From: Myxococcota bacterium
GTDB taxonomy: Bacteria > Myxococcota_A > UBA9160 > UBA4427
DNA: 64,000 nucleotides
Assembly (NCBI GenBank): GCA_965250285.1
Contig: OZ252299.1
Coordinates: 576,001 to 640,000, forward strand
Direction of reading: 5' to 3'
Shown here: one piece after another, positions 1 through 64,000 of the stretch
Layout of the letters: the number at the start of each line of letters is the position of its first letter
Numbering within the stretch: the first letter of the stretch is position 1
Position numbers and translations under genes: made by a program
Notes under the pieces: generated by a model
What the model was told of the DNA's origin: nothing
Databases searched by the model: none
What the model saw: the letters and a program-made list of their open reading frames with translations, nothing else

Positions 1-1143
1 GGCCAGGGCCAGCGCTACGAGATCCAGGCCACGCAGGTCACACTGGTCGGCGGCGTCGACGACGACTACCCCATGCAGAAGAAGCGCCACGGCTTCGAGT
101 TCCTGCGCACGATCGCGCATCTGCGCACGCGTACGAACGCCATTGGTGCCGTGCTTCGCATGCGCCACGAAGCGACGCGTGCGATTCACGAGTTCTTTCA
201 GCGGCGCGGCTTCATCCAGCTGCACTCGCCGATCATCACGCGCAGCGATACCGAGGGCGCGGGCGAGATGTTCCGCGTCTCGACCCTCGACGCGGGCGAG
301 CCGCCGCGCGATGCCGAGGGCCGGGTCGACTTTGCGCAGGACTTCTTCGGGGGCGAGTCGTTCCTGACGGTTTCGGGGCAGCTCGAAGCCGAGATCGCGG
401 CCTCGTCGCATAGCCGGGTGTACACGTTCGGCCCGACGTTTCGCGCCGAGAACTCGAACACGAGCCGCCACCTGGCCGAGTTCTGGATGGTCGAGCCAGA
501 GGTCGCGTTCTGCGACCTCGATGGCCTGGCTGCGCTCGCCACCGACTTCTTGAAGGAGGTCTTCTCGACCCTGCGCGAGCGCTGCGAAGAAGACCTCGCT
601 TTCTTCGACAAGCGCGTCGACGACACCGTGCTCTCGAACATGGCCCACGTGATCGACTCCCCATTCGAGCGCGTGACGTACACCGAGGCCGTCGAGGTGC
701 TCGAGCGCAGCGGCGAGGCCTTCGAGTTTCCCGTCCAGTGGGGCGAGGACCTCCAGAGCGAGCACGAGCGGTTCCTCGCCGAGAAGCACTTCGGTTGCCC
801 GGTCGTGGTCACCGACTATCCGAAGGGCATCAAGGCCTTCTACATGTATCTGAACGACGACGACCGCACGGTGGCCGCGATGGATGTGCTGGTGCCGAGG
901 GTGGGGGAAATCATCGGCGGCTCGCAGCGCGAGCATCGCCACGACCGACTCGAGGCCCGGCTGGCGGAGCTCGACCTGCCGAAGGACGACTACTGGTGGT
1001 ACCTCGACCTGCGGCGTCATGGCACGGTGCCGCATGCCGGCTTCGGGCTGGGCTTCGAGCGACTCGTGCAGTACGTGACCGGCATGGCCAACATCCGCGA
1101 TGTGATTCCGTTCCCGCGCGTGCCGGGCAACGCCGACTTCTAG
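1..1143 (+). CDS. asnS: Asparagine--tRNA ligase (5'-truncated by window edge)
   Basis: Open frame from base 1 ([10 protein letters not shown]...YPMQKKRH); motifs [54 protein letters not shown]. Confidence 0.97.
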
Positions 1144-1198
1144 ATCACGACGGCGCGCCGCCGAGCCCTGAGGTCGACCTGAGTGGCTCTAGGGCGCA

Positions 1199-1226
1199 TT
1201 GACGTCCGCGAGATCCGCCCTAAAAT
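1199..1226 (+). promoter_or_regulatory. Sigma70-type promoter of the SDR-TetR-MFS operon
   Basis: TTGACG-N16-TAAAAT in an AT-rich patch ~65 bp upstream of AGGAGA/ATG at 1291. Confidence 0.65.
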
Positions 1227-1245
1227 CCGAATCCGAATTCTGATT
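1224..1245. promoter_or_regulatory. Putative TetR operator (imperfect palindrome)
   Basis: AATCCGAAT-CCGA-ATTCTGATT, 8/9 dyad match, overlapping the -10/start region; TetR gene in the same operon. Confidence 0.6.
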
Positions 1246-1290
1246 ATGGTTCAAGGGCCGCAGCCGCGGACCGGGACCCGAGGAGACGCC

Positions 1291-2262
1291 ATGGCCCCCT
1301 CCGATCGCAGCGCCTTCGGCGCCGACACCACCACCGACGAAGTGCTCGATGGCGTCGATCTCGCCGGCCGGCTCGCGCTGGTGACCGGCGGCTCGAGCGG
1401 GCTCGGGGCCGAGACCGCTCGGGCGCTCGCCGCGCGCGGTGCCCGCGTCGTGCTGACGGCCCGCGACGTGCCCAAGGCCGAGGGCGTGGCCGAGCAGATC
1501 CGGTCGTCGACCGGCCAGGACAGCGTGCACGTCGAGGCCCTCGAGCTCGACTCGCTCGACAGCGTGCGCGCGTTCGCGAAGCGCTTTGTCGCAGCCCATG
1601 ACCGGCTCGATCTGCTGATCAACAACGCCGGCGTCATGGCCTGTCCGTACGCGACGACCCAAGATGGCTTCGAGCTTCAGTTCGGCACCAACCATGTCGG
1701 TCATTTCCTGATGACGTGCCTCATCGCGCCGGCGCTCGTGAAGGGCGCGCCCGCGCGCATCGTGAACCTGAGCTCGCGCGGTCATCAGCAGGGCGGCGTC
1801 GACTTCGACGACCTCGGTTTCGAGCAGAGGCCGTATGACAAGTGGACCGCCTACGGACAGTCGAAGACCGCCAACGTGCTCTTCACGGTCGAGCTCGAGC
1901 GGCGGCTCGGCGCTCGCGGCGTGCACGCCTATGCGGTGCATCCCGGCGTCATCCCCACTGAGCTGTCGCGTCACATGGGCAAGGAAGACTTCGAGCACGT
2001 GCGCAAGCGATCGACGGGCGGCGGCAGTGGCCCGATGAAGCTCAAGACCGTCGAGAGCGGCGCGGCGACGAGCGTCTTCGCCGCCACGGCGCCCGAGCTC
2101 GAGGGGCGCGGCGGTCTCTACCTCGAAGACTGTCACGTCGCCGAGGTCGACGACGCCCCCGATGCGCGCTCCGGCGTGCGCTCCTACGCCGTCGATCCCG
2201 AGGCCGCGAAGCGCCTGTGGAGCGTGTCGGAGGCGCTCGTCGGGCAGTCGTTCGACCTCTGA
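1291..2262 (+). CDS. Short-chain dehydrogenase/reductase (retinol-DH/WWOX-like)
   Basis: TGGSSGLG, NNAG, FGTNHVGHF, YGQSK; start moved to ATG 1291 after AGGAGA. Confidence 0.92.
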   Translation: MAPSDRSAFGADTTTDEVLDGVDLAGRLALVTGGSSGLGAETARALAARGARVVLTARDVPKAEGVAEQIRSSTGQDSVHVEALELDSLDSVRAFAKRFVAAHDRLDLLINNAGVMACPYATTQDGFELQFGTNHVGHFLMTCLIAPALVKGAPARIVNLSSRGHQQGGVDFDDLGFEQRPYDKWTAYGQSKTANVLFTVELERRLGARGVHAYAVHPGVIPTELSRHMGKEDFEHVRKRSTGGGSGPMKLKTVESGAATSVFAATAPELEGRGGLYLEDCHVAEVDDAPDARSGVRSYAVDPEAAKRLWSVSEALVGQSFDL

Positions 2263-2288
2263 TCCCACCGAGACGGCGAGGCCCCGCC

Positions 2289-2963
2289 ATGGCGAAGAGT
2301 CGCTTCATCTCCGATCTGCACTGGGTGCGCGAAGGCAAGCAGACGCGCAGCCAGAAAACCCAGCAGTCGCTGCTCGATGCGGCCGAGGTGCTCTTCGCCG
2401 AGAAGGGCGTCGACGCGACATCGGTGGCCGACGTCGCGGCCGCGGCCGGCGCATCGGTCGGTGCGGTCTACCACCACTTTCGCGACAAGCAGACGCTGCT
2501 CTATGCGGTGTTCGAGCGGATGGCCGACCAGCTGCACGCCACGATGCGTGAGGCCGTCGATCCGGCGCGCTGGGTGGGCGCGAGCGTGCTCGACGTGCTC
2601 GAGGGCTACCTCGAGTTCTCGCTCGAGCTCGGGCGCAATCGGCCGTCGTCGAAGGGGGCGGGGATCGAGGCCGCCCGTCAGGATCCGGTGCTCGACGACC
2701 GTATGCGAGCGCTCTATGCCGAGATCAACGACGAGCTGATGCAGCTGCTCCTCGCCCGCCGTGACGAGGTCGGCCACCCGGAGCCCGAGCTCGCCCTCGC
2801 GTTCGTGTTCGATCAGCTCTCGGCGATGAAGAAGGCGCGGCTCGATGAGCTGCAGGGGCCGCCCCAGCTGGCGGGCCGGTCCGACGCGGTATTCGTGCGC
2901 GAAGCCCTCGATTCGGCGGCGCGCTACCTGCGCCTCGACGTCGACGACCGGGCGGGTGCATGA
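2289..2963 (+). CDS. TetR/AcrR family transcriptional regulator
   Basis: HTH LLDAAEVLFAEKGVDATSVADVAAAAGASVGAVYHHFRDK. Confidence 0.93.
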   Translation: MAKSRFISDLHWVREGKQTRSQKTQQSLLDAAEVLFAEKGVDATSVADVAAAAGASVGAVYHHFRDKQTLLYAVFERMADQLHATMREAVDPARWVGASVLDVLEGYLEFSLELGRNRPSSKGAGIEAARQDPVLDDRMRALYAEINDELMQLLLARRDEVGHPEPELALAFVFDQLSAMKKARLDELQGPPQLAGRSDAVFVREALDSAARYLRLDVDDRAGA

Positions 2964-4378
2964 GGACGTGGCGCCAGGCCTTCCTCACCCGGCTCGACGA
3001 CTCGGGTCGCTACCCGGCGTGGGTGCTCTTCGCCGTGCTCGCCGGCGGCTTCGCGACGAGCTTCCCGTTCACGATCCTCGCGGTGTCGCTTGGGCCGATC
3101 GCCGAAGAGCTGGGCTCGACCGAGACGGTCGTGTCGTGGGTCGTGACCGCGCCGATGCTGCTCTCGGCGGTCACGTTCCCCTTGCTCGGCAAGCTCGGTG
3201 ATCTCTATGGGCATCGGCGCGTCTTCTTGTGGGGCTTCGCCGGCTCGACCGTCGTCGCCGCGCTGACCGCGCTCGCGTGGGACGCCGCGTCGCTGATCGG
3301 TCTGCGGACGCTGGCCGCGGTGCTCGGTGGCGCGACCCAGCCCACGGCCATGGCGCTGCTCTTCTCGGTCAATCCAGACGGCGGCCGGGTACGCGCCATG
3401 GGTTGGTGGTCGATGACGATGGCCGGCGCGCCCGCACTCGGCCTCGTGCTCGGCGGGCCGCTCGTCGACTGGCTCGGCTGGCGCGTCGTCTTTCTGCTGC
3501 AGGCCGGCATGAGCGCGGCGGCGCTCCTGATCGCCTACATGGTGCTGCGCGAGACGCCGCGGTTGCGGGTGCGCTTCGACCTGCTCGGCGCCCTGGCGCT
3601 CGGCATCGGTGCGGGCGGTCTGATGGCGGCCCTCGGCGGGGTGCGTGAGGTCGGCCTCGACTCGCCGCTCATCCCCGCTGCGATCGCGACGGGCGTGCTC
3701 GGGGTGATCGCCTTCGTTCGGATCGAAGCGCGGGTCCGCGACCCGCTGATCCCGCTCGAGCTCTTCCGCGACGTCAGCTTCTCGGCCACGCTCGCGACGA
3801 ACGCGTTCAACTCGGCGGCCTACATGGGCGCGTTCGTCATCGCGCCGCTGTTGCTCTACCGCTCGTTCGAGTTCTCGATCACCGAGGCATCGCTCGTGAT
3901 GGTGCTGCGCACGGCGTCCCTGACTCTGGCCTCGCCGCTGGGTGGATCGCTCGGTGAGCGGCTGGGCGAGCGTGCGCCCTCGGTGCTGGGTGGCGCGCTG
4001 ATGGCGCTCGCGCTGGTCGCGATCGCGTGGGGCGCGTGGCAGTCGAGCCTGGTCTGGTTCGGCATCGGTCTCATCGGCCAGGGCATCGGCCACGGGGTCA
4101 GTCAGCCACCGATCACCTCGGCCATCGCACACTCGGTCGACGAATCCCAGCTCGGCATCGCGGCGGCGGCGAATCGGCTGGCGGGCCAGGGGGGTGCGGC
4201 GTTCGGCATCGCCGCATTGACGCTCGCGTACGGCGGCCTCGCCGAGCCCGACGCCTTTGCGCGGGCCTTCGCGCTGGGCGCGGCGCTCGCTGCTGCGTCG
4301 GCCTTGACGGCGCTGGGCATCGGTGTCGGCGTGCGTCCGCCGGCGCTCGAGATCGCGCCGACCGGCGAGCCGAACTGA
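2960..4378 (+). CDS. MFS drug/H+ antiporter-like transporter (DHA2-like)
   Basis: Motif A GKLGDLYGHRRVF, motif C PALGLVLGG, DPLIPLELFR; many hydrophobic helices; ATGA overlap with tetR. Confidence 0.9.
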   Translation: MRTWRQAFLTRLDDSGRYPAWVLFAVLAGGFATSFPFTILAVSLGPIAEELGSTETVVSWVVTAPMLLSAVTFPLLGKLGDLYGHRRVFLWGFAGSTVVAALTALAWDAASLIGLRTLAAVLGGATQPTAMALLFSVNPDGGRVRAMGWWSMTMAGAPALGLVLGGPLVDWLGWRVVFLLQAGMSAAALLIAYMVLRETPRLRVRFDLLGALALGIGAGGLMAALGGVREVGLDSPLIPAAIATGVLGVIAFVRIEARVRDPLIPLELFRDVSFSATLATNAFNSAAYMGAFVIAPLLLYRSFEFSITEASLVMVLRTASLTLASPLGGSLGERLGERAPSVLGGALMALALVAIAWGAWQSSLVWFGIGLIGQGIGHGVSQPPITSAIAHSVDESQLGIAAAANRLAGQGGAAFGIAALTLAYGGLAEPDAFARAFALGAALAAASALTALGIGVGVRPPALEIAPTGEPN

Positions 4379-4442
4379 GTCGTTCAGGTCGGCGCGTCGA
4401 CCCGATCGAAGCGATCGGGTACGCGCCGTGGAGGGGAGACAC

Positions 4443-5459
4443 ATGGAGTATCGACCTTTTGGGCGTACGGGCGTCCGCGTCAGCCAGCTCGGTCTGGGCA
4501 CGATGATGTTCGGCGGTCGCACCGACGCGGCCGAGTCGACGCGCATCATCGATCACGCCCTCGACCGGGGCGTCAACTTCGTCGACACCGCCGACGTGTA
4601 TGCGGGCAACGAGAGCGAGCGCATCGTCGGTGATGCGCTCGCCGCCGACGGCAAGCGAGGCCACGTGTTCCTCGCGACGAAGTTCAACTTTCCGCAGGGC
4701 GATGACGTGAACGCCCGAGGCGTCAGTCGCCGTCACTTGATCCAAGCGTGCGACGCGTCGTTGAAGCGACTGAAGACCGACTGGATCGACCTCTACCAGA
4801 TGCACCGGTGCCACGCCGACGTCCCGATCGACGAGAGCCTGCGGGCGCTCGACGACCTGATCCGGGCCGGCAAGGTCCGCTACATCGGCGGCAGCATGTT
4901 TCCGAGCTGGCGCATCGTCGAGGCGCTCTGGGTCTCGAAGGAGCTCGGCTTGAATCGCCTCGCGAGCGAGCAGCCCGCCTATCACCTGCTCGATCGCACC
5001 ATCGAACGCGAGGTGTTGCCGGCCGCCCGTTCGTTCGGTCTGGCCGTCATTCCGTGGGGTCCGCTCTGCGGCGGGCTGCTGACGGGCAAGTACGACCGCG
5101 ACTCGGGCGACACCGACGGCCGCTGGCAGGGAGGGCAGGACAACTTCAATCGCCGCGCCACCGAGCTCGCGTGGGATGTCCTCGACGAGCTGCGCAGCCT
5201 TGCGAAGGCGAAGGGCTGCAGCGTGTCGCAGCTCGCGCTCGCCTGGGTCTGCGCGCAGCCGGGCGTCACGGCGCCGATCATCGGCCCGCGCACATTCGAG
5301 CAGGTCGAAGACAATCTCGGCGCGGTCGACGTGAAGCTCGACGACGAGGACCGCGCCCGCATCGATGCCCTCGTGCCGCCCCGCAGCGCGGCGGTTCGGT
5401 ACTACGACGAGGCGGCGGCCGCCGACTTCGGGCCCGTCCAACACAGGAGCATCGTATGA
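4443..5459 (+). CDS. Aldo/keto reductase
   Basis: GLGTMMFG, DTADVY, ATK, SLKRLKTDWIDLYQMH, GKVRYIG, PIIGPRT. Confidence 0.93.
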   Translation: MEYRPFGRTGVRVSQLGLGTMMFGGRTDAAESTRIIDHALDRGVNFVDTADVYAGNESERIVGDALAADGKRGHVFLATKFNFPQGDDVNARGVSRRHLIQACDASLKRLKTDWIDLYQMHRCHADVPIDESLRALDDLIRAGKVRYIGGSMFPSWRIVEALWVSKELGLNRLASEQPAYHLLDRTIEREVLPAARSFGLAVIPWGPLCGGLLTGKYDRDSGDTDGRWQGGQDNFNRRATELAWDVLDELRSLAKAKGCSVSQLALAWVCAQPGVTAPIIGPRTFEQVEDNLGAVDVKLDDEDRARIDALVPPRSAAVRYYDEAAAADFGPVQHRSIV

Positions 5460-5923
5460 CCGGGACGATCTTGAAGTGGGGCGCCGTCGTCCTCGTGTCC
5501 GGCATGGTGGTGCTCGGCGCCGGTGCGCTCTTCTACACCGCCGTCATGAATCCGCGTGTCGAGCGCGAGCTGCGCGAAGAACCGAACGGCGAGCGGGCGC
5601 GCAAGGTCATGCTGATCACGCTGCCGTCGGGTCGCACGATCCCGGTCAACTATCTGCGCGAGGGCAACCGGGTCTATGCCGGCGCGGACGGGAGCTGGTG
5701 GAAGGAGCTGCGCGGCGAGGGCGGCCGGGGCAGTGTCTTCGTTCGGGGCGAGACGCTGCAGGGGCACATGCGGGCCGTCGAGGGCGATCCCGAGTGGCGC
5801 AAGGACGTCTTCAGTCGTCTGCGACCGAGCGCGTTGCCCGGCTCGGGGACGCTGGTGGTCGTCGAGCTCGACGCGCCCGATGGTGACGCCCTTGCCGATG
5901 CGCAAGTCGAGAGGAGCGAGTGA
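5456..5923 (+). CDS. Membrane-anchored protein, split beta-barrel/deazaflavin-dependent nitroreductase-like
   Basis: ATGA overlap with AKR; N-terminal TM; LITLPSGRTIPVNYLREGNRVYAGADGSWWKEL resembles the DDN-family core (weak). Confidence 0.5.
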   Translation: MTGTILKWGAVVLVSGMVVLGAGALFYTAVMNPRVERELREEPNGERARKVMLITLPSGRTIPVNYLREGNRVYAGADGSWWKELRGEGGRGSVFVRGETLQGHMRAVEGDPEWRKDVFSRLRPSALPGSGTLVVVELDAPDGDALADAQVERSE

Positions 5924-5924
5924 G

Positions 5925-6851
5925 ATGGCCGACTACGATGCGTCGCACGTCCCCGACCAGCGCGGCCGCACGATCTTCGTGACCGGAGCGAACACAGGCA
6001 TCGGCTTCGAGGCAGCCCGGGTGCTTGCGGGGCGAGGCGCTCGGGTGTTGCTCGGCTGTCGCTCGCGGGCTCGGGCGGACGAGGCGCTCGGTCGCATCGA
6101 CGACGCGCATCCCGGTGCCGATGTCGCGTGGGTGCCGCTCGATCTGACCCGGCTCGCCTCGGTCGCCGAGGCGGCCGACCAGGTGCGGCAGGAGCCGCGC
6201 CTCGACGTGTTGATCAACAACGCGGGCGTGATGGTCCCGCCGAAGTCGCAGACCGAAGACGGCTTCGAGCTGCAGTTCGGCGTCAACCATCTCGGGCACT
6301 ATGCGCTCACGGGTCACCTCCTCGACCGGCTGGCCGAGACGCCCGCGAGCCGCGTGGTGACCGTCAGCAGCCTCGCCCACGTGCAGGGCCGCATCGACTT
6401 CGAAGACCCGCATGCCGAGCGCTCGTACGACGCGATGGCGCGCTACCGCTCGAGCAAGGCCGCCAATCTCATCTTCACCTTCGAGCTCGCGCGGCGCCTC
6501 GAGTCGGCGGGCGTCGACGTGACCGCGGTGGCCTGTCACCCCGGCATCGCCGACACCGAGCTGTCGCGCACGTTCCCGGCCTACTTCTGGATCCTGGCGC
6601 CGCTGATCCGGCCCTTCTTCAACACGGCCGAAGAGGGCGCGCTGCCAACCCTGATGGCCGCGACGCGAGCCGACGTGCGGCCCACCGACTACTTCGGTCC
6701 GACGAAGCGGGGTGAGACTGCGCGCTCGGCCGGCCCCGGCCGGATCGCCTCGCACGTGCGCGATGCGGGCATCGGCCGGCGGCTCTGGGATCTGAGCGAG
6801 GAGCTGACCGGCGTGGCCTACGCCACGTTCGCGCGGGCGGCCCGGCCGTGA
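5925..6851 (+). CDS. Short-chain dehydrogenase/reductase
   Basis: TGANTGIG, NNAG, FGVNHLGHY, YRSSK. Confidence 0.92.
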   Translation: MADYDASHVPDQRGRTIFVTGANTGIGFEAARVLAGRGARVLLGCRSRARADEALGRIDDAHPGADVAWVPLDLTRLASVAEAADQVRQEPRLDVLINNAGVMVPPKSQTEDGFELQFGVNHLGHYALTGHLLDRLAETPASRVVTVSSLAHVQGRIDFEDPHAERSYDAMARYRSSKAANLIFTFELARRLESAGVDVTAVACHPGIADTELSRTFPAYFWILAPLIRPFFNTAEEGALPTLMAATRADVRPTDYFGPTKRGETARSAGPGRIASHVRDAGIGRRLWDLSEELTGVAYATFARAARP

Positions 6852-7013
6852 AGATCGGTGTGTCGTTCCCCGTGCGCGAGCTGCGCGACGATCTCGGCGC
6901 GATTCGCGCCTTCGCGCGGGCGGCCGGGCCGTGAAGATCGGCGTGTCGCTCCCCGTGCGCGAGCTGCGCGACGATCTCGGCGCGATTCGCGCCTTCGCGC
7001 AGGCGGCCGAGGC
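6848..7013 (+). repeat. 83-bp tandem duplication of the LLM gene 5' end
   Basis: GTGAAGATCGG...GCCTTCGCGC(G/A)GGCGGCC repeated at 6848 and 6931 with a few substitutions. Confidence 0.95.
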
Positions 7014-7824
7014 GCTCGGCTTCACCCACCTGCGCGTCCCCGAACAGATCGCACGAGCCGACTCTGGGCACCTTCACGAGCCCTTGACGCTGCTCGCCTG
7101 GGTCGCCGGCGTGACCGAGTCGATCGAGCTCGTGCCTTCGGTGCTCGCACTGCCCGCGCGGCAGACGCTGCTCGTCGCGAAGCAGGCGGCCGAGATCGAC
7201 ATCCTCTCGGGCGGTCGACTGCGTCTCGGCGTGGGGCTCGGCTCGAGTCGGCGCGAGTACGGCTCGCTCGGCCAGGATTTCGCCACGCGAGGCCGGCGAT
7301 GCACCGAGCAGATGCAGCTGCTTCGACGTCTCTGGACCGAACGCGAGGTCGACTTCGAGGGAGAGTTCGATCGGGTGAGCCGCAACGGCATCGATCCGCT
7401 GCCGATCCAGCGCCCGATCCCGATGTGGATCGGCGGCGCGAGCGTGCCGAGCGCGCCGGTCATCGAGCGCATCGGCCGCCATGCCGACGGATGGTTCGCG
7501 ATCTGCGCGCCCGACGACTTCGCGGATCTCCGCGCGCGGATCGACGACGTCGCGCGAGCGGCCGGCCGCGATCCGGCACAGATCGGCGCCGAGAGCGGCG
7601 TCGGCATTCAGGGGCGCAGCGACGCGGAGTGGCTCGATCTGGTCGAAGCGCGCCGCGCCACGGGCGTGACGCATCTGTGTATGCGGACGCTCGGTGCCGA
7701 CCTCGACGGCGGTGCACACCTGGCTGCGCTCGCGCACGTACACAGGCGCCTCGAAGAAGCCGGTTTCTCGCTGGATCGGGTCGAGGAGAGGCCCGCCGTG
7801 GGTGAGCCCGGGGAGCGTGGCTGA
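6931..7824 (+). CDS. LLM class (probably F420-dependent) oxidoreductase
   Basis: AQAAEALGFTHL, EPLTLLAWVAGVT, AKQAAEIDILSGGRLRLGVGLG, PIPMWIGG, ADGW. Confidence 0.88.
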   Translation: MKIGVSLPVRELRDDLGAIRAFAQAAEALGFTHLRVPEQIARADSGHLHEPLTLLAWVAGVTESIELVPSVLALPARQTLLVAKQAAEIDILSGGRLRLGVGLGSSRREYGSLGQDFATRGRRCTEQMQLLRRLWTEREVDFEGEFDRVSRNGIDPLPIQRPIPMWIGGASVPSAPVIERIGRHADGWFAICAPDDFADLRARIDDVARAAGRDPAQIGAESGVGIQGRSDAEWLDLVEARRATGVTHLCMRTLGADLDGGAHLAALAHVHRRLEEAGFSLDRVEERPAVGEPGERG

Positions 7825-7933
7825 GGGGGTGGAGAGCACAGCGGATGGGACCGGATCCGCTCTCGGGTCGTGCTCTCCTGCCACGCTCGACCCGGGTCAC
7901 CCATGACGGGTGGGGGGACGGGCGGGGGGCCGA

Positions 7934-8299
7934 TCAGACGCCGTAGGTTTCTTTCGCCCAGGCGTCGAGGGCTTCGTTCATCAAGGTCAGACTCTGGCCG
8001 AGTCCGTCGAGCTCGTCGTCGAGTACGGCAATCTCGCGTTCGAACTCGATCAGGGCGCGCATGCGGCGGCGACGCCCGGACTCGGTCAGAGCCTGACCAC
8101 GTCGCGCTCCTGTCTGCGCGACGAGATCGTTCTCGACGAATTGGCGAGCGAGTTCGTCGGCGCTGCGCTGAAGCCGGTTGCGTTCGGCTCGCAGCTGGTT
8201 GATGCGCCGGGCTACGCGGTCGTAGCGTCCCTCGGCCTCGGCCGAGGTGGGGTCGAAGCGACGGTCCAGTGAAATGATCTCTGCGTTCATTGCACTCAT
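7934..8299 (-). CDS. Hypothetical coiled-coil protein (121 aa)
   Basis: GGAGGG RBS before ATG 8299; charged heptad-like sequence; sigma54 site upstream. Confidence 0.65.
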   Translation of the reverse strand: MSAMNAEIISLDRRFDPTSAEAEGRYDRVARRINQLRAERNRLQRSADELARQFVENDLVAQTGARRGQALTESGRRRRMRALIEFEREIAVLDDELDGLGQSLTLMNEALDAWAKETYGV

Positions 8300-8515
8300 C
8301 TCGATTCCCTCCGTGTCCCTCGCCGACTCGATCGCGCCGCGTTCATCGTCTTGCTCCCTCGGGCGCTGGGCTGTCGGCGACTCGCTCTGCTCGTCTTTCT
8401 CGTCGTGGGTCTTCGTCGTACTTCGACGGCCGACCGAACGATCTGGTTCACCTGTTGGCTGTGTTGCCTGCGTTGGCCTGTGTCTTCCTGGGTGATCCAT
8501 CTGGGTATTCCATAG

Positions 8516-8531
8516 AGCAAGCGGCGTGCCA
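8516..8531 (-). promoter_or_regulatory. Sigma54 (-24/-12) promoter
   Basis: Minus strand reads TGGCACG-CCGC-TTGCT, an exact match to TGGCACG-N4-TTGCW. Confidence 0.8.
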
Positions 8532-8711
8532 TTCGTCGGAGGTGTTCTCACTCGTTTAGTTGCCGCCAGCGCCGAATACGTGGCGCGCGAATGGTGCTTT
8601 TGAGTGGCCGTCGGTGGAAAACGTCCACTTGACGATTCATCCACTTCGAAGCGTGAGGATGCACCCGCGGAGGTTTCTCCCCCGCATCGATTCGGCCGAG
8701 GGGACGCGCCC

Positions 8712-8741
8712 ATGAACGCACGTTCTGGAACGTGCGTTCAT
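8712..8741. repeat. Perfect 14-bp inverted repeat containing two GAAC-N4-GTTC boxes
   Basis: ATGAACGCACGTTC-TG-GAACGTGCGTTCAT. Confidence 0.9.
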
Positions 8742-8855
8742 CACAACCGGGACGATGCGCCTCGTCGAACGCGCGTTCACAGTTCGGCGGAACGAAACGC
8801 CGAGTCACGTTCGGTCGCATGAAGTTGATGCTGCGTCAGCTCGCGTGTTCGTCTT

Positions 8856-9872
8856 CTACGCCGTGCATACGAAGTCGATGCCGTCTCGGTAACGCGCTCG
8901 TTGCAGCCATTCGCGAATGCGCGCGCGCGGCTCGGCGCCCGCGACAGCGACCACGATCCGAGGTCGAGAGAGCTTCTGGAGGCCTTCTGGGGCCATCACG
9001 GGCGCGCCGTGGATCTCGCGGCCGATGCGTCGCGGGTGCAGCTCGACGATGTGCGAAGGCGCGAGATCGTGTGCGAGCAGCGCCTTCCGCATCGACCGCG
9101 CCGTCGGTCCATAGCCCCAGAGCACGTAGCTCGACGCACCGTCGAGGAACGACGCCGCGAGATGCGCCGCCTTGCACGCGGTAAAGCGAGTGAGCGCGTA
9201 GCTCGCATGCGTGCGCGAGAGTCGTTCGGGATGGTCGCGCCAGCCGAGCAGCCGTTCGGGCACGACGGCGACCCGCTCCCCTCCGGTCACGAGCCGCAGC
9301 AAGAGGTCGAAGTCTTCGGGCCAGCCGGCTTCGCGGTAGCCGAAGCGCGACAGCGCTTCGCGTCGAATGGCGAGGGTCGGGTGTGCGACGGGGCACTCGA
9401 CGAAGACGTCCCGCGCCACCGACTCGGCCGACGACAGCGAGTTGAGCCAACGCTCGTAGCTGCGGCGACCGTCGGTCAGCTTCGTTCGTGGGAAGATGCG
9501 GACGTGGGATCCGACCGCCGCGAGACCCGGATCGGACGCGAGCACCTCGAGCTGTCGAGCGAGGCGGCGACGATGCATCCAGTCGTCGGCGTCCATCCGC
9601 GCGACCACCGGCGCGCGGCAAGCCGCGCGACCCCGTTCGAGCGCGGCGACCAGGCCCCGCCCTTCGCCTCGGATCACCCGGATGCGCCCGTCTCGCTCCG
9701 CTGCGCGCGCGAGCATCGCCGGCGTCGCGTCGCTCGACGCGTCGTCCACGGCGATGCACTCCCAGCCGGGCTCGGTCTGTCGAGCCAGGCTCGCGAGGCA
9801 CGTGCCGAGCGTCTTCTCGGCGTTGCGAGCGGGCAGCAGGACCGAGACGCGGGGGGTCGCCGGGGCGCTCAC
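8856..9872 (-). CDS. Glycosyltransferase family 2
   Basis: VSVLLPARN, VDDASSD, ARMDADD, AHPT, EDFDL; likely GTG start 9872. Confidence 0.9.
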   Translation of the reverse strand: MSAPATPRVSVLLPARNAEKTLGTCLASLARQTEPGWECIAVDDASSDATPAMLARAAERDGRIRVIRGEGRGLVAALERGRAACRAPVVARMDADDWMHRRRLARQLEVLASDPGLAAVGSHVRIFPRTKLTDGRRSYERWLNSLSSAESVARDVFVECPVAHPTLAIRREALSRFGYREAGWPEDFDLLLRLVTGGERVAVVPERLLGWRDHPERLSRTHASYALTRFTACKAAHLAASFLDGASSYVLWGYGPTARSMRKALLAHDLAPSHIVELHPRRIGREIHGAPVMAPEGLQKLSRPRIVVAVAGAEPRARIREWLQRARYRDGIDFVCTA

Positions 9873-10119
9873 CGCTTCGACCTCGGTCGGCGGGGCGCGG
9901 ACGGGGGCGTGGGCAGAGGCGTGCGCGGAGGTGCGGGCTCGGGGTGCGGGCGCGTCACCGGGGTGTGTCCTCCTTTCGGGCCGAGCGTGGTTTGGATTCG
10001 AGTCCAATCGACGCCCCGTTGCACATGGAGCAGATCACGAAGATGTGTCACAGGCCTTGGCTCGGCCCCCGTTGGCTCCTTAGTATACGAAGCGGCCTCG
10101 GGCCGAAGGAGTCGAAGCG

Positions 10120-10707
10120 CTGGACATCGAGCTCGAACAGATCGCCGAACGCGTGCGGCGCTTTCGGACCGACGACGGGCTCACGCTGCAGGATCTCGGC
10201 GAGCGCGCCGGCGTGTCCGCGAGCACGATCCACAAGATCGAGAACGGCCAGACGATCCCGACCATCTCGGTGCTCCTCAAGGTCGCCAGTGGTCTGCGTC
10301 GACCGCCGGCCGAGCTGTTCGAGGGAGCGGCGCCGCAGGCGGCTGCGCGCCGCGTGCGTGCCGACGACGCCATCTCGTTCGATGTTCGCAAGGGCACGCG
10401 GGTCGACCGCATCACCGGCGGCATCCCGCGCGCACGCATCGACCTGTGGCGCGTGATTCACGAGCCCGGGGGTGGGGCCGGCGACGAGCGACCGCTCAGC
10501 TACGACGGCGAGCTCGTCATCCTCGTCGAGCACGGCACCCTCGAAGTCGAGGTCGGGGAAGAGCGCTTCGAGCTCGAAGCGGGCGACACCCTCCACTTCG
10601 ACACGAGCCAACCCCACCGGTGGCGCAACGCGGGCGGAGCGCCGACGAGCGCGCTCTTCTTCGGCACGTCGACGAGCCGGTCGGTGGCTGCGCAGGCGGC
10701 GCCCTAG
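10120..10707 (+). CDS. XRE-family HTH regulator with C-terminal cupin
   Basis: LTLQDLGERAGVSASTIHKIENGQTIPTISVL; LEAGDTLHFDTSQPHRWRN; probable CTG start after AAGGAG. Confidence 0.88.
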   Translation: MDIELEQIAERVRRFRTDDGLTLQDLGERAGVSASTIHKIENGQTIPTISVLLKVASGLRRPPAELFEGAAPQAAARRVRADDAISFDVRKGTRVDRITGGIPRARIDLWRVIHEPGGGAGDERPLSYDGELVILVEHGTLEVEVGEERFELEAGDTLHFDTSQPHRWRNAGGAPTSALFFGTSTSRSVAAQAAP

Positions 10708-10720
10708 CGCGACGGCCTCG

Positions 10721-12760
10721 TCAGTCTGCGTAGATGGGGCTCGACCAGGCCGCCTGGCCATCGCGCTGAACCACCCGCACGTAGTGGTACTCGCCGCGAC
10801 CGAGCCGCGGCAGCTCGCGCTCGTGGGTGACCTCGAGCTGGTCGGGCTCGACCGGGATCGTGGCCACGCGACCGCTGCGGACGAGGTCGATGCGCTCGAT
10901 CGGCGCCGTGCCCGCGACCTCGACCCGCAGACGCTGCAGGGGCGCGGCATCATCGCCAGCGGCTGGCAGCACCGTGCCCATGGGCTGCCCGTCGATCTCG
11001 ACGTGGAGCCAGATGCGGTGGCCGTTCGTCGCATAGGTGCGTCGTGCGCGCAGCGCGTCCTGCACTCCGGCGCGGGTCTTTTCTTCTGTGAGCAGCGCGG
11101 CGAGCCCGCCGCTGCCGCCGGGAGAGGCGAGGTGCGTGAGGCCGGGATGCCCGTCGTGGCTGTCGCCGCTGCCGATGAACCCGAAGCGGATCCCCGCCTG
11201 CAGCACGTCGCGCACCGTGTTGCCGTTCACCGGCGAGTAGATGCGGCCCGGCGTGTCGGCCGCTTCGCTGCTGCCGTGGACCGATACCACCTCGGTCACG
11301 GGCTCGAGCACGGGGTCGGCGCCGTAGGCCCAGTTGGTGCTGACGGGGCCGCCCGCCGAGTGATGCGCGAAGGTCATCGCGGGCAGGCCCCGCAGGCCGT
11401 CCCACAGCTGGGCGGGCGAGGTGTAGGCGGGATCCATGCTCGACAGCACCGGGCCGTCGTCGTCGAAGTAGAGCACGTGCCGGTGGCCGTGCAGCCAGCT
11501 CGTCCACTCGTAGCCGAGCACGGTCACGAACTCGCCCGGGTCGTGGTGCGCAGCGACCGTGCGCTTGATCTCGTCCCACATGTCGGGGTGCTCATCGAGG
11601 AAGCGCAGGCCCCAGTGGTCGTGGTCGGTCAGCGCCGCCACGTCGAGCCGTGCGACGTCGCGCGCGTACGCGAAGTAGTCGTCGGGCGTGCCGGTGCCAT
11701 CGGAGAGCTGGGAGTGGCCGTGCAGATCGGCCCAACGCACCCGCGGCGTCGTCGGGTGGATGATGATCGGGTTTGAGACCCCGCCGATCCCGTCCAGCTC
11801 GGCTCCGCCCGTCACGGTCACCCGCAAGACGCCCGCCGTCTCGGGCGCGACGAGAGCGACCTGCGCGCCCGCCGACTCGCCGGCGGCGATGGTCGTTCGG
11901 GCTGGGAGCCCTTCGAGATCGGGCGGCGACGCGTCGCTGGCCCGGGCAAGCGACCACGAGAGCGCCCCCGGACCGGTCAGACCCGCATTGCCGATCGCGT
12001 CGACGACGTGCGCGTGCGCTTCGAACGGCTCGCCGGGCCGCACGACGGTGGGCGCCGTCACCACGATGCGGGCGGGGGGGCCCGGTCCCACGTCGACCCG
12101 CGCGCCGATCGGCACGAGCTTTCGGAAGCCGTCGCCATCCCCGTCGACCGCGACGGAGATCTCGGCGCCGCGTTCGCGGTAGCGATCGACGAGCGCCCCC
12201 GCCGGTCCGGCGCCGTAGACGAAGTCGATGGCCTCGCCTTCTTCGAGGGCGCGACCGCGGATCGTGACTGCGATGACCGACTCGAAGGTCTGGGTGTCGA
12301 GCTCGACGCCCTCGGCGTCGGTGGAGACCTCGGTGTAGCCCGAGCGGGTCGGGGCGAACGTGTGCGGAGGCGACCAGTCCCAGAAGGGCGAGGGCTGCAG
12401 GAACACCATGCCGCCCTCGGCCACGCCGAGGGGGCCGGCGACGTATCGCAGCTCGAAGCGCGCGGGCCGTCCGGCCGTGATCGCCCCGGGGCCGTCGAGC
12501 GAGATGGCGCTCGCGAGCTCGACGCGACCGCCGCCGTCGGACGGGTCAGGCACCTGCGCGAGGCCGTCGCGAAGCATCTCGAAGGTGCCGACCTTCGCAT
12601 CGGCCGAGAGGATGTCGTCGGGCCGAAAGCGCGGCGCAGTGTCAGCGAGCCCGGAAGGCTCTGGGCGTGCTGCGTCGGTCGCTTCGCGGCCGGGCGGGTC
12701 GACCGGGTCGGAGCACCCGGCGACCGACGCGAGGCACGCGGCGATCGCCAGCCCGCGCAT
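10721..12760 (-). CDS. PHP-domain metallohydrolase lipoprotein (DUF3604/CehA-McbA-like)
   Basis: DLHGHSQLSDG, TDHDH, GYEWT, GHRHV, GSGDSHDGHPG, RRTYATNG; lipobox-like VAGC; start uncertain (12760 or 12811). Confidence 0.8.
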   Translation of the reverse strand: MRGLAIAACLASVAGCSDPVDPPGREATDAARPEPSGLADTAPRFRPDDILSADAKVGTFEMLRDGLAQVPDPSDGGGRVELASAISLDGPGAITAGRPARFELRYVAGPLGVAEGGMVFLQPSPFWDWSPPHTFAPTRSGYTEVSTDAEGVELDTQTFESVIAVTIRGRALEEGEAIDFVYGAGPAGALVDRYRERGAEISVAVDGDGDGFRKLVPIGARVDVGPGPPARIVVTAPTVVRPGEPFEAHAHVVDAIGNAGLTGPGALSWSLARASDASPPDLEGLPARTTIAAGESAGAQVALVAPETAGVLRVTVTGGAELDGIGGVSNPIIIHPTTPRVRWADLHGHSQLSDGTGTPDDYFAYARDVARLDVAALTDHDHWGLRFLDEHPDMWDEIKRTVAAHHDPGEFVTVLGYEWTSWLHGHRHVLYFDDDGPVLSSMDPAYTSPAQLWDGLRGLPAMTFAHHSAGGPVSTNWAYGADPVLEPVTEVVSVHGSSEAADTPGRIYSPVNGNTVRDVLQAGIRFGFIGSGDSHDGHPGLTHLASPGGSGGLAALLTEEKTRAGVQDALRARRTYATNGHRIWLHVEIDGQPMGTVLPAAGDDAAPLQRLRVEVAGTAPIERIDLVRSGRVATIPVEPDQLEVTHERELPRLGRGEYHYVRVVQRDGQAAWSSPIYAD

Positions 12761-13134
12761 GCTTCGCGCAGCGGCGCGGGCGACGAGGCTTTGAACGGGC
12801 GCGCGCGACATCCGCGCGAGGGGTAGCACATATCCCCCGAGGGAATCCCGCGCACGCCCTGCGCGAGGCCGCCGAGCGCCGCCCGACCCCGAATCCACTT
12901 CAGCCACGGGTGCTTTCTTCCGTTGTTTCCCAGGCGTGCAGTCGCGTTGCGGGGCCTGCTCGACTCGCCGTCGATCGACGGGACGACCACGGCAGGCGAC
13001 CCGCTGGCTGCCGGTGTCGTCGTGACACAGGGCCCACTTCGGGACCGGCGCGGCGGTGGGGATCGGGTGCGCGGACGAGCGCAGCGCCTCGCAAGCGGCG
13101 AGGGGCTCGGCTCGTGTCGAGGGGTGCGGAACAA

Positions 13135-16065
13135 GTGGACATCAAGGACGGCCTGCTCGGCAAGGTGCCCTTCGTCACGATCCTGGTCGCGATCGCGATG
13201 TCTGCGACGTTCGTGGCGTCTCAGCTCGGCGGTGGCGACGAGCGTGGGCAGTACGAAGAGCTGCTTCTGCGCACCCAGGTCTTCTACGAGCGCAACCCCG
13301 GCATCGAGCTCAACGCGCGCAGCCGAAATCTGCTCGGCGCCGACTTCGTCTCGCGGGTGCAGGCCGAGCAAGCCGGCGCGCACGACAAGCCGACCTTCTC
13401 GAAGCGCATGCGAGACCGCACCCAGGCCAAGTTCGACCGCGCCGTCGATCAGGCGCTCGAAGCCCGCGTGCTCGAAGATCCCGCCTGGAGCGAGGGCATC
13501 ACCGGCCCGGACGTCCCGGCCACGCGATACCTGACGTATGCGCTCTTTCATGCGAGCTGGCTCGCCTTCGGTGTGACGCTCGCCTTCCTGCTCGTCGCTG
13601 GCCTCGGCCTCGAGACCTCGTGGGGCGCGATCGTCCAGGCACCGCTCGTCGTGCTCGCGATCTTCGTCAGCGGTCTCGTCTTCGCGCACGTCGACGCCGC
13701 GGCGCAGATGCCGCTCACGGGCGGTGGGCCGCTCGTCGCCGCGCTGCTTGCGGCGTATCTGGTTCGCGGCTTCGGTGGCCAGATGCCGCTGCCTGGCGTG
13801 CTGCTGCTGCCGGCCTGGCTCTTCGTCGACGCGCTCTTCGTGCGCAGCATCTGGATCGACAACGTCGGCGACTGGCCGATCGCGACGCTCGGCGTCGCGA
13901 TGGCGCTGGGCGCCGGCATCGCCGGGGGCGTGAAGCTGATGGGGCTCGACGCCCGGCTCGTCGACACGGTCGACAGCCTCGCCGATGGCCGGCATCCCGC
14001 GCTCGAGGCGGCCGCTCGTTCGAAGAACCTCGGCCGTCCCCAGGACGCATTCGATGCGCTGCTGGCCGCGGCCGAAGAGGAGCCGGGTCACGTCGAGGTG
14101 ACGCTCGCGCTCTTCGAGGTCGCGATCGAGATCGGGCGCGCCGCCGACGTCGCGCCCCGGATCGTGCCGATCATTCAGAGCGAGCTGCGCGCCGGCGACG
14201 TCGAGACGGCGACCACCCATTGGCGCCAGGTCATGGCGAGCGGGGCGGCGGTCGACGCCAAGCCGACGCTGCTCGTCCGGATGGGCGAGGCGCTGCTCGA
14301 CTCGGGCGAACCCGAGCAGGCGCTCGACACCCTGCGGCAGGCGCTCGATGCGCCCGGCCAGATGGGGTCGGCGCTCGCGCAGCGCATCGTCCGCATCGCA
14401 CGCGACCTCGATCCCGTCTTGACCTCACGCGCGGCCGAGGCGGCGCTGCAGGATCCCCAGATCGAAGCCGACACCCGCGCCGCGCTCGAGGCGCTGGCCG
14501 GGGCGAGCGGGGCGGGGGCCTCGAGCTGGCAGCCCGCTTCGGGTGCGTCCGCGCCTGCCGCGGCCGAAGCCCCTGCGCCGCGGACCGCCGCGGGCGGAGA
14601 GATCGATGCCGACCTCGGCGAAGCCGTACCCGACGCTGCCCACGGTCTCGGAGGGCCTGGGCTCGACGAGATCGGTGGCGCCGACGATGGCGACATCGAC
14701 CTCAGCCATGTCGGCGATCTCGCGTCGCCGGAAGACTTCGCCGAGCTCGACTCGGGGGCCGCGGGCCTGCCGCCCATGGGCAGCGACGCCGAGGGCGAGC
14801 ACGATCCCAACGCGCTCTCGATCCACAGCATCGAGCGCGAGCTCGCAGGCGGACTCGACGACGATGCGACGCCGGCCGACGTGCTGGGGGGGGCGACCGG
14901 CAGCGCGTTCGGTGAGACGCCGGCGGGGCTGCTCGGTGGCGACGACACGGCCCCAGCCGATCTCTCGGCGGGCGATCCCGAATCGTGGAACGATCCGGGT
15001 CGGGTCGAGGATCTCTCGAGCGAGCTCGAGAGCGACGGCCCGGCGCTGATGAGCGAGGGGGACCTCGATCAGCCGAGGGTCGACAACTCGTTCCTCGAAG
15101 CGGGCGCGCTGAGCGCCGATGCCCTTTCGTCCGAGCCGGGAGCCGGTGTCGAACCTCGTTCGGGCGCACTCGACGAACTCGACGACTCGCTCTCCGGGGG
15201 GCTCGACGAGCTCGGCGGCTCGCTCTCGCAGGGACTCGACGATCTCGGCGGCTCGCTTTCAGAGGGTCTCGACGACCTCGGCGGTGCAGCACCCCTCGGC
15301 GACCTCCCGGCCAGCGCGGCGAGCGACGCGACCGATCCCCTCGCCATGCCCGATGCGCTCGAGACCGAGCCGCTCGGCGAGCCGACCTCACTTGCCGACC
15401 CCGGCCCTCCGCTCGATACGGGCGAAGAACCCCAGACGCCGCCGACCGAGCCGCTGCTCGAACGCGATCTGATGGAGGCCCAGGTCGAACAGGCCCGCGC
15501 CGCAGCGCTCCCGCCCATCGTGTCTTCGAGCGAGTCGCCGGCGCCGGCTTCTGGGCAAGCACCCGCGACGCCGGCCGCGTCGGTGCCCGAGACGCAGCGG
15601 GCGACCGTGGTCGATGGTCTCGACGCGGCTGGGCCTGGCGCGACGAGCCGGGCGCTCAAGGTGCTCGACGCCGTGCCGCTCGCCCTCGAGCCCGAGGCGA
15701 TGAAGTTCGATGTGGAGGGACGCGGCAAGACGCGGCTGCCCTTCGATCGTATCGACGCCGTGGCCGTCGCCGCGGTGTCGGGACTCTCGGCCAAGCCCGT
15801 GCTGGTGATCGACTTCGTCCTCAACTGGAGCGCGGGCGCCGACGAGCCGCTCAAGGCGATCCGCATTCGAAGTGATCGCTTCAACCCGACCGCCGTCGTC
15901 GGCGCGGGCGAGCCGCCGCTCGAGTCGATCAAGACCCTGATCCGCCGCGTGCTCGATGGTGCTCAGGCGACGCCGTTGCCCGACGTCGGCGCGGTCATGG
16001 GCGCACCCTTCTCGACGCAGGCCGATCTCGCAGCGTACGAGCGCGACGTGTTGCAGGCGGGCTGA
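13135..16065 (+). CDS. Rhomboid-like membrane protein (catalytic residues missing) with TPR-like region and long acidic disordered linker
   Basis: PFVT, TYALFHASW, G-LE-SWG rhomboid landmarks; GGGP in place of GASG; TPR-like helices; D/E/G/P-rich tract; GTG start 13135. Confidence 0.65.
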   Translation: MDIKDGLLGKVPFVTILVAIAMSATFVASQLGGGDERGQYEELLLRTQVFYERNPGIELNARSRNLLGADFVSRVQAEQAGAHDKPTFSKRMRDRTQAKFDRAVDQALEARVLEDPAWSEGITGPDVPATRYLTYALFHASWLAFGVTLAFLLVAGLGLETSWGAIVQAPLVVLAIFVSGLVFAHVDAAAQMPLTGGGPLVAALLAAYLVRGFGGQMPLPGVLLLPAWLFVDALFVRSIWIDNVGDWPIATLGVAMALGAGIAGGVKLMGLDARLVDTVDSLADGRHPALEAAARSKNLGRPQDAFDALLAAAEEEPGHVEVTLALFEVAIEIGRAADVAPRIVPIIQSELRAGDVETATTHWRQVMASGAAVDAKPTLLVRMGEALLDSGEPEQALDTLRQALDAPGQMGSALAQRIVRIARDLDPVLTSRAAEAALQDPQIEADTRAALEALAGASGAGASSWQPASGASAPAAAEAPAPRTAAGGEIDADLGEAVPDAAHGLGGPGLDEIGGADDGDIDLSHVGDLASPEDFAELDSGAAGLPPMGSDAEGEHDPNALSIHSIERELAGGLDDDATPADVLGGATGSAFGETPAGLLGGDDTAPADLSAGDPESWNDPGRVEDLSSELESDGPALMSEGDLDQPRVDNSFLEAGALSADALSSEPGAGVEPRSGALDELDDSLSGGLDELGGSLSQGLDDLGGSLSEGLDDLGGAAPLGDLPASAASDATDPLAMPDALETEPLGEPTSLADPGPPLDTGEEPQTPPTEPLLERDLMEAQVEQARAAALPPIVSSSESPAPASGQAPATPAASVPETQRATVVDGLDAAGPGATSRALKVLDAVPLALEPEAMKFDVEGRGKTRLPFDRIDAVAVAAVSGLSAKPVLVIDFVLNWSAGADEPLKAIRIRSDRFNPTAVVGAGEPPLESIKTLIRRVLDGAQATPLPDVGAVMGAPFSTQADLAAYERDVLQAG
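15169..15285 (+). repeat. In-frame 33-bp tandem repeat (LD[ED]LxxSLSxG x3.5)
   Basis: LDELDDSLSGG LDELGGSLSQG LDDLGGSLSEG LDDLGG. Confidence 0.9.
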
Positions 16066-16095
16066 CGCGGGCGCTCCGAGACCCCGCGCGCGACG

Positions 16096-16644
16096 TCAGG
16101 CCTTCACGGCCCCCGGTAGCCCGTCGATGCTCGACGCGTTCTTCTCGTAGACCCGCTCGATGTGCTCTTGCTGGGTGCGCTGCGCGCAGTGGTCGACGAG
16201 TCGCTCGCGCTGGCCCTCGTACGCGTAGAGCGGGACGCCCCAGCCGCACGAATCCTGAACACGATCGAGCTCGACCTCGATGATGCCCCGCACGGGCACG
16301 TCGATCTGGCCGACTTTGTCGCGCAGCGCCTCGAACCCCGGCTCACCGAAGAGATGGGCGTGGCCGCGGCCGTAGAGCCGCAGGATGAGCGGCTTGCCTT
16401 CGAACGCGCAGAACATCACGCAGATGCGTCCATTCTCGTTCACGTGGGCGTGGGTCTCGATGCCGCTGCCGCCGAGGTCGACGTAGGCGACGCGCTTCGA
16501 GTCGAGGACGGCGAACGTGTCGAGGCCCTTCGGCGACAGGTTCACGTTGCCGTCTTCGGCGAGCGGCGCCGTGGCGACGAAGAACATGTGCTGCGCGTCG
16601 ATGAACGCGCGGTGTCGATCGCTCAGCTCGTCATAGACCTTCAT
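16096..16644 (-). CDS. Pyridoxamine 5'-phosphate oxidase family FMN-binding protein
   Basis: FFVATAP, NLSPKG, GSGIET, ENGRICVMFCAFEG.P.ILRLYGRG, SCGWGVP. Confidence 0.88.
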   Translation of the reverse strand: MKVYDELSDRHRAFIDAQHMFFVATAPLAEDGNVNLSPKGLDTFAVLDSKRVAYVDLGGSGIETHAHVNENGRICVMFCAFEGKPLILRLYGRGHAHLFGEPGFEALRDKVGQIDVPVRGIIEVELDRVQDSCGWGVPLYAYEGQRERLVDHCAQRTQQEHIERVYEKNASSIDGLPGAVKA

Positions 16645-16818
16645 GAGGGGACAGACCTCCCAAGGGCGTCGGCTTCGTGGCCGGCGGCGCGGGCGCGCGG
16701 ACGATCAGCGTAGCAGTCGCGTTCCGACCGGCGCGCCGGGCCGACGTGGCCGGCCATTCACGCGCGTGCCCGACGTTGCACGTGCCGTCGTCTTCCGCGC
16801 CTCCGCAGCGCGCAAGCG

Positions 16819-16834
16819 CGGAACGTCGCTTGCA
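16819..16834 (+). promoter_or_regulatory. Putative sigma54 promoter of the RHS gene
   Basis: CGGAACG-TCGC-TTGCA: invariant GG-N10-GC with perfect -12 element, ~80 bp upstream of ATG 16912. Confidence 0.55.
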
Positions 16835-16911
16835 CTCTCGTCCGTCTGGTCCCATCGCGTGCACGCCGCGTCCGCTGGTCGCGTCGGGGTCGTGCGCATG
16901 GAGGGATCTTC

Positions 16912-19900
16912 ATGCCTCGAAGGTCTTCGTTCGGTCGAGCCGTGCTCGGCGTGTGGGTCGTGGGTGTCTGCCTGATCGCGGGCATCGGTTGCCAGGGGTC
17001 GTCGCCCGAACCCAGGCCCGGGCTCGTCGAGTCCGAGCGCAACGCCGTCGAGCGGATCGGCGACGTGCGCGTGCACCTGGCGCACGGCAACGTGTCGAGC
17101 GATCGCGTCGACCTGGTGCTCGACACCCGCGTCGCGCCGCTGGTCGTCGGGGCGGTGTTCAACTCGGCCACGGGGCACTGGGCGTGGCGTCACGACATGC
17201 GCCTGGCCGGCGGCGTGTTCTTCGACGACTCGGGGGCGGAGCTCGACGTCGGGGCGGTCGTCGACGGTGCGGCGATCCCGGGCACGCACTGGGTGCGGGT
17301 CGACGAGACCCGGATCAAGACGAAGGGCGGGTTGGTTCACCGATTCGACCCGATCACGGGTCGCCTCGTCGAGGTGCACTGGTCGGATGGGTCGTACCCC
17401 GCGCTTCGCTACGTCGCCGATCCCTCGGTGCCGGGGCGCCTCGACCGCATCGAACAATGTGTCTCGGCTGCGAGCTGCAGCGTGCAGCTGACCATCGAGT
17501 ACGACGCGGCCGGTTGCGTGCTCGCGGTGGTCGATCGCGCCGGACGCACGGCCGACTATCTGCACGAGCGACTCGGTGCGACCTGTCGCCCGTTGGTCGC
17601 GCGCGATCCCTTCGACGTCGAGCGAGACCTGCCCGGTCGCCGGTACGCGTACGGCGTGGCGGGCCGGCTGCGCGCGATCGTCAACTCAGAGGATGAGCGC
17701 ATCGAGCTCGACTGGTCGGGCGACAACATCGCCCGCGTGCGGCGCGTCGGTCACGGCGATCCCGAAGTGCGCTTCGGCTTCGTCGTCGATGTCGGCGGCC
17801 GCCGCACGGTGGCGGTCAAGACGACGGCGTCGGGCGCCGTCTGGGTGTATGAGTTCGACGCCGAGCAACGGCTCTCGAGGATGCGCTCGCCCGAAGGCGA
17901 TGTGGTCACACAGACCTGGTCGGGACGTCGTCCGACGTCGCGCACGGACGCATCCGGGCGTGTGTGGCGATACGACTGGGTCGACGACGACCTCGTGCGC
18001 GTCGAGCAGCCGTCGGGCGCCGCCGAGGTTCGGGTGTACGCGCCCGGCGCGGTCGACCGCCGTCACCCCGAGCGTCGGCCCGTGCTGCTGGTGACCGACG
18101 ACCTCGGCACCCGGCAGGTGCGGTCGTTCGACGCTTCGGGGCGCATGATCTCGAGTCGCAACGGGGCCGGGGACACGACGCATTTCGAGTGGGACGCGCT
18201 CGGTCAGCTCGCCCGCGCGACGCTGCCCGACGGCGTCGTGATCGAGTACCACGACTATGGCGAGCACGGCCACGCCGCGCGCGTCGTGCGGGGCGAGGTC
18301 GAAGAGGTTCGCCTCTTCGATGCGGTCGGGAACCTCGAGAAGGGCGCTTCGGTCCAGGGTGAGCTCGGGCCGGGTCGCCCCGGCCTCGTGCGGCGCCGCT
18401 TCGACGCCGATCGCAACGTCGCCGAGGTCGTGACGGTGGAGACGGCGCTCGATGATCTGACGATCGCCTACCGCTCGACGACGATCACTCGACGGAGCGA
18501 TGGGCGTGCGCTGCACATCGCGCGTCCCTATGGCGGAGACGAGTGGTTCGAGTACGACGCGCACGGCCGGCTGATCGAGCGTCGCGAGCGGGTCGACGGA
18601 GTCGACCGCGTGACGTCGATCGAGTTCGACATCGACGCTCGACCGAAGCGGTCGGTGTTGCCGAACGGCATGAAGACCGAGGTCGACTGGGACCGCGACG
18701 GGCGGCTCGTTCGCATCGAGCACACTCGGCCCGGGACGATCTGGCAGTGGGTCACGTTGACCTACGCGCAGGGTCGGGTGGTCGAGATCGGTGACTCGGC
18801 CTACGCCACACCCGAATCGATCGCGCACGACGTCGACGGCCGCGTGCAGCGCATCGACCACGCTTCGGGCGGGCGCTCCGAGCTCGAGTACGACGCGCGG
18901 GGTCGCGAGGTCGCCCGGCGCATCATCGACCCGACGACGGGCGGCGTGGCCTTCGAAGCACGACGCAGCTACGACGGGGCCGACCGGCTCGTGTCGACCT
19001 GGATCGACGGCGAGCTGTTGATCGAGCGCGAGCGTGTCGACGGTCGTCCGAGCGCGGTCCGATACGGCAACGGGCTCACGCGCACGTTCGCCTACCACCC
19101 CGCGACCGGGGAATTGATCGAGTCGCGCACGCAGGACGCCGCCGGCGTTTCGGTCGAGCGCACCGATCTCGTTCGCGATGCCGGCTACGAGCGGCTCGAT
19201 GTCACCGTCACCAGTCGAATCCTGCTCGCCGGGCCTCCCGGTGGCGCGCCGATCTGGCACCGCGCCCTCGAGGTGCATCGCCTTCGCTGGGGTCCGACGG
19301 CGTACGACGGCTTTCCCACGCCGGGTCCGTGGCTGCGCATGTCGAGCCAGAACGACATCCTCGAGACCCCGGTGGCAGATCGCGTGCGCTTCGATGCGCT
19401 CGGCAATCTCGACGCGTTCCAGCCCCGCGGCGGTCCGGCGACCGAGTTCACGATGAACGCGGAGCGCAATCGCCTGCTCGCAGGGGGCTTCGACGCCACG
19501 CGCACCTACGCGACCGACGAGGCGGGCTTCGTCGTGTCGCGAGATGGCGTCGCACTCGGTTGGACCGCGGGGGGGCGACTCGCCTCGATCGGTGCGTCGG
19601 TCTCGCTCGCGTGGGACGCGCGCAATCGCCTGCGATCGCGCACGATCGACGGCGTGACCACGCGTTTCGGCTACGGCGGGCGCGTCGAGGTCGATGCGGT
19701 CGGGCGACCGATCGCCGCCGAGATCGACGGGGTCGGGGTCGCGCTGGGCAGTGGCGCACGCCGGTATCGCCACCACGACGATCGCGGCAACGTGCTCTTC
19801 GTGAGCGATGAACAGGCGGCGGTCGTACGTCGCCACGTGTACGCGGGCTTCGGTGAGCGGGCCGTGTTCGACCGCGACGGGACGGAGCGCGCGCCCGGAT

Positions 19901-20490
19901 CGGGCGAGCGCGGGTTCGCCGGTGGTCTCCACGTCGCTGGGATGATGCTGCTGGGCGCGCGGCCCTACGATCCGGCCATCGGTCGCTTCCTCGCGCCCGA
20001 TCCCGTCGACCACGTTCTGAACGACTTTGCGTACACCCGCGGCAACCCGGTTCATCTCTGGGATCCGGGTGGGACCCACGCGACGCCCGTCGGTGGCGCG
20101 CCCTCGCAGACGCCGGCCGGACAGGCCACGGTGACCGTCGGGGTCGGCTTCATGGCGATGGGGGCTTCGATGGCCGGCAACGCCGTGGCCGCCGGACCGC
20201 TCGCTGGGCAGTTCACCGCCACGGGCGTGATCATCTTCGTCGGGGGCGTGGTCTTGGTGTACGTCGGCACGGCCATGCTCGACTCGCCGGATCCGCCGAC
20301 CATGGCGCCCCCCGTGCCCCCACCGGCCGAATCGACCGATGCCCTGCCCGACGGTGACCTCGGCAGCGGATCGACGTGTTCTCCGGATGCGTTCCGACCG
20401 CGCACATCCGGGACGCCGCGGGCGGTGATCTGGCTGCTGCTCCTCGCAGCGGTCGTCGGCCTCATGCGCCGCGCCGAGGTGAGCGGCTAG
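16912..20490 (+). CDS. RHS/YD-repeat protein with N-terminal signal peptide and C-terminal CTERM-like membrane tail
   Basis: Many YD/FD/WD-xxG repeats; core RPYDPAIGRFLAPDP...YTRGNPVHLWDPGG; GGAGGG RBS; tail GSGSTCS...WLLLLAAVVGLMRR. Confidence 0.9.
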   Translation: MPRRSSFGRAVLGVWVVGVCLIAGIGCQGSSPEPRPGLVESERNAVERIGDVRVHLAHGNVSSDRVDLVLDTRVAPLVVGAVFNSATGHWAWRHDMRLAGGVFFDDSGAELDVGAVVDGAAIPGTHWVRVDETRIKTKGGLVHRFDPITGRLVEVHWSDGSYPALRYVADPSVPGRLDRIEQCVSAASCSVQLTIEYDAAGCVLAVVDRAGRTADYLHERLGATCRPLVARDPFDVERDLPGRRYAYGVAGRLRAIVNSEDERIELDWSGDNIARVRRVGHGDPEVRFGFVVDVGGRRTVAVKTTASGAVWVYEFDAEQRLSRMRSPEGDVVTQTWSGRRPTSRTDASGRVWRYDWVDDDLVRVEQPSGAAEVRVYAPGAVDRRHPERRPVLLVTDDLGTRQVRSFDASGRMISSRNGAGDTTHFEWDALGQLARATLPDGVVIEYHDYGEHGHAARVVRGEVEEVRLFDAVGNLEKGASVQGELGPGRPGLVRRRFDADRNVAEVVTVETALDDLTIAYRSTTITRRSDGRALHIARPYGGDEWFEYDAHGRLIERRERVDGVDRVTSIEFDIDARPKRSVLPNGMKTEVDWDRDGRLVRIEHTRPGTIWQWVTLTYAQGRVVEIGDSAYATPESIAHDVDGRVQRIDHASGGRSELEYDARGREVARRIIDPTTGGVAFEARRSYDGADRLVSTWIDGELLIERERVDGRPSAVRYGNGLTRTFAYHPATGELIESRTQDAAGVSVERTDLVRDAGYERLDVTVTSRILLAGPPGGAPIWHRALEVHRLRWGPTAYDGFPTPGPWLRMSSQNDILETPVADRVRFDALGNLDAFQPRGGPATEFTMNAERNRLLAGGFDATRTYATDEAGFVVSRDGVALGWTAGGRLASIGASVSLAWDARNRLRSRTIDGVTTRFGYGGRVEVDAVGRPIAAEIDGVGVALGSGARRYRHHDDRGNVLFVSDEQAAVVRRHVYAGFGERAVFDRDGTERAPGSGERGFAGGLHVAGMMLLGARPYDPAIGRFLAPDPVDHVLNDFAYTRGNPVHLWDPGGTHATPVGGAPSQTPAGQATVTVGVGFMAMGASMAGNAVAAGPLAGQFTATGVIIFVGGVVLVYVGTAMLDSPDPPTMAPPVPPPAESTDALPDGDLGSGSTCSPDAFRPRTSGTPRAVIWLLLLAAVVGLMRRAEVSG

Positions 20491-20530
20491 CGCGGTCGTG
20501 CGGGCGTCACCGGCGCGTTCGGTCGGCCGC

Positions 20531-21421
20531 TCACGGGCGTGCACGCCGCCAGGCGGTGTGCACGACGTGTGCGGCCGACCAGAACAGGTAGGTGGCCGGT
20601 GAGAGGACGGCCCTCGAGACGTCGACGATCGACGCCGGCCAGGCGCTTGGCGCGCCGAGCACGGCCATCGCACCCAGGCACAGCGCCAACGTCGGTGCAT
20701 GCAGTCGCAGCAGCGCGATGAGCTCGCTGCGAAGCCGGCCGCGCGCCCGGGCCCGTGCCACGATCAGGATCAGCCAGCTCACGAGGTGATGCAGCGTGAC
20801 CGCCGCGATCACGTCGGTCGCGTCGATTCGCGGCGAGAGATGAGGCGCCGCGAGCGCGAGCAAGCTGAGTCCGGCGGCGATCGCTGCGTCGGCGAAGAGG
20901 TCGCTTCGCCGCGTCGAGAGCGCCGCGATCGGCAGCGCGTCCTCGGGGCTCGACCGCCGCAGCGCGCGATCGTTCTCGACGGTGTGCCACGCCGACAGGG
21001 CGAGCAGACCCAGGGGCAGCGCCGGCGCGAATTGGCAGAGCTCGACGTAGGCCGCATACCCGGTGGCGAGCGTCGCCAGGGTGCCGAGCTTCGCGGCCGC
21101 CGCACGCGGGGGCTGCGCCGATGCAGGCCGGCGGCCACGCACGACGCTCGCGAGCAGGTGGCCGTAGCCGAGCGCGAAGACGACGTGCGAGTGGAGCGCG
21201 GCGCGGGCTTCGTTCTCGGGCTCGAGCCAGAGGCTGGCCGCCACCCAGCTCGTGGTCGCCGCGAGGGAGGCCTGGCTGATCCGCCGCCCGGCCGAGCCGG
21301 GTCGGCCGGGCGGGGTCGAACGGCTTCGGCTCGGGCGCTCGCGCCGCCATCCGAGGAAGGACCGCACGGAGCGTCGCCCGCTGCGCACCAGACGGTTCGC
21401 CCCGTTCGAGCCGGTGCGCAT
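20531..21421 (-). CDS. Hypothetical polytopic membrane protein with spaced His motifs
   Basis: TGATG overlap with the CPBP gene; motifs LGYGH, SAWHTVEND, TLHHLVSW, FWSAAHVVH between hydrophobic helices. Confidence 0.6.
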   Translation of the reverse strand: MRTGSNGANRLVRSGRRSVRSFLGWRRERPSRSRSTPPGRPGSAGRRISQASLAATTSWVAASLWLEPENEARAALHSHVVFALGYGHLLASVVRGRRPASAQPPRAAAAKLGTLATLATGYAAYVELCQFAPALPLGLLALSAWHTVENDRALRRSSPEDALPIAALSTRRSDLFADAAIAAGLSLLALAAPHLSPRIDATDVIAAVTLHHLVSWLILIVARARARGRLRSELIALLRLHAPTLALCLGAMAVLGAPSAWPASIVDVSRAVLSPATYLFWSAAHVVHTAWRRARP

Positions 21422-22089
21422 CAGAGCGCGGCCGCGTCGAAGCGCGGGGCGACGACCGCCACATTCAGGCCGACGTGCAGCGCCGTGCAGGGCGAGACGC
21501 GCCTCGTGGCCAGCCAGACGAGGCCGAGAGCGAGGCCGGCAAGGAAGGTGCCGAGCATCCGCACCGGCGTCGCGTGGGGCAGGGCGAAGCACGCCGCGCT
21601 CACCACGACCGCCGCCCATCGACCGACGCGCGGTTCGAGCGCGGCGAGCAGCCGACCCCGGTACAGCCACTCTTCGAATGCGGGCGCGAGCGCGAGGCAT
21701 GAGACGAGCTCGAACGCACACGGCGCTGCCGCGGCGTCGAGACGGGGCGTCGCGCCGGTCGCGGCGACGAAGGCGTACCACGTGGCGGCGCCGAGGGCGG
21801 GCTGGATGGCGACCCCGACCCACATGAACGCGAGGGCCTGGCCGATCAGACGGGTGGGGCATCGATGGCTCGGTTCGACGCGTGGGCACCGATGCGCGAT
21901 CCAGCCCAGCGCGATGGCGAACGAGAGGGCGACGCCGATGCAGCCGGGCCATGCGAGCTGAACCAGCGCGAGCTGGCACCAGACGACGCAGACGAGGACG
22001 CACGTGGCGCCGAGTCGGGGAGGGGGCGTGGGCATCACGCCCGTCGACGAAGCAAGCGCCGCGCCAAGCGCGACGCGGTGCAGCGCCAA
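21421..22089 (-). CDS. CPBP (CAAX/Abi) family intramembrane glutamic endopeptidase
   Basis: APAFEEWLYRG, FALPH, LHVGLN; start may be ATG 22035. Confidence 0.85.
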   Translation of the reverse strand: MALHRVALGAALASSTGVMPTPPPRLGATCVLVCVVWCQLALVQLAWPGCIGVALSFAIALGWIAHRCPRVEPSHRCPTRLIGQALAFMWVGVAIQPALGAATWYAFVAATGATPRLDAAAAPCAFELVSCLALAPAFEEWLYRGRLLAALEPRVGRWAAVVVSAACFALPHATPVRMLGTFLAGLALGLVWLATRRVSPCTALHVGLNVAVVAPRFDAAAL

Positions 22090-22152
22090 GCGCGGCGCTG
22101 TGTCGCGCTTGGCGCGACGCTGTGTCGCGGCAAGCGCTGCGCTGTGTCGCCG
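22065..22152. repeat. Four 22-bp tandem direct repeats
   Basis: Units at 22065, 22087, 22109, 22131; consensus CAAGCGCGACGCTGTGTCGCGC; GCTGTGTCGC exact in three units. Confidence 0.85.
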
Positions 22153-22271
22153 GGGAAGCGCGGTCGCGGGCTCACCTGTCCTCGAGCGGGCGTGAAACGG
22201 CGTTCACGCCCGGCGCCGCGCGCGATCCGTAGGGCACGGTTCGAGGCGGGCCGCCCGAGGCCCGCGGTGCT

Positions 22272-23072
22272 TCAGCCGAAGATCGCGGGGTCGACGTCGA
22301 CGCCGATTGGACAGTGGTCACTGCCCATGACGTCCATGTGGATGAAGGCGTTCTTCACGAACTTCATCGCGGCGGGCGAGGCCATGACGTAGTCGATGCG
22401 CCAGCCGACGTTGCGCTCTCGCACGCCGAAGCGCTGACTCCACCACGAGTAGTGGCCGCCTGCGGGCTCGAACGCGCGGAACGTGTCGATCCAGCCGGCG
22501 TCGATCCAGCGGTCGAGCTCGGCGCACTCTTCGGGCAGGAACCCGCTGGTCTTGCGGTTGTCCTTCGGGCGGGCGAGGTCGATCTCGCGATGCGCCGTAT
22601 TGAAGTCGCCCATCACGATCACGCGGTAGCCGCCGCGCCGCAGGCGCTGGAGCTTGTCGAAGAGCGCTGCGTACCAGTCGAGCTTGTAGGGCACGCGGCT
22701 GTTGTCGCGATCCTGACCACTGCCGTTCGGGAAGTAGCCGTTGGCGACGACCAGGCGGCCGAAGCGCGCGATCTGGACGCGCCCTTCGGCGTCGAAGCGA
22801 TCCTCACCGAGCGAGGTGTCGATGGCATCGGGCTTGCGCTTCGAGAAGAGCCCCACGCCGCTGTAGCCCTTTCGTTCGGCGGACGACACGTGCAGGTGGT
22901 AACCGCGCACGTCGGCCACCTCGTCGGGAATCTGCTCGCGGGTCGCGCGCACCTCCTGGATCCCGACGATCTCGCCGCGGCTGGCTGCGAGCCAATCGGC
23001 GAAACCCTTCTTGTGCGCCGAGCGAATGCCATTGACGTTCCACGAGTAGATGCGGGCGGCGCGGGGTGCCAT
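22272..23072 (-). CDS. xth: Exodeoxyribonuclease III / AP endonuclease
   Basis: SWNVNGIR, QE, GYSGV, YFPNG, GDFNTAH, GWRIDY, GSDHCP. Confidence 0.95.
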   Translation of the reverse strand: MAPRAARIYSWNVNGIRSAHKKGFADWLAASRGEIVGIQEVRATREQIPDEVADVRGYHLHVSSAERKGYSGVGLFSKRKPDAIDTSLGEDRFDAEGRVQIARFGRLVVANGYFPNGSGQDRDNSRVPYKLDWYAALFDKLQRLRRGGYRVIVMGDFNTAHREIDLARPKDNRKTSGFLPEECAELDRWIDAGWIDTFRAFEPAGGHYSWWSQRFGVRERNVGWRIDYVMASPAAMKFVKNAFIHMDVMGSDHCPIGVDVDPAIFG

Positions 23073-23165
23073 GTCGAGCGTGTTCTCCTGCGGCTGGATG
23101 GTTCGATGTCTTCGCCCGCGTGTCGTCCGAGTGGCGGCGGTTCGCGACCGTCTCGGCGACGGTGG

Positions 23166-25100
23166 CTAGCGGTCGTCGTGAGACAGGTACGTGTACTCGA
23201 GCAAGCCCTGCTCGTAGCGTCGCCGCAGCAACGCCGAGTCTTCGAGGCCGATCGCGCCCGACCGGAGCGCCTTCTCGATCGTGCGCCGCACCTTCTCGAC
23301 GAGCTCGCGCCGTTCGTACTGCACGTACGAGAGGACTTCGTCGACCGAGTCGCCGTCGACGACGTGCTCGACCACGACCTCCCGGTCGTCGTCGATGCGC
23401 AGATGCACGGCGTCGGTATCGCCGAACAGGTTGTGCAGGTCGCCGAGGATCTCCTGGTAGGCACCGGCGAGAAAGACGCCGACGTAGTACGGGGTGCCGT
23501 TCAGCGGATGCACTTCGAGGACCGGCTTTGCGCCTTCGGGATCGATGAACGAATCGATCTTGCCATCGCTGTCGCAGGTCAGGTCGGCCAGGACCGCGCG
23601 ACGGGTCGGGCGCTCGTCGAGGCGTTGGATCGGCATCACCGGAAAGAGCTGCTCGACCGCCCAGTGATCGGGGGCCGATTGGAAGACCGAGAAGTTGCCG
23701 TAGTACGTGTCGGCGAGGTCGCGGTCGAGGGTGGCGAGCTCTTCGGGCACCTCGTCGAGTGCCCTGAGCTCGGTGCGGATCTGGCCGCAGATGTGCAGAA
23801 AGAGATCGTCCGCGCGCCCGCGCGTCACGAGGTCGAGGTAGCCGAGCGCGAACGAGTTGACGGCTTCGTCGCGCAGGAGGAGCGCGTCGTGGTACGTCTC
23901 GAGCAGGTTGTCGGCCGCGAGCCCGTTCGCGCATGCCGCCAGGTCATGGAGCACGCGGTGATCGTCGGGCTGGACGTCCGTCGACGTCTGCTGCGGGACC
24001 ATTCCGTGGTGCCCGATGACGTCGAAGATCAGCACCGAGTGGTGGGCCGCGATCGCCCGACCCGCCTCGGTCACGATGTCGGGGTGGTCGATGCCTGCCT
24101 CGTCGCAGGCCGAGAGCAGTGTGTCGACGGCGTCGCGCGCGTACTCCTCGGCGCTGTAGTTCATCGACGAGTGCGAGTCGGTCTGGGTGCCGTCGTAGTC
24201 GACCCCCATCCCGCCGCCGATATCGACGTAGCGCAGGGCATCGGCGCCCATGGTGCGCAGGCCGACGAAGATGCGGCCCATCTCCCGCAGCGCCTCCTTG
24301 TGGGCGCGAATGTCCGTGATCTGCGAGCCGATGTGGTAGTGCACGAGCTCGAGGCAGTCGAGCATGCCGTCGGCCTGCAGGCGCGATACGGCCGCGATCA
24401 CCTCGCCGGGCGAGAGACCGAACTTCGAGCGCCGGCCCGACGACGCGAGCCACTTGCCGGCTCCCTGTGCCGAGAGCCGAACGCGCAGGCCGATGTGCGG
24501 GCGAATGCCGAGCTGCTGAGCGGTCTTCACGAGCAGCTCGATCTCGTCGAAGCGATCGATGACGATGATCGGCCGCCGGCCGAGGCGCTGGGCGAGCAGC
24601 GCCGTCTCGACATAGGCGCGGTCCTTGAAGCCGTTGCACACGATCATGCCGCCGGGCCGATCGAGGACGGCCAGCGCGATCAGCAGCTCGGGCTTGCTGC
24701 CGGCTTCGAGGCCGATCGCATGGGGGCCTTCGATCGCGACCAGCTCTTCGACGACGTGGCGCTGCTGATTGACCTTGATCGGGTACACGCTGTGATGTCG
24801 GCCGCGATAGCCGTAGGCCTCGATGGCCGCCGCGAAGTCGTCGTGGATGCGCCGTACCTGGCTGGTGAGGATGTCCGAGAAGCGCAGCAGCATCGGCGTG
24901 CGCAAGCCGCGCTGGCGCAGGTTCTCGACCGTCTCGACGAGGTCGATCTCGGCGTCTTCGCCGCGCTTCGGCCGCACGACGAGATGCCCCGCTGCGTTGA
25001 TGCCGAAGTAGCCATCGCTCCAGCGCTCGACGGAGTACGTATCGAGGCTGTCGCCGATCGTCCAGGGCGTCGTGCCGGTCGCGCGGCTGTCGTCGGCCAT
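23166..25100 (-). CDS. speA: Biosynthetic arginine decarboxylase
   Basis: VYPIKVNQ, GLEAGSKPEL, SKFGL, HYHIGSQI, DIGGGMGVDYDG, LADLTCDSDG, GAYQEILGDLHNLFGD. Confidence 0.97.
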   Translation of the reverse strand: MADDSRATGTTPWTIGDSLDTYSVERWSDGYFGINAAGHLVVRPKRGEDAEIDLVETVENLRQRGLRTPMLLRFSDILTSQVRRIHDDFAAAIEAYGYRGRHHSVYPIKVNQQRHVVEELVAIEGPHAIGLEAGSKPELLIALAVLDRPGGMIVCNGFKDRAYVETALLAQRLGRRPIIVIDRFDEIELLVKTAQQLGIRPHIGLRVRLSAQGAGKWLASSGRRSKFGLSPGEVIAAVSRLQADGMLDCLELVHYHIGSQITDIRAHKEALREMGRIFVGLRTMGADALRYVDIGGGMGVDYDGTQTDSHSSMNYSAEEYARDAVDTLLSACDEAGIDHPDIVTEAGRAIAAHHSVLIFDVIGHHGMVPQQTSTDVQPDDHRVLHDLAACANGLAADNLLETYHDALLLRDEAVNSFALGYLDLVTRGRADDLFLHICGQIRTELRALDEVPEELATLDRDLADTYYGNFSVFQSAPDHWAVEQLFPVMPIQRLDERPTRRAVLADLTCDSDGKIDSFIDPEGAKPVLEVHPLNGTPYYVGVFLAGAYQEILGDLHNLFGDTDAVHLRIDDDREVVVEHVVDGDSVDEVLSYVQYERRELVEKVRRTIEKALRSGAIGLEDSALLRRRYEQGLLEYTYLSHDDR

Positions 25101-25104
25101 GGCT

Positions 25105-26391
25105 CTACTCCGGCGCGTCGAGCGCCTGGTCGGTTTCTTCGCCGGTCGAGAGGTCGCGGCGTCGCGCCACGCCGCGGGCGACTTCGTCGGGGCCGAGCAG
25201 CCAGATGCGCGCCGCGCCGATGCGGTCGGCGTCGGCCATCGCGCGCTTGAGCTTGGGCGTCGCGAGCAGCAGCTCGACGCGGCGTCCGCGCTCGCGCAGC
25301 CGCTGCGCGAGGCCGATCGCTGCGCTGCGCTGCTCGTCGTCGAAGGCGAAGACGACGTCGTCCACCTGGCGCGGCAGCTCGGGCAGCTTGCCTTCGTCCT
25401 TCAAGAGCTCGGTGATCACGGCGTCGCCGAAGCCGAAGCCGACGGCCGGGATCGGCTTGCCACCGAGGGTCTCGGCGAGTCGGTCGTAGCGACCGCCCCC
25501 GCAGATCGCGCGCAGCTCGCCGCGCGCATCGAACGCCTCGAAGACGATGCCGGTGTAGTACGCCAGGCCGCGCACCACCGATGCGTCGAACACGACACGA
25601 TCGGCGATGCCGTACGCGGCCAGCAGCTCGAAGAGTCGGCGCATGTCGGCGAGCGCCGCGGAGCCCTCGGGTGCGTGTTTCGCTGCTTCGTCGAGATCGG
25701 AGACCTGCAGCAGCGCGACGACGTCGCTTGCCTCGGCTTTGTCGAGGCCGACGGCGCCCTTCGCGTCGGTCAGCAGGTCGACGACCGCGTCGGCGCCGAT
25801 CTTGTCGAGCTTGTCGATCACGACGCAGAGCGGCTCGAAGACCTCGGGTCGGCTGGCGAGCACACCCGCCCGCAGCGTCTCTTCGAGCAGCGCACGGCTG
25901 TTCAAGCGCACGAGCACCGTACCCGGCGCGAGGCCGAGCTGGTCGGTCGCCATGCAGATCGCCGCCAGCAGCTCGGCTTCGGCGGTGACGCCGGGTTCAC
26001 CCCAGATGTCCATGTTCCACTGGTAGTGCTCGCGGCGGCGGCCGCGGGTCATTCGCTCGTAGCGCCAGTTCTGCGTGATCGTGAACCACCGCACCGGCAT
26101 CCGCAGGGCGCCTGCGCGGCCGAGGATCATCCGGGCGATCGAGGGCGTCATCTCGGGCCGCAGCGCCAGGTGCCGACCGTGAATCTCGAAGTGATAGAGC
26201 TGGTCGACGATCTCCTCGCCGGCCTTGCGCGTGAAGAGCTCGGCGCTCTCGACGACGGGCGCGTCGACCTCTTCGAAGGCAAAGCGCCGCGCGACCTCGC
26301 GAAAGTGGTCGAACAGCCACTCTCGCTGGCGAAACTCGTCGGGCGCGAAGTCGCGCGTGCCTTTCGGGGGCTGCAATCCGACCTTGCTCAA
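25105..26391 (-). CDS. hisS: Histidine--tRNA ligase
   Basis: PKGTRDF, LRPEMTPS, RYER..RGRRREHYQ, VRGLAYYTG, GGGRYD; TTG start. Confidence 0.96.
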   Translation of the reverse strand: MSKVGLQPPKGTRDFAPDEFRQREWLFDHFREVARRFAFEEVDAPVVESAELFTRKAGEEIVDQLYHFEIHGRHLALRPEMTPSIARMILGRAGALRMPVRWFTITQNWRYERMTRGRRREHYQWNMDIWGEPGVTAEAELLAAICMATDQLGLAPGTVLVRLNSRALLEETLRAGVLASRPEVFEPLCVVIDKLDKIGADAVVDLLTDAKGAVGLDKAEASDVVALLQVSDLDEAAKHAPEGSAALADMRRLFELLAAYGIADRVVFDASVVRGLAYYTGIVFEAFDARGELRAICGGGRYDRLAETLGGKPIPAVGFGFGDAVITELLKDEGKLPELPRQVDDVVFAFDDEQRSAAIGLAQRLRERGRRVELLLATPKLKRAMADADRIGAARIWLLGPDEVARGVARRRDLSTGEETDQALDAPE

Positions 26392-26700
26392 CGGGCAGGC
26401 TCTCCGGGCGGATGGAACGGGCGGTGCGGAGGCGGCGGCCGGAGCAGGCGGAGCCAGGCTCGGACCGGCGGGCCAGAACGAGATCTCGGGGCTGGTTGGT
26501 CGACGCGGCCCATAGGTACCAAAGCCGAGGCGATCCCGCGCGGTGGCGCGACGCCTGGCGTTCGATTTTTGTGCGGGATCGCGGGCGGTTGGACGGGTTC
26601 CGAATCGATCGGCCCGGCCGTGTCGGTCGGCGCGGGGCGGCGGCCGACGTGAAGCGATGCGGTGGGGCTGCTACACCCCCGGGACATCATGGAGGGTGCC

Positions 26701-28071
26701 ATGGACCGGTCCCGGTCAGACGAGGTTCTTCTTTCTTCTATTGCTCGTCGCGGCTGCGCGGTCTGCGCGATCGCGGCGGCGCTCGCGCTCGCGGTGGGCT
26801 GCGGCGGTGAGGCCGAGAAGCCCGCGGCGAAGCCGGCCGCCGAGAAGGGCGCCGAGGCGGCGGGGCAGCCCGCGACGCCCGCCCCCTCCGACAAGCCGGT
26901 GGTCGAGACGCCCGACGATCTCCCGTACGCCCTCGTGCTGGGGCTGGCTCAGTTCGAGGCCCGCAAGCCGGGCTCGAAGTCGATGCCCGAGCCCCTGCCC
27001 GCGACGATGGAGTTCCTCGTGCGCAAGAACGGCGAGTGGGTGCACTCGAGCATCGCCGACCCCGACAGCAACGTGATCCACAAGGCGATGGCCTATCCCG
27101 TGGACGGCGAGGATCGACTGCTCGCGGCCGCCGGCTCGAAGGCGACGCTGCGCCTCTGGAACGGCGGCGAGGTCGACACCACGATCTGGGAGAAGGACTT
27201 CGGCGGCAAGTTCTCGCGCATGCGCGACATCGAGATCGCCGACCTGTACGGCGACGGGCAGATGGCGATCGCGATCGCGACGCATGACCAGGGTGTCGTC
27301 GCCACCGCACGCCCCGACGGATCGGGCGGCTTCATCATCGAAGAGCTCGACCAGGAGCCCGACACGTTCGTTCACGAGATCGAGATCGGTGACCTCGATG
27401 GCGATGGTGTGCTCGAGATCTACTCGACGCCGAGCGAGCCGAATCGCCTCGACGGCAGCGAGCAGTCGGGGGTCGTCAAGCGCTACGTGCCGGCCCAGGG
27501 CACGCCGGGCGAGGTGGCCGCCGATCTCGGTGACCGCCACGCGAAGGAGATCCTCGTCGACGACGTCGATGGTGACGGAGTCGACGAGCTCTACGTGCTC
27601 GTCGAGGGCAAGATCGACAAGGACACCAAGAAGCTGAAGGAGGGCGTTCAGATCCTCCGCTTCGAGGGCGACACCCCGGCCGATGGGGGCGTCGTGATCG
27701 CCACCATCGACGACCGCCTCGGTCGGTTCCTGACCGCAGGCGACTTCACCGGCGACGGCAAGAAAGAGATCGTCGCGGCGCTCTTCAGCCAGGGGCTCTG
27801 GATGCTGAGCCCGGGCGATGACCCGAACGCGCCGTGGACGAAGACGCTGATCGACCGCCGCTCGGGTGGCTTCGAGCACGCCGCGATCCTCGCCGACCTC
27901 GACGGGGACGGCGTCGACGAGCTCTACGTCGCGAGCGACAACGACAACGAGGTGCGGCGCTACGTCTGGGTCGACGGCAAGCCGGTGCGCGAGGTGATCT
28001 ACAAGCGCACGAGCGGCAACAGCGTCTTCACCTGGAACATCATGCCCATCCCGGTCGAGCTCGTGCCCTGA
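26701..28071 (+). CDS. FG-GAP/VCBS-like repeat lipoprotein (beta-propeller)
   Basis: Lipobox-like LAVGC; repeated DxDGDG motifs (DLYGDG, DLDGDG, DVDGDG, DFTGDG, DLDGDG). Confidence 0.8.
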   Translation: MDRSRSDEVLLSSIARRGCAVCAIAAALALAVGCGGEAEKPAAKPAAEKGAEAAGQPATPAPSDKPVVETPDDLPYALVLGLAQFEARKPGSKSMPEPLPATMEFLVRKNGEWVHSSIADPDSNVIHKAMAYPVDGEDRLLAAAGSKATLRLWNGGEVDTTIWEKDFGGKFSRMRDIEIADLYGDGQMAIAIATHDQGVVATARPDGSGGFIIEELDQEPDTFVHEIEIGDLDGDGVLEIYSTPSEPNRLDGSEQSGVVKRYVPAQGTPGEVAADLGDRHAKEILVDDVDGDGVDELYVLVEGKIDKDTKKLKEGVQILRFEGDTPADGGVVIATIDDRLGRFLTAGDFTGDGKKEIVAALFSQGLWMLSPGDDPNAPWTKTLIDRRSGGFEHAAILADLDGDGVDELYVASDNDNEVRRYVWVDGKPVREVIYKRTSGNSVFTWNIMPIPVELVP

Positions 28072-28093
28072 CCCGCGTGCGCGCGTCGGCGTG

Positions 28094-28885
28094 CTAGAGC
28101 GCGTCCATGGCGGCGTTCGCCACCTCGATGCAGCGGGCCATGTTGCGATCGAGGTCGATCGCCGACGGGCCCGGCCAGGGCGTGCGGTCGGATACGACGC
28201 AGATGCAGCCTGCGCGCAGGCCGAAGATCGAGGCCAGCGTGAGCAGCACGCCCGACTCCATCTCGCAGTTCAGCACGCCCGCTGCACGCATGTCGCGAAT
28301 GCGGGTCTCGAGGTGGCTCGGCCAGTAGCTGCCCACGCTCATCGAGGCCATGCCGCCGCCTTCGGTCGCGATGGCATTGCGCGCATAGAACGCGTCGAGT
28401 GACCACGTGGTGCCGACGTGATGCGTCGCCTCGGCCGCGACGGCGGCGTCTTCGAGTGCGGCGACCACGCGGTGGTGGGCCGCCGCGGGAAACTCGGGCA
28501 CCACGTACGTGCGGGACGTCCCGTCGTCGCGCACGGCACCGCGGGTGATTACGAGCTCGCCGAGCTGAAGCTCCGGGGCCAGGCCCCCACTGTTGCCGAT
28601 GCGGATCAGCGTGTGGCTGCCGAGCTTGGCGAGCTCTTCGACGAGGATCGCCGTGCTGGGCGCGCCGATGCCGGTCGAGGCGGCGCTCACGGGGCGGCCG
28701 CCGCGCTCTCCGGTCACGATGCGGTACTCGCGGGCTTCGCAGACGACGCGGGTCGAGCTCCAGCTCGCGGTGATGCGGTCGACCCGGGCCGGATCGCCGC
28801 AGAGAAAGACGTGCTCGGCGACGTCGCCGGGGCGGCAGCCGGTGATCGGCTGGGCTTCACCCGCGGCGTCGGAAGCATCGGACAT
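28094..28885 (-). CDS. Nucleoside phosphorylase (uridine phosphorylase-like)
   Basis: CGDPARV, REY, STGIGAPS, EELAKLG, IRIG, RDDGTS, NCEMES. Confidence 0.88.
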   Translation of the reverse strand: MSDASDAAGEAQPITGCRPGDVAEHVFLCGDPARVDRITASWSSTRVVCEAREYRIVTGERGGRPVSAASTGIGAPSTAILVEELAKLGSHTLIRIGNSGGLAPELQLGELVITRGAVRDDGTSRTYVVPEFPAAAHHRVVAALEDAAVAAEATHHVGTTWSLDAFYARNAIATEGGGMASMSVGSYWPSHLETRIRDMRAAGVLNCEMESGVLLTLASIFGLRAGCICVVSDRTPWPGPSAIDLDRNMARCIEVANAAMDAL

Positions 28886-29160
28886 GGTTTCGATTCTCCG
28901 TTTCTCACCCGGTGAGTGGGTGGGCTCGTATCCGGCGGGGGGGGTGGGCGCGTCGCCGCGGCCGGGGCGGCGTGAGCCTCCCATCTCGGACGCTCGACGG
29001 CAATCCCCCCAACCTCAAACCAGCGTTCGAAAACGGCGGGGGGCGCGGTGCCGTTCGGCCGCGGCTCGAGGCGTGCGGGCGGGTGCTCGGGCGGGTTGGA
29101 ACAAGCGTTCAGCGGCCCGCAAGCGATGCCGCAAATCTCGGATTCACGGGCAGAATTCGA

Positions 29161-29190
29161 TTGTTTTCCCGAGGAACCGCGTTGTATCGT
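29161..29190 (+). promoter_or_regulatory. Putative sigma70 promoter ahead of a long leader of the giant barrel gene
   Basis: TTGTTT-N18-TATCGT in an AT-rich patch. Confidence 0.35.
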
Positions 29191-29864
29191 GGATCGGATC
29201 CAACTCGTGGGGGGGAATCCTCCTCATCCGTCACGCGTCGCGTGGGCCTCGACTTCGGCGGACCGCAATCCAGGTGCGGTCCGACAAATAGTAAGAAGAA
29301 GAAGAGGCCGCGGGCCGTCTGCGGTGTACAGGTTATGGATCGGGCGTCGTGCTCGGGCGTTTCATCCCGATGCGGTGGGCCACGAAGACTTCCAGCGAAG
29401 TTCTTCGTCTGGAGAGGCCGACCGATGCGGGTGACACAACCCGAGTGAACCGCGCGCGAAGACTCCGTCGTCTTCGCAGGCGTACGACGCACGAACCGAG
29501 CCGGTCTCGCAGCCCGACACGCCCTCGTGACGCGGTGCTCGCCGGCCCCCGGCCGCCGAACGCCGACCGGATCGACGACGACGGTCGTCGATTGCGCGGG
29601 GATGCGGAGCTCGACCCACTGCGAGCTGGATCGTGGGGGAAAGCGCGCCTCGGCGAGTCGATTGCGGGCCGGCGAAACTCGAGCGTCGGCCTGACTCGTT
29701 GGACCCGATCCCGGCTGGGGGTCGCGTTCGCATCCGGCATGCCATCGGATGGACGTGATCTGCTGTTCGGTTCTCGGGGCCTTGGATGTCGGGCTCTCCC
29801 CTCCGGTTCCAACCGGGCGGCCACCGCGAGGTTGCGGTGATTCGGTCGGGCTGTTGGAGGGGTC

Positions 29865-32800
29865 ATGATCCAGTTCTTCTGTCGTTCGTTCGCCGGTGCG
29901 CACCCCCAGCGAACACGATGGGCCACCCGGGTTCTCGCGGTGTTGCTCCTGGCGTTCGGAGCGAGCTCAGGCGGTCTCCTGACCGCCCCGGGCGCGCAGG
30001 CGCTCGAAGCGCTCGATGGGCGTGTTCAGGCACACGGCTTCGTCGAGATGCAGCTGCGCACCATCAGCAAGAACTACACGGGCAACTGGGATCTCGTGCA
30101 GTGGTACAACATCTTCAACCTCGAGCTCGAGGTGGATCTGCTCCAGGACACGATCGGCCCCCTCGACCTCGTCTCGGGCTACGTGCGCGTCGAGGCGCGC
30201 TTCGACTGCATCTACAGCCGCGGCTGCGGCATGGTCAAGCCGGTCAACACTTTCGGCAATCGCGCACGCAGCCTCCCGACTCGGTTGATGGACGGCGACA
30301 CGTTCACGACCGCCGGCCAGATCACGCTCACCGACGACGGCCCGATCGCGCGCCCCGATCGAAACCCGCTCGCGTTCCAGGAGGTGCCGGGCTTCGAGGG
30401 TCTCTACGGCGAGGAGCCCGAAGATCAGATCGGCCCCGGCGCGCTGCTGCGCCCCGAGCTCATGCAGTGCACGACCTCCGACTGCAGCCCGGCCAACGCC
30501 GTATGGCGCCCGTGGAATGCCCCGACGCGATTCTGGAAGGCCGATCGCAACCAGAAGTGGGCGTCGACCAGCGGGCAACCGTGGGAGACGATCGACGACG
30601 GCACCCAGGGCTCGCCGTTTCTCGTCAACAACTACGCCTTCGAGGATTTTCGCTTCGCGACGATCCCGGTGATCGGCGGCGCACAGACCGGTCACGCCCA
30701 GCAGATCTTCGGCCCCTGGCTGCCCGAGAACTTCGTCGAGCCGAACGCCGCGATGGCCGACATCGCGAACCCCCTCGACCAGTCACGCGTGTCGCCCGCC
30801 AGTCTCTCGTTCGGCGCCGGCGGCTCGCCGTATCGCCCGATTCCGATCTACCGCGAGGACAACCCCGAGCGCAGCCAGATCTACATTCGCGATCTGCGGC
30901 CGTTCACCGACCCGAACCCCGAGCGCGACGCGAACGGCGACCCGCTCGACGACAAGTTCAACGACTACGACGACACCTTCGGCTGGCAGGTGGTCAACCC
31001 GAATGCGCTCGATCGGCGCACGTTCAACGATCGTGCGGCGGCCGCGAACGAGGCGCGAGGCATCTTCGTGCCGTCGGCGCCGCTGCGGGCCGCCCTCGCC
31101 GAGGGCAACCTCGACACCTACAACTTCAACTTCACCCAACAGCAGCGCGCCTTCAATCGCGGCGCCGCGCAGCAGGACGAAGGCGAGCTCAAAGAGGCCT
31201 ACCTCGACATCGAGATGTTCGACAGCCGACTGTGGATGCGCGTCGGCAAGCAGACCATCGTCTGGGGCAAGACCGAGCTCTTCCGCACGACCGATCAGTT
31301 CAACCCGCAGGATCTCGCGCTCGCCAATCTGCCGAGCCTCGAAGAGTCGCGCATCGCGCTCTGGGCGTGGCGCGGCGTGTGGTCGTTCTACGAAGTCGGC
31401 CCGCTCTCCGACGTGCGCGCCGAGCTGGCGTTCAACTTCGACGAGTTCGAATCGGCCGATCTCGGCGCCTGCGGCGAGCCCTTCACGATCAACATCGTCT
31501 GCCAGCTGACCTTCGGCGCCATGGCGCACGGCTTCACCGGCATCGGCGTGGTCGGTCAGGAGCAGCCGCCGAACCCGTGGGACAGCCTCAAGGGCTGGGA
31601 GATCGGCGGCCGCCTCGAGTTTCGCTGGGACCGGTTCAGCTTCGCGATCACCGACTTCTACGGCTACGACGACTTTCCGCACGTGCGCCGCCTGTCGACC
31701 TACAACCGCAACGTCGACTGGCGCACCGGTCGCCCCCGCGTCTACATGCACAGCGAGCAGGATCTGCAGCTGTCGTTCGACGGCACGGTCGGTCGCGGCT
31801 GCGCGACGCCGACCGATCCCGGCATTCCGACGACGGGCGGCGTGATCGACAACAGCGCGAGCGCGACCCCCGGCTATGTCGAATACGACGGGGCCGAGAA
31901 CGCGGGCTGCCTGACGCCCGGTTCGTCGAATCGCATGGTCGACTCGGCCGGCAAGCCCTACCAGGTGCCCTTCGGCACGCCCGACTCGCGCGACAATCCG
32001 TGGGGCAAGTACTCCACGCAGTTCTGGAACGACACGTCGCGCGCAGACGCCAACGACCCCCGCCCCGACTGCTTCGAGGGGACGGGCGGCTCGAACAACG
32101 TGTCGCCCGACTGCCTCGCGCTGGCCGACTACGATCCCCGGTACGACCCGAACAACACGCTCGCCAACAACTACGGCACGTCGCAAGGTCGACTCGATGC
32201 CCGCTTCATCAGCGACCTCAACCCGGCCTGGTTGAACTCGTACGACCCGACCCTGCGGTACGACCCGCGCAACGCACTCGAGCAGTCGCCGACCAACCTG
32301 TCGGTGTTCAACTGGGTCTGCGCTTCGACCGTGGGCTTCAGCGAGCTCGACCCCTCGGCCTGCGCCACGACGGTCTTCAGCTCGCAGCGCTACTCGCGGG
32401 GCGTGCAGAACCCGGTGTCGTATCTGCTCGCCGGCGTGATCAGCGGCTCGCAGAACATCAACGTGGCGCTCTCGGGGGCCAGCGCGAACGAGTCGCTCTC
32501 GTACTTCACCAGCATCCCGCAGCTCATGGGCATCCCCTTCATGCGGCTGCACGTCGACACCATCGCCGAGGTCGACGACGAGGCGACACCCAACCTGAAC
32601 GAGGCGCTCTTCACCTACGATCGCCGCGCCCAGTGGGCGGTCGAGACGGGTGTGGCCGGCGCGGCCGCCGACCTCGACCAGATGCTGATCCGCGCGCGTG
32701 AGGGCGAGAGCTACAACTGCCTGTCGCGCGGCTTCACCCAGGCTTCGGCGCTCACCGGTCAGGCGGTGCTCTGCGGCGGCTATGCCTGGCGCGGCACGGG

Positions 32801-35588
32801 CGTCGACACGCGCTCGCAGGTCGTCGGCCACATCTCGCGCGGGTTCGCGCCCGAGCAGGAGGCGCTGCTCGGCTGCGGGCCCTACTTCGGGACGAGCTGT
32901 GACGCGAACGGCGTCGACCTGCTCTGGGCCGAGGGCAGCGCGCTGCTGCAGTCGGCGATCGGTAACGACTCGATTGGCATCGCCTTCAGCGATCTGGGCA
33001 TCCAGGATCTCGTGCCCGAGATCTACGGCGACCGGCTGATGGACAACGGCAGCATCCCGCTCGAGTACCGCACCGACGGCCGCGTGATCGGTGTCGATGG
33101 TCAGCTGATCCGCATCAACGAGACGACGGGGCTGCCCGAGCTCGGCACCGCCGAGGGCGCGGCGACGGGCTTCGTCGGTCGAAACGGCCAGGCGATCGGT
33201 CATGACGGCAACGACTGCAATCTGACGTACGAGCCGTTCAATGTCGATCCGACCACGCAGGAGCAGCGCCTGCGGACGGCCGCCGCCAACCGCTTCAACT
33301 CGCGCTGCTGGGATCGCCGCGAGTACTTCGTGGTGAACGGCATCCAGCCGGGCACGTCGGCCTTCGAGATCCAGGGGCTCGGCGGGCCGAAGTGCACGAC
33401 CGCCGACATCGGCGGGCCGCAGGGCGCCTCGGGCATCCTGCCCGGCTGCCGCAACAAGTGGGCAACGATCCGCTACAACCGCGTGCTGCAGCCGGGCGAG
33501 GGCGAGTACCACCCGAACAACCCGCTCGCCGAGTACGTCGGCAACAACTATCTCGGTACGGTGGGCGACCCGACCGGGCAGCGCACCGACTACCAGCAGA
33601 TCGACCTCGCGGCCCAGTTTGGCTGGTGCCCGGCAAGCGACCCCGACTGCAACGTAAACGCCCCCGACGGCCGGCTGGTGACGCTGACGGGTGGCCAGGT
33701 CGATCCCACGGGTCGCGCGACCACGGGTTCGGGTCTCAACTGGGGCGTGTACTCGCCCGGCCAGGTGCCCGGCTGCGACGTCGCGGGCTCCGAGGACGAT
33801 CCCCGCTGCTACCTCGCCGGCTGGGTGCAGACCACCGACGGCGACCCCGACCGACTGGGCGTGCTCTTCCCCGACGAGGGCGCGATCGACTTTCCGCAGG
33901 TCTTCCAGGCGACCGGCGGCTTCGACTTCGGCACCGGGCCCGAGGATCTCGGCACCTGGGTCACGAACATCGTGCAGCGCGACTACGTGAACATTCGCGC
34001 CGGCACGCCCTTCGGCGCCGATCCGTCGGGCTGCACCGAGATGCAGGCCTGGGTCTGGATGCAGCGCGTCGCCGACGAGCACGGCGGCGGCTACATCAAC
34101 CACGCCGAATGTACGTCGGTCAAGACGGGCATCGGGGCGGGCCATCCCTTCACCGGTGAGAGCTGGTCGAGCGAGGTCGCGGGCCTCTCCTTCAACTTCA
34201 TGATGCTGCTGGTCGCCTTCTCGCCCGAGTTCGCCGACGGCATCGCGAGCGTGCGCGGCTTCGTCGACCCCGCGACGTACGACGCGAAGCTCTACTCGGA
34301 CCAGCCGCTGACGTCGGACGACGCGAACTTCGATCGGCGCGACAGCGTGGCCGAGTCGGGCATCGACGATCAGCTGTTGCCGTGCCCGGTGACGGAGACG
34401 AACTGCAGCCGCCTGCAGCGCGACCCCGATCTGCCGAACGTGCTCGACGTCTTTCCCGATCTGAAGTGGTACGAGCAGCAGTCGCCCTGGGCCTTCCGCG
34501 AGAACGCGGCCCGGCGCCTTCGCCTCGGCACGTCGGCGGGGCAGAACATCGACGCGATCGGCGCGGGCGCCGCCGAGATCGCGCGCGGCTCGGACGGCAA
34601 GATCTTCAGCCAGGGCGAGAACGGCGGGCGACACCGCTGGCGCGGCCTGATCCACACCATGCTCTGGGACTACGCCTTCACGGGCAGCGAAAACCAGCTC
34701 ATGGCGTTGATCCCGAAGTGCACCGACGAGCGGGCCACCCAGGCGCGCATGATCCAGGGCAGCGTCAAGTTCGTGAACCCGTCGCGCATCGACTGCCGCG
34801 AGGGCTCGGCAGGTGAGACGCTCGGCAGCGAGCGCTGCACCTTCGTCACGCCGCAGCACTGCTCGCTGGTGCAGGCGCTGTACAGCGTGGCCGGTCAGAA
34901 GCGCAACATCATGCGCGCGGGCGGCAACGGCACCTTCGGTCGCCGGACGATGCAGTGGCAGTCGGGCAGCGAGGTCTACCTGAGCTATGAGAAGCGCAAC
35001 GTGCTCGGCTTCTCGATGGACTTCGCGGAGGACTTCACGAAATCGAATTGGTCGACCGAGTTCACGTTCATCAAGGGCATCCCGACGGCCGACGCGAACT
35101 CGTACGAGCTGAACACCCGCACCGATACCTACAACCTGACGGTCTCGGTGGATCGACCGACCTTCGTCAACTTCCTGAACTCGAACCGCACGATCTTCAT
35201 CAACTCGCAGTGGTTCTTCCAGTACCGCAGCAACTACAACAGCGGCATGGGCCCGAACGGGCCGTGGAACACGCTGGCGACGCTGTCGGCCTTCACGGGC
35301 TACTTCCAGGATCGCCTCAACCCGGCCATCACCGGCGTGTACGACTTCCGGTCGCGCTCGGGCGCGGCGCTGCCGTCGATCAACTACCGCTTCAGCGAGG
35401 CGTTCTCGATCACGGTCGGCGCGTCGATCTTCTTCGGTCGACAGCAGCTGCAGCCGATGCAGGTGAACCCGATCGGGCCTGCGATCGAGCGCGGCGGCGT
35501 GACCCCGTATCAGGACGGCTTCTTCGGCGGTCTGTCGCTGATCAAGGATCGCGACGAGGTCTACATGACGCTGCGGTACACGTTCTGA
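29865..35588 (+). CDS. Giant DUF1302-like outer-membrane beta-barrel protein with large Cys-rich insertions (1907 aa)
   Basis: GGAGG RBS; signal peptide ending AQA; ELKEAYLD...RVGKQTIVWG...DQFNPQD; amphipathic strands; C-terminal beta-signal YMTLRYTF. Confidence 0.8.
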   Translation: MIQFFCRSFAGAHPQRTRWATRVLAVLLLAFGASSGGLLTAPGAQALEALDGRVQAHGFVEMQLRTISKNYTGNWDLVQWYNIFNLELEVDLLQDTIGPLDLVSGYVRVEARFDCIYSRGCGMVKPVNTFGNRARSLPTRLMDGDTFTTAGQITLTDDGPIARPDRNPLAFQEVPGFEGLYGEEPEDQIGPGALLRPELMQCTTSDCSPANAVWRPWNAPTRFWKADRNQKWASTSGQPWETIDDGTQGSPFLVNNYAFEDFRFATIPVIGGAQTGHAQQIFGPWLPENFVEPNAAMADIANPLDQSRVSPASLSFGAGGSPYRPIPIYREDNPERSQIYIRDLRPFTDPNPERDANGDPLDDKFNDYDDTFGWQVVNPNALDRRTFNDRAAAANEARGIFVPSAPLRAALAEGNLDTYNFNFTQQQRAFNRGAAQQDEGELKEAYLDIEMFDSRLWMRVGKQTIVWGKTELFRTTDQFNPQDLALANLPSLEESRIALWAWRGVWSFYEVGPLSDVRAELAFNFDEFESADLGACGEPFTINIVCQLTFGAMAHGFTGIGVVGQEQPPNPWDSLKGWEIGGRLEFRWDRFSFAITDFYGYDDFPHVRRLSTYNRNVDWRTGRPRVYMHSEQDLQLSFDGTVGRGCATPTDPGIPTTGGVIDNSASATPGYVEYDGAENAGCLTPGSSNRMVDSAGKPYQVPFGTPDSRDNPWGKYSTQFWNDTSRADANDPRPDCFEGTGGSNNVSPDCLALADYDPRYDPNNTLANNYGTSQGRLDARFISDLNPAWLNSYDPTLRYDPRNALEQSPTNLSVFNWVCASTVGFSELDPSACATTVFSSQRYSRGVQNPVSYLLAGVISGSQNINVALSGASANESLSYFTSIPQLMGIPFMRLHVDTIAEVDDEATPNLNEALFTYDRRAQWAVETGVAGAAADLDQMLIRAREGESYNCLSRGFTQASALTGQAVLCGGYAWRGTGVDTRSQVVGHISRGFAPEQEALLGCGPYFGTSCDANGVDLLWAEGSALLQSAIGNDSIGIAFSDLGIQDLVPEIYGDRLMDNGSIPLEYRTDGRVIGVDGQLIRINETTGLPELGTAEGAATGFVGRNGQAIGHDGNDCNLTYEPFNVDPTTQEQRLRTAAANRFNSRCWDRREYFVVNGIQPGTSAFEIQGLGGPKCTTADIGGPQGASGILPGCRNKWATIRYNRVLQPGEGEYHPNNPLAEYVGNNYLGTVGDPTGQRTDYQQIDLAAQFGWCPASDPDCNVNAPDGRLVTLTGGQVDPTGRATTGSGLNWGVYSPGQVPGCDVAGSEDDPRCYLAGWVQTTDGDPDRLGVLFPDEGAIDFPQVFQATGGFDFGTGPEDLGTWVTNIVQRDYVNIRAGTPFGADPSGCTEMQAWVWMQRVADEHGGGYINHAECTSVKTGIGAGHPFTGESWSSEVAGLSFNFMMLLVAFSPEFADGIASVRGFVDPATYDAKLYSDQPLTSDDANFDRRDSVAESGIDDQLLPCPVTETNCSRLQRDPDLPNVLDVFPDLKWYEQQSPWAFRENAARRLRLGTSAGQNIDAIGAGAAEIARGSDGKIFSQGENGGRHRWRGLIHTMLWDYAFTGSENQLMALIPKCTDERATQARMIQGSVKFVNPSRIDCREGSAGETLGSERCTFVTPQHCSLVQALYSVAGQKRNIMRAGGNGTFGRRTMQWQSGSEVYLSYEKRNVLGFSMDFAEDFTKSNWSTEFTFIKGIPTADANSYELNTRTDTYNLTVSVDRPTFVNFLNSNRTIFINSQWFFQYRSNYNSGMGPNGPWNTLATLSAFTGYFQDRLNPAITGVYDFRSRSGAALPSINYRFSEAFSITVGASIFFGRQQLQPMQVNPIGPAIERGGVTPYQDGFFGGLSLIKDRDEVYMTLRYTF

Positions 35589-35611
35589 CGCCACCCCGAT
35601 CCGGATCGGCC

Positions 35612-35652
35612 CGCCCGCCCTCGCTGCCCGGCAGCGGGGGCGGGCGTCGTTT
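35612..35652 (+). terminator. Intrinsic terminator-like hairpin after the barrel gene
   Basis: CGCCCGCCCTCGCTGC-CCG-GCAGCGGGGGCGGGCG followed by TCGTTT. Confidence 0.65.
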
Positions 35653-36030
35653 GCGGTGCCGCGAGAGGCGCGCGGAGGTCGTCTCGAGGGATGCTCTGCA
35701 GAACTCGCTCCACGCATGTTGGAACAGCTCTGGGCGGCGACCTCGATGACGCGATGCGACCCAAACCGATGCCACCAGAAGCGAGTGCTGCGCACCAACC
35801 GAAGCGTCCCGAGGCCGGGGCAGGCGGGGGTACCGCGCGCAGTTCGCAGGCGCGCTGGGTGCAGCATGCGAGTTTCCCTGATGGGTCGCGCCGAGAATGT
35901 CTGAGCACGGTGCCCCCGCCTGCCCCGGCCCTGGCACGGCAGACCGGGCAGAGGTTCCCTATCGGGACCGGGGGACGCGCGCGCGGGGTCGTCTCTTTGC
36001 GGGGCCGGGTGACGCGCGCGGCGGTCGTCG

Positions 36031-37518
36031 TCAGCGGCCGCGCAGCAGCGAGTCGGACGACATCAGCTGCCGCCGATCGTCGTCGCTCCAGGGCAGGCTG
36101 CGCACGTCGAAGCTCTCGCGGATCCATCCCCCCTCGCCATCGAGGGCGTTGAAGAACGCGGCGGCCACCGGCTCGAGCACGTGGGCCTGGCTGCCGCCCG
36201 GCCACTCGGGGTACTGGGGGATGTCATCGCTGTAGCGGTGGGCGAAGACACCGATCTCGACGAGGCGGCGTCGGTCGGTGCGTGAGATCCAGTAGAGCGG
36301 GTGCTGGGTCTGTTCGTCGAGATAGATCGTGATCGTGCGGATCGTCTCGTTCTTGCGCTTGAGCGCGCCCTCGATCACGACCGCCGAGCGTACGTCCCAG
36401 CGGTCGCTCGCGAGAGAGAGCCCCGAGTAGCCGTAGAGCCGCTCTTCCTCGATCGGATAGCCCGACTGATTGCTGTTGATCGGCGCGATGACGACGGTGC
36501 GGCCGCGCACGCGCCAGACGAACGCGTTGGGGCGAAGCTCGAGCCCCGTGAAGCCGATGCGCGCGTCCTCGGTCTCGCCGATGTTGATGCCGGCGCCGGG
36601 GTTCACCGCGCCGGTGCCCACCGCGATGCCCCCGCCTCCGGACTGGCCCGACCACGTGAACCTCGGCGTATAGAAGCCGTCGACCCAGTTCGTTGCGGCC
36701 CGGCGCACCTTCCGCATCGACGGCACGTAGACGAAGATGTCGTCGGGCTCTTCCCAGCGCCGCGCGCTCTTCTCGACGCGGTACTGGCGCCAGGCGAGGC
36801 CGCGGGCGGCGAAGGGGTGGCTGAACGATCCCGCGCCCACCCAGAGCCGATCCTTCGCCTCGGGTACGGCATAGCCCTGCTCCCACAGATCGGCGCGCTC
36901 CTTCAGCTTGAGCAGGCTGAACTCGCCGCGATAGGTCTGGGTGCGGCCGAGGCCGCTCGCGTGGCTGCGAATGCGCATGCGACCGCGATGGCCCGCCCCG
37001 CGGTAGCGCTTCTCGAAGTTCCAGGCCCAGCGCAGGCCCGCGGTGCTGTCGTCGTCGGCGAACGTGTCGGGGGGGAAGGGCTGGCCCGCCGTGTAGTTCT
37101 CGAGGTTGCCGTGCTTGTCGAGCTTCGGCTGCCCCTTGAACTGCTCGGTCGCCGAGCGGTAGGCCTTCGGGATGATGAAGCGGCGGTGGCACGGGCCGAT
37201 CTCCATCTGCATGCCTTCGAAGAAGAAGACCTCGCGGAACTTCCACAGCTCGGAGGGAAGCAGGGTGCGCAGCGCGAGCAGTGAATCCTTGTCGATCGTC
37301 ATGCCGGGCTCGATGACGACCGGGGCGGCGTCCTCTTGCGTCTGCCCGTCTTCGCTCGTCGCCTGAAGCGTGGGGCAGTCGCCCTCGTCGGGCGTCGCCG
37401 ACGCGGCCTGCGCCGCGAGCAGGGCCCACGCTGCGGCGAGGGCGGCACGCCAGAACGAAGAGCGGCGCGCGCATCGCCGGCGCGGCTGCGCAGCGAGTTG
37501 GGGGCGGGTCGTCGGCAC
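36031..37518 (-). CDS. DUF1329-like periplasmic protein
   Basis: GGAGGAG RBS with GTG 37518; signal peptide; ATE..GQ..LD..G.L.NY.AG.PFP, WAWN, DD.FVYVPSMRKVRR. Confidence 0.8.
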   Translation of the reverse strand: MPTTRPQLAAQPRRRCARRSSFWRAALAAAWALLAAQAASATPDEGDCPTLQATSEDGQTQEDAAPVVIEPGMTIDKDSLLALRTLLPSELWKFREVFFFEGMQMEIGPCHRRFIIPKAYRSATEQFKGQPKLDKHGNLENYTAGQPFPPDTFADDDSTAGLRWAWNFEKRYRGAGHRGRMRIRSHASGLGRTQTYRGEFSLLKLKERADLWEQGYAVPEAKDRLWVGAGSFSHPFAARGLAWRQYRVEKSARRWEEPDDIFVYVPSMRKVRRAATNWVDGFYTPRFTWSGQSGGGGIAVGTGAVNPGAGINIGETEDARIGFTGLELRPNAFVWRVRGRTVVIAPINSNQSGYPIEEERLYGYSGLSLASDRWDVRSAVVIEGALKRKNETIRTITIYLDEQTQHPLYWISRTDRRRLVEIGVFAHRYSDDIPQYPEWPGGSQAHVLEPVAAAFFNALDGEGGWIRESFDVRSLPWSDDDRRQLMSSDSLLRGR

Positions 37519-37731
37519 GGGCTCCTCCCGGGGTGCTTCGGCGCGCCTCGGCGCTCGGCGGACGAGCGAGTCTACCGGTCGCGGCGCGCCCGCGCGTGGG
37601 TGGCGGGGCAACCCTGCGGGCGTGACGCGAGGGCGGACGGGGGACGGGTCGAGGTTGCCCGCATGACGCGAGGGCGTGCCGGGTGGGTCGGGCTACCCTG
37701 CCGGGGCCTTCGAAGCGCCGGAGCCCAATCC

Positions 37732-38703
37732 ATGGCCAGAAGATCGATCGGTGTCCCGGTCACCGTCGGCACGGTCCTCATCGTGCTGGTGCTCGCGCTC
37801 GCCGTCGGCTGGCAGGTGCTCGTATGGACTGATTCCGGGCCCGACCCGGCCGCGCTGCCCCGCCTCGACTGGCTGCTGCTGGTGCTCGGCACGACGTTCT
37901 TCGCAGTGGTCATGATCGGTCTCGTCTGGCTCTGCACCTGGCTGGTCGCCGAGGTTCGCCTCAATCAGCGCCAGCGCGCGTTTCTCGACGCCGTGACCCA
38001 CGAGATGAAGACCCCGCTCGCGTCGGTTCGGCTCGGCCTCGAGACCCTCGATCGGCACAACCTCGACGAAGCGCGTCGGCACGACTTTCTGCGCAGCATG
38101 GGCGAAGACCTCGATCGCCTCGACGAGACGATCGCGCTCGTCCTGGCCGCAGCGCGGGCCGAGGAGCGAGGCCGGGGCGACTGGCGCCGACGCCCGGCCA
38201 TCGAGCTGGGGGACGTGATCGACGACTCGGTGCACGAGCTCGTCGAGCGCCACGGGCTACCGGCCTCGGCCGTCACGGTCGATCCGATCGCCCCGGTTCG
38301 CGTGCTCGGCGATCGCAGCGAGCTCTCGCTGATCTTCCGCAATCTGCTCGAGAATGCGTTCAAGTACTCGCGGGGTGAGCCGGCGATCCACGTGAGCGTG
38401 CAGCAGCCCTCCGAGGGCCGCGTTGCGATCGCGATCGGCGACGAGGGCATCGGGATCCCGCGCCACGAGCTGCGCAAGATCTTCAACCGCTTCTATCGTG
38501 CGGGGCGCGACGTGCAGAGGCAGGTGGCGGGGCTCGGCCTCGGGCTCTTCGTCGTGCGTGCCATGGTGCGCAAGCAGGGGGGGCGTGTGGTCGCCGAGAG
38601 CGAAGGAGCGGGCCAGGGCAGCCGCTTCGTCGTGACGTTGCGCACAGCAGCTCGCAGCGAGCGCAGCGCCAGCAGCATGCACCCGGCGCCCCACGCCGGC
38701 TGA
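37732..38703 (+). CDS. Sensor histidine kinase
   Basis: Two TMs; THEMKTPL, NLLENAFKYS, DEGIGI, FNRFYR, GLGLGL. Confidence 0.95.
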   Translation: MARRSIGVPVTVGTVLIVLVLALAVGWQVLVWTDSGPDPAALPRLDWLLLVLGTTFFAVVMIGLVWLCTWLVAEVRLNQRQRAFLDAVTHEMKTPLASVRLGLETLDRHNLDEARRHDFLRSMGEDLDRLDETIALVLAAARAEERGRGDWRRRPAIELGDVIDDSVHELVERHGLPASAVTVDPIAPVRVLGDRSELSLIFRNLLENAFKYSRGEPAIHVSVQQPSEGRVAIAIGDEGIGIPRHELRKIFNRFYRAGRDVQRQVAGLGLGLFVVRAMVRKQGGRVVAESEGAGQGSRFVVTLRTAARSERSASSMHPAPHAG

Positions 38704-38735
38704 GGGCTTCGAGGCCCGCGAGGAAGACGTCGCAC

Positions 38736-39437
38736 GTGTCCCACATCCTGATCGTCGAAGACGAGGCCCACATCGCCGAGGGTCTCCGCTTCAATCTCGA
38801 GGCCGAGGGCTACGCGGTCGACGTCGTCGGCGATGGCCGGGCCGCGACCGAGGAGCTGGCGCGCGAGGATTGCGACGTCGATCTGGTGATCCTCGACCTG
38901 ATGCTGCCCGAGATGAACGGCTTCGAGGTGGCGCGGCGGATGCGGGCCGCGGGCAACTACGCGTCGATCCTCATGTTGACGGCGCTCGATGGCTCGGCCG
39001 ACGTGGTGCGGGGGCTCGAAGAGGGCGCCGACGACTATCTGACGAAGCCGTTTCGTCTCGAAGAGCTGCTCGCGCGCGTACGGGGGCTGCTGCGTCGTCG
39101 TCGCTGGGACGGCGTCGACGACGCGCCCGACAAGCCGCGGGTGGTCGAGTTCGGCGAGGCGAAGCTGCACCTCGATCGTTTCGAGCTCGAGACGCAGGGC
39201 GAGACGATTCGCCTCACGACGCGCGAGATGGGGCTGCTCCGCGCGTTGATCGAGCGTGAGGGTGAGGTCGTGACGCGGGGCGAACTGCTCGAAGAGGTCT
39301 GGGGTTTGCGCCCCGATACGCGAACCCGCGTCATCGACAGCTTCATCGTGCGGCTGCGTCGTTACATCGAGACCGACCCGGCACGGCCGCGACACATCGT
39401 GTCGGTTCGTGGCCACGGCTACCGCTTTCAGAGATAG
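38736..39437 (+). CDS. OmpR-family response regulator
   Basis: VEDE, LDLMLP, GADDYLTKPF, winged helix RVIDSFIVRLR...VRGHGY. Confidence 0.96.
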   Translation: MSHILIVEDEAHIAEGLRFNLEAEGYAVDVVGDGRAATEELAREDCDVDLVILDLMLPEMNGFEVARRMRAAGNYASILMLTALDGSADVVRGLEEGADDYLTKPFRLEELLARVRGLLRRRRWDGVDDAPDKPRVVEFGEAKLHLDRFELETQGETIRLTTREMGLLRALIEREGEVVTRGELLEEVWGLRPDTRTRVIDSFIVRLRRYIETDPARPRHIVSVRGHGYRFQR

Positions 39438-39557
39438 CGTCGACCGCGGTGCCACCCGACGACGCGCAGGCTTCGACTTTCGTACCCGCTGTGCGTGACA
39501 CGACGTTCGCACATCGGCCCTTGTGGCGTCGACGGAGAACGTGCCACTCTTTCTGTC

Positions 39558-40337
39558 GTGGACTCACCGCTTCGGTTTCACGTGCGCCCCGAGCTCGATC
39601 GTCCCTGGCTGCTTCTCGCCTTCGAAGGCTGGAACGACGCCGGTGAGGCGGGGACGACGGCGCTTCGGTACGTCTCGGATTCGATGCGCTCGGTGCCGCT
39701 GGCCGACGTCGATCCCGACGAGTTCTACGACTTCACCGTGCGTCGACCGCTCGTCTCGATCGATGACGAAGGCGAGCGCCATGTCGATTGGCCCGCGACC
39801 GAGTTTCGCTACGGCACGCTCGTCGATGGCCGCGAGCTGGTCATCGGCGTCGGGGTCGAGCCGCACTTCCGGTGGCGCCGGTACTGCGACGCCGTGGTCG
39901 ATCTCGCGCTCGACATGGGAGTTCAGCAGGTCGCGCTCGTCGGCGGGTACCTCGCCGACGTGGTGTACAGCCAGCCCGTCGCGTTGACCGGTCTGGCGAC
40001 GGAGCCCGTCGACCTCGAAGCGCTCGGTGTGTCGACGTCACGCTACGAGGGGCCGATCGGCATCCTCGGCGTGCTCGACGAGCGGCTCCGGCGTGAAGGC
40101 CTCTCGGTCACGAGCATCTGGGCCGGCTTGCCGCACTACATCGACGCCTCTCCCAACCCGCGCGGTGCACTCGCCCTCGTGCACAAGCTCGGCGAGCTGG
40201 TCGAGATGGAGGTCGACGACGCGGCGCTTCGGCTCGAAGCGGCCGAGTTCGAAGAGCGGGTATCGAAGGTCGTGGCTGCGGATGCAGAGCTCGCGGACTA
40301 CGTGCGGCGGCTGAAGAAGCGGGAGTTTGCGCAGTAG
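39558..40337 (+). CDS. PAC2 (proteasome assembly chaperone) family protein
   Basis: AFEGWNDAGEA, DPDEFYDF...RP, GVEPHFRWR.Y, YEGPIGI, WAGLPHY, PNPRG. Confidence 0.88.
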   Translation: MDSPLRFHVRPELDRPWLLLAFEGWNDAGEAGTTALRYVSDSMRSVPLADVDPDEFYDFTVRRPLVSIDDEGERHVDWPATEFRYGTLVDGRELVIGVGVEPHFRWRRYCDAVVDLALDMGVQQVALVGGYLADVVYSQPVALTGLATEPVDLEALGVSTSRYEGPIGILGVLDERLRREGLSVTSIWAGLPHYIDASPNPRGALALVHKLGELVEMEVDDAALRLEAAEFEERVSKVVAADAELADYVRRLKKREFAQ

Positions 40338-40374
40338 CGGTTTCGCGTGCGCGTGGACGTGAGCGGTTGCTCGG

Positions 40375-40508
40375 TTCGCGTTTTCGGGGTGTCGTCCTCA
40401 GATTCCGGCGGGCCCGTTCTGCCGAAACGATTCGCATCTGCTCGTTTGGTGCCGCTTGGGTTGGGCTGGCCCGCCTTCAACTTGCGGGCGCCACCCCGAA
40501 AACGCGAA
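40375..40508 (+). repeat. 134-bp hairpin unit A
   Basis: 17-bp perfect terminal inverted repeat TTCGCGTTTTCGGGGTG / CACCCCGAAAACGCGAA; inner GGCGGGC/GCCCGCC stem. Confidence 0.9.
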
Positions 40509-40741
40509 GCGTCGATCGAGTGGCCGCGTGCTTGCTTGGAGAGGGGGGCTCGTCGCGGCCTGGCGGGCCGCGGCTCGCCGCTCTTGCAACGCCCCCGTCG
40601 AGATCGAACCACTCCGCGCGTGCGAGCTTGGCCAAAGCAACGCGAACCAACGGGGGACGAGGCCTGAAGGCCGAGGCCCCGCTCCCAACCAAAGAGAATG
40701 GGGGGCGCACCGCTTCTGGGATCGAGTCCCACGGCGCGTCT

Positions 40742-40875
40742 CGGGTTTTCGAGGGGGGCGCCCGCAAGTTGGAGGCGGGCGCCAAAGCAGCTCAAGTGTT
40801 GCGGCCCAGGCGAAAGCGCCCCAATCCCGTACAGCCAGCCCGCCGGAATCTGAGGACGCCCCCCTCGAAAACCCG
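40742..40875 (-). repeat. 134-bp hairpin unit B (inverted homologue of A)
   Basis: 19-bp perfect terminal inverted repeat CGGGTTTTCGAGGGGGGCG / CGCCCCCCTCGAAAACCCG; shares CGTCCTCAGATTCCGGCGGGC and CAACTTGCGGGCGCC with A. Confidence 0.9.
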
Positions 40876-40898
40876 CCCGGGCACAACCTTCGAACGAG

Positions 40899-41147
40899 CT
40901 AAAGCTCGATCGACTCCTCCACCAGCATCACCGGAATATCATCATCCACCACGTACAGCACCCGCCCGTCTTCTCGCACCAACCCTTCGGCGATCGCCTT
41001 CTCGGGCTTGTCACCGCCCCGGTTGCGCAGGGTGCCGGCCTTGATCTTCTCGTTCAGGTCGGCGACCACGCCAGCGTCGGCGACGCTCAGCGCTTGCTTC
41101 GTCTCGGGGCAGACCAGGATCTCGAGCAGCTCGGCGTTGACGGGCAT
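40899..41147 (-). CDS. Trm112 family protein
   Basis: AAGGAG RBS; LLEILVCP..K..L ... Y.V.DDIPVMLVEE. Confidence 0.85.
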   Translation of the reverse strand: MPVNAELLEILVCPETKQALSVADAGVVADLNEKIKAGTLRNRGGDKPEKAIAEGLVREDGRVLYVVDDDIPVMLVEESIEL

Positions 41148-41203
41148 CGGGGTTCTCCTTGCAGGGCGTGCCCGGGCGGGAGCCCGGGCGTGGGCGCCGG
41201 ACT

Positions 41204-42436
<1,233 letters not shown>

Positions 42437-42485
42437 GGGGTTCTCCTGCGATCTGATTGTGAAGGTGGGCGCGTGCGCGAGTGAC

Positions 42486-43565
42486 TCAGATCTGTGTCAT
42501 GGCTTCGAGGCTGCTCGTGAAACCGACGGCGTTGCGCAGGTACATCTCGGGCAGGTAGTCACGAATGAAGCCGTGGCCGCCGAAGACCTGCACCGAGTCG
42601 TCGGCGCACTTGAGCGCGACTTGCTTGGCCTGGTTGTAGGCGAGCGTGGCCTTGCGGCTCGCATCCACGCCCTGGTCGAGGTCGTTTGCCGCCTCCCAGG
42701 TCAAGAGTCGCGCGGCGTCGATCTCGATCGCCATGTCGGCGAGCTTGAACGCGATGGCCTGCCGCGTCGCGATCGGCGCGCCGAACGTCTCGCGCTCCTT
42801 CGCGTAGTCGCGGGCGATCTCGAACGCCGCCCGCGCCATGCCTACGGCGCACGCGGCGAGGCCGACCCGCCCGCGGTGCACGACCGACCGGACGTCGCCG
42901 CCGAGCTTGGCGCTCGCATCGACGCGCACGTTCGAGAGCGTCAGCTCGGCCGTCGGGATGCCGCGCAGGCCGACGTTCTTCTCACGCTCGGCGCTGAGCC
43001 CGTCGGCGTCGCGCGGCACGACGTAGGCGCCGAGCTCGCCGCCGTCCGCGGCGAACACGAGCACGTGTCGGCCCCCGTCGAGCCAGGGCACCTGGGCCTT
43101 CTGGCCATCGATCACGATCGTGTCGCCGTCCTGCTTGGCGGTCGTCTGCGGTCGGTAGGGGTCGCTGTCCCAACGCGGCTCGGTGATCGCGAGCGCACCG
43201 GGGACGAAGGCGTCGCCGAGCAGCGTGGGCAGGATCTCGGCCTGCAGGGCCTCGCTGCCGAGCGTGGCCACCGGTATGCCCAGCAGCCCCGGGGACAGGA
43301 TCGCCAGCGCCGTCGAGACGTCGCCCCAGGCGAGCTCCTCCGCGATCAGGCAGCCGGTCATCGCGCTCGGCTCCCCGCCGCCGCCGTGGGCTTCGGGCAG
43401 GCCATTCGCCACGAGGCCGAGCTCGTGGGCGCCGGCGAGCAGCCCCGCGTCGGCCGCGGCGGCCTCGTCGCACTCGCGTGCCTTCGGGCGGATCTCGTTC
43501 TCGGCGAACTGCCGAACGGTCTCGATGATGAGCGCCTGCTCTTCGGTGGGTTCGAAGTCGATCAT
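42486..43565 (-). CDS. Acyl-CoA dehydrogenase (FadE24-like partner subunit)
   Basis: EELAWGD, ALAITEP, RETFG.PIA.RQAIAF.LADM, VQVFGGHGF. Confidence 0.88.
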   Translation of the reverse strand: MIDFEPTEEQALIIETVRQFAENEIRPKARECDEAAAADAGLLAGAHELGLVANGLPEAHGGGGEPSAMTGCLIAEELAWGDVSTALAILSPGLLGIPVATLGSEALQAEILPTLLGDAFVPGALAITEPRWDSDPYRPQTTAKQDGDTIVIDGQKAQVPWLDGGRHVLVFAADGGELGAYVVPRDADGLSAEREKNVGLRGIPTAELTLSNVRVDASAKLGGDVRSVVHRGRVGLAACAVGMARAAFEIARDYAKERETFGAPIATRQAIAFKLADMAIEIDAARLLTWEAANDLDQGVDASRKATLAYNQAKQVALKCADDSVQVFGGHGFIRDYLPEMYLRNAVGFTSSLEAMTQI

Positions 43566-44370
43566 GGGGATCCTCTGTGGGGCAGCCTTCGCGCGCCGCG
43601 CGGGCGCCGATGCTGAGGGGGCGCGGCCCCGGTGCGGGGAGCGAGCCCTGGGTTTCGACTCTGACTCGGACCGAGAGCGGGCGCTCTCTGAGCCCGGGCT
43701 CTCGGAGTGCTCGCTCCAGTCCTGGTGCCGCGGCCGCTGGGCCACCTCGACGTGCGATCGCGGCCGCCTCGGCAGCGCCGGCACGGACGAAGGCGTTCGG
43801 TGTGCTCGGCCGCGTACGGGTCACGCTGATCGGGCGCAGCTCGATGGTGCGCGCGACGGCTCGCAGTCTATCAAGCGCCCGTCGCGGTTGCTCGGTGCAC
43901 CGACCCGATGCACTCCGCCGCGTCCGCCGCGCTTTCGTGCCTCGAGGACGGGTGTGGCTTCGCCGCAACGATGCGCTGCGTTGGGGCGACACGAGCCGAC
44001 GTGGAAACTCCTGCTCGCACGCGTGGTTGACGAGGTGCAGGGACCGTTGTAACACCCTGCGCGTCGCTGCCGCGACACGCTGATTCGCTGCTCAAGTGCA
44101 TCCGGAATCAGTGGTTTTCGAGCGCGAACCGGCCATGATCGTCGCATCCGCACCGACGAGCTGTGCCGAGGCCCGATAGGGCCGAACCGACCCGCGTGGT
44201 CGGGCGAGACGGACGGAGGGTCGTCAGACCGTCCTCCACCGAATCAACGCAGCCATGACGTTCGCTCGATCGGCGAAGTCGTGGTCGCGCAGCCAGTCGG
44301 GCCGTCGTGCGCGCGTCACATCGACGCACACACGTGAGCGCCGACGAGCCGAAGGGCTGACGTCTCGAGG

Positions 44371-45114
44371 ATGAACATGCATCGCCAGGATGGTCGAGTC
44401 AGGTGTTGGAAGGCCGCGAGTGGTCTTCTGGTTCCCGCGCTCTTCGCCGTTCTCTTCTTGTGCCTGGGGTCGACTGCGGCCCAGGCCAGAGACGGTGAGG
44501 TGCTCGTGGCCGACAGTGTTTGTCGAGCGCACGAGCTGCGCTTCATGCAGGAAAACGATCCCGAGCTGCAAATCGAGATCCCGGCCGAGTTCGCGGGACC
44601 GTGGCCCTCGCGCAGCGCTTGCGAGAGCGCGGTCCTGGCCTGGGATCCCGAGGCGCCTGGGCCGAAGCAGCCGATCCCGTTCAGTCACAAGCACCACGCG
44701 GGTGAGTTCGGCATGGACTGCCTCTACTGCCATACCGGCACCGACCGCTCGCAGGCCGCGGGCGTTCCGTCCGTCGAGCTCTGCATGGGTTGCCACGCGC
44801 AGTTCCCCGCGACGTACGACGAGATCGAGGGCATCCGCATCTTGAAGGCGGCCTGGGAGACGAAGCAGCCGATCCTGTGGAATCAGATCCACCGGCTGCC
44901 CGAGCACGTGCAGTTCCGGCACAACCGCCACATCAAGGCGGGGCTCGACTGCCAGGAGTGCCACGGCCCCGTCGAAGAGATGGACAAGGTCTACCTGGTC
45001 CCCGACACGCAGTGGAAGTACTTCGTGCCCGCCCAGAAGATGGAGATGGGCTGGTGCATCGACTGTCACGAGGAGAAGGGCGCTTCGAAAGACTGTCTGA
45101 AGTGCCACTACTGA
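44371..45114 (+). CDS. actA: Alternative complex III pentaheme cytochrome c subunit
   Basis: QPIPFSHKHH; five CxxCH (CLYCH, CMGCH, CQECH, CIDCH, CLKCH); MGWC; first gene of the act cluster. Confidence 0.9.
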   Translation: MNMHRQDGRVRCWKAASGLLVPALFAVLFLCLGSTAAQARDGEVLVADSVCRAHELRFMQENDPELQIEIPAEFAGPWPSRSACESAVLAWDPEAPGPKQPIPFSHKHHAGEFGMDCLYCHTGTDRSQAAGVPSVELCMGCHAQFPATYDEIEGIRILKAAWETKQPILWNQIHRLPEHVQFRHNRHIKAGLDCQECHGPVEEMDKVYLVPDTQWKYFVPAQKMEMGWCIDCHEEKGASKDCLKCHY

Positions 45115-45305
45115 GACAGCGCGAAGAGTAAGAAGACGCTCATCATCGAACGGCCCTGAAGCCTCAATCGAGCCGAGCTGCACGAAGCGCGTGGCGAGAG
45201 AGAGAAAGAAAGAGAACAGGGCGAGGACATCGACCCCAGGTCACCGAGCCGGCTGCGAGCGGCCGCCGGTCCCCGGAAACCCGGGACGAAACCCAGGACA
45301 ACGAC

Positions 45306-48300
45306 ATGCCTGAGCTTGATCGACGAGACTTCCTGAAGATTGTGGGCCTTGGGGCCGGCGCGGCTGCCGCGTCGGGCTGCTCGGACCCGATCGAGAAGCT
45401 CGTCCCCTACGTGATCCAGCCGGAGTCGGTCACCCCCGGCATCGCCACGATCTATGCATCGACCTGTCAGGAGTGCAGCCTCGGCTGTGGCCTCCACGTG
45501 CGCACGCGCGAAGGCCGGCCGATCAAGCTCGAAGGCAACCCCGATCATCCGATCAATCAGGGCGCGCTGTGCTCGCGGGGCCAGATGGGCCTCTCGCGCG
45601 CCTACCACCCCGATCGCTATGACAGCCCCAAGAAGCAGGGCGGCTCTGGCCTCGAGGCAACCGGCTGGGACGAGGCGATGGCCTCGCTCGGCGGCCAGAT
45701 CGGCGAGGGCACCGTGGTGCTCGGCGGACCGGTCGGCCCGAGCCTGTCGGGTGTGATCGACGCATTCGTGACCGGCGTCGGTGGCCAGCGGATCGTGTAC
45801 GAAGCGTTTTCGACCGATGCGCTGCGCACGGCGACCGAGAAGGTCTTCGGCGTCGCCACGCTGCCGATCTTCGACTTGACCGACACCGACCTCGTCGTCG
45901 ACTTCGGCTACGACGTGATCGACACGGGTAAGTCGTCCGTCGAGCATTCGCGTCAGCTGGCCGACGCCCGGGACGTCGAGAAGCACAAGGACGGCGGCGC
46001 GCGGCTCGTCTCGATCAGCCCGCGCATGAACCTCACCACGGGCAACGCCGACGAGTGGATCCCCGCGAAGCCCGGCAGCGAGGGGCTGATCGCTCTGGCC
46101 CTCGCCCAGGCCGTCGCGCAGAAGAAGGGCGCCGACGGCGCGCTTCAGGCCGCCCTCGACGGCGCCAATGCGAGCGACGCGGCCTCGAAGGCAGGCATCG
46201 ACCAGGCCCAGCTCGACGCACTGGCGGACCGGCTCGCAAGCGCCAAGAACGCGATCGCGCTGCCGCCCGGCGTCGCCGTCACGTCGAGCGTGGCCGTTTC
46301 GGCGAATGCGGCGGTGCTGCTGCTGAACGCGGCCATCGGTGCCGTGGGCAACGCCGTGACTCTGCCCGCTCCGACGGGTGCCGCGACCGCGACATACGCC
46401 GAGCTGGAGCAGCTCGTCGATGCCATGAACTCCGGCGCGGTCAAGACGCTGCTGATCCACGACAGCAACCCGGTCTATTCGCTGCCGACCTCGCTCGGCT
46501 TTGCCGAGGCGCTCGACAAGGTCGACACCGTCGTCTCGTTCGCTTCGATGAAGGACGAGACGAGTGAGGCCGCGACCCTCGTGCTGCCCGACCATGCGCC
46601 CATGGAGGCCTGGGGCGACGCCGAGCCGCGTCCTGGAGTCCGGTCGATCGTGCAGCCGACGCTGCGCCCGCTGATGGATACGCGAGCGCTGGGCGACACC
46701 CTGCTCGAGCTCGGCCGCGCCAAGGGCGCGACGATGCCCGAGGGCTCGTTCCACGAGGTCGTCAAGGCGAACTGGGCCGAGACCGACTGGGTGACCGCGC
46801 TCTCGAACGGCGGTCTCTTCGGCGAGGTGCAGACGGTGCCGGCCGAGGTGCAGAGCGTCGCGGGGATCGACCCGGGCGCGCCCTCGTTCGAGGGAGACGG
46901 CGACTTCATGCTGGTCGCCTTCCCGCACTCGTTCCAGACCGATGGCAGCGGAGCGAGCTTGCCGTGGGCACAGGAGGTACCCGACCCGGTCACCAAGATC
47001 AGCTGGAACAGCTGGGTCGAGATGAGTCAGACCAAGGCCGAAGAGATCGGCGTCACGTTTGGTGATGTCGTGCGCGTCCGGACCCCGGGCGGTGACCTCG
47101 AGCTCTCGGTGTATCCGCGCGGCGGCATCCGCGATGACGTGATTGCGATTCCGACGGGCCAGGGCCACACCGTTGGCTTCTACTCGTCGATGGCGACCGA
47201 GGTCGACCAGGTCGACGTCGAGCCCGGCACCGCGCGGGGCGTGAACGTGCTCTCGGTTCTGCCGGGCGCCGCGGGCGAAGACGGCACGCGCGTCTACCTC
47301 GGCACAAAGGCCGCCATCGAGAAGACCGGCCGATTCCGGCGTCTGGCCCTCTCTCAGTGGACGGACAACCAGCGCGGTCGCGATCTCGCCCCGACGCTGT
47401 CGCTGATGGAGCTCGCCGAAGACACCCACAAGGTGGCCCACTTCGCCGCGCAGTCGGCCGAGGATGGCGATGATCACGGCGCAGGGCACGGCGACGACGT
47501 GCCCCACGGCGGCGACGATCACCACCTCCTGCCCTTCGACCCGGCCTACGACGCGAAGCCCGGTCAGCCCTATCGCTGGGGCATGGTGATCGACAACGAT
47601 CGCTGCGACGGCTGCAGCGCCTGCATCACCGCCTGCTACATCGAGAACAACGTCTCGATCGTGGGCGAGACCCAGGCGATCAAGCATCGCGAAATGACCT
47701 GGCTGCGCATCGAGCGGTACATCGGCGATGGAGATCGCGAAGGCGGCGAGTCGCGTCGGCCGTATCCGACGCTCGAGCGGCTCGGTGACACCGACGTCCG
47801 CCACCTCGCGATGCCTTGCCAGCACTGCGGCGCGGCGCCCTGCGAGGCGGTGTGCCCGGTCATCGGCACGTACCACACCGACGAAGGCCTGAATGGCATG
47901 GTCTACAACCGCTGCGTCGGCACTCGCTACTGCGCGAACAACTGCGTGTACAAGGTGCGCCGGTTCAACTACTGGGATTACGGCAACAAGAACTGGCCCG
48001 GCATGCTCGGCATGATGCTGAACCCCGATGTCACCGTGCGGCAGCAGGGTGTCATGGAGAAGTGCAGCTTCTGTGTCCAGCGCATCGAGCAGGCGCGACA
48101 GCCCGCCAAGGACGCCGGCCGCCCGATTCGCGACGGCGAAGTCGTGACGGCCTGCCAGCAGACGTGCCCGAGCGGCGCCATCACGTTCGGCAACTGGCGT
48201 GAAGAAGACGCTCAGATCAACAAGCTCGTGAACGACAATCCACGCAACTACAACGTGCTGCATGTCCTGAATGCCAGACCGGCTGTCAGCTACCTCGCGC

Positions 48301-48338
48301 AGGTCACGCGCGAAGATCAGGAGGGGCACCACTCATGA
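45306..48338 (+). CDS. actB: Alternative complex III subunit B (Tat-exported molybdopterin-enzyme-like + Fe-S domains)
   Basis: RRDFLK Tat motif; GRPIKLEGNPDHP; QEVPDPVTKISW; CxxCxxCxxxC clusters; CVGTRYCANNC; GVMEKCSFC. Confidence 0.93.
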   Translation: MPELDRRDFLKIVGLGAGAAAASGCSDPIEKLVPYVIQPESVTPGIATIYASTCQECSLGCGLHVRTREGRPIKLEGNPDHPINQGALCSRGQMGLSRAYHPDRYDSPKKQGGSGLEATGWDEAMASLGGQIGEGTVVLGGPVGPSLSGVIDAFVTGVGGQRIVYEAFSTDALRTATEKVFGVATLPIFDLTDTDLVVDFGYDVIDTGKSSVEHSRQLADARDVEKHKDGGARLVSISPRMNLTTGNADEWIPAKPGSEGLIALALAQAVAQKKGADGALQAALDGANASDAASKAGIDQAQLDALADRLASAKNAIALPPGVAVTSSVAVSANAAVLLLNAAIGAVGNAVTLPAPTGAATATYAELEQLVDAMNSGAVKTLLIHDSNPVYSLPTSLGFAEALDKVDTVVSFASMKDETSEAATLVLPDHAPMEAWGDAEPRPGVRSIVQPTLRPLMDTRALGDTLLELGRAKGATMPEGSFHEVVKANWAETDWVTALSNGGLFGEVQTVPAEVQSVAGIDPGAPSFEGDGDFMLVAFPHSFQTDGSGASLPWAQEVPDPVTKISWNSWVEMSQTKAEEIGVTFGDVVRVRTPGGDLELSVYPRGGIRDDVIAIPTGQGHTVGFYSSMATEVDQVDVEPGTARGVNVLSVLPGAAGEDGTRVYLGTKAAIEKTGRFRRLALSQWTDNQRGRDLAPTLSLMELAEDTHKVAHFAAQSAEDGDDHGAGHGDDVPHGGDDHHLLPFDPAYDAKPGQPYRWGMVIDNDRCDGCSACITACYIENNVSIVGETQAIKHREMTWLRIERYIGDGDREGGESRRPYPTLERLGDTDVRHLAMPCQHCGAAPCEAVCPVIGTYHTDEGLNGMVYNRCVGTRYCANNCVYKVRRFNYWDYGNKNWPGMLGMMLNPDVTVRQQGVMEKCSFCVQRIEQARQPAKDAGRPIRDGEVVTACQQTCPSGAITFGNWREEDAQINKLVNDNPRNYNVLHVLNARPAVSYLAQVTREDQEGHHS

Positions 48339-49723
48339 CGCCTCCGCCTCCCGTGTCCGCCACGATGGACGCAGCGGGATCGATCCCCACTGGTGCGGAA
48401 TCGACCCCGCCGCGCGATTCGCAGGCGAACATCGACATCCTCGCGCATACGCGAGGCACGACCTGGCACTACTGGGTCGCGCTCGCCATCGTGCTATTGG
48501 GCGTGGCCCAGGCCGCGGTGCTGCTCATCTATCAGATGTACGCGGGCCTCGGGGTCGCCGGCTACCAGGCGCCGATCTTCTGGGGCGTGTACATCATCAC
48601 GTTCGTGTTCTGGATCGGCATCGGCCACGCCGGTACGTTGATCTCGGCCATTCTGTTCTTGTTCAGGGCGAAATGGCGAAATGCGATCAACCGCGGCGCC
48701 GAGACGATGACCGTCTTCGCCGTGCTGACGGCCGCGATCTTCCCGGCGATTCACATCGGTCGTATGTGGAAGTTCTACTTCCTTCTTCCGTACCCGAATC
48801 AGCGCCAGCTCTGGGTGAACTTCAAGAGCCCGCTCCTCTGGGACGTGTTCGCGGTCAACACCTACCTGCTCGTCTCGCTCATCTTCTTCTTCATCGGCCT
48901 GATCCCCGACATCGCGATCGCGCGTGATCGCTCGACGGGTCTCAAGAAGGTGCTCTACTCGATCCTGTCGCTCGGTTGGCAGGGCACGGGCAAGCAGTGG
49001 AAGGCGCACAGCCGCGCCGTTCTGCACCTCTCGGGCATCGCGACCCCGCTGGTGCTCTCGGTGCACTCGGTCGTTTCGTGGGACTTCGCGATGTCGATCG
49101 TGCCGGGCTGGCACGCGACGATCTTCGCCCCCTACTTCGTGGCCGGCGCCATCTTCGGCGGCTTCGCCATGGTGATCGTGGTGATGATTCCGGTGCGCCG
49201 CATCTTCGGCCTGCAGGAGTACATCACCGAGTACCACTTCGAGAACATGTCGAGGTTCATCCTGCTGACCTCGATCATCTGCGGCTACGCGTACGGCGCC
49301 GAGTACTTCATCGCCTGGTACAGCGGCGTCGAGTTCGAGCAGACGTCGTTCTGGCTGCGGCTGTTCGGTCCGTACTGGTTCTCGACCTGGTGCATGATCG
49401 TCTTCAACGTCTTCTTCCCACAGCTGCTGTGGTTCAAGAAGCTGCGAACGAACCTGCCTTTCCTCTTCGTGCTGTGCTGGTTCATCAACATCGGCATGTG
49501 GTTCGAGCGCTACGTCATCATCATCACGTCGCTCTCGCGTGAGTACATCCCCGGTGCCTGGGGTCTGTACATCCCGAGCCCGCTCGAGCTCGCCGTGCTG
49601 GCTGGCAGCTTCTGCTGGTTCTCGATGTTCTTCCTGATCTTCCTGAAGCTCTTCCCGATCATCGCGATCTCTGAGGTGAAGGAACTGACGATCCACGCCA
49701 AGGATCACGGGGGGGCGCACTGA
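48335..49723 (+). CDS. actC: Alternative complex III NrfD-like quinol-binding subunit
   Basis: FVFWIGIGHAGTLISA, NFKSPLLWDVFAV, SVHSVVSWDFA, WHATIFAPYFVAGAI, MWFER. Confidence 0.95.
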   Translation: MTPPPPVSATMDAAGSIPTGAESTPPRDSQANIDILAHTRGTTWHYWVALAIVLLGVAQAAVLLIYQMYAGLGVAGYQAPIFWGVYIITFVFWIGIGHAGTLISAILFLFRAKWRNAINRGAETMTVFAVLTAAIFPAIHIGRMWKFYFLLPYPNQRQLWVNFKSPLLWDVFAVNTYLLVSLIFFFIGLIPDIAIARDRSTGLKKVLYSILSLGWQGTGKQWKAHSRAVLHLSGIATPLVLSVHSVVSWDFAMSIVPGWHATIFAPYFVAGAIFGGFAMVIVVMIPVRRIFGLQEYITEYHFENMSRFILLTSIICGYAYGAEYFIAWYSGVEFEQTSFWLRLFGPYWFSTWCMIVFNVFFPQLLWFKKLRTNLPFLFVLCWFINIGMWFERYVIIITSLSREYIPGAWGLYIPSPLELAVLAGSFCWFSMFFLIFLKLFPIIAISEVKELTIHAKDHGGAH

Positions 49724-50226
49724 TGGCGACCGTCGTGAGCGTGTTCGAGCTGCCGAGCAACACCGCTTCGGCAATCCGCAAGCTGAAGGCCCGTGGCTTC
49801 GACGAGCTGACGAGCTACGCGCCGGCTCCGTTCGAGGAGATCGAGCTCGCGGAGAACCCCAAGCCCTCGGGTGTGCGCACCTGGACGCTGATTGGTGGCC
49901 TGACCGGCGTAAGCCTCGGCTTCCTGATGCAGATCTGGATGTCACTCGAGTGGCCGCTGAAGATCGCGGGCAAGGCGTACGCGTCGATCCCGCCCTACGT
50001 GATCATCGGCTTCGAGCTGACGATCCTCTTCAGCGGCATCCTGACCCTGGTGGGCTTCCTGGTGCACTCGGGTCTCTATCCGCGCGCCGTGGACAAGCAC
50101 TACAGCGCCCGCTTCTCGGCCGAAGACTTCGGCGTCGTCGTCGAGGTCGAAGACCGCGACGTGGCCGAGGTCGAGGCGCTGATGCGCAGCGAGCAAGCGA
50201 AGGAGGTGTCCGTTGTCGCGCACTGA
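49723..50226 (+). CDS. actD: Alternative complex III subunit D (DUF3341)
   Basis: YAPAP, two TMs, WPLKIAGK, FELTILF, RFS.EDF. Confidence 0.9.
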   Translation: MATVVSVFELPSNTASAIRKLKARGFDELTSYAPAPFEEIELAENPKPSGVRTWTLIGGLTGVSLGFLMQIWMSLEWPLKIAGKAYASIPPYVIIGFELTILFSGILTLVGFLVHSGLYPRAVDKHYSARFSAEDFGVVVEVEDRDVAEVEALMRSEQAKEVSVVAH

Positions 50227-50791
50227 TCGCACCCTTCGGCAGGCCCTCGCCTTCGCCGTGCTTCTGAGCGTCAGCCTCTCGGTGGGCTGCTGGGAGCAGG
50301 TGAGCGCCGAGTGGTTCCCGCAGATGAAGCGCCAGCTCGCCGTGCAGGCCTTCGAGTACGACCCCTACGTGCCTGATGGTGAGCAGCTCACACCGCCCGC
50401 CGGCACCGTCGCGGTCGGCAACCCGTACCCCGACCTGGCGGTCCTCACGACGGCCGAGCAGGACGCCATCCCGAACCCGGTCTCGCCCTCGCTCGCCAGC
50501 CTGAAGCGCGGCGAAGAGGTCTACAACCAGACCTGCGCCACGTGCCACGGCATGACCGGCGGTGGCGACGGCCCGGTGGCGGGTCCGCCCTTCGGTCAGG
50601 GCCCCTTCGGACTCGTACTGCCCATCGGCGGTCAGATGAGCGTCGCGAAGGCGCTCACCGACGGTCACATCTACGCCACGATGACCCTCGGCCGAGGTCG
50701 CATGCCTTCGTACCGGAGGCTGACGCCCGAGGATCGCTGGAACGTGGTCAACTACGTCCGTGACCTGAACGGTCAGGGAGGTCGACAGTGA
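50213..50791 (+). CDS. actE: Alternative complex III monoheme cytochrome c lipoprotein
   Basis: LSVGC lipobox, PPAGTV, CATCH, DGHIY...G.G.MPSY, DRW.VV.YVR. Confidence 0.9.
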   Translation: MSRTDRTLRQALAFAVLLSVSLSVGCWEQVSAEWFPQMKRQLAVQAFEYDPYVPDGEQLTPPAGTVAVGNPYPDLAVLTTAEQDAIPNPVSPSLASLKRGEEVYNQTCATCHGMTGGGDGPVAGPPFGQGPFGLVLPIGGQMSVAKALTDGHIYATMTLGRGRMPSYRRLTPEDRWNVVNYVRDLNGQGGRQ

Positions 50792-52110
50792 GTGCTCCCG
50801 CCCTAGCTCCGGAGAAGGCGCTGCCGCGCGAGCTGCCCATGAACGCCATGTACGTGGCGCTGGGCCTCGTCGGCGTCGGCCTCGCTTCGTTCGTCTTCGG
50901 CCTCATCAATCAGCCCGAGCGCGCCTGGCTCGCCTTCCACGCCAACGTCATCTACTTCACGATGCTCGCGTGCGGTGGGCTGGCGTTGTCGTGCATCTAC
51001 ACCGTCGTGGGCGCGAAGTGGTGTGGCCCCTACAAGCGCATCGCCGAGTCGATCGGCGCCTTCGTGCCGATCGCGTTCCTGCTCTCGATCGTCGACTTCT
51101 TCGGTCGCGAGTACGTCTTCGAGTGGGTCAAGCACTCGGCCGCCGGCAAGGAGGTGTGGCTCAACACGTTCCGCGTGTACGCCATGGATTTTGCGCTGCT
51201 CGGCTCGCTCGCCGTCCTCTCGGTGATCTACATCCGACAGTCGGTGCGCCCCACGCTCAAGAACCTGGCCGAGACCGGCACGGGCTTCGCCAAGAAGCAG
51301 GCAGAAGCCTGGACCGCGAACTGGCAGGGCGCGGACGCCGAGCGCGCAGCGGCGCCGAACGGCACTCATCCGGGCATCGCCATCGCGATTCTCCTGATCT
51401 TCGGCATCGGCATGAGCTTCTGGAACTTCGACCAGGTCATGTCGATGGATCAGCTCTGGTTCTCGAACCTCTTCGGAGCGTACGTGAACTGGGGCGGCAT
51501 TCTCTCGGCCGTGGCCGCGAGCGCGCTGATCGGCATCCTCAGCCGCAAGACGCCCGTGCTCGGCAGCGAGATCACCGAAGAGCGGCGCCATGACATCGGC
51601 AAGATGATGTTCGCGTTCTCGATCTTCTGGATGTACCTCTTCTTCTCGCAGTACCTCGTGATCTACTACGGCAACCTGCCCGAAGAGACCGAGTTTCTGC
51701 GCGATCGCCTGGGCAACCAGTTCTTGATCGAGAAGGGCTTCAGCCAGTACGCGTTCGCCCAGCAGTGGGCCGACTGGGACTTCCGGTGGTCGCGCCTCGC
51801 CAGCGGCTACGGCTGGGTCTCGATGGTGATCTGGGCCCTGTGCTGGATCATCCCGTTCTGGGTGCTGCTCGGTCAGGCCCCGAAGAAGTCGCCGCTCATC
51901 GCCGGTACCGTCGCGAGCGGCCTGCTCATCGGCTTCTGGCTCGAGCGCAACGTGCTGACGTGGCCCTCGGTCGTGAAGGGCGACATGACGGCCTTCCTCC
52001 AGCCGATCCCGATCGGCATTGCGCTGGGCTTCGTCGGTGCGTTCCTCGCCGTCCACCTGCTCTACACGCGGGTCTTCCCGACGATCGCGGTGAGCGACAA
52101 GGGCGAGTAA
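50788..52110 (+). CDS. actF: Alternative complex III subunit F
   Basis: K..WLN, D.VMS....WFS.LFG, HDIGKMMFAFSIFWMYL.FSQYLVIYYGNLPEE. Confidence 0.9.
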   Translation: MSAPALAPEKALPRELPMNAMYVALGLVGVGLASFVFGLINQPERAWLAFHANVIYFTMLACGGLALSCIYTVVGAKWCGPYKRIAESIGAFVPIAFLLSIVDFFGREYVFEWVKHSAAGKEVWLNTFRVYAMDFALLGSLAVLSVIYIRQSVRPTLKNLAETGTGFAKKQAEAWTANWQGADAERAAAPNGTHPGIAIAILLIFGIGMSFWNFDQVMSMDQLWFSNLFGAYVNWGGILSAVAASALIGILSRKTPVLGSEITEERRHDIGKMMFAFSIFWMYLFFSQYLVIYYGNLPEETEFLRDRLGNQFLIEKGFSQYAFAQQWADWDFRWSRLASGYGWVSMVIWALCWIIPFWVLLGQAPKKSPLIAGTVASGLLIGFWLERNVLTWPSVVKGDMTAFLQPIPIGIALGFVGAFLAVHLLYTRVFPTIAVSDKGE

Positions 52111-52151
52111 GGCGAATCGGGCCCGGGCTCTCGGGCCACGCAGGAAACCAG

Positions 52152-52189
52152 CGGCGCGATCGGCTCAGGCCGGTCGCGCCGTTCTCGTT
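52152..52189 (+). terminator. Terminator-like hairpin after actF
   Basis: CGGCGCGATCGGC-TCAG-GCCGGTCGCGCCG then TTCTCGTT; lies between convergent genes. Confidence 0.6.
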
Positions 52190-52225
52190 CCGGGGGGCGT
52201 GGGCGCGCGCGCGGCGGACCGCGCC

Positions 52226-53806
52226 CTACTCGTCGAGATCGAGCCGCGAGTAGGGCGTGATGCTTCGAGACTCACCCGCCGCGATCGCATCGAGCAGGGC
52301 CTGGGACTTCGCGCTGATCCCGTTGCGGTGGGTCGCCACGAAGGCCGGTCGCGCGACGCGCACCGCGTCGTCGCGGCGCCCGAGTAGGATGTAGAGATCG
52401 GCGAGCGCGAGCCGGATCGAACGATCGCCGGGCACGAGGCGGTGCGCCCCTTCGAGCGTGTCGAGCCCCTTCTCGTGGGGCTCTCCCGGCAAGAGGAATG
52501 TCATGCCATACGAGGCGTAGGTCTCGGGCGTGGGGCCGCCGATCTTGCTCGCTCGCACGAAGTCGCGCCGGGCGCTCTTGAGCAGTCTTCGCCGCGCTTC
52601 GGGGTCGGCCGTGCGGGTCGCGCGGATCGTCGAGGCCTGGCCGCGATCGACGAAGCTGAGTGCGTCCTTTGGGTCGAGCTCTACGGCGCGGTCGAAGAGG
52701 GAGTGCGCGAGCTCGTCGTTTCCCTCGGTGCGCTCGACGGCGGCCAAGCCCGCCACCGCCCGTGCGCTTTCAGGCGCCACGGCGACCGCGTGCTCGAAGA
52801 GCCCGCGTGCGCAGGTCAGGTCATCGAGCATGAAGCAGAGGCTGCCAAGCCGCTCGGCGACTTCGTTCTCAGGGAGCTGACGCACCGACATCTCTTCGGA
52901 GAACTCGAGCGCGCTCAGCTGCACGCCGAACAGCTCGAGCTTTGCGCGGCGCCAGTACGCACGCACGGCTCGCTCGGCCTCCCGCAGCGTCGTCCCGAAG
53001 TACGTCTCGAACGCTTCTTCGACGGGAACGCCGTTCTGGGTCGCCTCGATGTACGGACCGAGGCCCTTCTGCATGATCTCGCGTCGCGCGCTGTCGGTGT
53101 ACCAGTAGTTCACGAAGACCCAGGCCTGGGCGTAGAACATGCCCTGCTTCTCGGGTCTCCAGGCGGGGTAGTCGACCGGTTCGAGAAACTCGGCCATTGG
53201 GATCCAGGCCGAGTACTTCAAGTTCGAAAGCCGGTGATCAGCCAGGTTTCCCAAAACGACGGCTCTTCTCTTCTCCTGCGCCAGGGCCATGAACTCGGCG
53301 AAGCCTTCGTCGAACCACATCGGATACACCAGCCCCGACCCGTTTCGGAGCAGCCAGTGCGTGTACTCGTGCTTGAGGATGTTCGACGCGCCCATCGACC
53401 GGTCGTCCGATGTGGTCAGCACGTTCGCACGCAGTCGAGGGATCATGTACCCGACGGTCCGGTCCGAGACGTTGAACGGCCCAAAGCTGGTATTGGCGTT
53501 GAACGCATAGATCCAGGTCGGGTGGCGCGAAGTAAGGTCGTTGCCCTCGATCATCAGGAGCACGGCCGCTCGAAAGACCTCGAGATCGCGCGCTTGGCGA
53601 CGCGCCCTGGCCTCGCTCTGATCGGTCCAGATCGTGAAGTGCTCGCTGCGCACCTCGATCCAGCGACGCTTCGCGGCGACGTTGACGGCCGCGGGGGCGC
53701 AGCCGCTCGCGACGAGGGCGATCCCCATGAGCAGGGCGAGGTGGAGGGCGAGCGCGAATCGAGACGAGGTGAGCCGGTGCCGAACCAGCGAGCGCGAACG
53801 GTTCAT
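52226..53806 (-). CDS. Exported gluzincin-like (DUF1570-like) protein with TPR repeats
   Basis: ASGC lipobox-like; WIEVRSEHF, HEYTH...P.WFDEGFAEF, FYAQAW; C-terminal TPRs. Confidence 0.78.
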   Translation of the reverse strand: MNRSRSLVRHRLTSSRFALALHLALLMGIALVASGCAPAAVNVAAKRRWIEVRSEHFTIWTDQSEARARRQARDLEVFRAAVLLMIEGNDLTSRHPTWIYAFNANTSFGPFNVSDRTVGYMIPRLRANVLTTSDDRSMGASNILKHEYTHWLLRNGSGLVYPMWFDEGFAEFMALAQEKRRAVVLGNLADHRLSNLKYSAWIPMAEFLEPVDYPAWRPEKQGMFYAQAWVFVNYWYTDSARREIMQKGLGPYIEATQNGVPVEEAFETYFGTTLREAERAVRAYWRRAKLELFGVQLSALEFSEEMSVRQLPENEVAERLGSLCFMLDDLTCARGLFEHAVAVAPESARAVAGLAAVERTEGNDELAHSLFDRAVELDPKDALSFVDRGQASTIRATRTADPEARRRLLKSARRDFVRASKIGGPTPETYASYGMTFLLPGEPHEKGLDTLEGAHRLVPGDRSIRLALADLYILLGRRDDAVRVARPAFVATHRNGISAKSQALLDAIAAGESRSITPYSRLDLDE

Positions 53807-53872
53807 GCCCCGAATCTAACAGGACGCGGGGCGGCGCGGTCGACCACCATCGCGCCCGTCATATGTCGCCCG

Positions 53873-54841
53873 CTACAGCTCGTACTCCTCGCCATCCTCG
53901 GGCACGATGATCTCGCCGTCGTACTCGTTGGCGACGATCGAGCGCACCTGCAGATCGAAGAAGGGCGGCGGGCGCAATCGGATCAGCATGAGCCGAGGTA
54001 CGCCGGCCTTCGTCGCGTACTGTCCCACCTCGAGCAGCGGCGTCGAGACCGCGGCCTCGCGCTCGAGGCGCTCCGCGTCGGCGACGACGCCGGCGGGCTC
54101 GAGATCTTCGGTCGGGGGGATGTAGGCGCCGTCGTGCACGAGCAGGTCGGCGCCGCGGGCGAAGTCGATCAGGGTATCGGCGCCCCATCCGGTGCCCGAT
54201 ACCACGACCGTTCGGCCGCTGGCCTCGAAGCGCCACGCGAGCGCGGGGATCGGGCCGCCGGGCAGGGCGACGGCCGTGAGTAGAACACCGTTCTGGTTTA
54301 GCTCGAAGCCGTCTCCGACCTCGATGGCCTCGACCCGCGCGCCCTCCGCCGGCAAGCCCAGCGCATCGCCGAGCGCCCCCATCCCGGGCGCCAGGCTGGC
54401 CGTGAGCGCCTCGATGGCGGCCTGCGTGCCCGGCGGTCCATAGACGCGAATCGGGCCGTCTCGGCCGACGAGGAGCCCCGTGTAGATCAGATCCCCGATG
54501 CCCAGCAGGTTGTCGGGCATCAGGGTCGTCAACACGATCGTGCGGGGCTGATCGACCGGAATGCGCGACTTGCGCAGGGCCGGCGCCAGACCCCGCCCGG
54601 CGTCGACCAGCCAGATCGACTCGCCGAGGCCGATGGCCGTCGAGGGGCCAAGGCGTTCGGGGTTCTCGTACTTCCCGCCGGTGCCGACGCTCACGACGGT
54701 GAGCCGCTCGAAGTCGCGGGGCTCGACCAGGCCGACGATCTCGCCGATCTCGGCGGCGCGCCACATGACGAACGCCGCCATCCAGCCGCCGAAGAGCACG
54801 ACGGCGATCACGACGAGAGCGATGACGCGAACGGGAAACAT
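53873..54841 (-). CDS. Membrane-anchored RNase Z/AtsA-like MBL-fold protein lacking metal ligands
   Basis: GTGG..R..PS, LVDAGRG, VYGPPGT, ARGADLLVH; HxHxDH replaced by TLMPDN. Confidence 0.72.
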   Translation of the reverse strand: MFPVRVIALVVIAVVLFGGWMAAFVMWRAAEIGEIVGLVEPRDFERLTVVSVGTGGKYENPERLGPSTAIGLGESIWLVDAGRGLAPALRKSRIPVDQPRTIVLTTLMPDNLLGIGDLIYTGLLVGRDGPIRVYGPPGTQAAIEALTASLAPGMGALGDALGLPAEGARVEAIEVGDGFELNQNGVLLTAVALPGGPIPALAWRFEASGRTVVVSGTGWGADTLIDFARGADLLVHDGAYIPPTEDLEPAGVVADAERLEREAAVSTPLLEVGQYATKAGVPRLMLIRLRPPPFFDLQVRSIVANEYDGEIIVPEDGEEYEL

Positions 54842-54929
54842 CGAGGTGGGCCTCCTGGTCGGCGGCGACGGGCTCGGGCATGCGTCGCCGTCGGTGGCTG
54901 CTGGGATCAACCGGGACGAGCCTCGCGGC

Positions 54930-55823
54930 TCAGTCGAACACCACGGTCTTGTTGTCGTACTCGAGCACCCGACGCTCGAGGTGGGCCCGCACGGCCCGCG
55001 CGAGCACGTTGCGCTCGACGTCTCGGCCCTTGCGCACCAGATCAGACACCGAGTCGCGATGTGACACGCGGATCACGTCCTGATCGATGATCGGTCCTTC
55101 GTCGAGATCGGTCGTGGCGTAGTGCGCGGTGGCGCCGATCAGCTTGACGCCTCGCTCATGGGCCTGGTGATAGGGGCGCCCGCCCTGGAACGCGGGCAGG
55201 AACGAGTGATGGATGTTGATGATGCGGGACGGATGTGCGGCGATGAAATCGGCCGACAGGATTTGCATGTACCGCGCCATCACGATGAGATCGATGCCGT
55301 GCTCTTCGATGAGCGCGAGCTGACTCGCTTCGGCCTCGGGCTTCGTCGCCTTGGTCACGGGCGTCACCACGTAGGGGATCCCGAACTGCTCGGCGACGGC
55401 GCGAAGCGTCTCGTGGTTGCTGACGATCAGCGGGATGTCGCAGACGAGCTCGCCCGCGCGGTGGCGCAGCAGCAGGTCGTAGAGACAGTGATCGGTCTTC
55501 GAGACGAAGATCGCGACGCGGCTGCGGTGCGCCTCGTCGTGGAGCGACCAGCTCATGCCGTGCCCCTCGGCGATGGGCTCGAGCGCTCGGCCGATCGCTT
55601 CGAGCGGGTCGGGGCTCGCTTCGCTGGCCCAGTCGAAGCGGATCCGCTGGAAGAACTTGCCCGCGACGACGTCGGTGTGCTGATCGGCATCGAGCAGGTT
55701 GACGCCGTGGTCGAAGAGCGTCTGGGCCAGCACGGCGACCAGGCCCGGGCGGTCGTCGCAGCACACGAGCAGCGTGGCCGTGCGGCGATCGGTCGGCGTG
55801 GCATTCGACGAGGCGGCGGTCAA
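54930..55823 (-). CDS. purU: Formyltetrahydrofolate deformylase
   Basis: ACT domain; VSK..HCL.DLL, ARYMQILS, INIHHSFLP.F.G..PY.QA..RGVKLIGATAHY, DEGPII, NKTVVF. Confidence 0.97.
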   Translation of the reverse strand: MTAASSNATPTDRRTATLLVCCDDRPGLVAVLAQTLFDHGVNLLDADQHTDVVAGKFFQRIRFDWASEASPDPLEAIGRALEPIAEGHGMSWSLHDEAHRSRVAIFVSKTDHCLYDLLLRHRAGELVCDIPLIVSNHETLRAVAEQFGIPYVVTPVTKATKPEAEASQLALIEEHGIDLIVMARYMQILSADFIAAHPSRIINIHHSFLPAFQGGRPYHQAHERGVKLIGATAHYATTDLDEGPIIDQDVIRVSHRDSVSDLVRKGRDVERNVLARAVRAHLERRVLEYDNKTVVFD

Positions 55824-56156
55824 CGGACTCTCCGGATGAAGGGGGTGGGGCGCGGGCTGCCTCGGTCGGGCGGCCGATTCTCGATCAGCTTCGTCCAGAT
55901 CTCCAGGTGTGCGACAAAACCGTGCCGATTCGTGCGCTTGGAGGTGAAGCTGCAGGTCGTGCTGGATCGCCCCGAAAGCTTCCGGTACTTTGCCGGGGAG
56001 GGAATATCACTCATTCCCGAGTCTCGGGTCCGGCCCCAATGGGGGGTCAGTGCTCGGGGCGGCCTGAAAGGGGCGGACACGGCGCCCACCCTGGACGGGA
56101 ACCTGGCGAGGATGGGGCCTCGCCGATTCTCTTCTATGCCGATATGGGAGGTGAGA

Positions 56157-56201
56157 ATGCATCAACGTAGCACTACGGCGAGTGAGGTGGCGGCGTCCTG
56201 A
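56157..56201 (+). CDS. Putative small peptide MHQRSTTASEVAAS
   Basis: Strong SD GGAGGTGA just upstream of ATG; translation unproven. Confidence 0.3.
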   Translation: MHQRSTTASEVAAS

Positions 56202-56285
56202 ACGCACGGCTTTCATCGCCAAGTCCATACCGAGCTTTCGCTTGGTAACGGTGCTGCGCGGGACGCAGGTTCCCAGCGCCGCCGT

Positions 56286-56346
56286 CCCTGGGGTCGCGGA
56301 TGTCGTAGCCGCTTCGGGGTCTTCGGACCCGGCCCCGGGGATTTTT
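56286..56346 (+). terminator. Intrinsic terminator
   Basis: TCCCTGGGGTC...GGCCCCGGGGA stem enclosing GGGTC-TTCG-GACCC, followed by TTTTT. Confidence 0.7.
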
Positions 56347-56454
56347 GTGCCCGGCGTCCGACGGGCCGCTCTTCGAGCACGCACACTCGGCGGCCATCGC
56401 GCCGACCGTCCGTTCAGCCGGGTCGGCTGAACGCCGCCAGACCCTGCAACCGGC

Positions 56455-56922
56455 TCAGCCCGACCGGCTGAGCATGCCCAACCAGACGAACCCGGCCGAG
56501 ACGACGCCGAGCACGGCGCCGGCGAGGGCGACGCGGCCCGCGATGCGGTGCCGATGGAGATCGCTCGGGCTCGGTGCCGGCGCGTCGGGCGTCGTCGCGA
56601 AGAGGCGCGACTTCTTGATTCGCCCGCCGAGCACCAGCGCGGTGCCGCCGCCGATGAGCATCGCCAGGACGCAGAGCTCGTGGAAGCGCAGCGTCCAGAC
56701 CGCCGCGCTCGACCACGTATCGAGATCCTCGCGGCCGAGCGTCGCGAGCTTGACCACGTACGCGACGAGGAACACCCCGACGAGACTCGCTGCGATCAGC
56801 ATCGAACGCCGATGTCGCGCGCGCTCGCCGCGCCTGATCTGCTGGATGCCCGCCACGGCGAAGCCGGTGAGGGCCGCGAAGTTGAGCACCGCGGCCCCCC
56901 AGAAGATCACCTTCGCATCCAT
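56455..56922 (-). CDS. DUF420 family membrane protein
   Basis: G...IRRG....HRR.M..A......FLV.Y, H, HR..GR; four TMs. Confidence 0.8.
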   Translation of the reverse strand: MDAKVIFWGAAVLNFAALTGFAVAGIQQIRRGERARHRRSMLIAASLVGVFLVAYVVKLATLGREDLDTWSSAAVWTLRFHELCVLAMLIGGGTALVLGGRIKKSRLFATTPDAPAPSPSDLHRHRIAGRVALAGAVLGVVSAGFVWLGMLSRSG

Positions 56923-57143
56923 CGATCGGATTCTCCGTGGCGGCCGGCTGAGAGCAGGGGAGGTCGCCGGTCGTCGCGCCGGCGCCGTGGCGGCCGATTC
57001 TAGGCAGCTCGCGCGACTCCGGCCACGCCTCGACGCAGCGCGCAGCGCGCGATTCGAGCGCCGTATCGAGGGGGCCAGGCACGCGGCCCCGCGCTCGTTC
57101 GCACGGGTCGCGCCGCGGCCGCACGCCGCGATACGCTCGCGCC

Positions 57144-57890
57144 ATGTCATCGGCCGCTGTCGTGATCCCCGCGCGCTGGGCATCGTCGCGCCTGCCCGGC
57201 AAGCCACTCGTCCCGCTGCTCGGTCGACCGATGATCGAGTGGGTGCATGCGGCCGCCGCGCGCTGCGAGCGCGTGACGCGGGTGGTCGTCGCCACCGACG
57301 ACGCGCGCATCGCGGCGGCCTGCGAGGGCTTCGGTGCGCAGGTCGCCTGGACCCGAGCCGATCACCCGAGCGGCAGCGACCGCGTGGCCGAGGTGGCCGA
57401 CTCGCTCACCGAGGACGTCATCGTCAACGTGCAGGGCGACGAGCCGCTGCTCGAGCCCCGGCTGCTCGATGCGCTCCTCGACGCGCTCGCGGGCGATCAA
57501 GAGGCCCGGGTCGCGACGCTGGTGACGCCGGGTGAGCCCGATCGCTTCGAGGATCCGAACTGTGTGAAGGTGCTGCTCGATGCGCGTCGGCGCGCGCTCG
57601 TGTTCACGCGCGCGCCGGTGCCCGCGGTGCGCAAGGGCGAGCCGCCGCCCGAGTTCTGGCACCACGTCGGGCTCTACGCCTACACGCGCGAAGGCCTCTT
57701 CGACTTCGTGCGCCGCCCGACGAGCCCCCTCGAGCGCGCCGAACGCCTCGAGCAGCTGCGCGTGCTCGAAGCGGGTGAGCCGATCGCCGTCGGCTGCGTG
57801 CCCGACTGGCGCGGTACGGCCGTCGACGTGGTGCAGGACGTCGCCCGTGCCGAGGCGGCGCTGCGGCGAGCGGGTCGACTCGAGCCCTGA
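57144..57890 (+). CDS. kdsB: 3-deoxy-manno-octulosonate cytidylyltransferase
   Basis: IPARWASSRLPGKPL, VATDD, H.SGSDR, NVQGDEP, HVGLYAY, LE..E.LEQLR.LE. Confidence 0.95.
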   Translation: MSSAAVVIPARWASSRLPGKPLVPLLGRPMIEWVHAAAARCERVTRVVVATDDARIAAACEGFGAQVAWTRADHPSGSDRVAEVADSLTEDVIVNVQGDEPLLEPRLLDALLDALAGDQEARVATLVTPGEPDRFEDPNCVKVLLDARRRALVFTRAPVPAVRKGEPPPEFWHHVGLYAYTREGLFDFVRRPTSPLERAERLEQLRVLEAGEPIAVGCVPDWRGTAVDVVQDVARAEAALRRAGRLEP

Positions 57891-57945
57891 GCCGGTTCGC
57901 GATCGAGCGACGTCGTGGACCCGCACCGCGCCGGGCCAGCGCGGA

Positions 57946-59898
57946 TCAGGCCGCGCCGCGCGACTGCAGCTCGGTGAAGCGCCGGTAGCGGCCATCGGGC
58001 AGGGCCATCAGCGCCTCGTGCGAGCCGCGCTCGACGATCCGGCCGTCGTCGATGAAGCAGATCTCGTCGGCCGCGCGGATCGTCGACAGTCGGTGCGCGA
58101 TCACGACCACGAGCCGACCCGCGCGGGCGTGGTGCAGCGTCTCGACGAGCTGGGCCTCGGTGCGCGGATCGAGCGCCGATGTCGGCTCGTCGAGCACCAG
58201 GATCGAGGCATCGCGCACCAGCGCCCGCGCGATCGAGAGCCGCTGCTTCTGACCGACGCTCAGCTTGCCGCCGCGCTGCCCGAGCGGCGTGTCGATGCCC
58301 TGGGGCAGGCGTTCGACGAACTCGCTGGCGCCGGCGAGTCGCAGCGCGCGGGCGATCTCGATCGGCGTCGCGTCGGGCTTCGCGATGCGCATGTTGTCGG
58401 CGACCGTCCCGTCGAAGAGCTGCGTCTCTTGAAACACGAACGCGGTGCGCTCGCGCAGGCTGGCGAGGCTGAACTCGCGCGCGTCGACGCCGTCGATCGT
58501 CATGCGCCCTTCGGTGGGGGTGAGAAAACGCGGCAGCATCGACGCGACCGTCGTCTTGCCGGCGCCGGCCGGGCCGGCCAGCGCGATCATGCGGCCGACC
58601 GGAAAGTCGGCGTCGACGCCTTCGAGCGCCGGCGTGCCGTCGGGATACGCGTACGACACGCCCTCGAGCCGCACGCCCTCGCGCACGGCTTCGAGCGTGC
58701 GGGTGCCCGCGTCGTCGGCCTCGTTCGGGAGATCCATCAAGAAGAAGACGCGCTCGATGCCTGCGGCCGCCTCCTGCACCCGGAACCAGGTCATGCCGAG
58801 GATCACCGCGGGCGTCACGAGTCGGCCGTAGTAGACGATCAACAAGCTGAAGTCGCCGAGGGTGAGGGTCTTCGCGATCACGTCGTCGCAGATGCGAAAG
58901 AACGCCCAGACCCAGATCACCGCGACCGGCACGATCGCCGCGATCAGCCCCGCGATCTGAAGCAGCAGCAGCCGCCGAAACTGACCGAACGACTCCCAGC
59001 TGTCGTCGTCGAAGCGCGTGCGTTGCCGATCCTCACCGCCGAGGCTCTGCACCGCGAGCATGTTCGAGATGCCCTCTTCGGTCGTGCTCGTGGTCTTCGA
59101 GCCGGCCTCGCGGCTCGCCTGGCTGCCTCGGCGTACCGAGGCGACGAGCGGCAGGCTGCCGAAGAACGCCGCCGGGATCATTGCGAGCGATGCGGCGAGC
59201 AGGTGGGGCTGGGGGCCGTAGGTGAGCCAGATGATCCAGGTGGTCAGCAGGATCACGAGCGGCGAGGTGACGGGTGTCAGAAGGATCCGATACGCGGCGT
59301 TCGTGATGGCCGGCGTGTCGTACATGACGCGATAGACCGCGTCGCCGATGCGCTCGTCGGCGAAGGTCGTGATCGGCAGCTGCTGCACGCGCTCGAAGAG
59401 CTTCGACCGGTAGTAGTGGTTGATCGCCTGGCTGAGCTTGAGGGTGAAGCGGAAGTCGACGAGACCGAGGAGCCCGCCCGCAAAACTCCAGCCCGAGTTC
59501 GCCTCGGCTTCGGTGCGGGTCGCCGTGTCGTGACCCTGCGCGAGGTTGGCTTCGGCCGAGTCGCTCTGGCCGCCGGCCGTGCCGAACGAGCCGGCGAGCA
59601 GGAAGAGCCCGAACTGCAGCGCGACCAGCACCATCAGGATCTGGTAGGGGTCGCGCCCTTCGAGCACGTGGATCAGCGGCTGGATGAAGAACGGGTACGG
59701 ACGCTCGGCGTCGGCGATCGGCTGCTTCAGCACGACGTTGTCGACGATCATCTTGACCGGCCACGGCACGATCAGCATCGGCAGCAGCGACAGCATGATG
59801 AACGCCGCCTTGATCGCGAAGCGGCCCGAGAAAGGGCGTACGTAGCGGGTGGCTTTGCGGACGATCTCGAGCCCGCTGAGCGGCTGGCCGGGGCTCAT
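57946..59898 (-). CDS. ABC exporter half-transporter (TMD+NBD)
   Basis: GPAGAGKT, LSVGQKQR, ILVLDEPTSALD, IAHRLST; ATGA overlap with upstream paralogue. Confidence 0.92.
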   Translation of the reverse strand: MSPGQPLSGLEIVRKATRYVRPFSGRFAIKAAFIMLSLLPMLIVPWPVKMIVDNVVLKQPIADAERPYPFFIQPLIHVLEGRDPYQILMVLVALQFGLFLLAGSFGTAGGQSDSAEANLAQGHDTATRTEAEANSGWSFAGGLLGLVDFRFTLKLSQAINHYYRSKLFERVQQLPITTFADERIGDAVYRVMYDTPAITNAAYRILLTPVTSPLVILLTTWIIWLTYGPQPHLLAASLAMIPAAFFGSLPLVASVRRGSQASREAGSKTTSTTEEGISNMLAVQSLGGEDRQRTRFDDDSWESFGQFRRLLLLQIAGLIAAIVPVAVIWVWAFFRICDDVIAKTLTLGDFSLLIVYYGRLVTPAVILGMTWFRVQEAAAGIERVFFLMDLPNEADDAGTRTLEAVREGVRLEGVSYAYPDGTPALEGVDADFPVGRMIALAGPAGAGKTTVASMLPRFLTPTEGRMTIDGVDAREFSLASLRERTAFVFQETQLFDGTVADNMRIAKPDATPIEIARALRLAGASEFVERLPQGIDTPLGQRGGKLSVGQKQRLSIARALVRDASILVLDEPTSALDPRTEAQLVETLHHARAGRLVVVIAHRLSTIRAADEICFIDDGRIVERGSHEALMALPDGRYRRFTELQSRGAA

Positions 59899-61949
59899 CC
59901 CGCACCGCCTTCCGCCGTGAAGGCAGGGGCCTCGCCGCGGTCTGCGGCGTCGAGGCCGGCGAGCTCGGTCTCGACGAGCTCGCGGTAGGCACCCCCTGGC
60001 TTCGCCATCAGCTCGTCGTGCGAGCCGAGCTCTTCGATGCGACCGCCGCGCAGGAAGGCGATCTGGTCGGCCTGGCGGATCGTCGAGAGCCGGTGCGTGA
60101 TCAAGAAGATCGCGCGGCCCTCGCCCCAAGCCTGCAGGTTGCGCATGACGTTCAGCTCGGTCGACGCGTCGAGGCTGGCGGTCGGCTCGTCGAGCACGAG
60201 GATCGGCGTGTCTTTCAGTACGGCCCGCGCGATCGACAGCCGCTGGCGCTGCCCGGTCGACAAGCGCGACCCGCGCTCGCCGAGCGGCGTGTCGTAGCCC
60301 TCGGGCAGGCGCGTGATGAAGTCGTCGGCGCTCGCGACGCGCGCCGCCTCGCGCACCGCCTCGTCGTCGGCCCCGGGCACCGCGAAGCGGATGTTCTCGC
60401 GGATCGTCTCGCCGAACAGGATGTTCTCCTGCAGCGCGATCGAGATCGAGCTGCGCAGCGACTCGACGGTGTAGGCAGCGAGCGGCTCGCCGTCGATCGA
60501 GATGCGTCCTGCGTCGGGGTCGAAGAGGCGCAGCAGCAGCGCCATCAGCGTGCTCTTCCCCGAGCCGGTCGGGCCGACGATCGCCGTGATCGTGCCGACG
60601 CCCGCTTCGAGGTCGACACCGGTCAGCACGGGCCGATCGGCGCCGTAGGCGAATTGAACCGCCTCGAAGCGGATCGCGTCTTGCACGCCTGGGAGCGGGC
60701 GGGCATCGGGCGCGTCTTCGACCTCGGGCTCGAGGTCGAGCACCTCGAAGACCCGGTCGAGGCCGATGGCCACGTCCTGCAGTCGACCCCACATGCGGAA
60801 CAGGTCGCGGCCCCCGCCCGTCATGTCACCGGTGCGGTCCTTGAAGACGTTGAAGAGACCGATGGTCCAGCCGAGCGTGGTGATGCCGAGCGCGGCGAAG
60901 AGGCGGCCGCTGGTGCTCGACGGGTCGGACGCATCGAGCCACTGGGTGATCACGAGCGGCAGCTGGTCGCGCGCCGCCATGGCGGCCACCGCCATGGCGA
61001 AGATGCCGGCGCCGCCCATCAGCCAGAAGAGCAACACCTGGTAGATCGCGAAGCGGTTGCGGGCGACGAACGCCTCGTCGAATGCCGCGCGACTCGCCGT
61101 CTCGAAGCGTGTCTGGTGATTCGCCTCGGCGCCGTAGGCCTTGATCACCTGGATCCCCGCCAGGGTTTCCTGGATGCGCGAGGTCAGGTGGCTGTTCGTC
61201 TCGCGCGCACGGCGGAAGCCGACGCGCATCGGCTGCGCGTAGTAGCCGGCGATCACGAAGAGCACGGGCGCGATCAGGGCGAAGAAGAGCGCGGCCTCGA
61301 GGCTGAACGCCGCGAGGATCGCCGCCGTGAAGAGGATCCGGCCCGTGTGCCAGAGGGGCTCGATGAAGAGCACCTGCACCAGCTGCGTGACCATCGCGCT
61401 GTCCTGGTACATGCGATAGATCGCGTCGCCGACCGGGTTGTCCGAGTGAAAGCGCAGCGACAGCGCCTGAAAGCGGTCGAGCAGCTGCACGCGCAGCACC
61501 TGATTGATGCGCTGGAGGATCCACGTCTGGTAGTAGATCAGGCCGACCACGATCGGCGCCATCGCGATGCCGAGCCCGACGCTCCACGCCACCACCCACC
61601 GAACGATCTCGCGCTGCACTTCGGGAGCGAGCTTGTCGACGTCGACGGCGACGTCGGGCGCGTAGCCGAGGAGCGACGCGAGGCCGGGGTCGAGGGGCTC
61701 GCCGAGCAGGCCGCGGGTCCAGAACGTGTCGACCAGGATCACCGAGATCGGAAACGAGATCGTGACCAGCACGATGAAGCTCACGATCAGCTGGATGATG
61801 TGGCGGCGAACGGGCCGCAGCAGCGCGACGCAGCGCCAGAGCAGCGTGACGATCAGACGAAACGACAGCCGATCCTGGCGGGTGCCTTCACCGAGTCGCG
61901 AGAGCGTGGCGAGCGGCGAGTCGGGGGCGGGTTCGGGCGGCGACGACAT
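59895..61949 (-). CDS. ABC exporter half-transporter (TMD+NBD)
   Basis: GPTGSGKS, LSTGQRQR, ILVLDEPTASLD, ITHRLST. Confidence 0.92.
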   Translation of the reverse strand: MSSPPEPAPDSPLATLSRLGEGTRQDRLSFRLIVTLLWRCVALLRPVRRHIIQLIVSFIVLVTISFPISVILVDTFWTRGLLGEPLDPGLASLLGYAPDVAVDVDKLAPEVQREIVRWVVAWSVGLGIAMAPIVVGLIYYQTWILQRINQVLRVQLLDRFQALSLRFHSDNPVGDAIYRMYQDSAMVTQLVQVLFIEPLWHTGRILFTAAILAAFSLEAALFFALIAPVLFVIAGYYAQPMRVGFRRARETNSHLTSRIQETLAGIQVIKAYGAEANHQTRFETASRAAFDEAFVARNRFAIYQVLLFWLMGGAGIFAMAVAAMAARDQLPLVITQWLDASDPSSTSGRLFAALGITTLGWTIGLFNVFKDRTGDMTGGGRDLFRMWGRLQDVAIGLDRVFEVLDLEPEVEDAPDARPLPGVQDAIRFEAVQFAYGADRPVLTGVDLEAGVGTITAIVGPTGSGKSTLMALLLRLFDPDAGRISIDGEPLAAYTVESLRSSISIALQENILFGETIRENIRFAVPGADDEAVREAARVASADDFITRLPEGYDTPLGERGSRLSTGQRQRLSIARAVLKDTPILVLDEPTASLDASTELNVMRNLQAWGEGRAIFLITHRLSTIRQADQIAFLRGGRIEELGSHDELMAKPGGAYRELVETELAGLDAADRGEAPAFTAEGGAG

Positions 61950-62193
61950 GGACAGACGCGATCACTCCCTCACGGCGACGCGGGCGCAGACCTCCAAAGG
62001 GGCCGTCGACGACGGTCGGTCGGACGAAGTCGAGAGCATCGCCCACGCGGCAGGGGGCGCCAATCGCTCGTGGGGCCGCGGCTGCACCCGTGTCCAGATC
62101 CAGCCCGCACATGCAGCGACCCCACGCGCATCGGCGCGCGGCGTGTCGTCGACGCAAGGTCGTCTCGTGAAAGCGCGCCTGGGGCTTCTCGGC

Positions 62194-62778
62194 TCAGAGT
62201 CGAACGCGCTGGGGCGAACGCTTGGCGAAGCTCGATCGCAGGATCGCGCCGAGCAGCATGCCCGAAGCGAAGATCAAGGCACCGGTGATCCACTCGGGGT
62301 ATCGGGCACCGGCCTTGAGCTCCATGTTCTCGAGCGTCAGCGCCTTGATGCGCGCCTCCTGCTCGCCGTCCTGGGTCGACAGCACTTCGTTCGTTGCGCC
62401 GAGCTCGTCGGCCTGCTGCGACACCTTGGCGAGCTTCTGCTCGAGATCGGCCGCGTGCACCTCGAGCTCGGCGAGTCGGATGCCGGGCGGCGGCTTGGCC
62501 AGCAGATAGCCTTCGGGGATCCAGCCTTCGGCGCCGGTCTCGTTGACGCGAACCTGGGTCCAACCTTCGCCGCGCTTCAGCACACGCACGGCGTCGCCGG
62601 TCTTGATCACGCCGACGATGCGGTTCTTGGTCGACGGTCCGGTGCGCACGTTGATCCGGATCTCGTCGCGCACCCAGCCCGTCTCGGCGCGCGCTTCGGG
62701 CGTCGCGGCGACGAAGCCGAAGAGCAGACAAGCCAGGACGCCCACGAGTGCGGCCCGGCGAGGCATTCGATCGAACAT
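62194..62778 (-). CDS. SH3 domain protein (TIGR04211/YgiM-like)
   Basis: Signal peptide ARA; WVRD...VRTGPS..RI, W.QVR...EGW; coiled coil; C-terminal TM + basic tail. Confidence 0.85.
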   Translation of the reverse strand: MFDRMPRRAALVGVLACLLFGFVAATPEARAETGWVRDEIRINVRTGPSTKNRIVGVIKTGDAVRVLKRGEGWTQVRVNETGAEGWIPEGYLLAKPPPGIRLAELEVHAADLEQKLAKVSQQADELGATNEVLSTQDGEQEARIKALTLENMELKAGARYPEWITGALIFASGMLLGAILRSSFAKRSPQRVRL

Positions 62779-63060
62779 TCCCCCTCCCGAGGTGTGGAGC
62801 CGGCGGCTCCCCGGCGCGCGGGGTGCGCCGCGGCGCCGATGGTACGCAATGCCAGCGGGCGCGACACGCACTGGAGGGGGGCAGGGCGCGTTCTGCGCGG
62901 CACAGCGCGGCCGCCGGACGTCATGCATCGACGATTCGGCGGGTTCTGGCTGTGATCCAGGCCCCAAATTCGGGTCGTCCACCCACGGTTCGGCCCGGAT
63001 CGAATGGGATAACGTCTCGCCGCGCGGCCAGGCGCCCACGCAGCGCCAGGGGGAGGGCCC

Positions 63061-64000
63061 ATGTCAGCGTCAGCGCGCGTCGCGATCGTGCTCGCGATCC
63101 TTCTACTTCTACCCATCGTATTCGGGCCGATCGTCGTCGGTGTGCTGATCGAGCGGGGCCTCGACCGGGTGCGTGCGTCGGGGGCCACGCCCGGCGTCGA
63201 CATCGAGTTCGAGCGCGGTCTCTACACCTCGCGGGCCCGCACGAGCCTGGCAGTCGACCGGACAGACGGCACGGCAGGCGCCATCACGCTCGATCACGTG
63301 ATCGTGCATGGACCCATCCCACTCGCCGCGCCGGCGATCGGGCGCTCGCCCCTCGATCTCGTCGTCGTGCTGGTCGATTCGAAGCTCGCGCCCGACCTCG
63401 AGATGATGCCGGGCGTCGAGCAGGCCCTCGACGGCGAGGCCCTCGCGACCGCCTTCACGCGGGTCGGGCCTCGAGGCGACGTCGAATCGAAGATCGTGTC
63501 GCCGGCTTTCGAGCTGGCCGGCGGCCGCTTCGTCTGGGCGGGGCTCGAAGGCCGGATCGAGCTGGTCGACGACATGACCCGCGTCTCGGGCGACGTGACG
63601 GTCGAGGGCCTGCGCATCGCCGACGATCAGGTGTCGCTCGCCATGCAGCCGGGCACCGCCCGGTTCGACGCCGATCTGAGGGGGCAGCGGCTCGAGGCCC
63701 AGATCGAGCAGCAGGGCACCGAGTGGGTCTTCGGCGATCAGCGCTTCTCGAGCGGCGCCGTGCGCATCGAGGCCGATCAACCGCTCGGAGGCGACCTGCT
63801 CGGCGACGCGACCTCGACCTGGACGATCGAGCGCATTGCGGGCGCGGGCAGCCTCGGCGAAGGCGACTTCGAGATGAGCGGGATCGAGATCGAGCAGGTC
63901 GTCGAGCGCAATTTCGACTCGGGGCTGCACCGGGGTGAGCTCGGGCTCGCCTTCGAGACGTGGCGTGTCGGCGACGATCCGGTCGAGGGGCCGGGCGGGC
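63061..64000 (+). CDS. YdgA/DUF945-like protein (3'-truncated by window edge)
   Basis: GGGAGG RBS, ATG 63061; my translation MSASARVAIVLAILLLLP...FERGLYTSRA...LDHVIVHGPIP; frame appears to run to the window end. Confidence 0.7.
   Translation, partial: MSASARVAIVLAILLLLPIVFGPIVVGVLIERGLDRVRASGATPGVDIEFERGLYTSRARTSLAVDRTDGTAGAITLDHVIVHGPIPLAAPAIGRSPLDLVVVLVDSKLAPDLEMMPGVEQALDGEALATAFTRVGPRGDVESKIVSPAFELAGGRFVWAGLEGRIELVDDMTRVSGDVTVEGLRIADDQVSLAMQPGTARFDADLRGQRLEAQIEQQGTEWVFGDQRFSSGAVRIEADQPLGGDLLGDATSTWTIERIAGAGSLGEGDFEMSGIEIEQVVERNFDSGLHRGELGLAFETWRVGDDPVEGPGG

Follow-up and report, generated by a model that had tools for sequence, protein, structure and literature searches.

The window (the whole stretch of 64,000 nucleotides that was analysed) encodes an RHS protein with a Cys-containing C-terminal sorting tail, a CPBP intramembrane protease, and a His-rich membrane protein. 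A fourth gene of the system, encoding a divergent paralog of the diacylglyceryl transferase Lgt, lies outside the window, 2.3 Mb from the RHS gene. We consider it likely that the RHS shell frees a cargo of ~100 residues at its DPxG site, that the Lgt paralog lipidates the tail Cys, that the CPBP protease trims the tail, and that the cargo becomes C-terminally lipid-anchored. Sequence and comparison between genomes show what this proposal builds on: the anatomy of the proteins, the conserved Cys, intact motifs of both the protease and the autoprotease, an Lgt fold for the paralog, and genomes that have or lack tail, protease, and paralog together. The C[SA]P system is a variant of the myxosortase/JDVT kind, and the literature searched yielded no description of it, nor of the gene arrangement for which an earlier note on this DNA had known of none.

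Predicted RHS lipoprotein, autoprotease site, and cargo

The RHS gene (16912..20490, + strand) encodes a predicted RHS/YD-shell lipoprotein of 1192 aa, supported by its orthologs and by matches to PF05593, TIGR01643, and TIGR03696 above cut-off. Its start is the ATG at 16912, placed at the lipoprotein signal; the gene bounds given earlier were open-frame limits, whereas the ORFs of the RHS protein and the CPBP protease were themselves confirmed. The signal peptide (16912..16992, + strand) ends in the lipobox residue Cys27 (codon 16990-16992). Sequence pattern matching found a lipobox in 62 of 78 full-length RHS orthologs and in 31 of 38 rows with a C[SA]P tail, which thus carry the signal peptide looked for in sorting targets. 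The shell (16993..20073, + strand) comprises YD repeats with an RHS-associated core, as indicated by the same three models and by PDB sequence matches, the top ones being Rhs cores. With YD repeats, an RHS core, and a two-Asp autoprotease motif all found, the sequence assigns the protein to the RHS/YD-shell family. The gene is mostly single-copy in one Myxococcota order, across which the shell retains 35-40% identity, and orthologs were found in 81 of 169 genomes of the class.

An aspartyl autoprotease motif (D1030 and D1051, DPVD...DPGG) was identified at 19999..20073 (+ strand) by the definition of PMC10684867, and cleavage is predicted just after it. The two Asp are 21 residues apart, versus 22 in the canonical motif in the available text of that paper, and the catalytic motifs were kept in 81/85 and 76/85 RHS rows under a strict pattern. 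The cargo (20074..20379, + strand, ~102 aa) contains a Gly/Ala-rich hydrophobic hairpin (~20125-20280) followed by a Pro-rich linker to the tail Cys. No Pfam family was above cut-off for the cargo, which is hypervariable, with a median identity of 24% versus 23% for shuffled sequence. Because the C[SA]P tail lies 3' of an intact DPxG site, it is likely part of this hydrophobic cargo of ~100 residues and not of the shell. Since the shell also has a lipobox of its own, the earlier picture, in which the tail serves to display the RHS protein, probably does not apply. Neither Cys27 nor the position of the tail past DPxG had featured in that account.

Rhs toxins like Tse5 (PMC10684867) and teneurin-like proteins (PMC13018210), as described in the available text of both papers, share with this protein the YD shell, the two-Asp DPxG autoprotease, a small hypervariable C-terminal domain, and a variable gene directly 3'; that text describes neither a sorting tail after the cargo nor dedicated tail-processing enzymes. 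According to the same sources, Tse5-CT is membrane-active, and Myxococcota teneurin-like proteins are also predicted Sec/SPII lipoproteins. Small variable, immunity-like membrane genes lie directly downstream of the RHS gene in 16 tail-less rows; in the window, no co-oriented, immunity-like gene follows it.

A reading close to that of the earlier note is that the tail is lipidated and cut and the cargo stays, giving a doubly anchored surface or periplasmic structure (an adhesin or spacer) whose hairpin forms ordinary membrane helices. The mostly single-copy gene, the conserved shell, and the lipid anchors predicted at both ends would suit such a structure, and a two-helix hairpin would keep the Cys periplasmic, inserted or not. 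We regard it as improbable, since both catalytic Asp motifs are retained, the cargo varies as much as shuffled sequence does, and immunity-like small genes follow many orthologs.

No match to PF05943 (TssC) or PF04717 (VgrG-type) was found in this single-contig genome (95.4% complete), so that, unlike the setting of T6SS Rhs effectors, no T6SS gene was seen to accompany the RHS gene. GspD was above cut-off, and the RHS N-terminus is a lipoprotein signal, not one of the T6SS type. These results agree with the earlier expectation of delivery without a T6SS.

C[SA]P sorting tail

The tail (20377..20490, + strand) consists of Cys1156 (20377-20379), a spacer, a TM helix (20425-20466), and RR (20467-20472). 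Read in ORF 16912-20490, the C-terminal end is PPTMAPPVPPP ... GSGSTCSP, spacer, VIWLLLLAAVVGLM, RR, and the layout described earlier (Pro-rich linker, GSGSTCS, spacer, helix, RR) stands. In 29 aligned orthologous tails, C and P were invariant and the middle residue was S or A; the window tail is without the helix Gln/Asn seen in 25 of the 29. The sequence has the tripartite layout of a sorting signal under the Haft criteria (motif, TM helix, and basic cluster near the C-terminus), and RHS homologs without the C[SA]P tail or with another one exist, as these criteria demand. A genome-wide scan for Cys-motif/TM/basic ends returned two ORFs, the RHS protein and a 3123-aa protein, and the C[SA]P tail occurs once in this genome.

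Scoring against curated CTERM models, which had been suggested earlier, placed the tail below all cut-offs. The MYXO-CTERM model (TIGR03901) gave the window tail 9.8 and 11.4 bits (cut-off 20), had any listed match for just 2 of the 29 tails, and returned nothing over cut-off across this genome. The JDVT-CTERM model (NF033191) gave the window tail 12.4 bits (cut-off 27), with a best tail E-value of 0.046, and the conserved Asp-Pro that follows the Cys in JDVT-CTERM is absent from the C[SA]P alignment. For the NCBIfam 'lipo-invert' tail NF058595, nothing in this genome was over cut-off.

In the available text of the preprint 10.1101/2023.06.07.544157, the JDVT-CTERM/MrtJ system likewise has one Cys-motif/TM/basic target per genome beside a CPBP protease, and both systems have a conserved in-helix residue, Gln/Asn here and Asp-Pro in JDVT-CTERM. 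The C[SA]P system differs in its motif, its longer spacer, its additional Lgt paralog and His protein, its RHS cargo target, and its occurrence, among the genomes searched, in one Myxococcota order alone. MYXO-CTERM/MrtX, as described in the available text of PMC11980579, shares the invariant Cys, a CPBP protease, T2SS, a lipidate-then-cleave model, and, among the matches listed, the same phylum label. It serves dozens of proteins as a housekeeping signal, its protease is unlinked, and its transferase is unidentified, whereas here we found one target, linked enzymes including an adjacent protease, and a candidate transferase. The term 'RHS' is absent from the main text of PMC11980579 and of the preprint version of 10.1101/2023.06.07.544157.

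CPBP protease and His-rich membrane protein

The CPBP/Rce1-like glutamic intramembrane protease (21421..22038, - strand; likely start 22035-22038, possible TTG start 22089) belongs to a distinct subfamily, delimited by a score gap (at least 114 bits versus at most 74 bits). The motifs reported earlier are intact as EEWLYR, FALPH, and HVGLN, the match to PF02517 reached 62.8 bits (cut-off 22.4), and EExxxR, FxxxH, and HxxxN were kept in 22/22 aligned orthologs. The window protease scored below the NCBIfam myxosortase cut-offs (MrtJ 33/75, MrtS 32/130, and Mrt_core 19/100 bits), and the subfamily as a whole did not reach those of MrtJ, MrtS, MrtC, MrtP, or Mrt_core, the best E-values of other members being 2.9e-10 or weaker.

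The adjoining gene (20531..21421, - strand) encodes a His-rich polytopic membrane protein of 296 aa. Its ATG overlaps the CPBP stop by one base at 21421, and 40 bp (20491-20530) separate its own stop from that of the RHS gene, so the coupled two-gene unit converging on the RHS gene is as first described. Five His (codons at 21160, 20986, 20788, 20701, and 20569), a Glu, and an Asn are essentially invariant, and in-frame CPBP-His protein fusions occur in four database proteins. In three database proteins (P0088, P0098, and P0099), a single ORF holds both His and Lgt-paralog domains. They were left out of the fusion count because two have a garbled, frameshift-like His C-terminus and the third is incomplete.

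No Pfam, NCBIfam, or PDB sequence match was found for this conserved five-His family. Its confident model had no fold match: Foldseek returned nothing at E 0.001 or better, the best VIA-align match (Z 6.2, rmsd 5.3, 137 aligned) was a designed helical protein at helical-bundle background, and the ESM Atlas gave just unnamed clusters under 0.9 and no named match. A link to the Brp/Blh beta-carotene dioxygenase family (PF15461), prompted by motif spacing, gained no clear support: hhalign gave P 0.062 and a probability of 0.9% with one motif aligned, and among 40 block shuffles, 6 reached the score of the His protein. Co-folding of the CPBP protease with the His protein (score 0.00, mark 0.32) bears neither way. 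The His protein is missing from 8 of 37 tail-bearing genomes and is an optional member of the system; from the three-gene set proposed earlier, the link between protease and tail is thus retained and the His protein is not a fixed part. Our best guess, a tentative one, is that it carries out a metal-dependent reaction, either on the newly formed C-terminus or on the lipid there, and that its His cluster lies in the cytoplasmic membrane half.

The CPBP and His proteins might instead be self-immunity genes that destroy a membrane-active cargo in the producer membrane, with the tail as an uncleaved anchor. The hypervariable, hydrophobic cargo and the window's want of a co-oriented immunity-like gene would fit this, and CPBP proteins have been suggested for bacteriocin self-immunity (Haft preprint 10.1101/2023.06.07.544157, available text). 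We judge it improbable: in 21 of 22 tail-less RHS rows the cargo is equally hydrophobic and the protease is missing from the genomes, tail-less rows carry the small downstream membrane genes instead, and the invariant Cys and the Lgt paralog would be left unexplained.

Lgt paralog and its co-occurrence with the tail

The Lgt paralog (~200 aa) is a second copy in addition to the housekeeping Lgt and adjoins the RHS gene in many relatives. Its subfamily was split by a score gap (at least 90 bits versus at most 61 bits); a scan with one paralog gave at least 15 loci, and among 401 genomes of the phylum it was not found outside this order, apart from one 64-bit match. PF01790 was matched by 14 of 18 members at E 0.1 or better, and Foldseek aligned the model with E. 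coli Lgt 5azb (E 8.9e-5, TM 0.59); homology and fold therefore place the paralog in the Lgt family, with putative transferase activity. The PRK00052 equivalog gave 25 bits (cut-off 334). Compared with Lgt (PF01790, PDB 5azb; PMC8689077, available text; PMC4728403), the paralog shares the fold and the equivalents of Arg143 (21 R and 2 K of 23), Arg239 (23/23), Glu243, and Arg246 (22/23). It differs in its size, in having three invariant Cys, in a distribution that follows the C-terminal tail, and in the replacement of His103 by Leu (21/23) and Asn146 by Cys (23/23) and the absence of Tyr235. The His-Pro-Thr motif is variable, with H in 12/23.

Co-occurrence was counted over the 77 genomes whose RHS end could be read, the relatives being mostly fragmented MAGs and the seed alignments being drawn partly from the genomes counted. 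The 37 genomes with a C[SAT]P tail had the CPBP protease in 35, the Lgt paralog in 36, and the His protein in 29, and the 12 with a CGL-type Cys tail had none of the three. The 22 genomes without a tail by pattern had CPBP in one, the Lgt paralog in two, and the His protein in three; two scored as tail-less (G055 and G125) do have a C[SA]P tail, which is elongated or lies in a different frame. Other Cys tails were present in 6/77. No CPBP match was found in G017, G085, and G125, and G164 has a 72-bit CPBP, under the subfamily threshold, beside the His gene. The Lgt paralog was present in 39 of 41 CPBP genomes. On the RHS tree, the tail agreed with the paralog and the protease in 6/6 independent pairs (FastTree), and the three changed in the same direction in 7/7 (IQ-TREE, one row per genome, p 0.016). 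The present genome is atypical, with a tail without the helix Gln/Asn, a paralog among the most diverged, and no co-oriented gene after the RHS gene.

Of the 42 tail-bearing genomes, 33 had one or more of the enzyme genes no further than 5 kb from the RHS gene, 27 had CPBP within this distance, and 12 had all three. Enzyme and target thus regularly co-occur as neighbouring genes, which is a Haft criterion and bears out the neighbourhood conservation that the earlier note had proposed to examine. The dedicated pairing of Cys tail and CPBP protease likewise holds, with a conserved tail, its single instance in this genome, and its co-occurrence with the protease. The Lgt paralog shows the tightest association with the tail and is retained even where unlinked, as in this genome, so that the locus is not self-contained as had been supposed. 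As the lipobox also occurs in tail-less (13/18) and CGL (10/13) RHS orthologs, sequence patterns indicate that the paralog tracks the C-terminal tail and not the N-terminal lipobox.

Mutation of His103, Asn146, or Tyr235 inactivates E. coli Lgt (PMC8689077, available text), and in E. coli MrtX processes TraA with no dedicated transferase present (PMC11980579, available text), which means that MYXO-CTERM can do without a private enzyme. The loss of these residues, the variable His-Pro-Thr motif, and the processing of TraA would fit a reading in which CPBP processes the tail, lipidation of the Cys falls to the housekeeping Lgt or to no enzyme at all, and the paralog is a dead adaptor presenting the inverted substrate or serves the N-terminal lipobox. 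This we find unlikely. The paralog retains the lipid-headgroup arginines and the fold, and this genome's housekeeping Lgt has substitutions at the three positions as well, which softens the doubt over catalysis by the paralog without removing it. Moreover, lipobox-bearing orthologs without the tail are also without the paralog, which argues against an N-terminal role.

Proposed processing pathway

In the preferred reading, in which the paralog lipidates the tail, the RHS protein would be exported by Sec and lipidated N-terminally by the ordinary lipoprotein pathway, and the tail helix would hold Cys1156 at the periplasmic face of the inner membrane. The Lgt paralog would add diacylglyceryl to Cys1156 in inverted topology, and the CPBP protease would cut distal to it, by analogy with MrtX on MYXO-CTERM, with the His protein as an optional accessory enzyme acting together with the protease. 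T2SS would take shell and cargo to the surface, where the cargo may act on membranes like a polymorphic toxin. The MYXO-CTERM model in the available text of PMC11980579 is also lipidation followed by cleavage; that paper states the transferase to be unidentified and names Lgt as the foremost guess, even though the topology would be inverted.

A fuller version, which we put forward only as a possibility, is an inverted lipoprotein pathway: the paralog lipidates a C-terminal Cys, CPBP takes the role of signal peptidase, and a membrane metalloenzyme with a fold not described before finishes the C-terminus. Its product would be a ribosomal lipopeptide of ~100 residues caged in a lipoprotein RHS shell and delivered without a T6SS, the lipid aiding entry into the target membrane.

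Since the paralog, unlinked or not, tracks the Cys tail and CPBP over recurrent changes along the tree, it provides comparative evidence for an Lgt fold serving such tails and is a testable candidate for the enzyme proposed to lipidate them. Its restriction to this uncultured order means that it is not the M. xanthus enzyme itself and bears on the M. xanthus question just by analogy. A sorting signal tied to a self-cleaved RHS cargo would also give RHS cargo a route that the literature searched does not describe. The three- or four-gene set can be rebuilt in E. coli.

Anatomy of the RHS locus

The source genome is a single 6.25-Mb contig (C1). Its window contained the three genes that an earlier note had combined into a dedicated sorting system, and open reading frames and domain matches confirmed this gene content. 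The RHS gene (16912-20490, + strand) encodes a protein of 1192 aa with RHS repeats and an RHS core scoring above the cut-off. On the opposite strand, the gene for a 296-aa membrane protein with conserved histidines (His protein; 20531-21421, - strand) has its stop codon 40 bp from the RHS stop, and its start overlaps by one base the gene for a CPBP protease (- strand, ending at 21421; PF02517, 62.8 bits). The RHS gene is conserved and mostly single-copy, being found in 39 of 61 relatives and in 81 of 169 genomes of the class, each at least 85% complete. The RHS protein begins with an N-terminal lipoprotein signal (Cys27), and 62 of 78 full-length orthologs satisfied the lipobox pattern; the RHS shell itself is thus predicted to carry a separate anchor.

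The two autoprotease Asp motifs were retained in 81 and 76 of 85 RHS rows. In other Rhs proteins, the same motif severs the C-terminal domain, according to the accessible text of PMC10684867. Because the cargo and the Cys tail both lie behind this motif, the tail is probably part of the cargo, not of the shell. The cargo between the motif and the tail Cys comprised 61-157 residues (median 102), and its identity between orthologs was 24%, compared with 23% for shuffled sequence and 43% for the last 250 shell residues.

The C-terminal tail and known sorting signals

The C[SA]P tail consists of a Cys motif, a spacer, a transmembrane helix, and basic residues. Its Cys and Pro were invariant across 29 aligned tails, and a Gln or Asn lay within the helix in 25 of them, being absent from the window's tail. 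The earlier note had compared this tail to MYXO-CTERM and JDVT-CTERM, but membership was not borne out: the window's tail reached 9.8-11.4 bits for MYXO-CTERM (cut-off 20) and 12.4 bits on the JDVT-CTERM model, of which it is not a member by the curated model. Among the 29 tails, three were listed for the JDVT-CTERM model and two for MYXO-CTERM, and the CPBP protease of the window scored under every myxosortase cut-off. The system would resemble the dedicated JDVT-CTERM/MrtJ pair and MYXO-CTERM/MrtX in its way of working but belongs to neither by curated models. Myxococcota teneurin-like proteins are likewise predicted to be lipoproteins and have polymorphic toxins at the C-terminus together with immunity genes, and the accessible text of that report (PMC13018210) does not mention a sorting tail for them. 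Literature searches covering mainly open-access main texts found no description of the cassette.

No second protein with a C[SA]P tail was found in the source genome. The remaining C-terminal tails were mostly of the PEP or VP type, both numerous and accompanied by four other CPBP proteases, so that multiple sorting systems coexist in this genome. Two unrelated proteins (C1:4139577-4144613, - strand; C1:5017294-5018970, + strand) carried a second, shorter Cys tail composed of CG[LI]xGxE, a helix, and a basic cluster (CGL-type). This tail also occurred on 13 RHS orthologs (loci L066, L073, L077, L078, L083, L126, L131, L135, L137, L138, L143, L146, and L147), whose genomes lacked the dedicated enzymes. 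Five that were tested had no NCBIfam match over the cut-off, and this tail probably represents a further sorting signal, not yet described, that is served by an enzyme of its own.

A short Lgt paralog and the His protein

A profile search with the His protein hit a PF01790-annotated protein, and following up this match revealed a short paralog of Lgt that adjoins the cassette at 11 of the loci in the first locus set. In the source genome, the paralog (C1:2896140-2896733) lies 2.3 Mb from the RHS gene, and a housekeeping Lgt is also present (C1:3439887). PF01790 was matched by 14 of 18 paralog members, and the structural model (pLDDT 93.8) had E. coli Lgt as its sole structural match (E 8.9e-5, TM 0.59). 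The main rival to a role in tail lipidation is that the paralog is catalytically dead: it has lost the equivalents of His103, Asn146, and Tyr235, which are important in E. coli Lgt (PMC8689077, accessible text). It retains the equivalents of Arg143, Arg239, and Arg246, and the housekeeping Lgt of the source genome likewise differs at the His103, Asn146, and Tyr235 positions.

The His protein family comprised 242 clusters at 50% identity, and in 230 near-full sequences five His plus a single Glu and a single Asn were 99-100% conserved. Its model (pLDDT 92.1) has nine helices, and by the positive-inside rule the Arg-rich loops would place the His cluster in the half of the membrane that faces the cytoplasm. 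Sequence-profile and structure searches found no family or fold match, and a link to Brp/Blh was unsupported by profile comparison. In-frame fusions of the CPBP protease followed by the His protein occurred in four database proteins (P0158, P0172, P0193, and P0238) and in genome G038. Of the 37 tail-bearing genomes, 8 lacked the His protein, which is therefore accessory; a metal-dependent finishing step is our guess at its function. In another database protein, P0237, the His protein is joined to a C-terminal domain that has a GxSxG motif and resembles an alpha/beta hydrolase, which may hint at lipid remodelling.

Joint distribution of the tail and the enzymes

Across the 169 genomes, most of them fragmented MAGs and some of them contributing to the seed alignments, the CPBP subfamily was found in 41 (scores of at least 114 bits; next score 74), the Lgt paralog in 41 (at least 90 bits; next score 61), and the His protein in 35. 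Protease and paralog occurred together in 39 genomes and all three enzymes in 31 (sets read by hand from result tables). The RHS gene was present in 40 of the 41 protease genomes, the exception, G165, being 88% complete. Outside the source genome's order, neither His protein nor paralog was found among 401 genomes of the phylum except for one 64-bit match.

Of the 81 genomes with the RHS gene, 77 yielded a readable RHS C-terminus; contig ends truncated the gene in G038 and G108, and G009 and G168 were left out. By pattern alone, a C[SAT]P tail was found in 37 genomes, with the protease in 35, the paralog in 36, and the His protein in 29, and a CGL-type tail in 12, all of which lacked these three genes. 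Again by pattern alone, six genomes had other Cys tails (protease 3, paralog 1, His protein 1), and 22 had no tail by pattern (1, 2, and 3, respectively), including G031, where the His gene was the sole enzyme gene. Two pattern-negative genomes nevertheless have a C[SA]P tail, which in G055 (L061:4400-5100) is out of frame and in G125 (L148:1050-1750) is elongated by a repeat-like insertion between Cys and helix, reflecting either assembly errors or real changes; both were entered as tail-bearing in the tree-pair tests. A 72-row FastTree tree gave 6 independent pairs, and tail and enzymes changed jointly in all 6; on a 63-row IQ-TREE tree (one row per genome, other-Cys tails excluded) they did so in 7 of 7, where p was 0.016 for the paralog and 0.016-0.031 for the protease, and the His protein gave 5.8 of 7. 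Of 42 tail-bearing genomes (three from outside the 169), 33 had one or more of the enzyme genes within 5 kb of RHS, and 12 had all three.

This distribution bears on two other explanations. The paralog could serve N-terminal lipidation, a reading weakened because its distribution tracks the tail rather than the lipobox. Similarly, the protease and the His protein could confer immunity against the cargo, which was hydrophobic in 38 of the 43 rows with the tail, 21 of the 22 rows without a tail, and 5 of 13 CGL rows; this is weakened because the protease tracks the tail, not hydrophobic cargo.

Proposed mechanism and genes downstream of RHS

In known systems, Cys-bearing tails are cut by CPBP proteases, with lipidation thought to precede, and Lgt is the leading candidate for the transferase, which has yet to be identified (accessible text of PMC11980579 and the Haft preprint). 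Alongside the observed anatomy, conservation, paralog fold, and joint distribution, we propose that the RHS protein would be exported via Sec, the Lgt paralog would lipidate Cys1156, the CPBP protease would cleave the tail, the RHS protein would self-cleave at DPGG, the T2SS would transport the product, and the cargo would be active on membranes. We regard the processing part as fairly likely, and are less sure of the toxin role. In the source genome, GspD scored 557 bits, and profile searches gave zero matches to TssC and VgrG-type families.

A co-oriented gene after RHS was found in 59 cases, of which 37 encoded small variable membrane proteins resembling immunity genes and 13 formed one rhomboid cluster (e.g., L051:7513-9384, - strand; L052:10098-12059, + strand; L119:4192-5043, - strand; and 10 more). 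This subfamily of rhomboid proteases, whose members often have an additional membrane portion at the N-terminus, lies immediately 3' of RHS in 12 C[SA]P orthologs and one CGL ortholog, occupying the spot held in other orthologs by the small immunity-like genes, and may degrade hydrophobic cargo. Neither kind of gene follows RHS in the window (20491-20530). A rhomboid is present at the equivalent spot in G001, a genome of the same genus; a search of the source genome for an ortholog of this rhomboid found none. Lacking such a gene and the helix Gln/Asn, and having a diverged Lgt paralog, the window's version of the system may be undergoing drift.

Elsewhere in the window, a large protein (12667-16065, + strand) matched a rhomboid domain weakly and also has TPR repeats and an extended acidic stretch of low complexity; comparison showed that it is not orthologous to the cassette rhomboid. 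The source genome also encodes a tandem pair of RHS proteins, each about 680 aa long, whose C-terminal domains are related to each other (C1:846203-850053, + strand), and two more large RHS proteins (about C1:781381-788610 and C1:1409976). Additionally, a 1907-aa open reading frame in the window (29865-35588, + strand) begins with what looks like a signal peptide and ends in Phe, giving the impression of an outer-membrane barrel interrupted by a very large insertion.

Follow-up and report, generated by a model that had tools for sequence, protein, structure and literature searches.

In a window of 64,000 nucleotides from a Myxococcota bacterium (contig OZ252299.1, the whole stretch analysed here), we found a giant gene of the DUF1302 outer-membrane family, whose product is predicted to form one 18-stranded barrel with a likely disulfide-stapled cap built from loops L2 and L5 (Table 1). 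We give an even chance to the reading that this barrel serves an AmeABCD-like lipid-shuttling system as its outer gate. Tentatively, and with some doubt, we further propose that a new disulfide-stapled domain of ~300 aa caps a lipid-shuttling channel, has repeatedly given rise to free proteins of PEP-CTERM or adhesin-like type, and has expanded by accretion into internal barrel loops of up to ~1,560 aa with 20 disulfides.

Table 1. Features of the giant barrel gene and its convergent neighbour, in window coordinates
Feature	Position	Strand	Remarks
Giant DUF1302-family outer-membrane barrel gene	29865..35588	+	1,907 aa, C-terminal ...RYTF
Putative signal peptide, aa 1-46	29865..30002	+	By inspection: basic N-region, hydrophobic stretch, AQA, then conserved mature start
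Predicted barrel strands 1-3, aa 54-114	30024..30206	+	P0123 model mapped by alignment
Insert 1, loop L2, aa 115-441	30207..31187	+	327 aa, 4 Cys; family range 151-528 aa (conserved-block definition)
Predicted strands 4-9, aa 442-601	31188..31667	+	Most conserved part; contains Pfam DUF1302 match and L4 pair C536/C546
Insert 2, loop L5, aa 602-1709	31668..34991	+	1,108 aa, 26 Cys; conserved core with added lineage-specific extensions that carry paired Cys
Cap-core block D, aa 801-841	32265..32387	+	C819/C833; 166/170 full-length members
Cap-core block E, aa 996-1030	32850..32954	+	QEALLGCG motif, C1004/C1012; 169/170
Cap-core block F, aa 1160-1199	33342..33461	+	LPGxR, C1177/C1195; 85/170 by HMM, LPGxR near-invariant
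Cap-core block G, aa 1426-1456	34140..34232	+	E-x-x-A-x-S-x-N helix; 156/170
Block H, aa 1657-1699	34833..34961	+	C1658/C1666 pair, then Arg/Gly motif
Predicted strands 10-18, aa 1710-1907	34992..35585	+	Terminal Phe; P0123 model mapped
DUF1329 gene of the LolA-like family; product a likely partner in the periplasm	36031..37611	-	Convergent; Pfam E 7e-24; true start probably downstream of 37611

The open reading frame is free of internal stops and about three times the usual DUF1302 length, in line with the remark in an earlier note on this DNA that such proteins are usually far shorter (AmeA has 605 aa). Its GC3 is 0.83-0.97 throughout, so the codon bias of the insert equals that of the barrel parts and shows no sign of a foreign origin. 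In the alignment of relatives, the cleavage-site consensus is AxA-FE, and the C-terminal Phe is invariant among the barrel proteins (alignment A4). We found neither a sigma-70-like promoter for the gene nor a paralogue of it in the source genome. Checking the domain boundaries, as had been proposed, placed the Pfam DUF1302 match (PF06980) at aa 387-529 only (E 1.9e-11; 44.1 bits against a gathering score of 23.2). Giants of the sister order gave no match to this model at E 0.01, yet the family HMMs match them at 1e-60. The family is restricted to one Myxococcota class and varies continuously in length from 936 to 2,372 aa; the barrel portion is near-constant (463-476 aa), and the L5 insert spans 284-1,559 aa. 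Family counts were taken over 170 full-length members. In the literature searched, in which subscription journals were little covered, we found no description of enlarged or myxobacterial DUF1302 members or of large barrel-loop insertions.

We know of no solved structure for DUF1302. The folded model is that of a homologue, P0123 (1,030 aa; 119-row alignment), mapped by alignment onto the 1,907-aa protein. This model (pLDDT 88.8, pTM 0.91) is one 18-stranded barrel with the inserts within the long loops L2 and L5, and its aa 25-1030 matched OpdQ in a fold search (Z 22.1, rmsd 3.5, 309 aa). Other whole 18-strand barrels matched as well, namely OccD2 (Z 22.1), OccAB4 (21.7), MOMP (20.9), AlgE (18.8) and Wzi (18.0), and Foldseek returned partial porin matches only. 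Published predictions for DUF1302 also give an 18-stranded barrel, one preprint stating both 18 and 16. On the 1,907-aa protein, the 18 predicted strands are distributed over aa 54-1906, and strand 1 begins 8 residues past the putative signal peptide. The odd-strand loops measure 7, 327, 30, 54, 1108, 7, 11, 4 and 39 aa, and the even-strand turns 6, 4, 2, 2, 7, 8, 6 and 4 aa. The N- and C-terminal parts are thus predicted to make one outer-membrane barrel, as the earlier note had supposed, and the segments it saw split by insertions of ~300 and ~1100 aa correspond to those flanking L2 and L5. The limits it set for the large insert also hold, with YGYDDFP at aa 599-605, EVYLSY from aa 1703 (nt 34971) and 1,097 aa between them. 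Because both inserts sit in long loops opposite short turns, they would be extracellular by standard porin topology, which agrees with the surface exposure suggested earlier.

The mapped topology also bears on whether the gene is an assembly or fusion artefact or the insert periplasmic. A single contig of run X1 (possibly the source sample itself) covers positions 28000-35824 with zero differences, and the whole layout recurs in 24 independent homologues, 1,885-2,372 aa long; together these rule out an assembly fusion. With hundreds of independent homologues and nothing found in its favour, we regard this explanation as having a negligible probability.

The protein contains 33 Cys, of which 32 are in the mature part and 26 within aa 611-1700, exactly as a hand count had estimated; CxxCH and CxxC are both absent, and a multiheme cytochrome c was rejected on this ground. 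The closely spaced pairing that had been noticed is borne out. The 32 mature Cys form 16 consecutive pairs with spacings of 5-36 aa, and the summed within-pair spacing of the insert's 26 Cys was matched by 65 of 100,000 random placements. All 32 sit in loops on the odd, long-loop side of the mapped topology. Of the 170 full-length family members, 168 have an even number of Cys, as do 129 of 130 L5 inserts in a non-redundant set, and the median spacing is 14 aa within pairs versus 58 aa between them (26 and 27 aa when shuffled). Among the 24 aligned giants, Cys columns are gained and lost as adjacent pairs (P0287 lacks both Cys of one pair), and 13 of the 16 pairs of the 1,907-aa protein are invariant. 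The source genome encodes DsbB and two DsbA-like proteins; it gave no VKOR match, DsbB being there instead. Judging from these patterns, consecutive Cys are likely disulfide-bonded and staple the cap.

By sequence comparison, the L5 insert is a conserved core of ~300 aa repeatedly overgrown by Cys-paired extensions and not a recruited foreign passenger, because the core is already present in the smallest members and was enlarged piecemeal. When aa 1035-1424, from the part specific to the giants, were searched with HMMER in full against 1.84 billion representatives, six matches came back, five family members and one short chimera, and no outside donor. A tandem-repeat origin was rejected: no tandem domain duplication was found in the insert, whose best in-frame DNA repeats are 25-38 nt long (for example, a YDP-x-N motif present three times). 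The insert had been called rich in D/G/N/P; relative to a rough genome background, this stands for Asn (5.5 vs 2.3%) and Gly (11.7 vs 9.4%) and fails for Asp (7.5 vs 6.8%) and Pro (6.0 vs 5.3%), which are barely above it, while Cys (2.4 vs 1.0%) and Gln (4.9 vs 2.9%) are also enriched. Folded alone from a 28-row alignment, the insert gave a pLDDT of 37.6, and a fold search with that unreliable model reached a best Z of 3.0. The cap-core profile had no match among PDB sequences at E<=1, and the ESM Atlas returned no usable match for the window's insert or the minimal core; such blanks indicate neither novelty nor absence. Likewise, a word-index search with the insert returned no shorter proteins, but it also missed known fragments.

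Polar residues of the core (Q, D, E, S, N, R) stay invariant, also in its barrel-less forms. These residues, and the esterase role proposed for P. putida DUF1302/DUF1329, would suit a surface enzyme, for example an esterase that cleaves fatty esters and feeds the pore. However, no His is conserved at >=80% within the core, the L2 and L5 inserts have no Pfam or NCBIfam match, and canonical members give an ester phenotype without such a cap. We consider this enzyme very improbable.

Cap cores without a barrel occur in 12 proteins from 6 genomes. PEP-CTERM scored above cut-off in 3 of the 9 scanned, other such cores are fused to NIDO, thrombospondin-3, dockerin or CARDB, and two are most similar to the barrel-bound copy of their own genome. 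A 13th candidate, L049, proved to be a gap-truncated ordinary member, and the source genome has no barrel-less core. The Arg/Gly motif of block H (aa 1676-1701) is kept only where a barrel is attached; among 11 barrel-less cores, 0-1 have one. On this comparative evidence, the cap core stands as a surface domain of its own, and its repeated escape into PEP-CTERM proteins shows that it can be useful in the absence of a channel, which adhesion would explain as well.

Such fusions favour the view that the barrel is an anchor, that the cap is a polymorphic adhesin or a kin- or prey-recognition receptor (TraA/TraB-like or self-displayed), and that transport is vestigial. The inserts point the same way. 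Within 90% clusters, 5.95% of L5 sites vary versus 1.23% of barrel sites, and the inserts also harbour almost every indel; cap expansion occurred repeatedly on the tree. The variability that the earlier note had looked for in paralogues was therefore found among relatives, in length and in sequence. However, strands 4-9 of the barrel show high conservation (94% identity in the same-genus orthologue; dN/dS 0.04-0.19), and insert dN/dS is 0.14-0.52, with no region-wide value above 1 among the three to five pairs compared. Moreover, the convergent DUF1329 gene is retained in 24 of 30 cases, and the barrel is co-lost with unlinked RND and propeller genes. We therefore judge this adhesin or receptor unlikely. 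Size itself could reflect near-neutral accretion, in which the core matters and the additional ~800 aa are decoration that selection tolerates; the continuous lengths, indels of 7-30 aa that segregate inside 90% clusters and certain 75-codon windows near dN = dS are consistent with this. The extensions are nevertheless under strict Cys pairing and overall purifying selection, with most pairs invariant in the giants, and we hold accretion to be quite unlikely. It is compatible with our preferred reading as regards the barrel and the core.

That preferred reading, the gate of a lipid-shuttling system, draws on the partner genes. The earlier note overlooked both the convergent DUF1329 gene and the dispersed propeller and RND genes. 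Top DUF1329 orthologues lie convergent to a family barrel within 1.5 kb in the 24 of 30 cases given above. In all three sister-order genomes examined, genes for a YCF48-like propeller, an MMPL/HAE3 RND and a giant barrel lie side by side in the same orientation, the barrel last, and no DUF1329 gene stands beside this cassette in the three stretches. In the source genome, the argG/ABC1...GGDEF-aspS site, the same as that of the sister-order cassette, carries a DUF1329 gene and the propeller, and the RND orthologue stands alone at C1:3307069; the partners are thus spread across three loci, and the one-operon arrangement of four AmeABCD-like genes is absent. Long DUF1329 proteins number three in the source genome. 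Across 41 genomes, the RND was present in 38, the propeller in 36, the cap core in 37 and DUF1329 in 38. In genus g14, the barrel, DUF1329 orthologue, RND and propeller are all missing in both genomes (G014, G023), and the cap core is found in 0 of 17. The exceptions to co-occurrence are G032, G035, G011 and G029. G035 is without the barrel and the DUF1329 orthologue, but its RND and propeller matches remain, each interrupted by a single stop; in G032, the barrel and DUF1329 are present, and the RND and propeller were not found. The g14 co-loss is a single evolutionary event, G035 and G032 break the pattern, and the convergent DUF1329 gene is transcribed separately from the barrel gene, all of which count against a common system. 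The barrel likely works as the AmeA-type member of an AmeABCD-like system with dispersed genes and no intact cassette. Because the DUF1329 neighbour and the scattered propeller and RND tie it to such a cassette, a pure adhesin, one of the roles first suggested, becomes a rival instead of the leading explanation.

Under the gate reading, the protein would be exported by Sec, and neighbouring Cys pairs would be oxidized in the periplasm by DsbA/DsbB, whose genes are present. BAM would then insert the barrel and thread the loops outward, with which short-range disulfides seem compatible, as closely spaced Cys pairs are reported, in the autotransporter literature, to be tolerated in passengers. 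At the mouth of the pore, the conserved helical cap core of ~300 aa may bind a ligand that is hydrophobic or amphiphilic. The LolA-like DUF1329 would dock on the short periplasmic turns and ferry the ligand to or from the propeller and the inner-membrane HAE3 RND; this step is a literature prediction for canonical members, for which a DUF1302-DUF1329 complex was predicted with an ipTM of 0.84. Finally, the fast-evolving, Cys-pinned extensions may vary the exposed surface and so tune ligand access or shield the essential core. Against this scheme, the fold model comes from a 1,030-aa homologue, and the insert's own model has the low pLDDT given above.

We lean slightly towards capture and uptake over export, because up to five strong, differently capped barrel copies in relatives' genomes share one RND and one propeller. 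Against this leaning, RND pumps are usually exporters, and HAE3/MMPL RNDs export lipids. AmeABCD of Castellaniella defragrans affects monoterpene tolerance and is itself read as an exporter (PMC6394551). In the literature, DUF1302 function is disputed among uptake, efflux, esterase activity and wall export, and canonical members are co-fit with the propeller and RND and required on Tween 20 and fatty esters. The system might instead export a lipid, glycolipid or polymer of the envelope, the cap serving as a surface acceptor or tether like Wzi and AlgE. The HAE3/MMPL class of the RND, its matches to HpnN and MmpL3 models (below cut-off), published proposals that cell-wall components are exported or monoterpenes expelled, the AlgE and Wzi fold matches and the fixed, housekeeping-like main locus speak for such export. 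However, no polysaccharide or lipid synthesis genes were seen by the main locus in the subset of ORFs scanned in 20 stretches, several differently capped barrels per RND fit one exported product poorly, and AlgE and Wzi score under the Occ importers. We assign this alternative a low probability.

If the more tentative cap-domain proposal is correct, BAM would have to export a loop anchored at its two ends and three times the size of the barrel, and paralogous caps would be interchangeable ligand receptors serving a single RND. The giant-cap design is widespread across the Myxococcota class, and the lineage offers a natural series in which the barrel stays constant while the cap grows across the L5 range given above. 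The design would be an extreme case for the size and disulfide load of an internal loop exportable by the outer-membrane assembly machinery, which bears on surface-display engineering. Additionally, L097, a soluble stand-alone core of ~280 aa (L097:3371-4402, signal and anchor included), would allow ligand-binding work without a membrane protein.

Among known systems, TonB-dependent receptors have a 22-strand barrel with an N-terminal plug; this class was rejected on the 18 strands and the start of strand 1 close behind the putative signal peptide. Type Va autotransporters combine a C-terminal 12-strand barrel with an N-terminal passenger. They resemble the giant barrel in a large surface domain, likely exported by BAM, and in closely spaced Cys pairs; here, as the earlier note had argued, the layout differs, since the 18 strands are spread along the chain, the surface domain lies within the chain as a loop held at its two ends and reaches 20 pairs in the family, and no autotransporter Pfam match was found. 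A variable Cys-rich surface domain joined to a barrel presumably recalls myxobacterial TraA/TraB, but the 1,907-aa protein has cap and barrel in one chain and no TraA/TraB match. PEP-CTERM/exosortase surface proteins of relatives contain the cap core, and the 1,907-aa protein has no sorting signal. OccK/OccD/OccAB, Campylobacter MOMP, AlgE and Wzi are 18-stranded monomeric channels that share the fold over ~300-330 residues (Z 18-22), but their chains (371-441 aa) are 7-10% identical, and none has a comparably sized cap. The canonical cassettes, AmeABCD, PP_0765/PP_0766 with PP_2018/PP_2019 of Pseudomonas putida, and Sama_1588-1591 of Shewanella amazonensis, are alike in the DUF1302 match, the predicted 18-strand barrel and linked DUF1329, YCF48-like propeller and HAE3 RND partners. 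In contrast, the giant barrel is ~3x longer, its 327- and 1,108-aa loops carry 30 paired Cys, its partners lie over three loci with DUF1329 convergent, and its relatives encode up to five differently capped paralogues.

The giant barrel gene, a DUF1302-family ORF with two large inserts and high, uniform GC3, encodes 1,907 aa (Table). The window protein is a DUF1302 member, with DUF1302 (aa 387-529) as its sole Pfam match. The gene is single-copy in the host genome, which elsewhere carries a DUF1302 of normal size (568 aa), and window positions 28000-35824 are reproduced exactly by one contig of X1, a sequencing run possibly from the source sample. Recounting upheld the earlier note's 32 Cys in the mature protein, 26 of them within aa 611-1700, its lack of CxxCH and its insert size (1,097 aa from YGYDDFP to EVYLSY). 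The closely spaced consecutive Cys pairs it described were also found (16 pairs, spacing 5-36 aa), and for the insert's 26 Cys equally tight pairing arose in 65 of 100,000 random placements. Its claim of an insert rich in D/G/N/P held for Asn and Gly, beside which Cys and Gln are enriched, but hardly for Asp and Pro. No description of enlarged DUF1302 members was found in the titles and text passages covered.

The model of P0123, a 1,030-aa homologue (pLDDT 88.8, pTM 0.91), has 18 long strands and mostly helical inserts. In VIA-align, its residues 25-1030 match complete 18-strand channels, best OpdQ (Z 22.1, rmsd 3.5, 309 aa), with further matches to OccD2 (Z 22.1), OccAB4 (21.7), MOMP (20.9), AlgE (18.8) and Wzi (18.0). 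Strands transferred from this model through the family alignment A4 predict one 18-strand barrel for the window protein. Its even strands are followed by connections of 2-8 aa and its odd strands by connections of 7, 327, 30, 54, 1108, 7, 11, 4 and 39 aa, which hold 32 of the 32 Cys. Since short turns and both termini of outer-membrane barrels are periplasmic, the inserts would be extracellular loops, L2 and L5. The window protein's own insert gave no usable fold.

Feature coordinates (window positions unless a fetched stretch, L, or aa is named)
Feature	Coordinates	Strand or basis
RHS-repeat protein	16912-20490	+
FG-GAP repeat protein	26662-28071	+
Gap 5' of giant gene	28985-29864	
Giant barrel gene	29865-35588	+
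Palindromic intergenic repeat	35780-35961	
Palindrome arms	35805-35842 and 35901-35938	
Histidine kinase and response regulator	37336-39437	+
Multiheme cytochrome/molybdopterin cluster	44371-52110	+
Strands 1-3, window protein	aa 54-114	homologue model and A4
Strands 4-9, window protein	aa 442-601	homologue model and A4
Strands 10-18, window protein	aa 1710-1906	homologue model and A4
Medium-sized DUF1302 members	L063:5362-7737, L058:7380-9869, L064:6097-8613	

Homologue searches returned 445 proteins of 1,048-3,338 aa (best 120 taken) and 128 shorter ones (best 120 taken); where named, the sources among the matches listed were mostly Myxococcota or Deltaproteobacteria. The 170 of these 240 that passed a full-length filter measure 936 to 2,372 aa, with a constant non-insert part (463-476 aa), an insert 1 of 151-528 aa and an insert 2 of 284-1,559 aa with 6-40 Cys, whose number climbs with length (rho 0.96). 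Of 28 further genomes in the class, 24 matched the conserved barrel block, as against 0 of 122 genomes of the phylum's other classes (E<=1e-10); the match in relative G035 is only a distant 830-aa DUF1302. A barrel-only FastTree (130 non-redundant members plus 5 locus proteins) placed ~1,000-aa forms on early branches and long forms in several separate clades, with mixed deep supports.

Insert 2 consists of a conserved core enlarged by accretion. Of the 170 members, 166 have block D, 169 block E, 156 block G and 170 block H, in constant order, with spacers of greatly differing length. Giant-specific aa 1035-1424 had six matches among 1.84 billion representatives, five of them from the family and one a short chimera. 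In P0337, a metagenome protein of 211 aa, ~50 aa from a giant insert are linked to the nuclease domain of a phage terminase, either because the assembly is chimeric or because a phage inserted. Medium-sized DUF1302 proteins (792-839 aa, 11-12 Cys) form a second group, possibly an intermediate stage; its L063 and L058 members lie in propeller-RND cassettes. Across ten 90% clusters, variable sites make up 5.95% of L5, 4.08% of L2 and only 1.23% of the barrel, and indels fall almost only within inserts. Pairwise dN/dS (barrel 0.04-0.19, inserts 0.14-0.52) indicates relaxed but purifying selection on the inserts; near-neutral growth of the extensions seems unlikely to us and is compatible with the other readings.

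The Cys pairs of the caps probably form disulfides. Of the 170 full-length members, 168 have an even number of Cys, as do 129 of the 130 non-redundant L5 inserts; median spacing is 14 aa within pairs versus 58 between them (26 and 27 after shuffling). Clade-specific Cys columns in 24 giants are adjacent pairs with the same presence patterns, both Cys of the block-D pair are gone in one near-identical allele, and the host encodes DsbB and two DsbA-like proteins. Autotransporter export is reported to tolerate only closely spaced Cys pairs (PMC3546941, PMC9769942), and the local pairing seen here agrees with this.

The cap core (the conserved ~300 aa) also occurs without a barrel. A 14-row core profile run against genomes yielded 13 candidates, of which 12, spread over 6 genomes, have no C-terminal barrel (among them L100, truncated at the N-terminus, and L101, with half of the core). 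At 344 aa the smallest, L097, consists of a signal peptide, the bare core and PEP-CTERM, a surface anchor whose cut-off was passed by 3 of the 9 barrel-less proteins scanned; others carry NIDO, thrombospondin-3, dockerin or CARDB domains. Invariant core residues are kept, and the Arg/Gly motif before strand 10 is missing. For two barrel-less cores of genome G028, the barrel-bound copy encoded in the same genome scores far higher than any of 273 others (322 vs 92 bits; 201 vs 106); these two caps, at least, left the barrel recently. Barrel-less cores support a domain that is autonomous, extracellular and engaged in binding, and ligand capture by the cap core is a plausible function; that the protein is instead an adhesin or recognition receptor we hold to be unlikely.

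Throughout the order the locus is found again as speA-hisS-FG-GAP protein-nucleoside phosphorylase-(topoisomerase)-barrel(s), converging on DUF1329-kinase-regulator-PAC2, and the tandem barrels number one to three. The FG-GAP gene, lipoprotein-like in its signal, lies upstream in most syntenic stretches, and where the window has its 880-bp gap, six relatives carry a gene for a type IA topoisomerase. The kinase-regulator pair, a conserved part of the locus that is transcribed away from DUF1329, possibly controls the system. The REP/MITE-like palindromic repeat between the barrel and DUF1329 genes has 31 genomic loci by blastn, about 28 of which cover the core of the repeat. The window also encodes an RHS-repeat protein of 1,192 aa that begins like a lipoprotein and whose C-terminal tail is hydrophobic and basic (stretch L036 has a similar gene near a family member) and, by Pfam, a multiheme cytochrome with a molybdopterin/4Fe-4S protein and membrane subunits, resembling alternative complex III.

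Partnership with DUF1329, the YCF48-like propeller and the MMPL/HAE3 RND is suggested by several observations. Of the 30 top DUF1329 orthologues, 24 lie convergent with a barrel gene of the family, and in 3 of 3 sister-order genomes propeller, RND and a giant of 1,770-1,790 aa are adjacent on one strand, running on to GGDEF-aspS in the two stretches of sufficient reach. The corresponding host site holds DUF1329 and propeller, and the host RND orthologue stands alone. Among 41 relatives, the cap core is present in 37, DUF1329 in 38, RND in 38 and propeller in 36. Genus g14, which belongs to the host's own family, is a natural knock-out for comparative genomics: its genomes G014 and G023 (93-96% complete) lack the barrel as well as the DUF1329, RND and propeller orthologues, and the cap core was found in 0 of 17 g14 genomes. 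Counting against co-loss, the g14 loss is one event, G035 still has matches for RND and propeller (both containing a stop) but no barrel, and G032 shows the reverse. Strong barrel copies number up to five per relative, versus one RND and one propeller orthologue.

Co-fitness of DUF1302, DUF1329, BNR and RND led to a proposal of wall-component export (10.1101/072470); export and tethering by the giant strikes us as improbable. Phenotypes on Tween 20 and butyl stearate accompany a proposed esterase role (10.1101/2020.07.04.188060), and a cap that is itself an enzyme is very improbable. Barrel-DUF1329 and DUF1329-propeller-RND complexes have been predicted (PMC10866462); one source gives 18 strands, an ipTM of 0.84 for DUF1302 with DUF1329 and no solved structure (PMC13499233), another 18 or 16 strands (10.64898/2026.03.07.710327), and two more have no direct bearing on the question (10.64898/2026.07.10.737566, 10.64898/2026.10.03.756453). 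We give about even odds to the reading that the giant is the capped gate through which a system shuttles lipids, with uptake slightly preferred. The window protein would work like AmeA (605 aa) of the four-gene AmeABCD system, which affects monoterpene tolerance (PMC6394551); unlike that canonical cassette, the giant gene's own is not intact.
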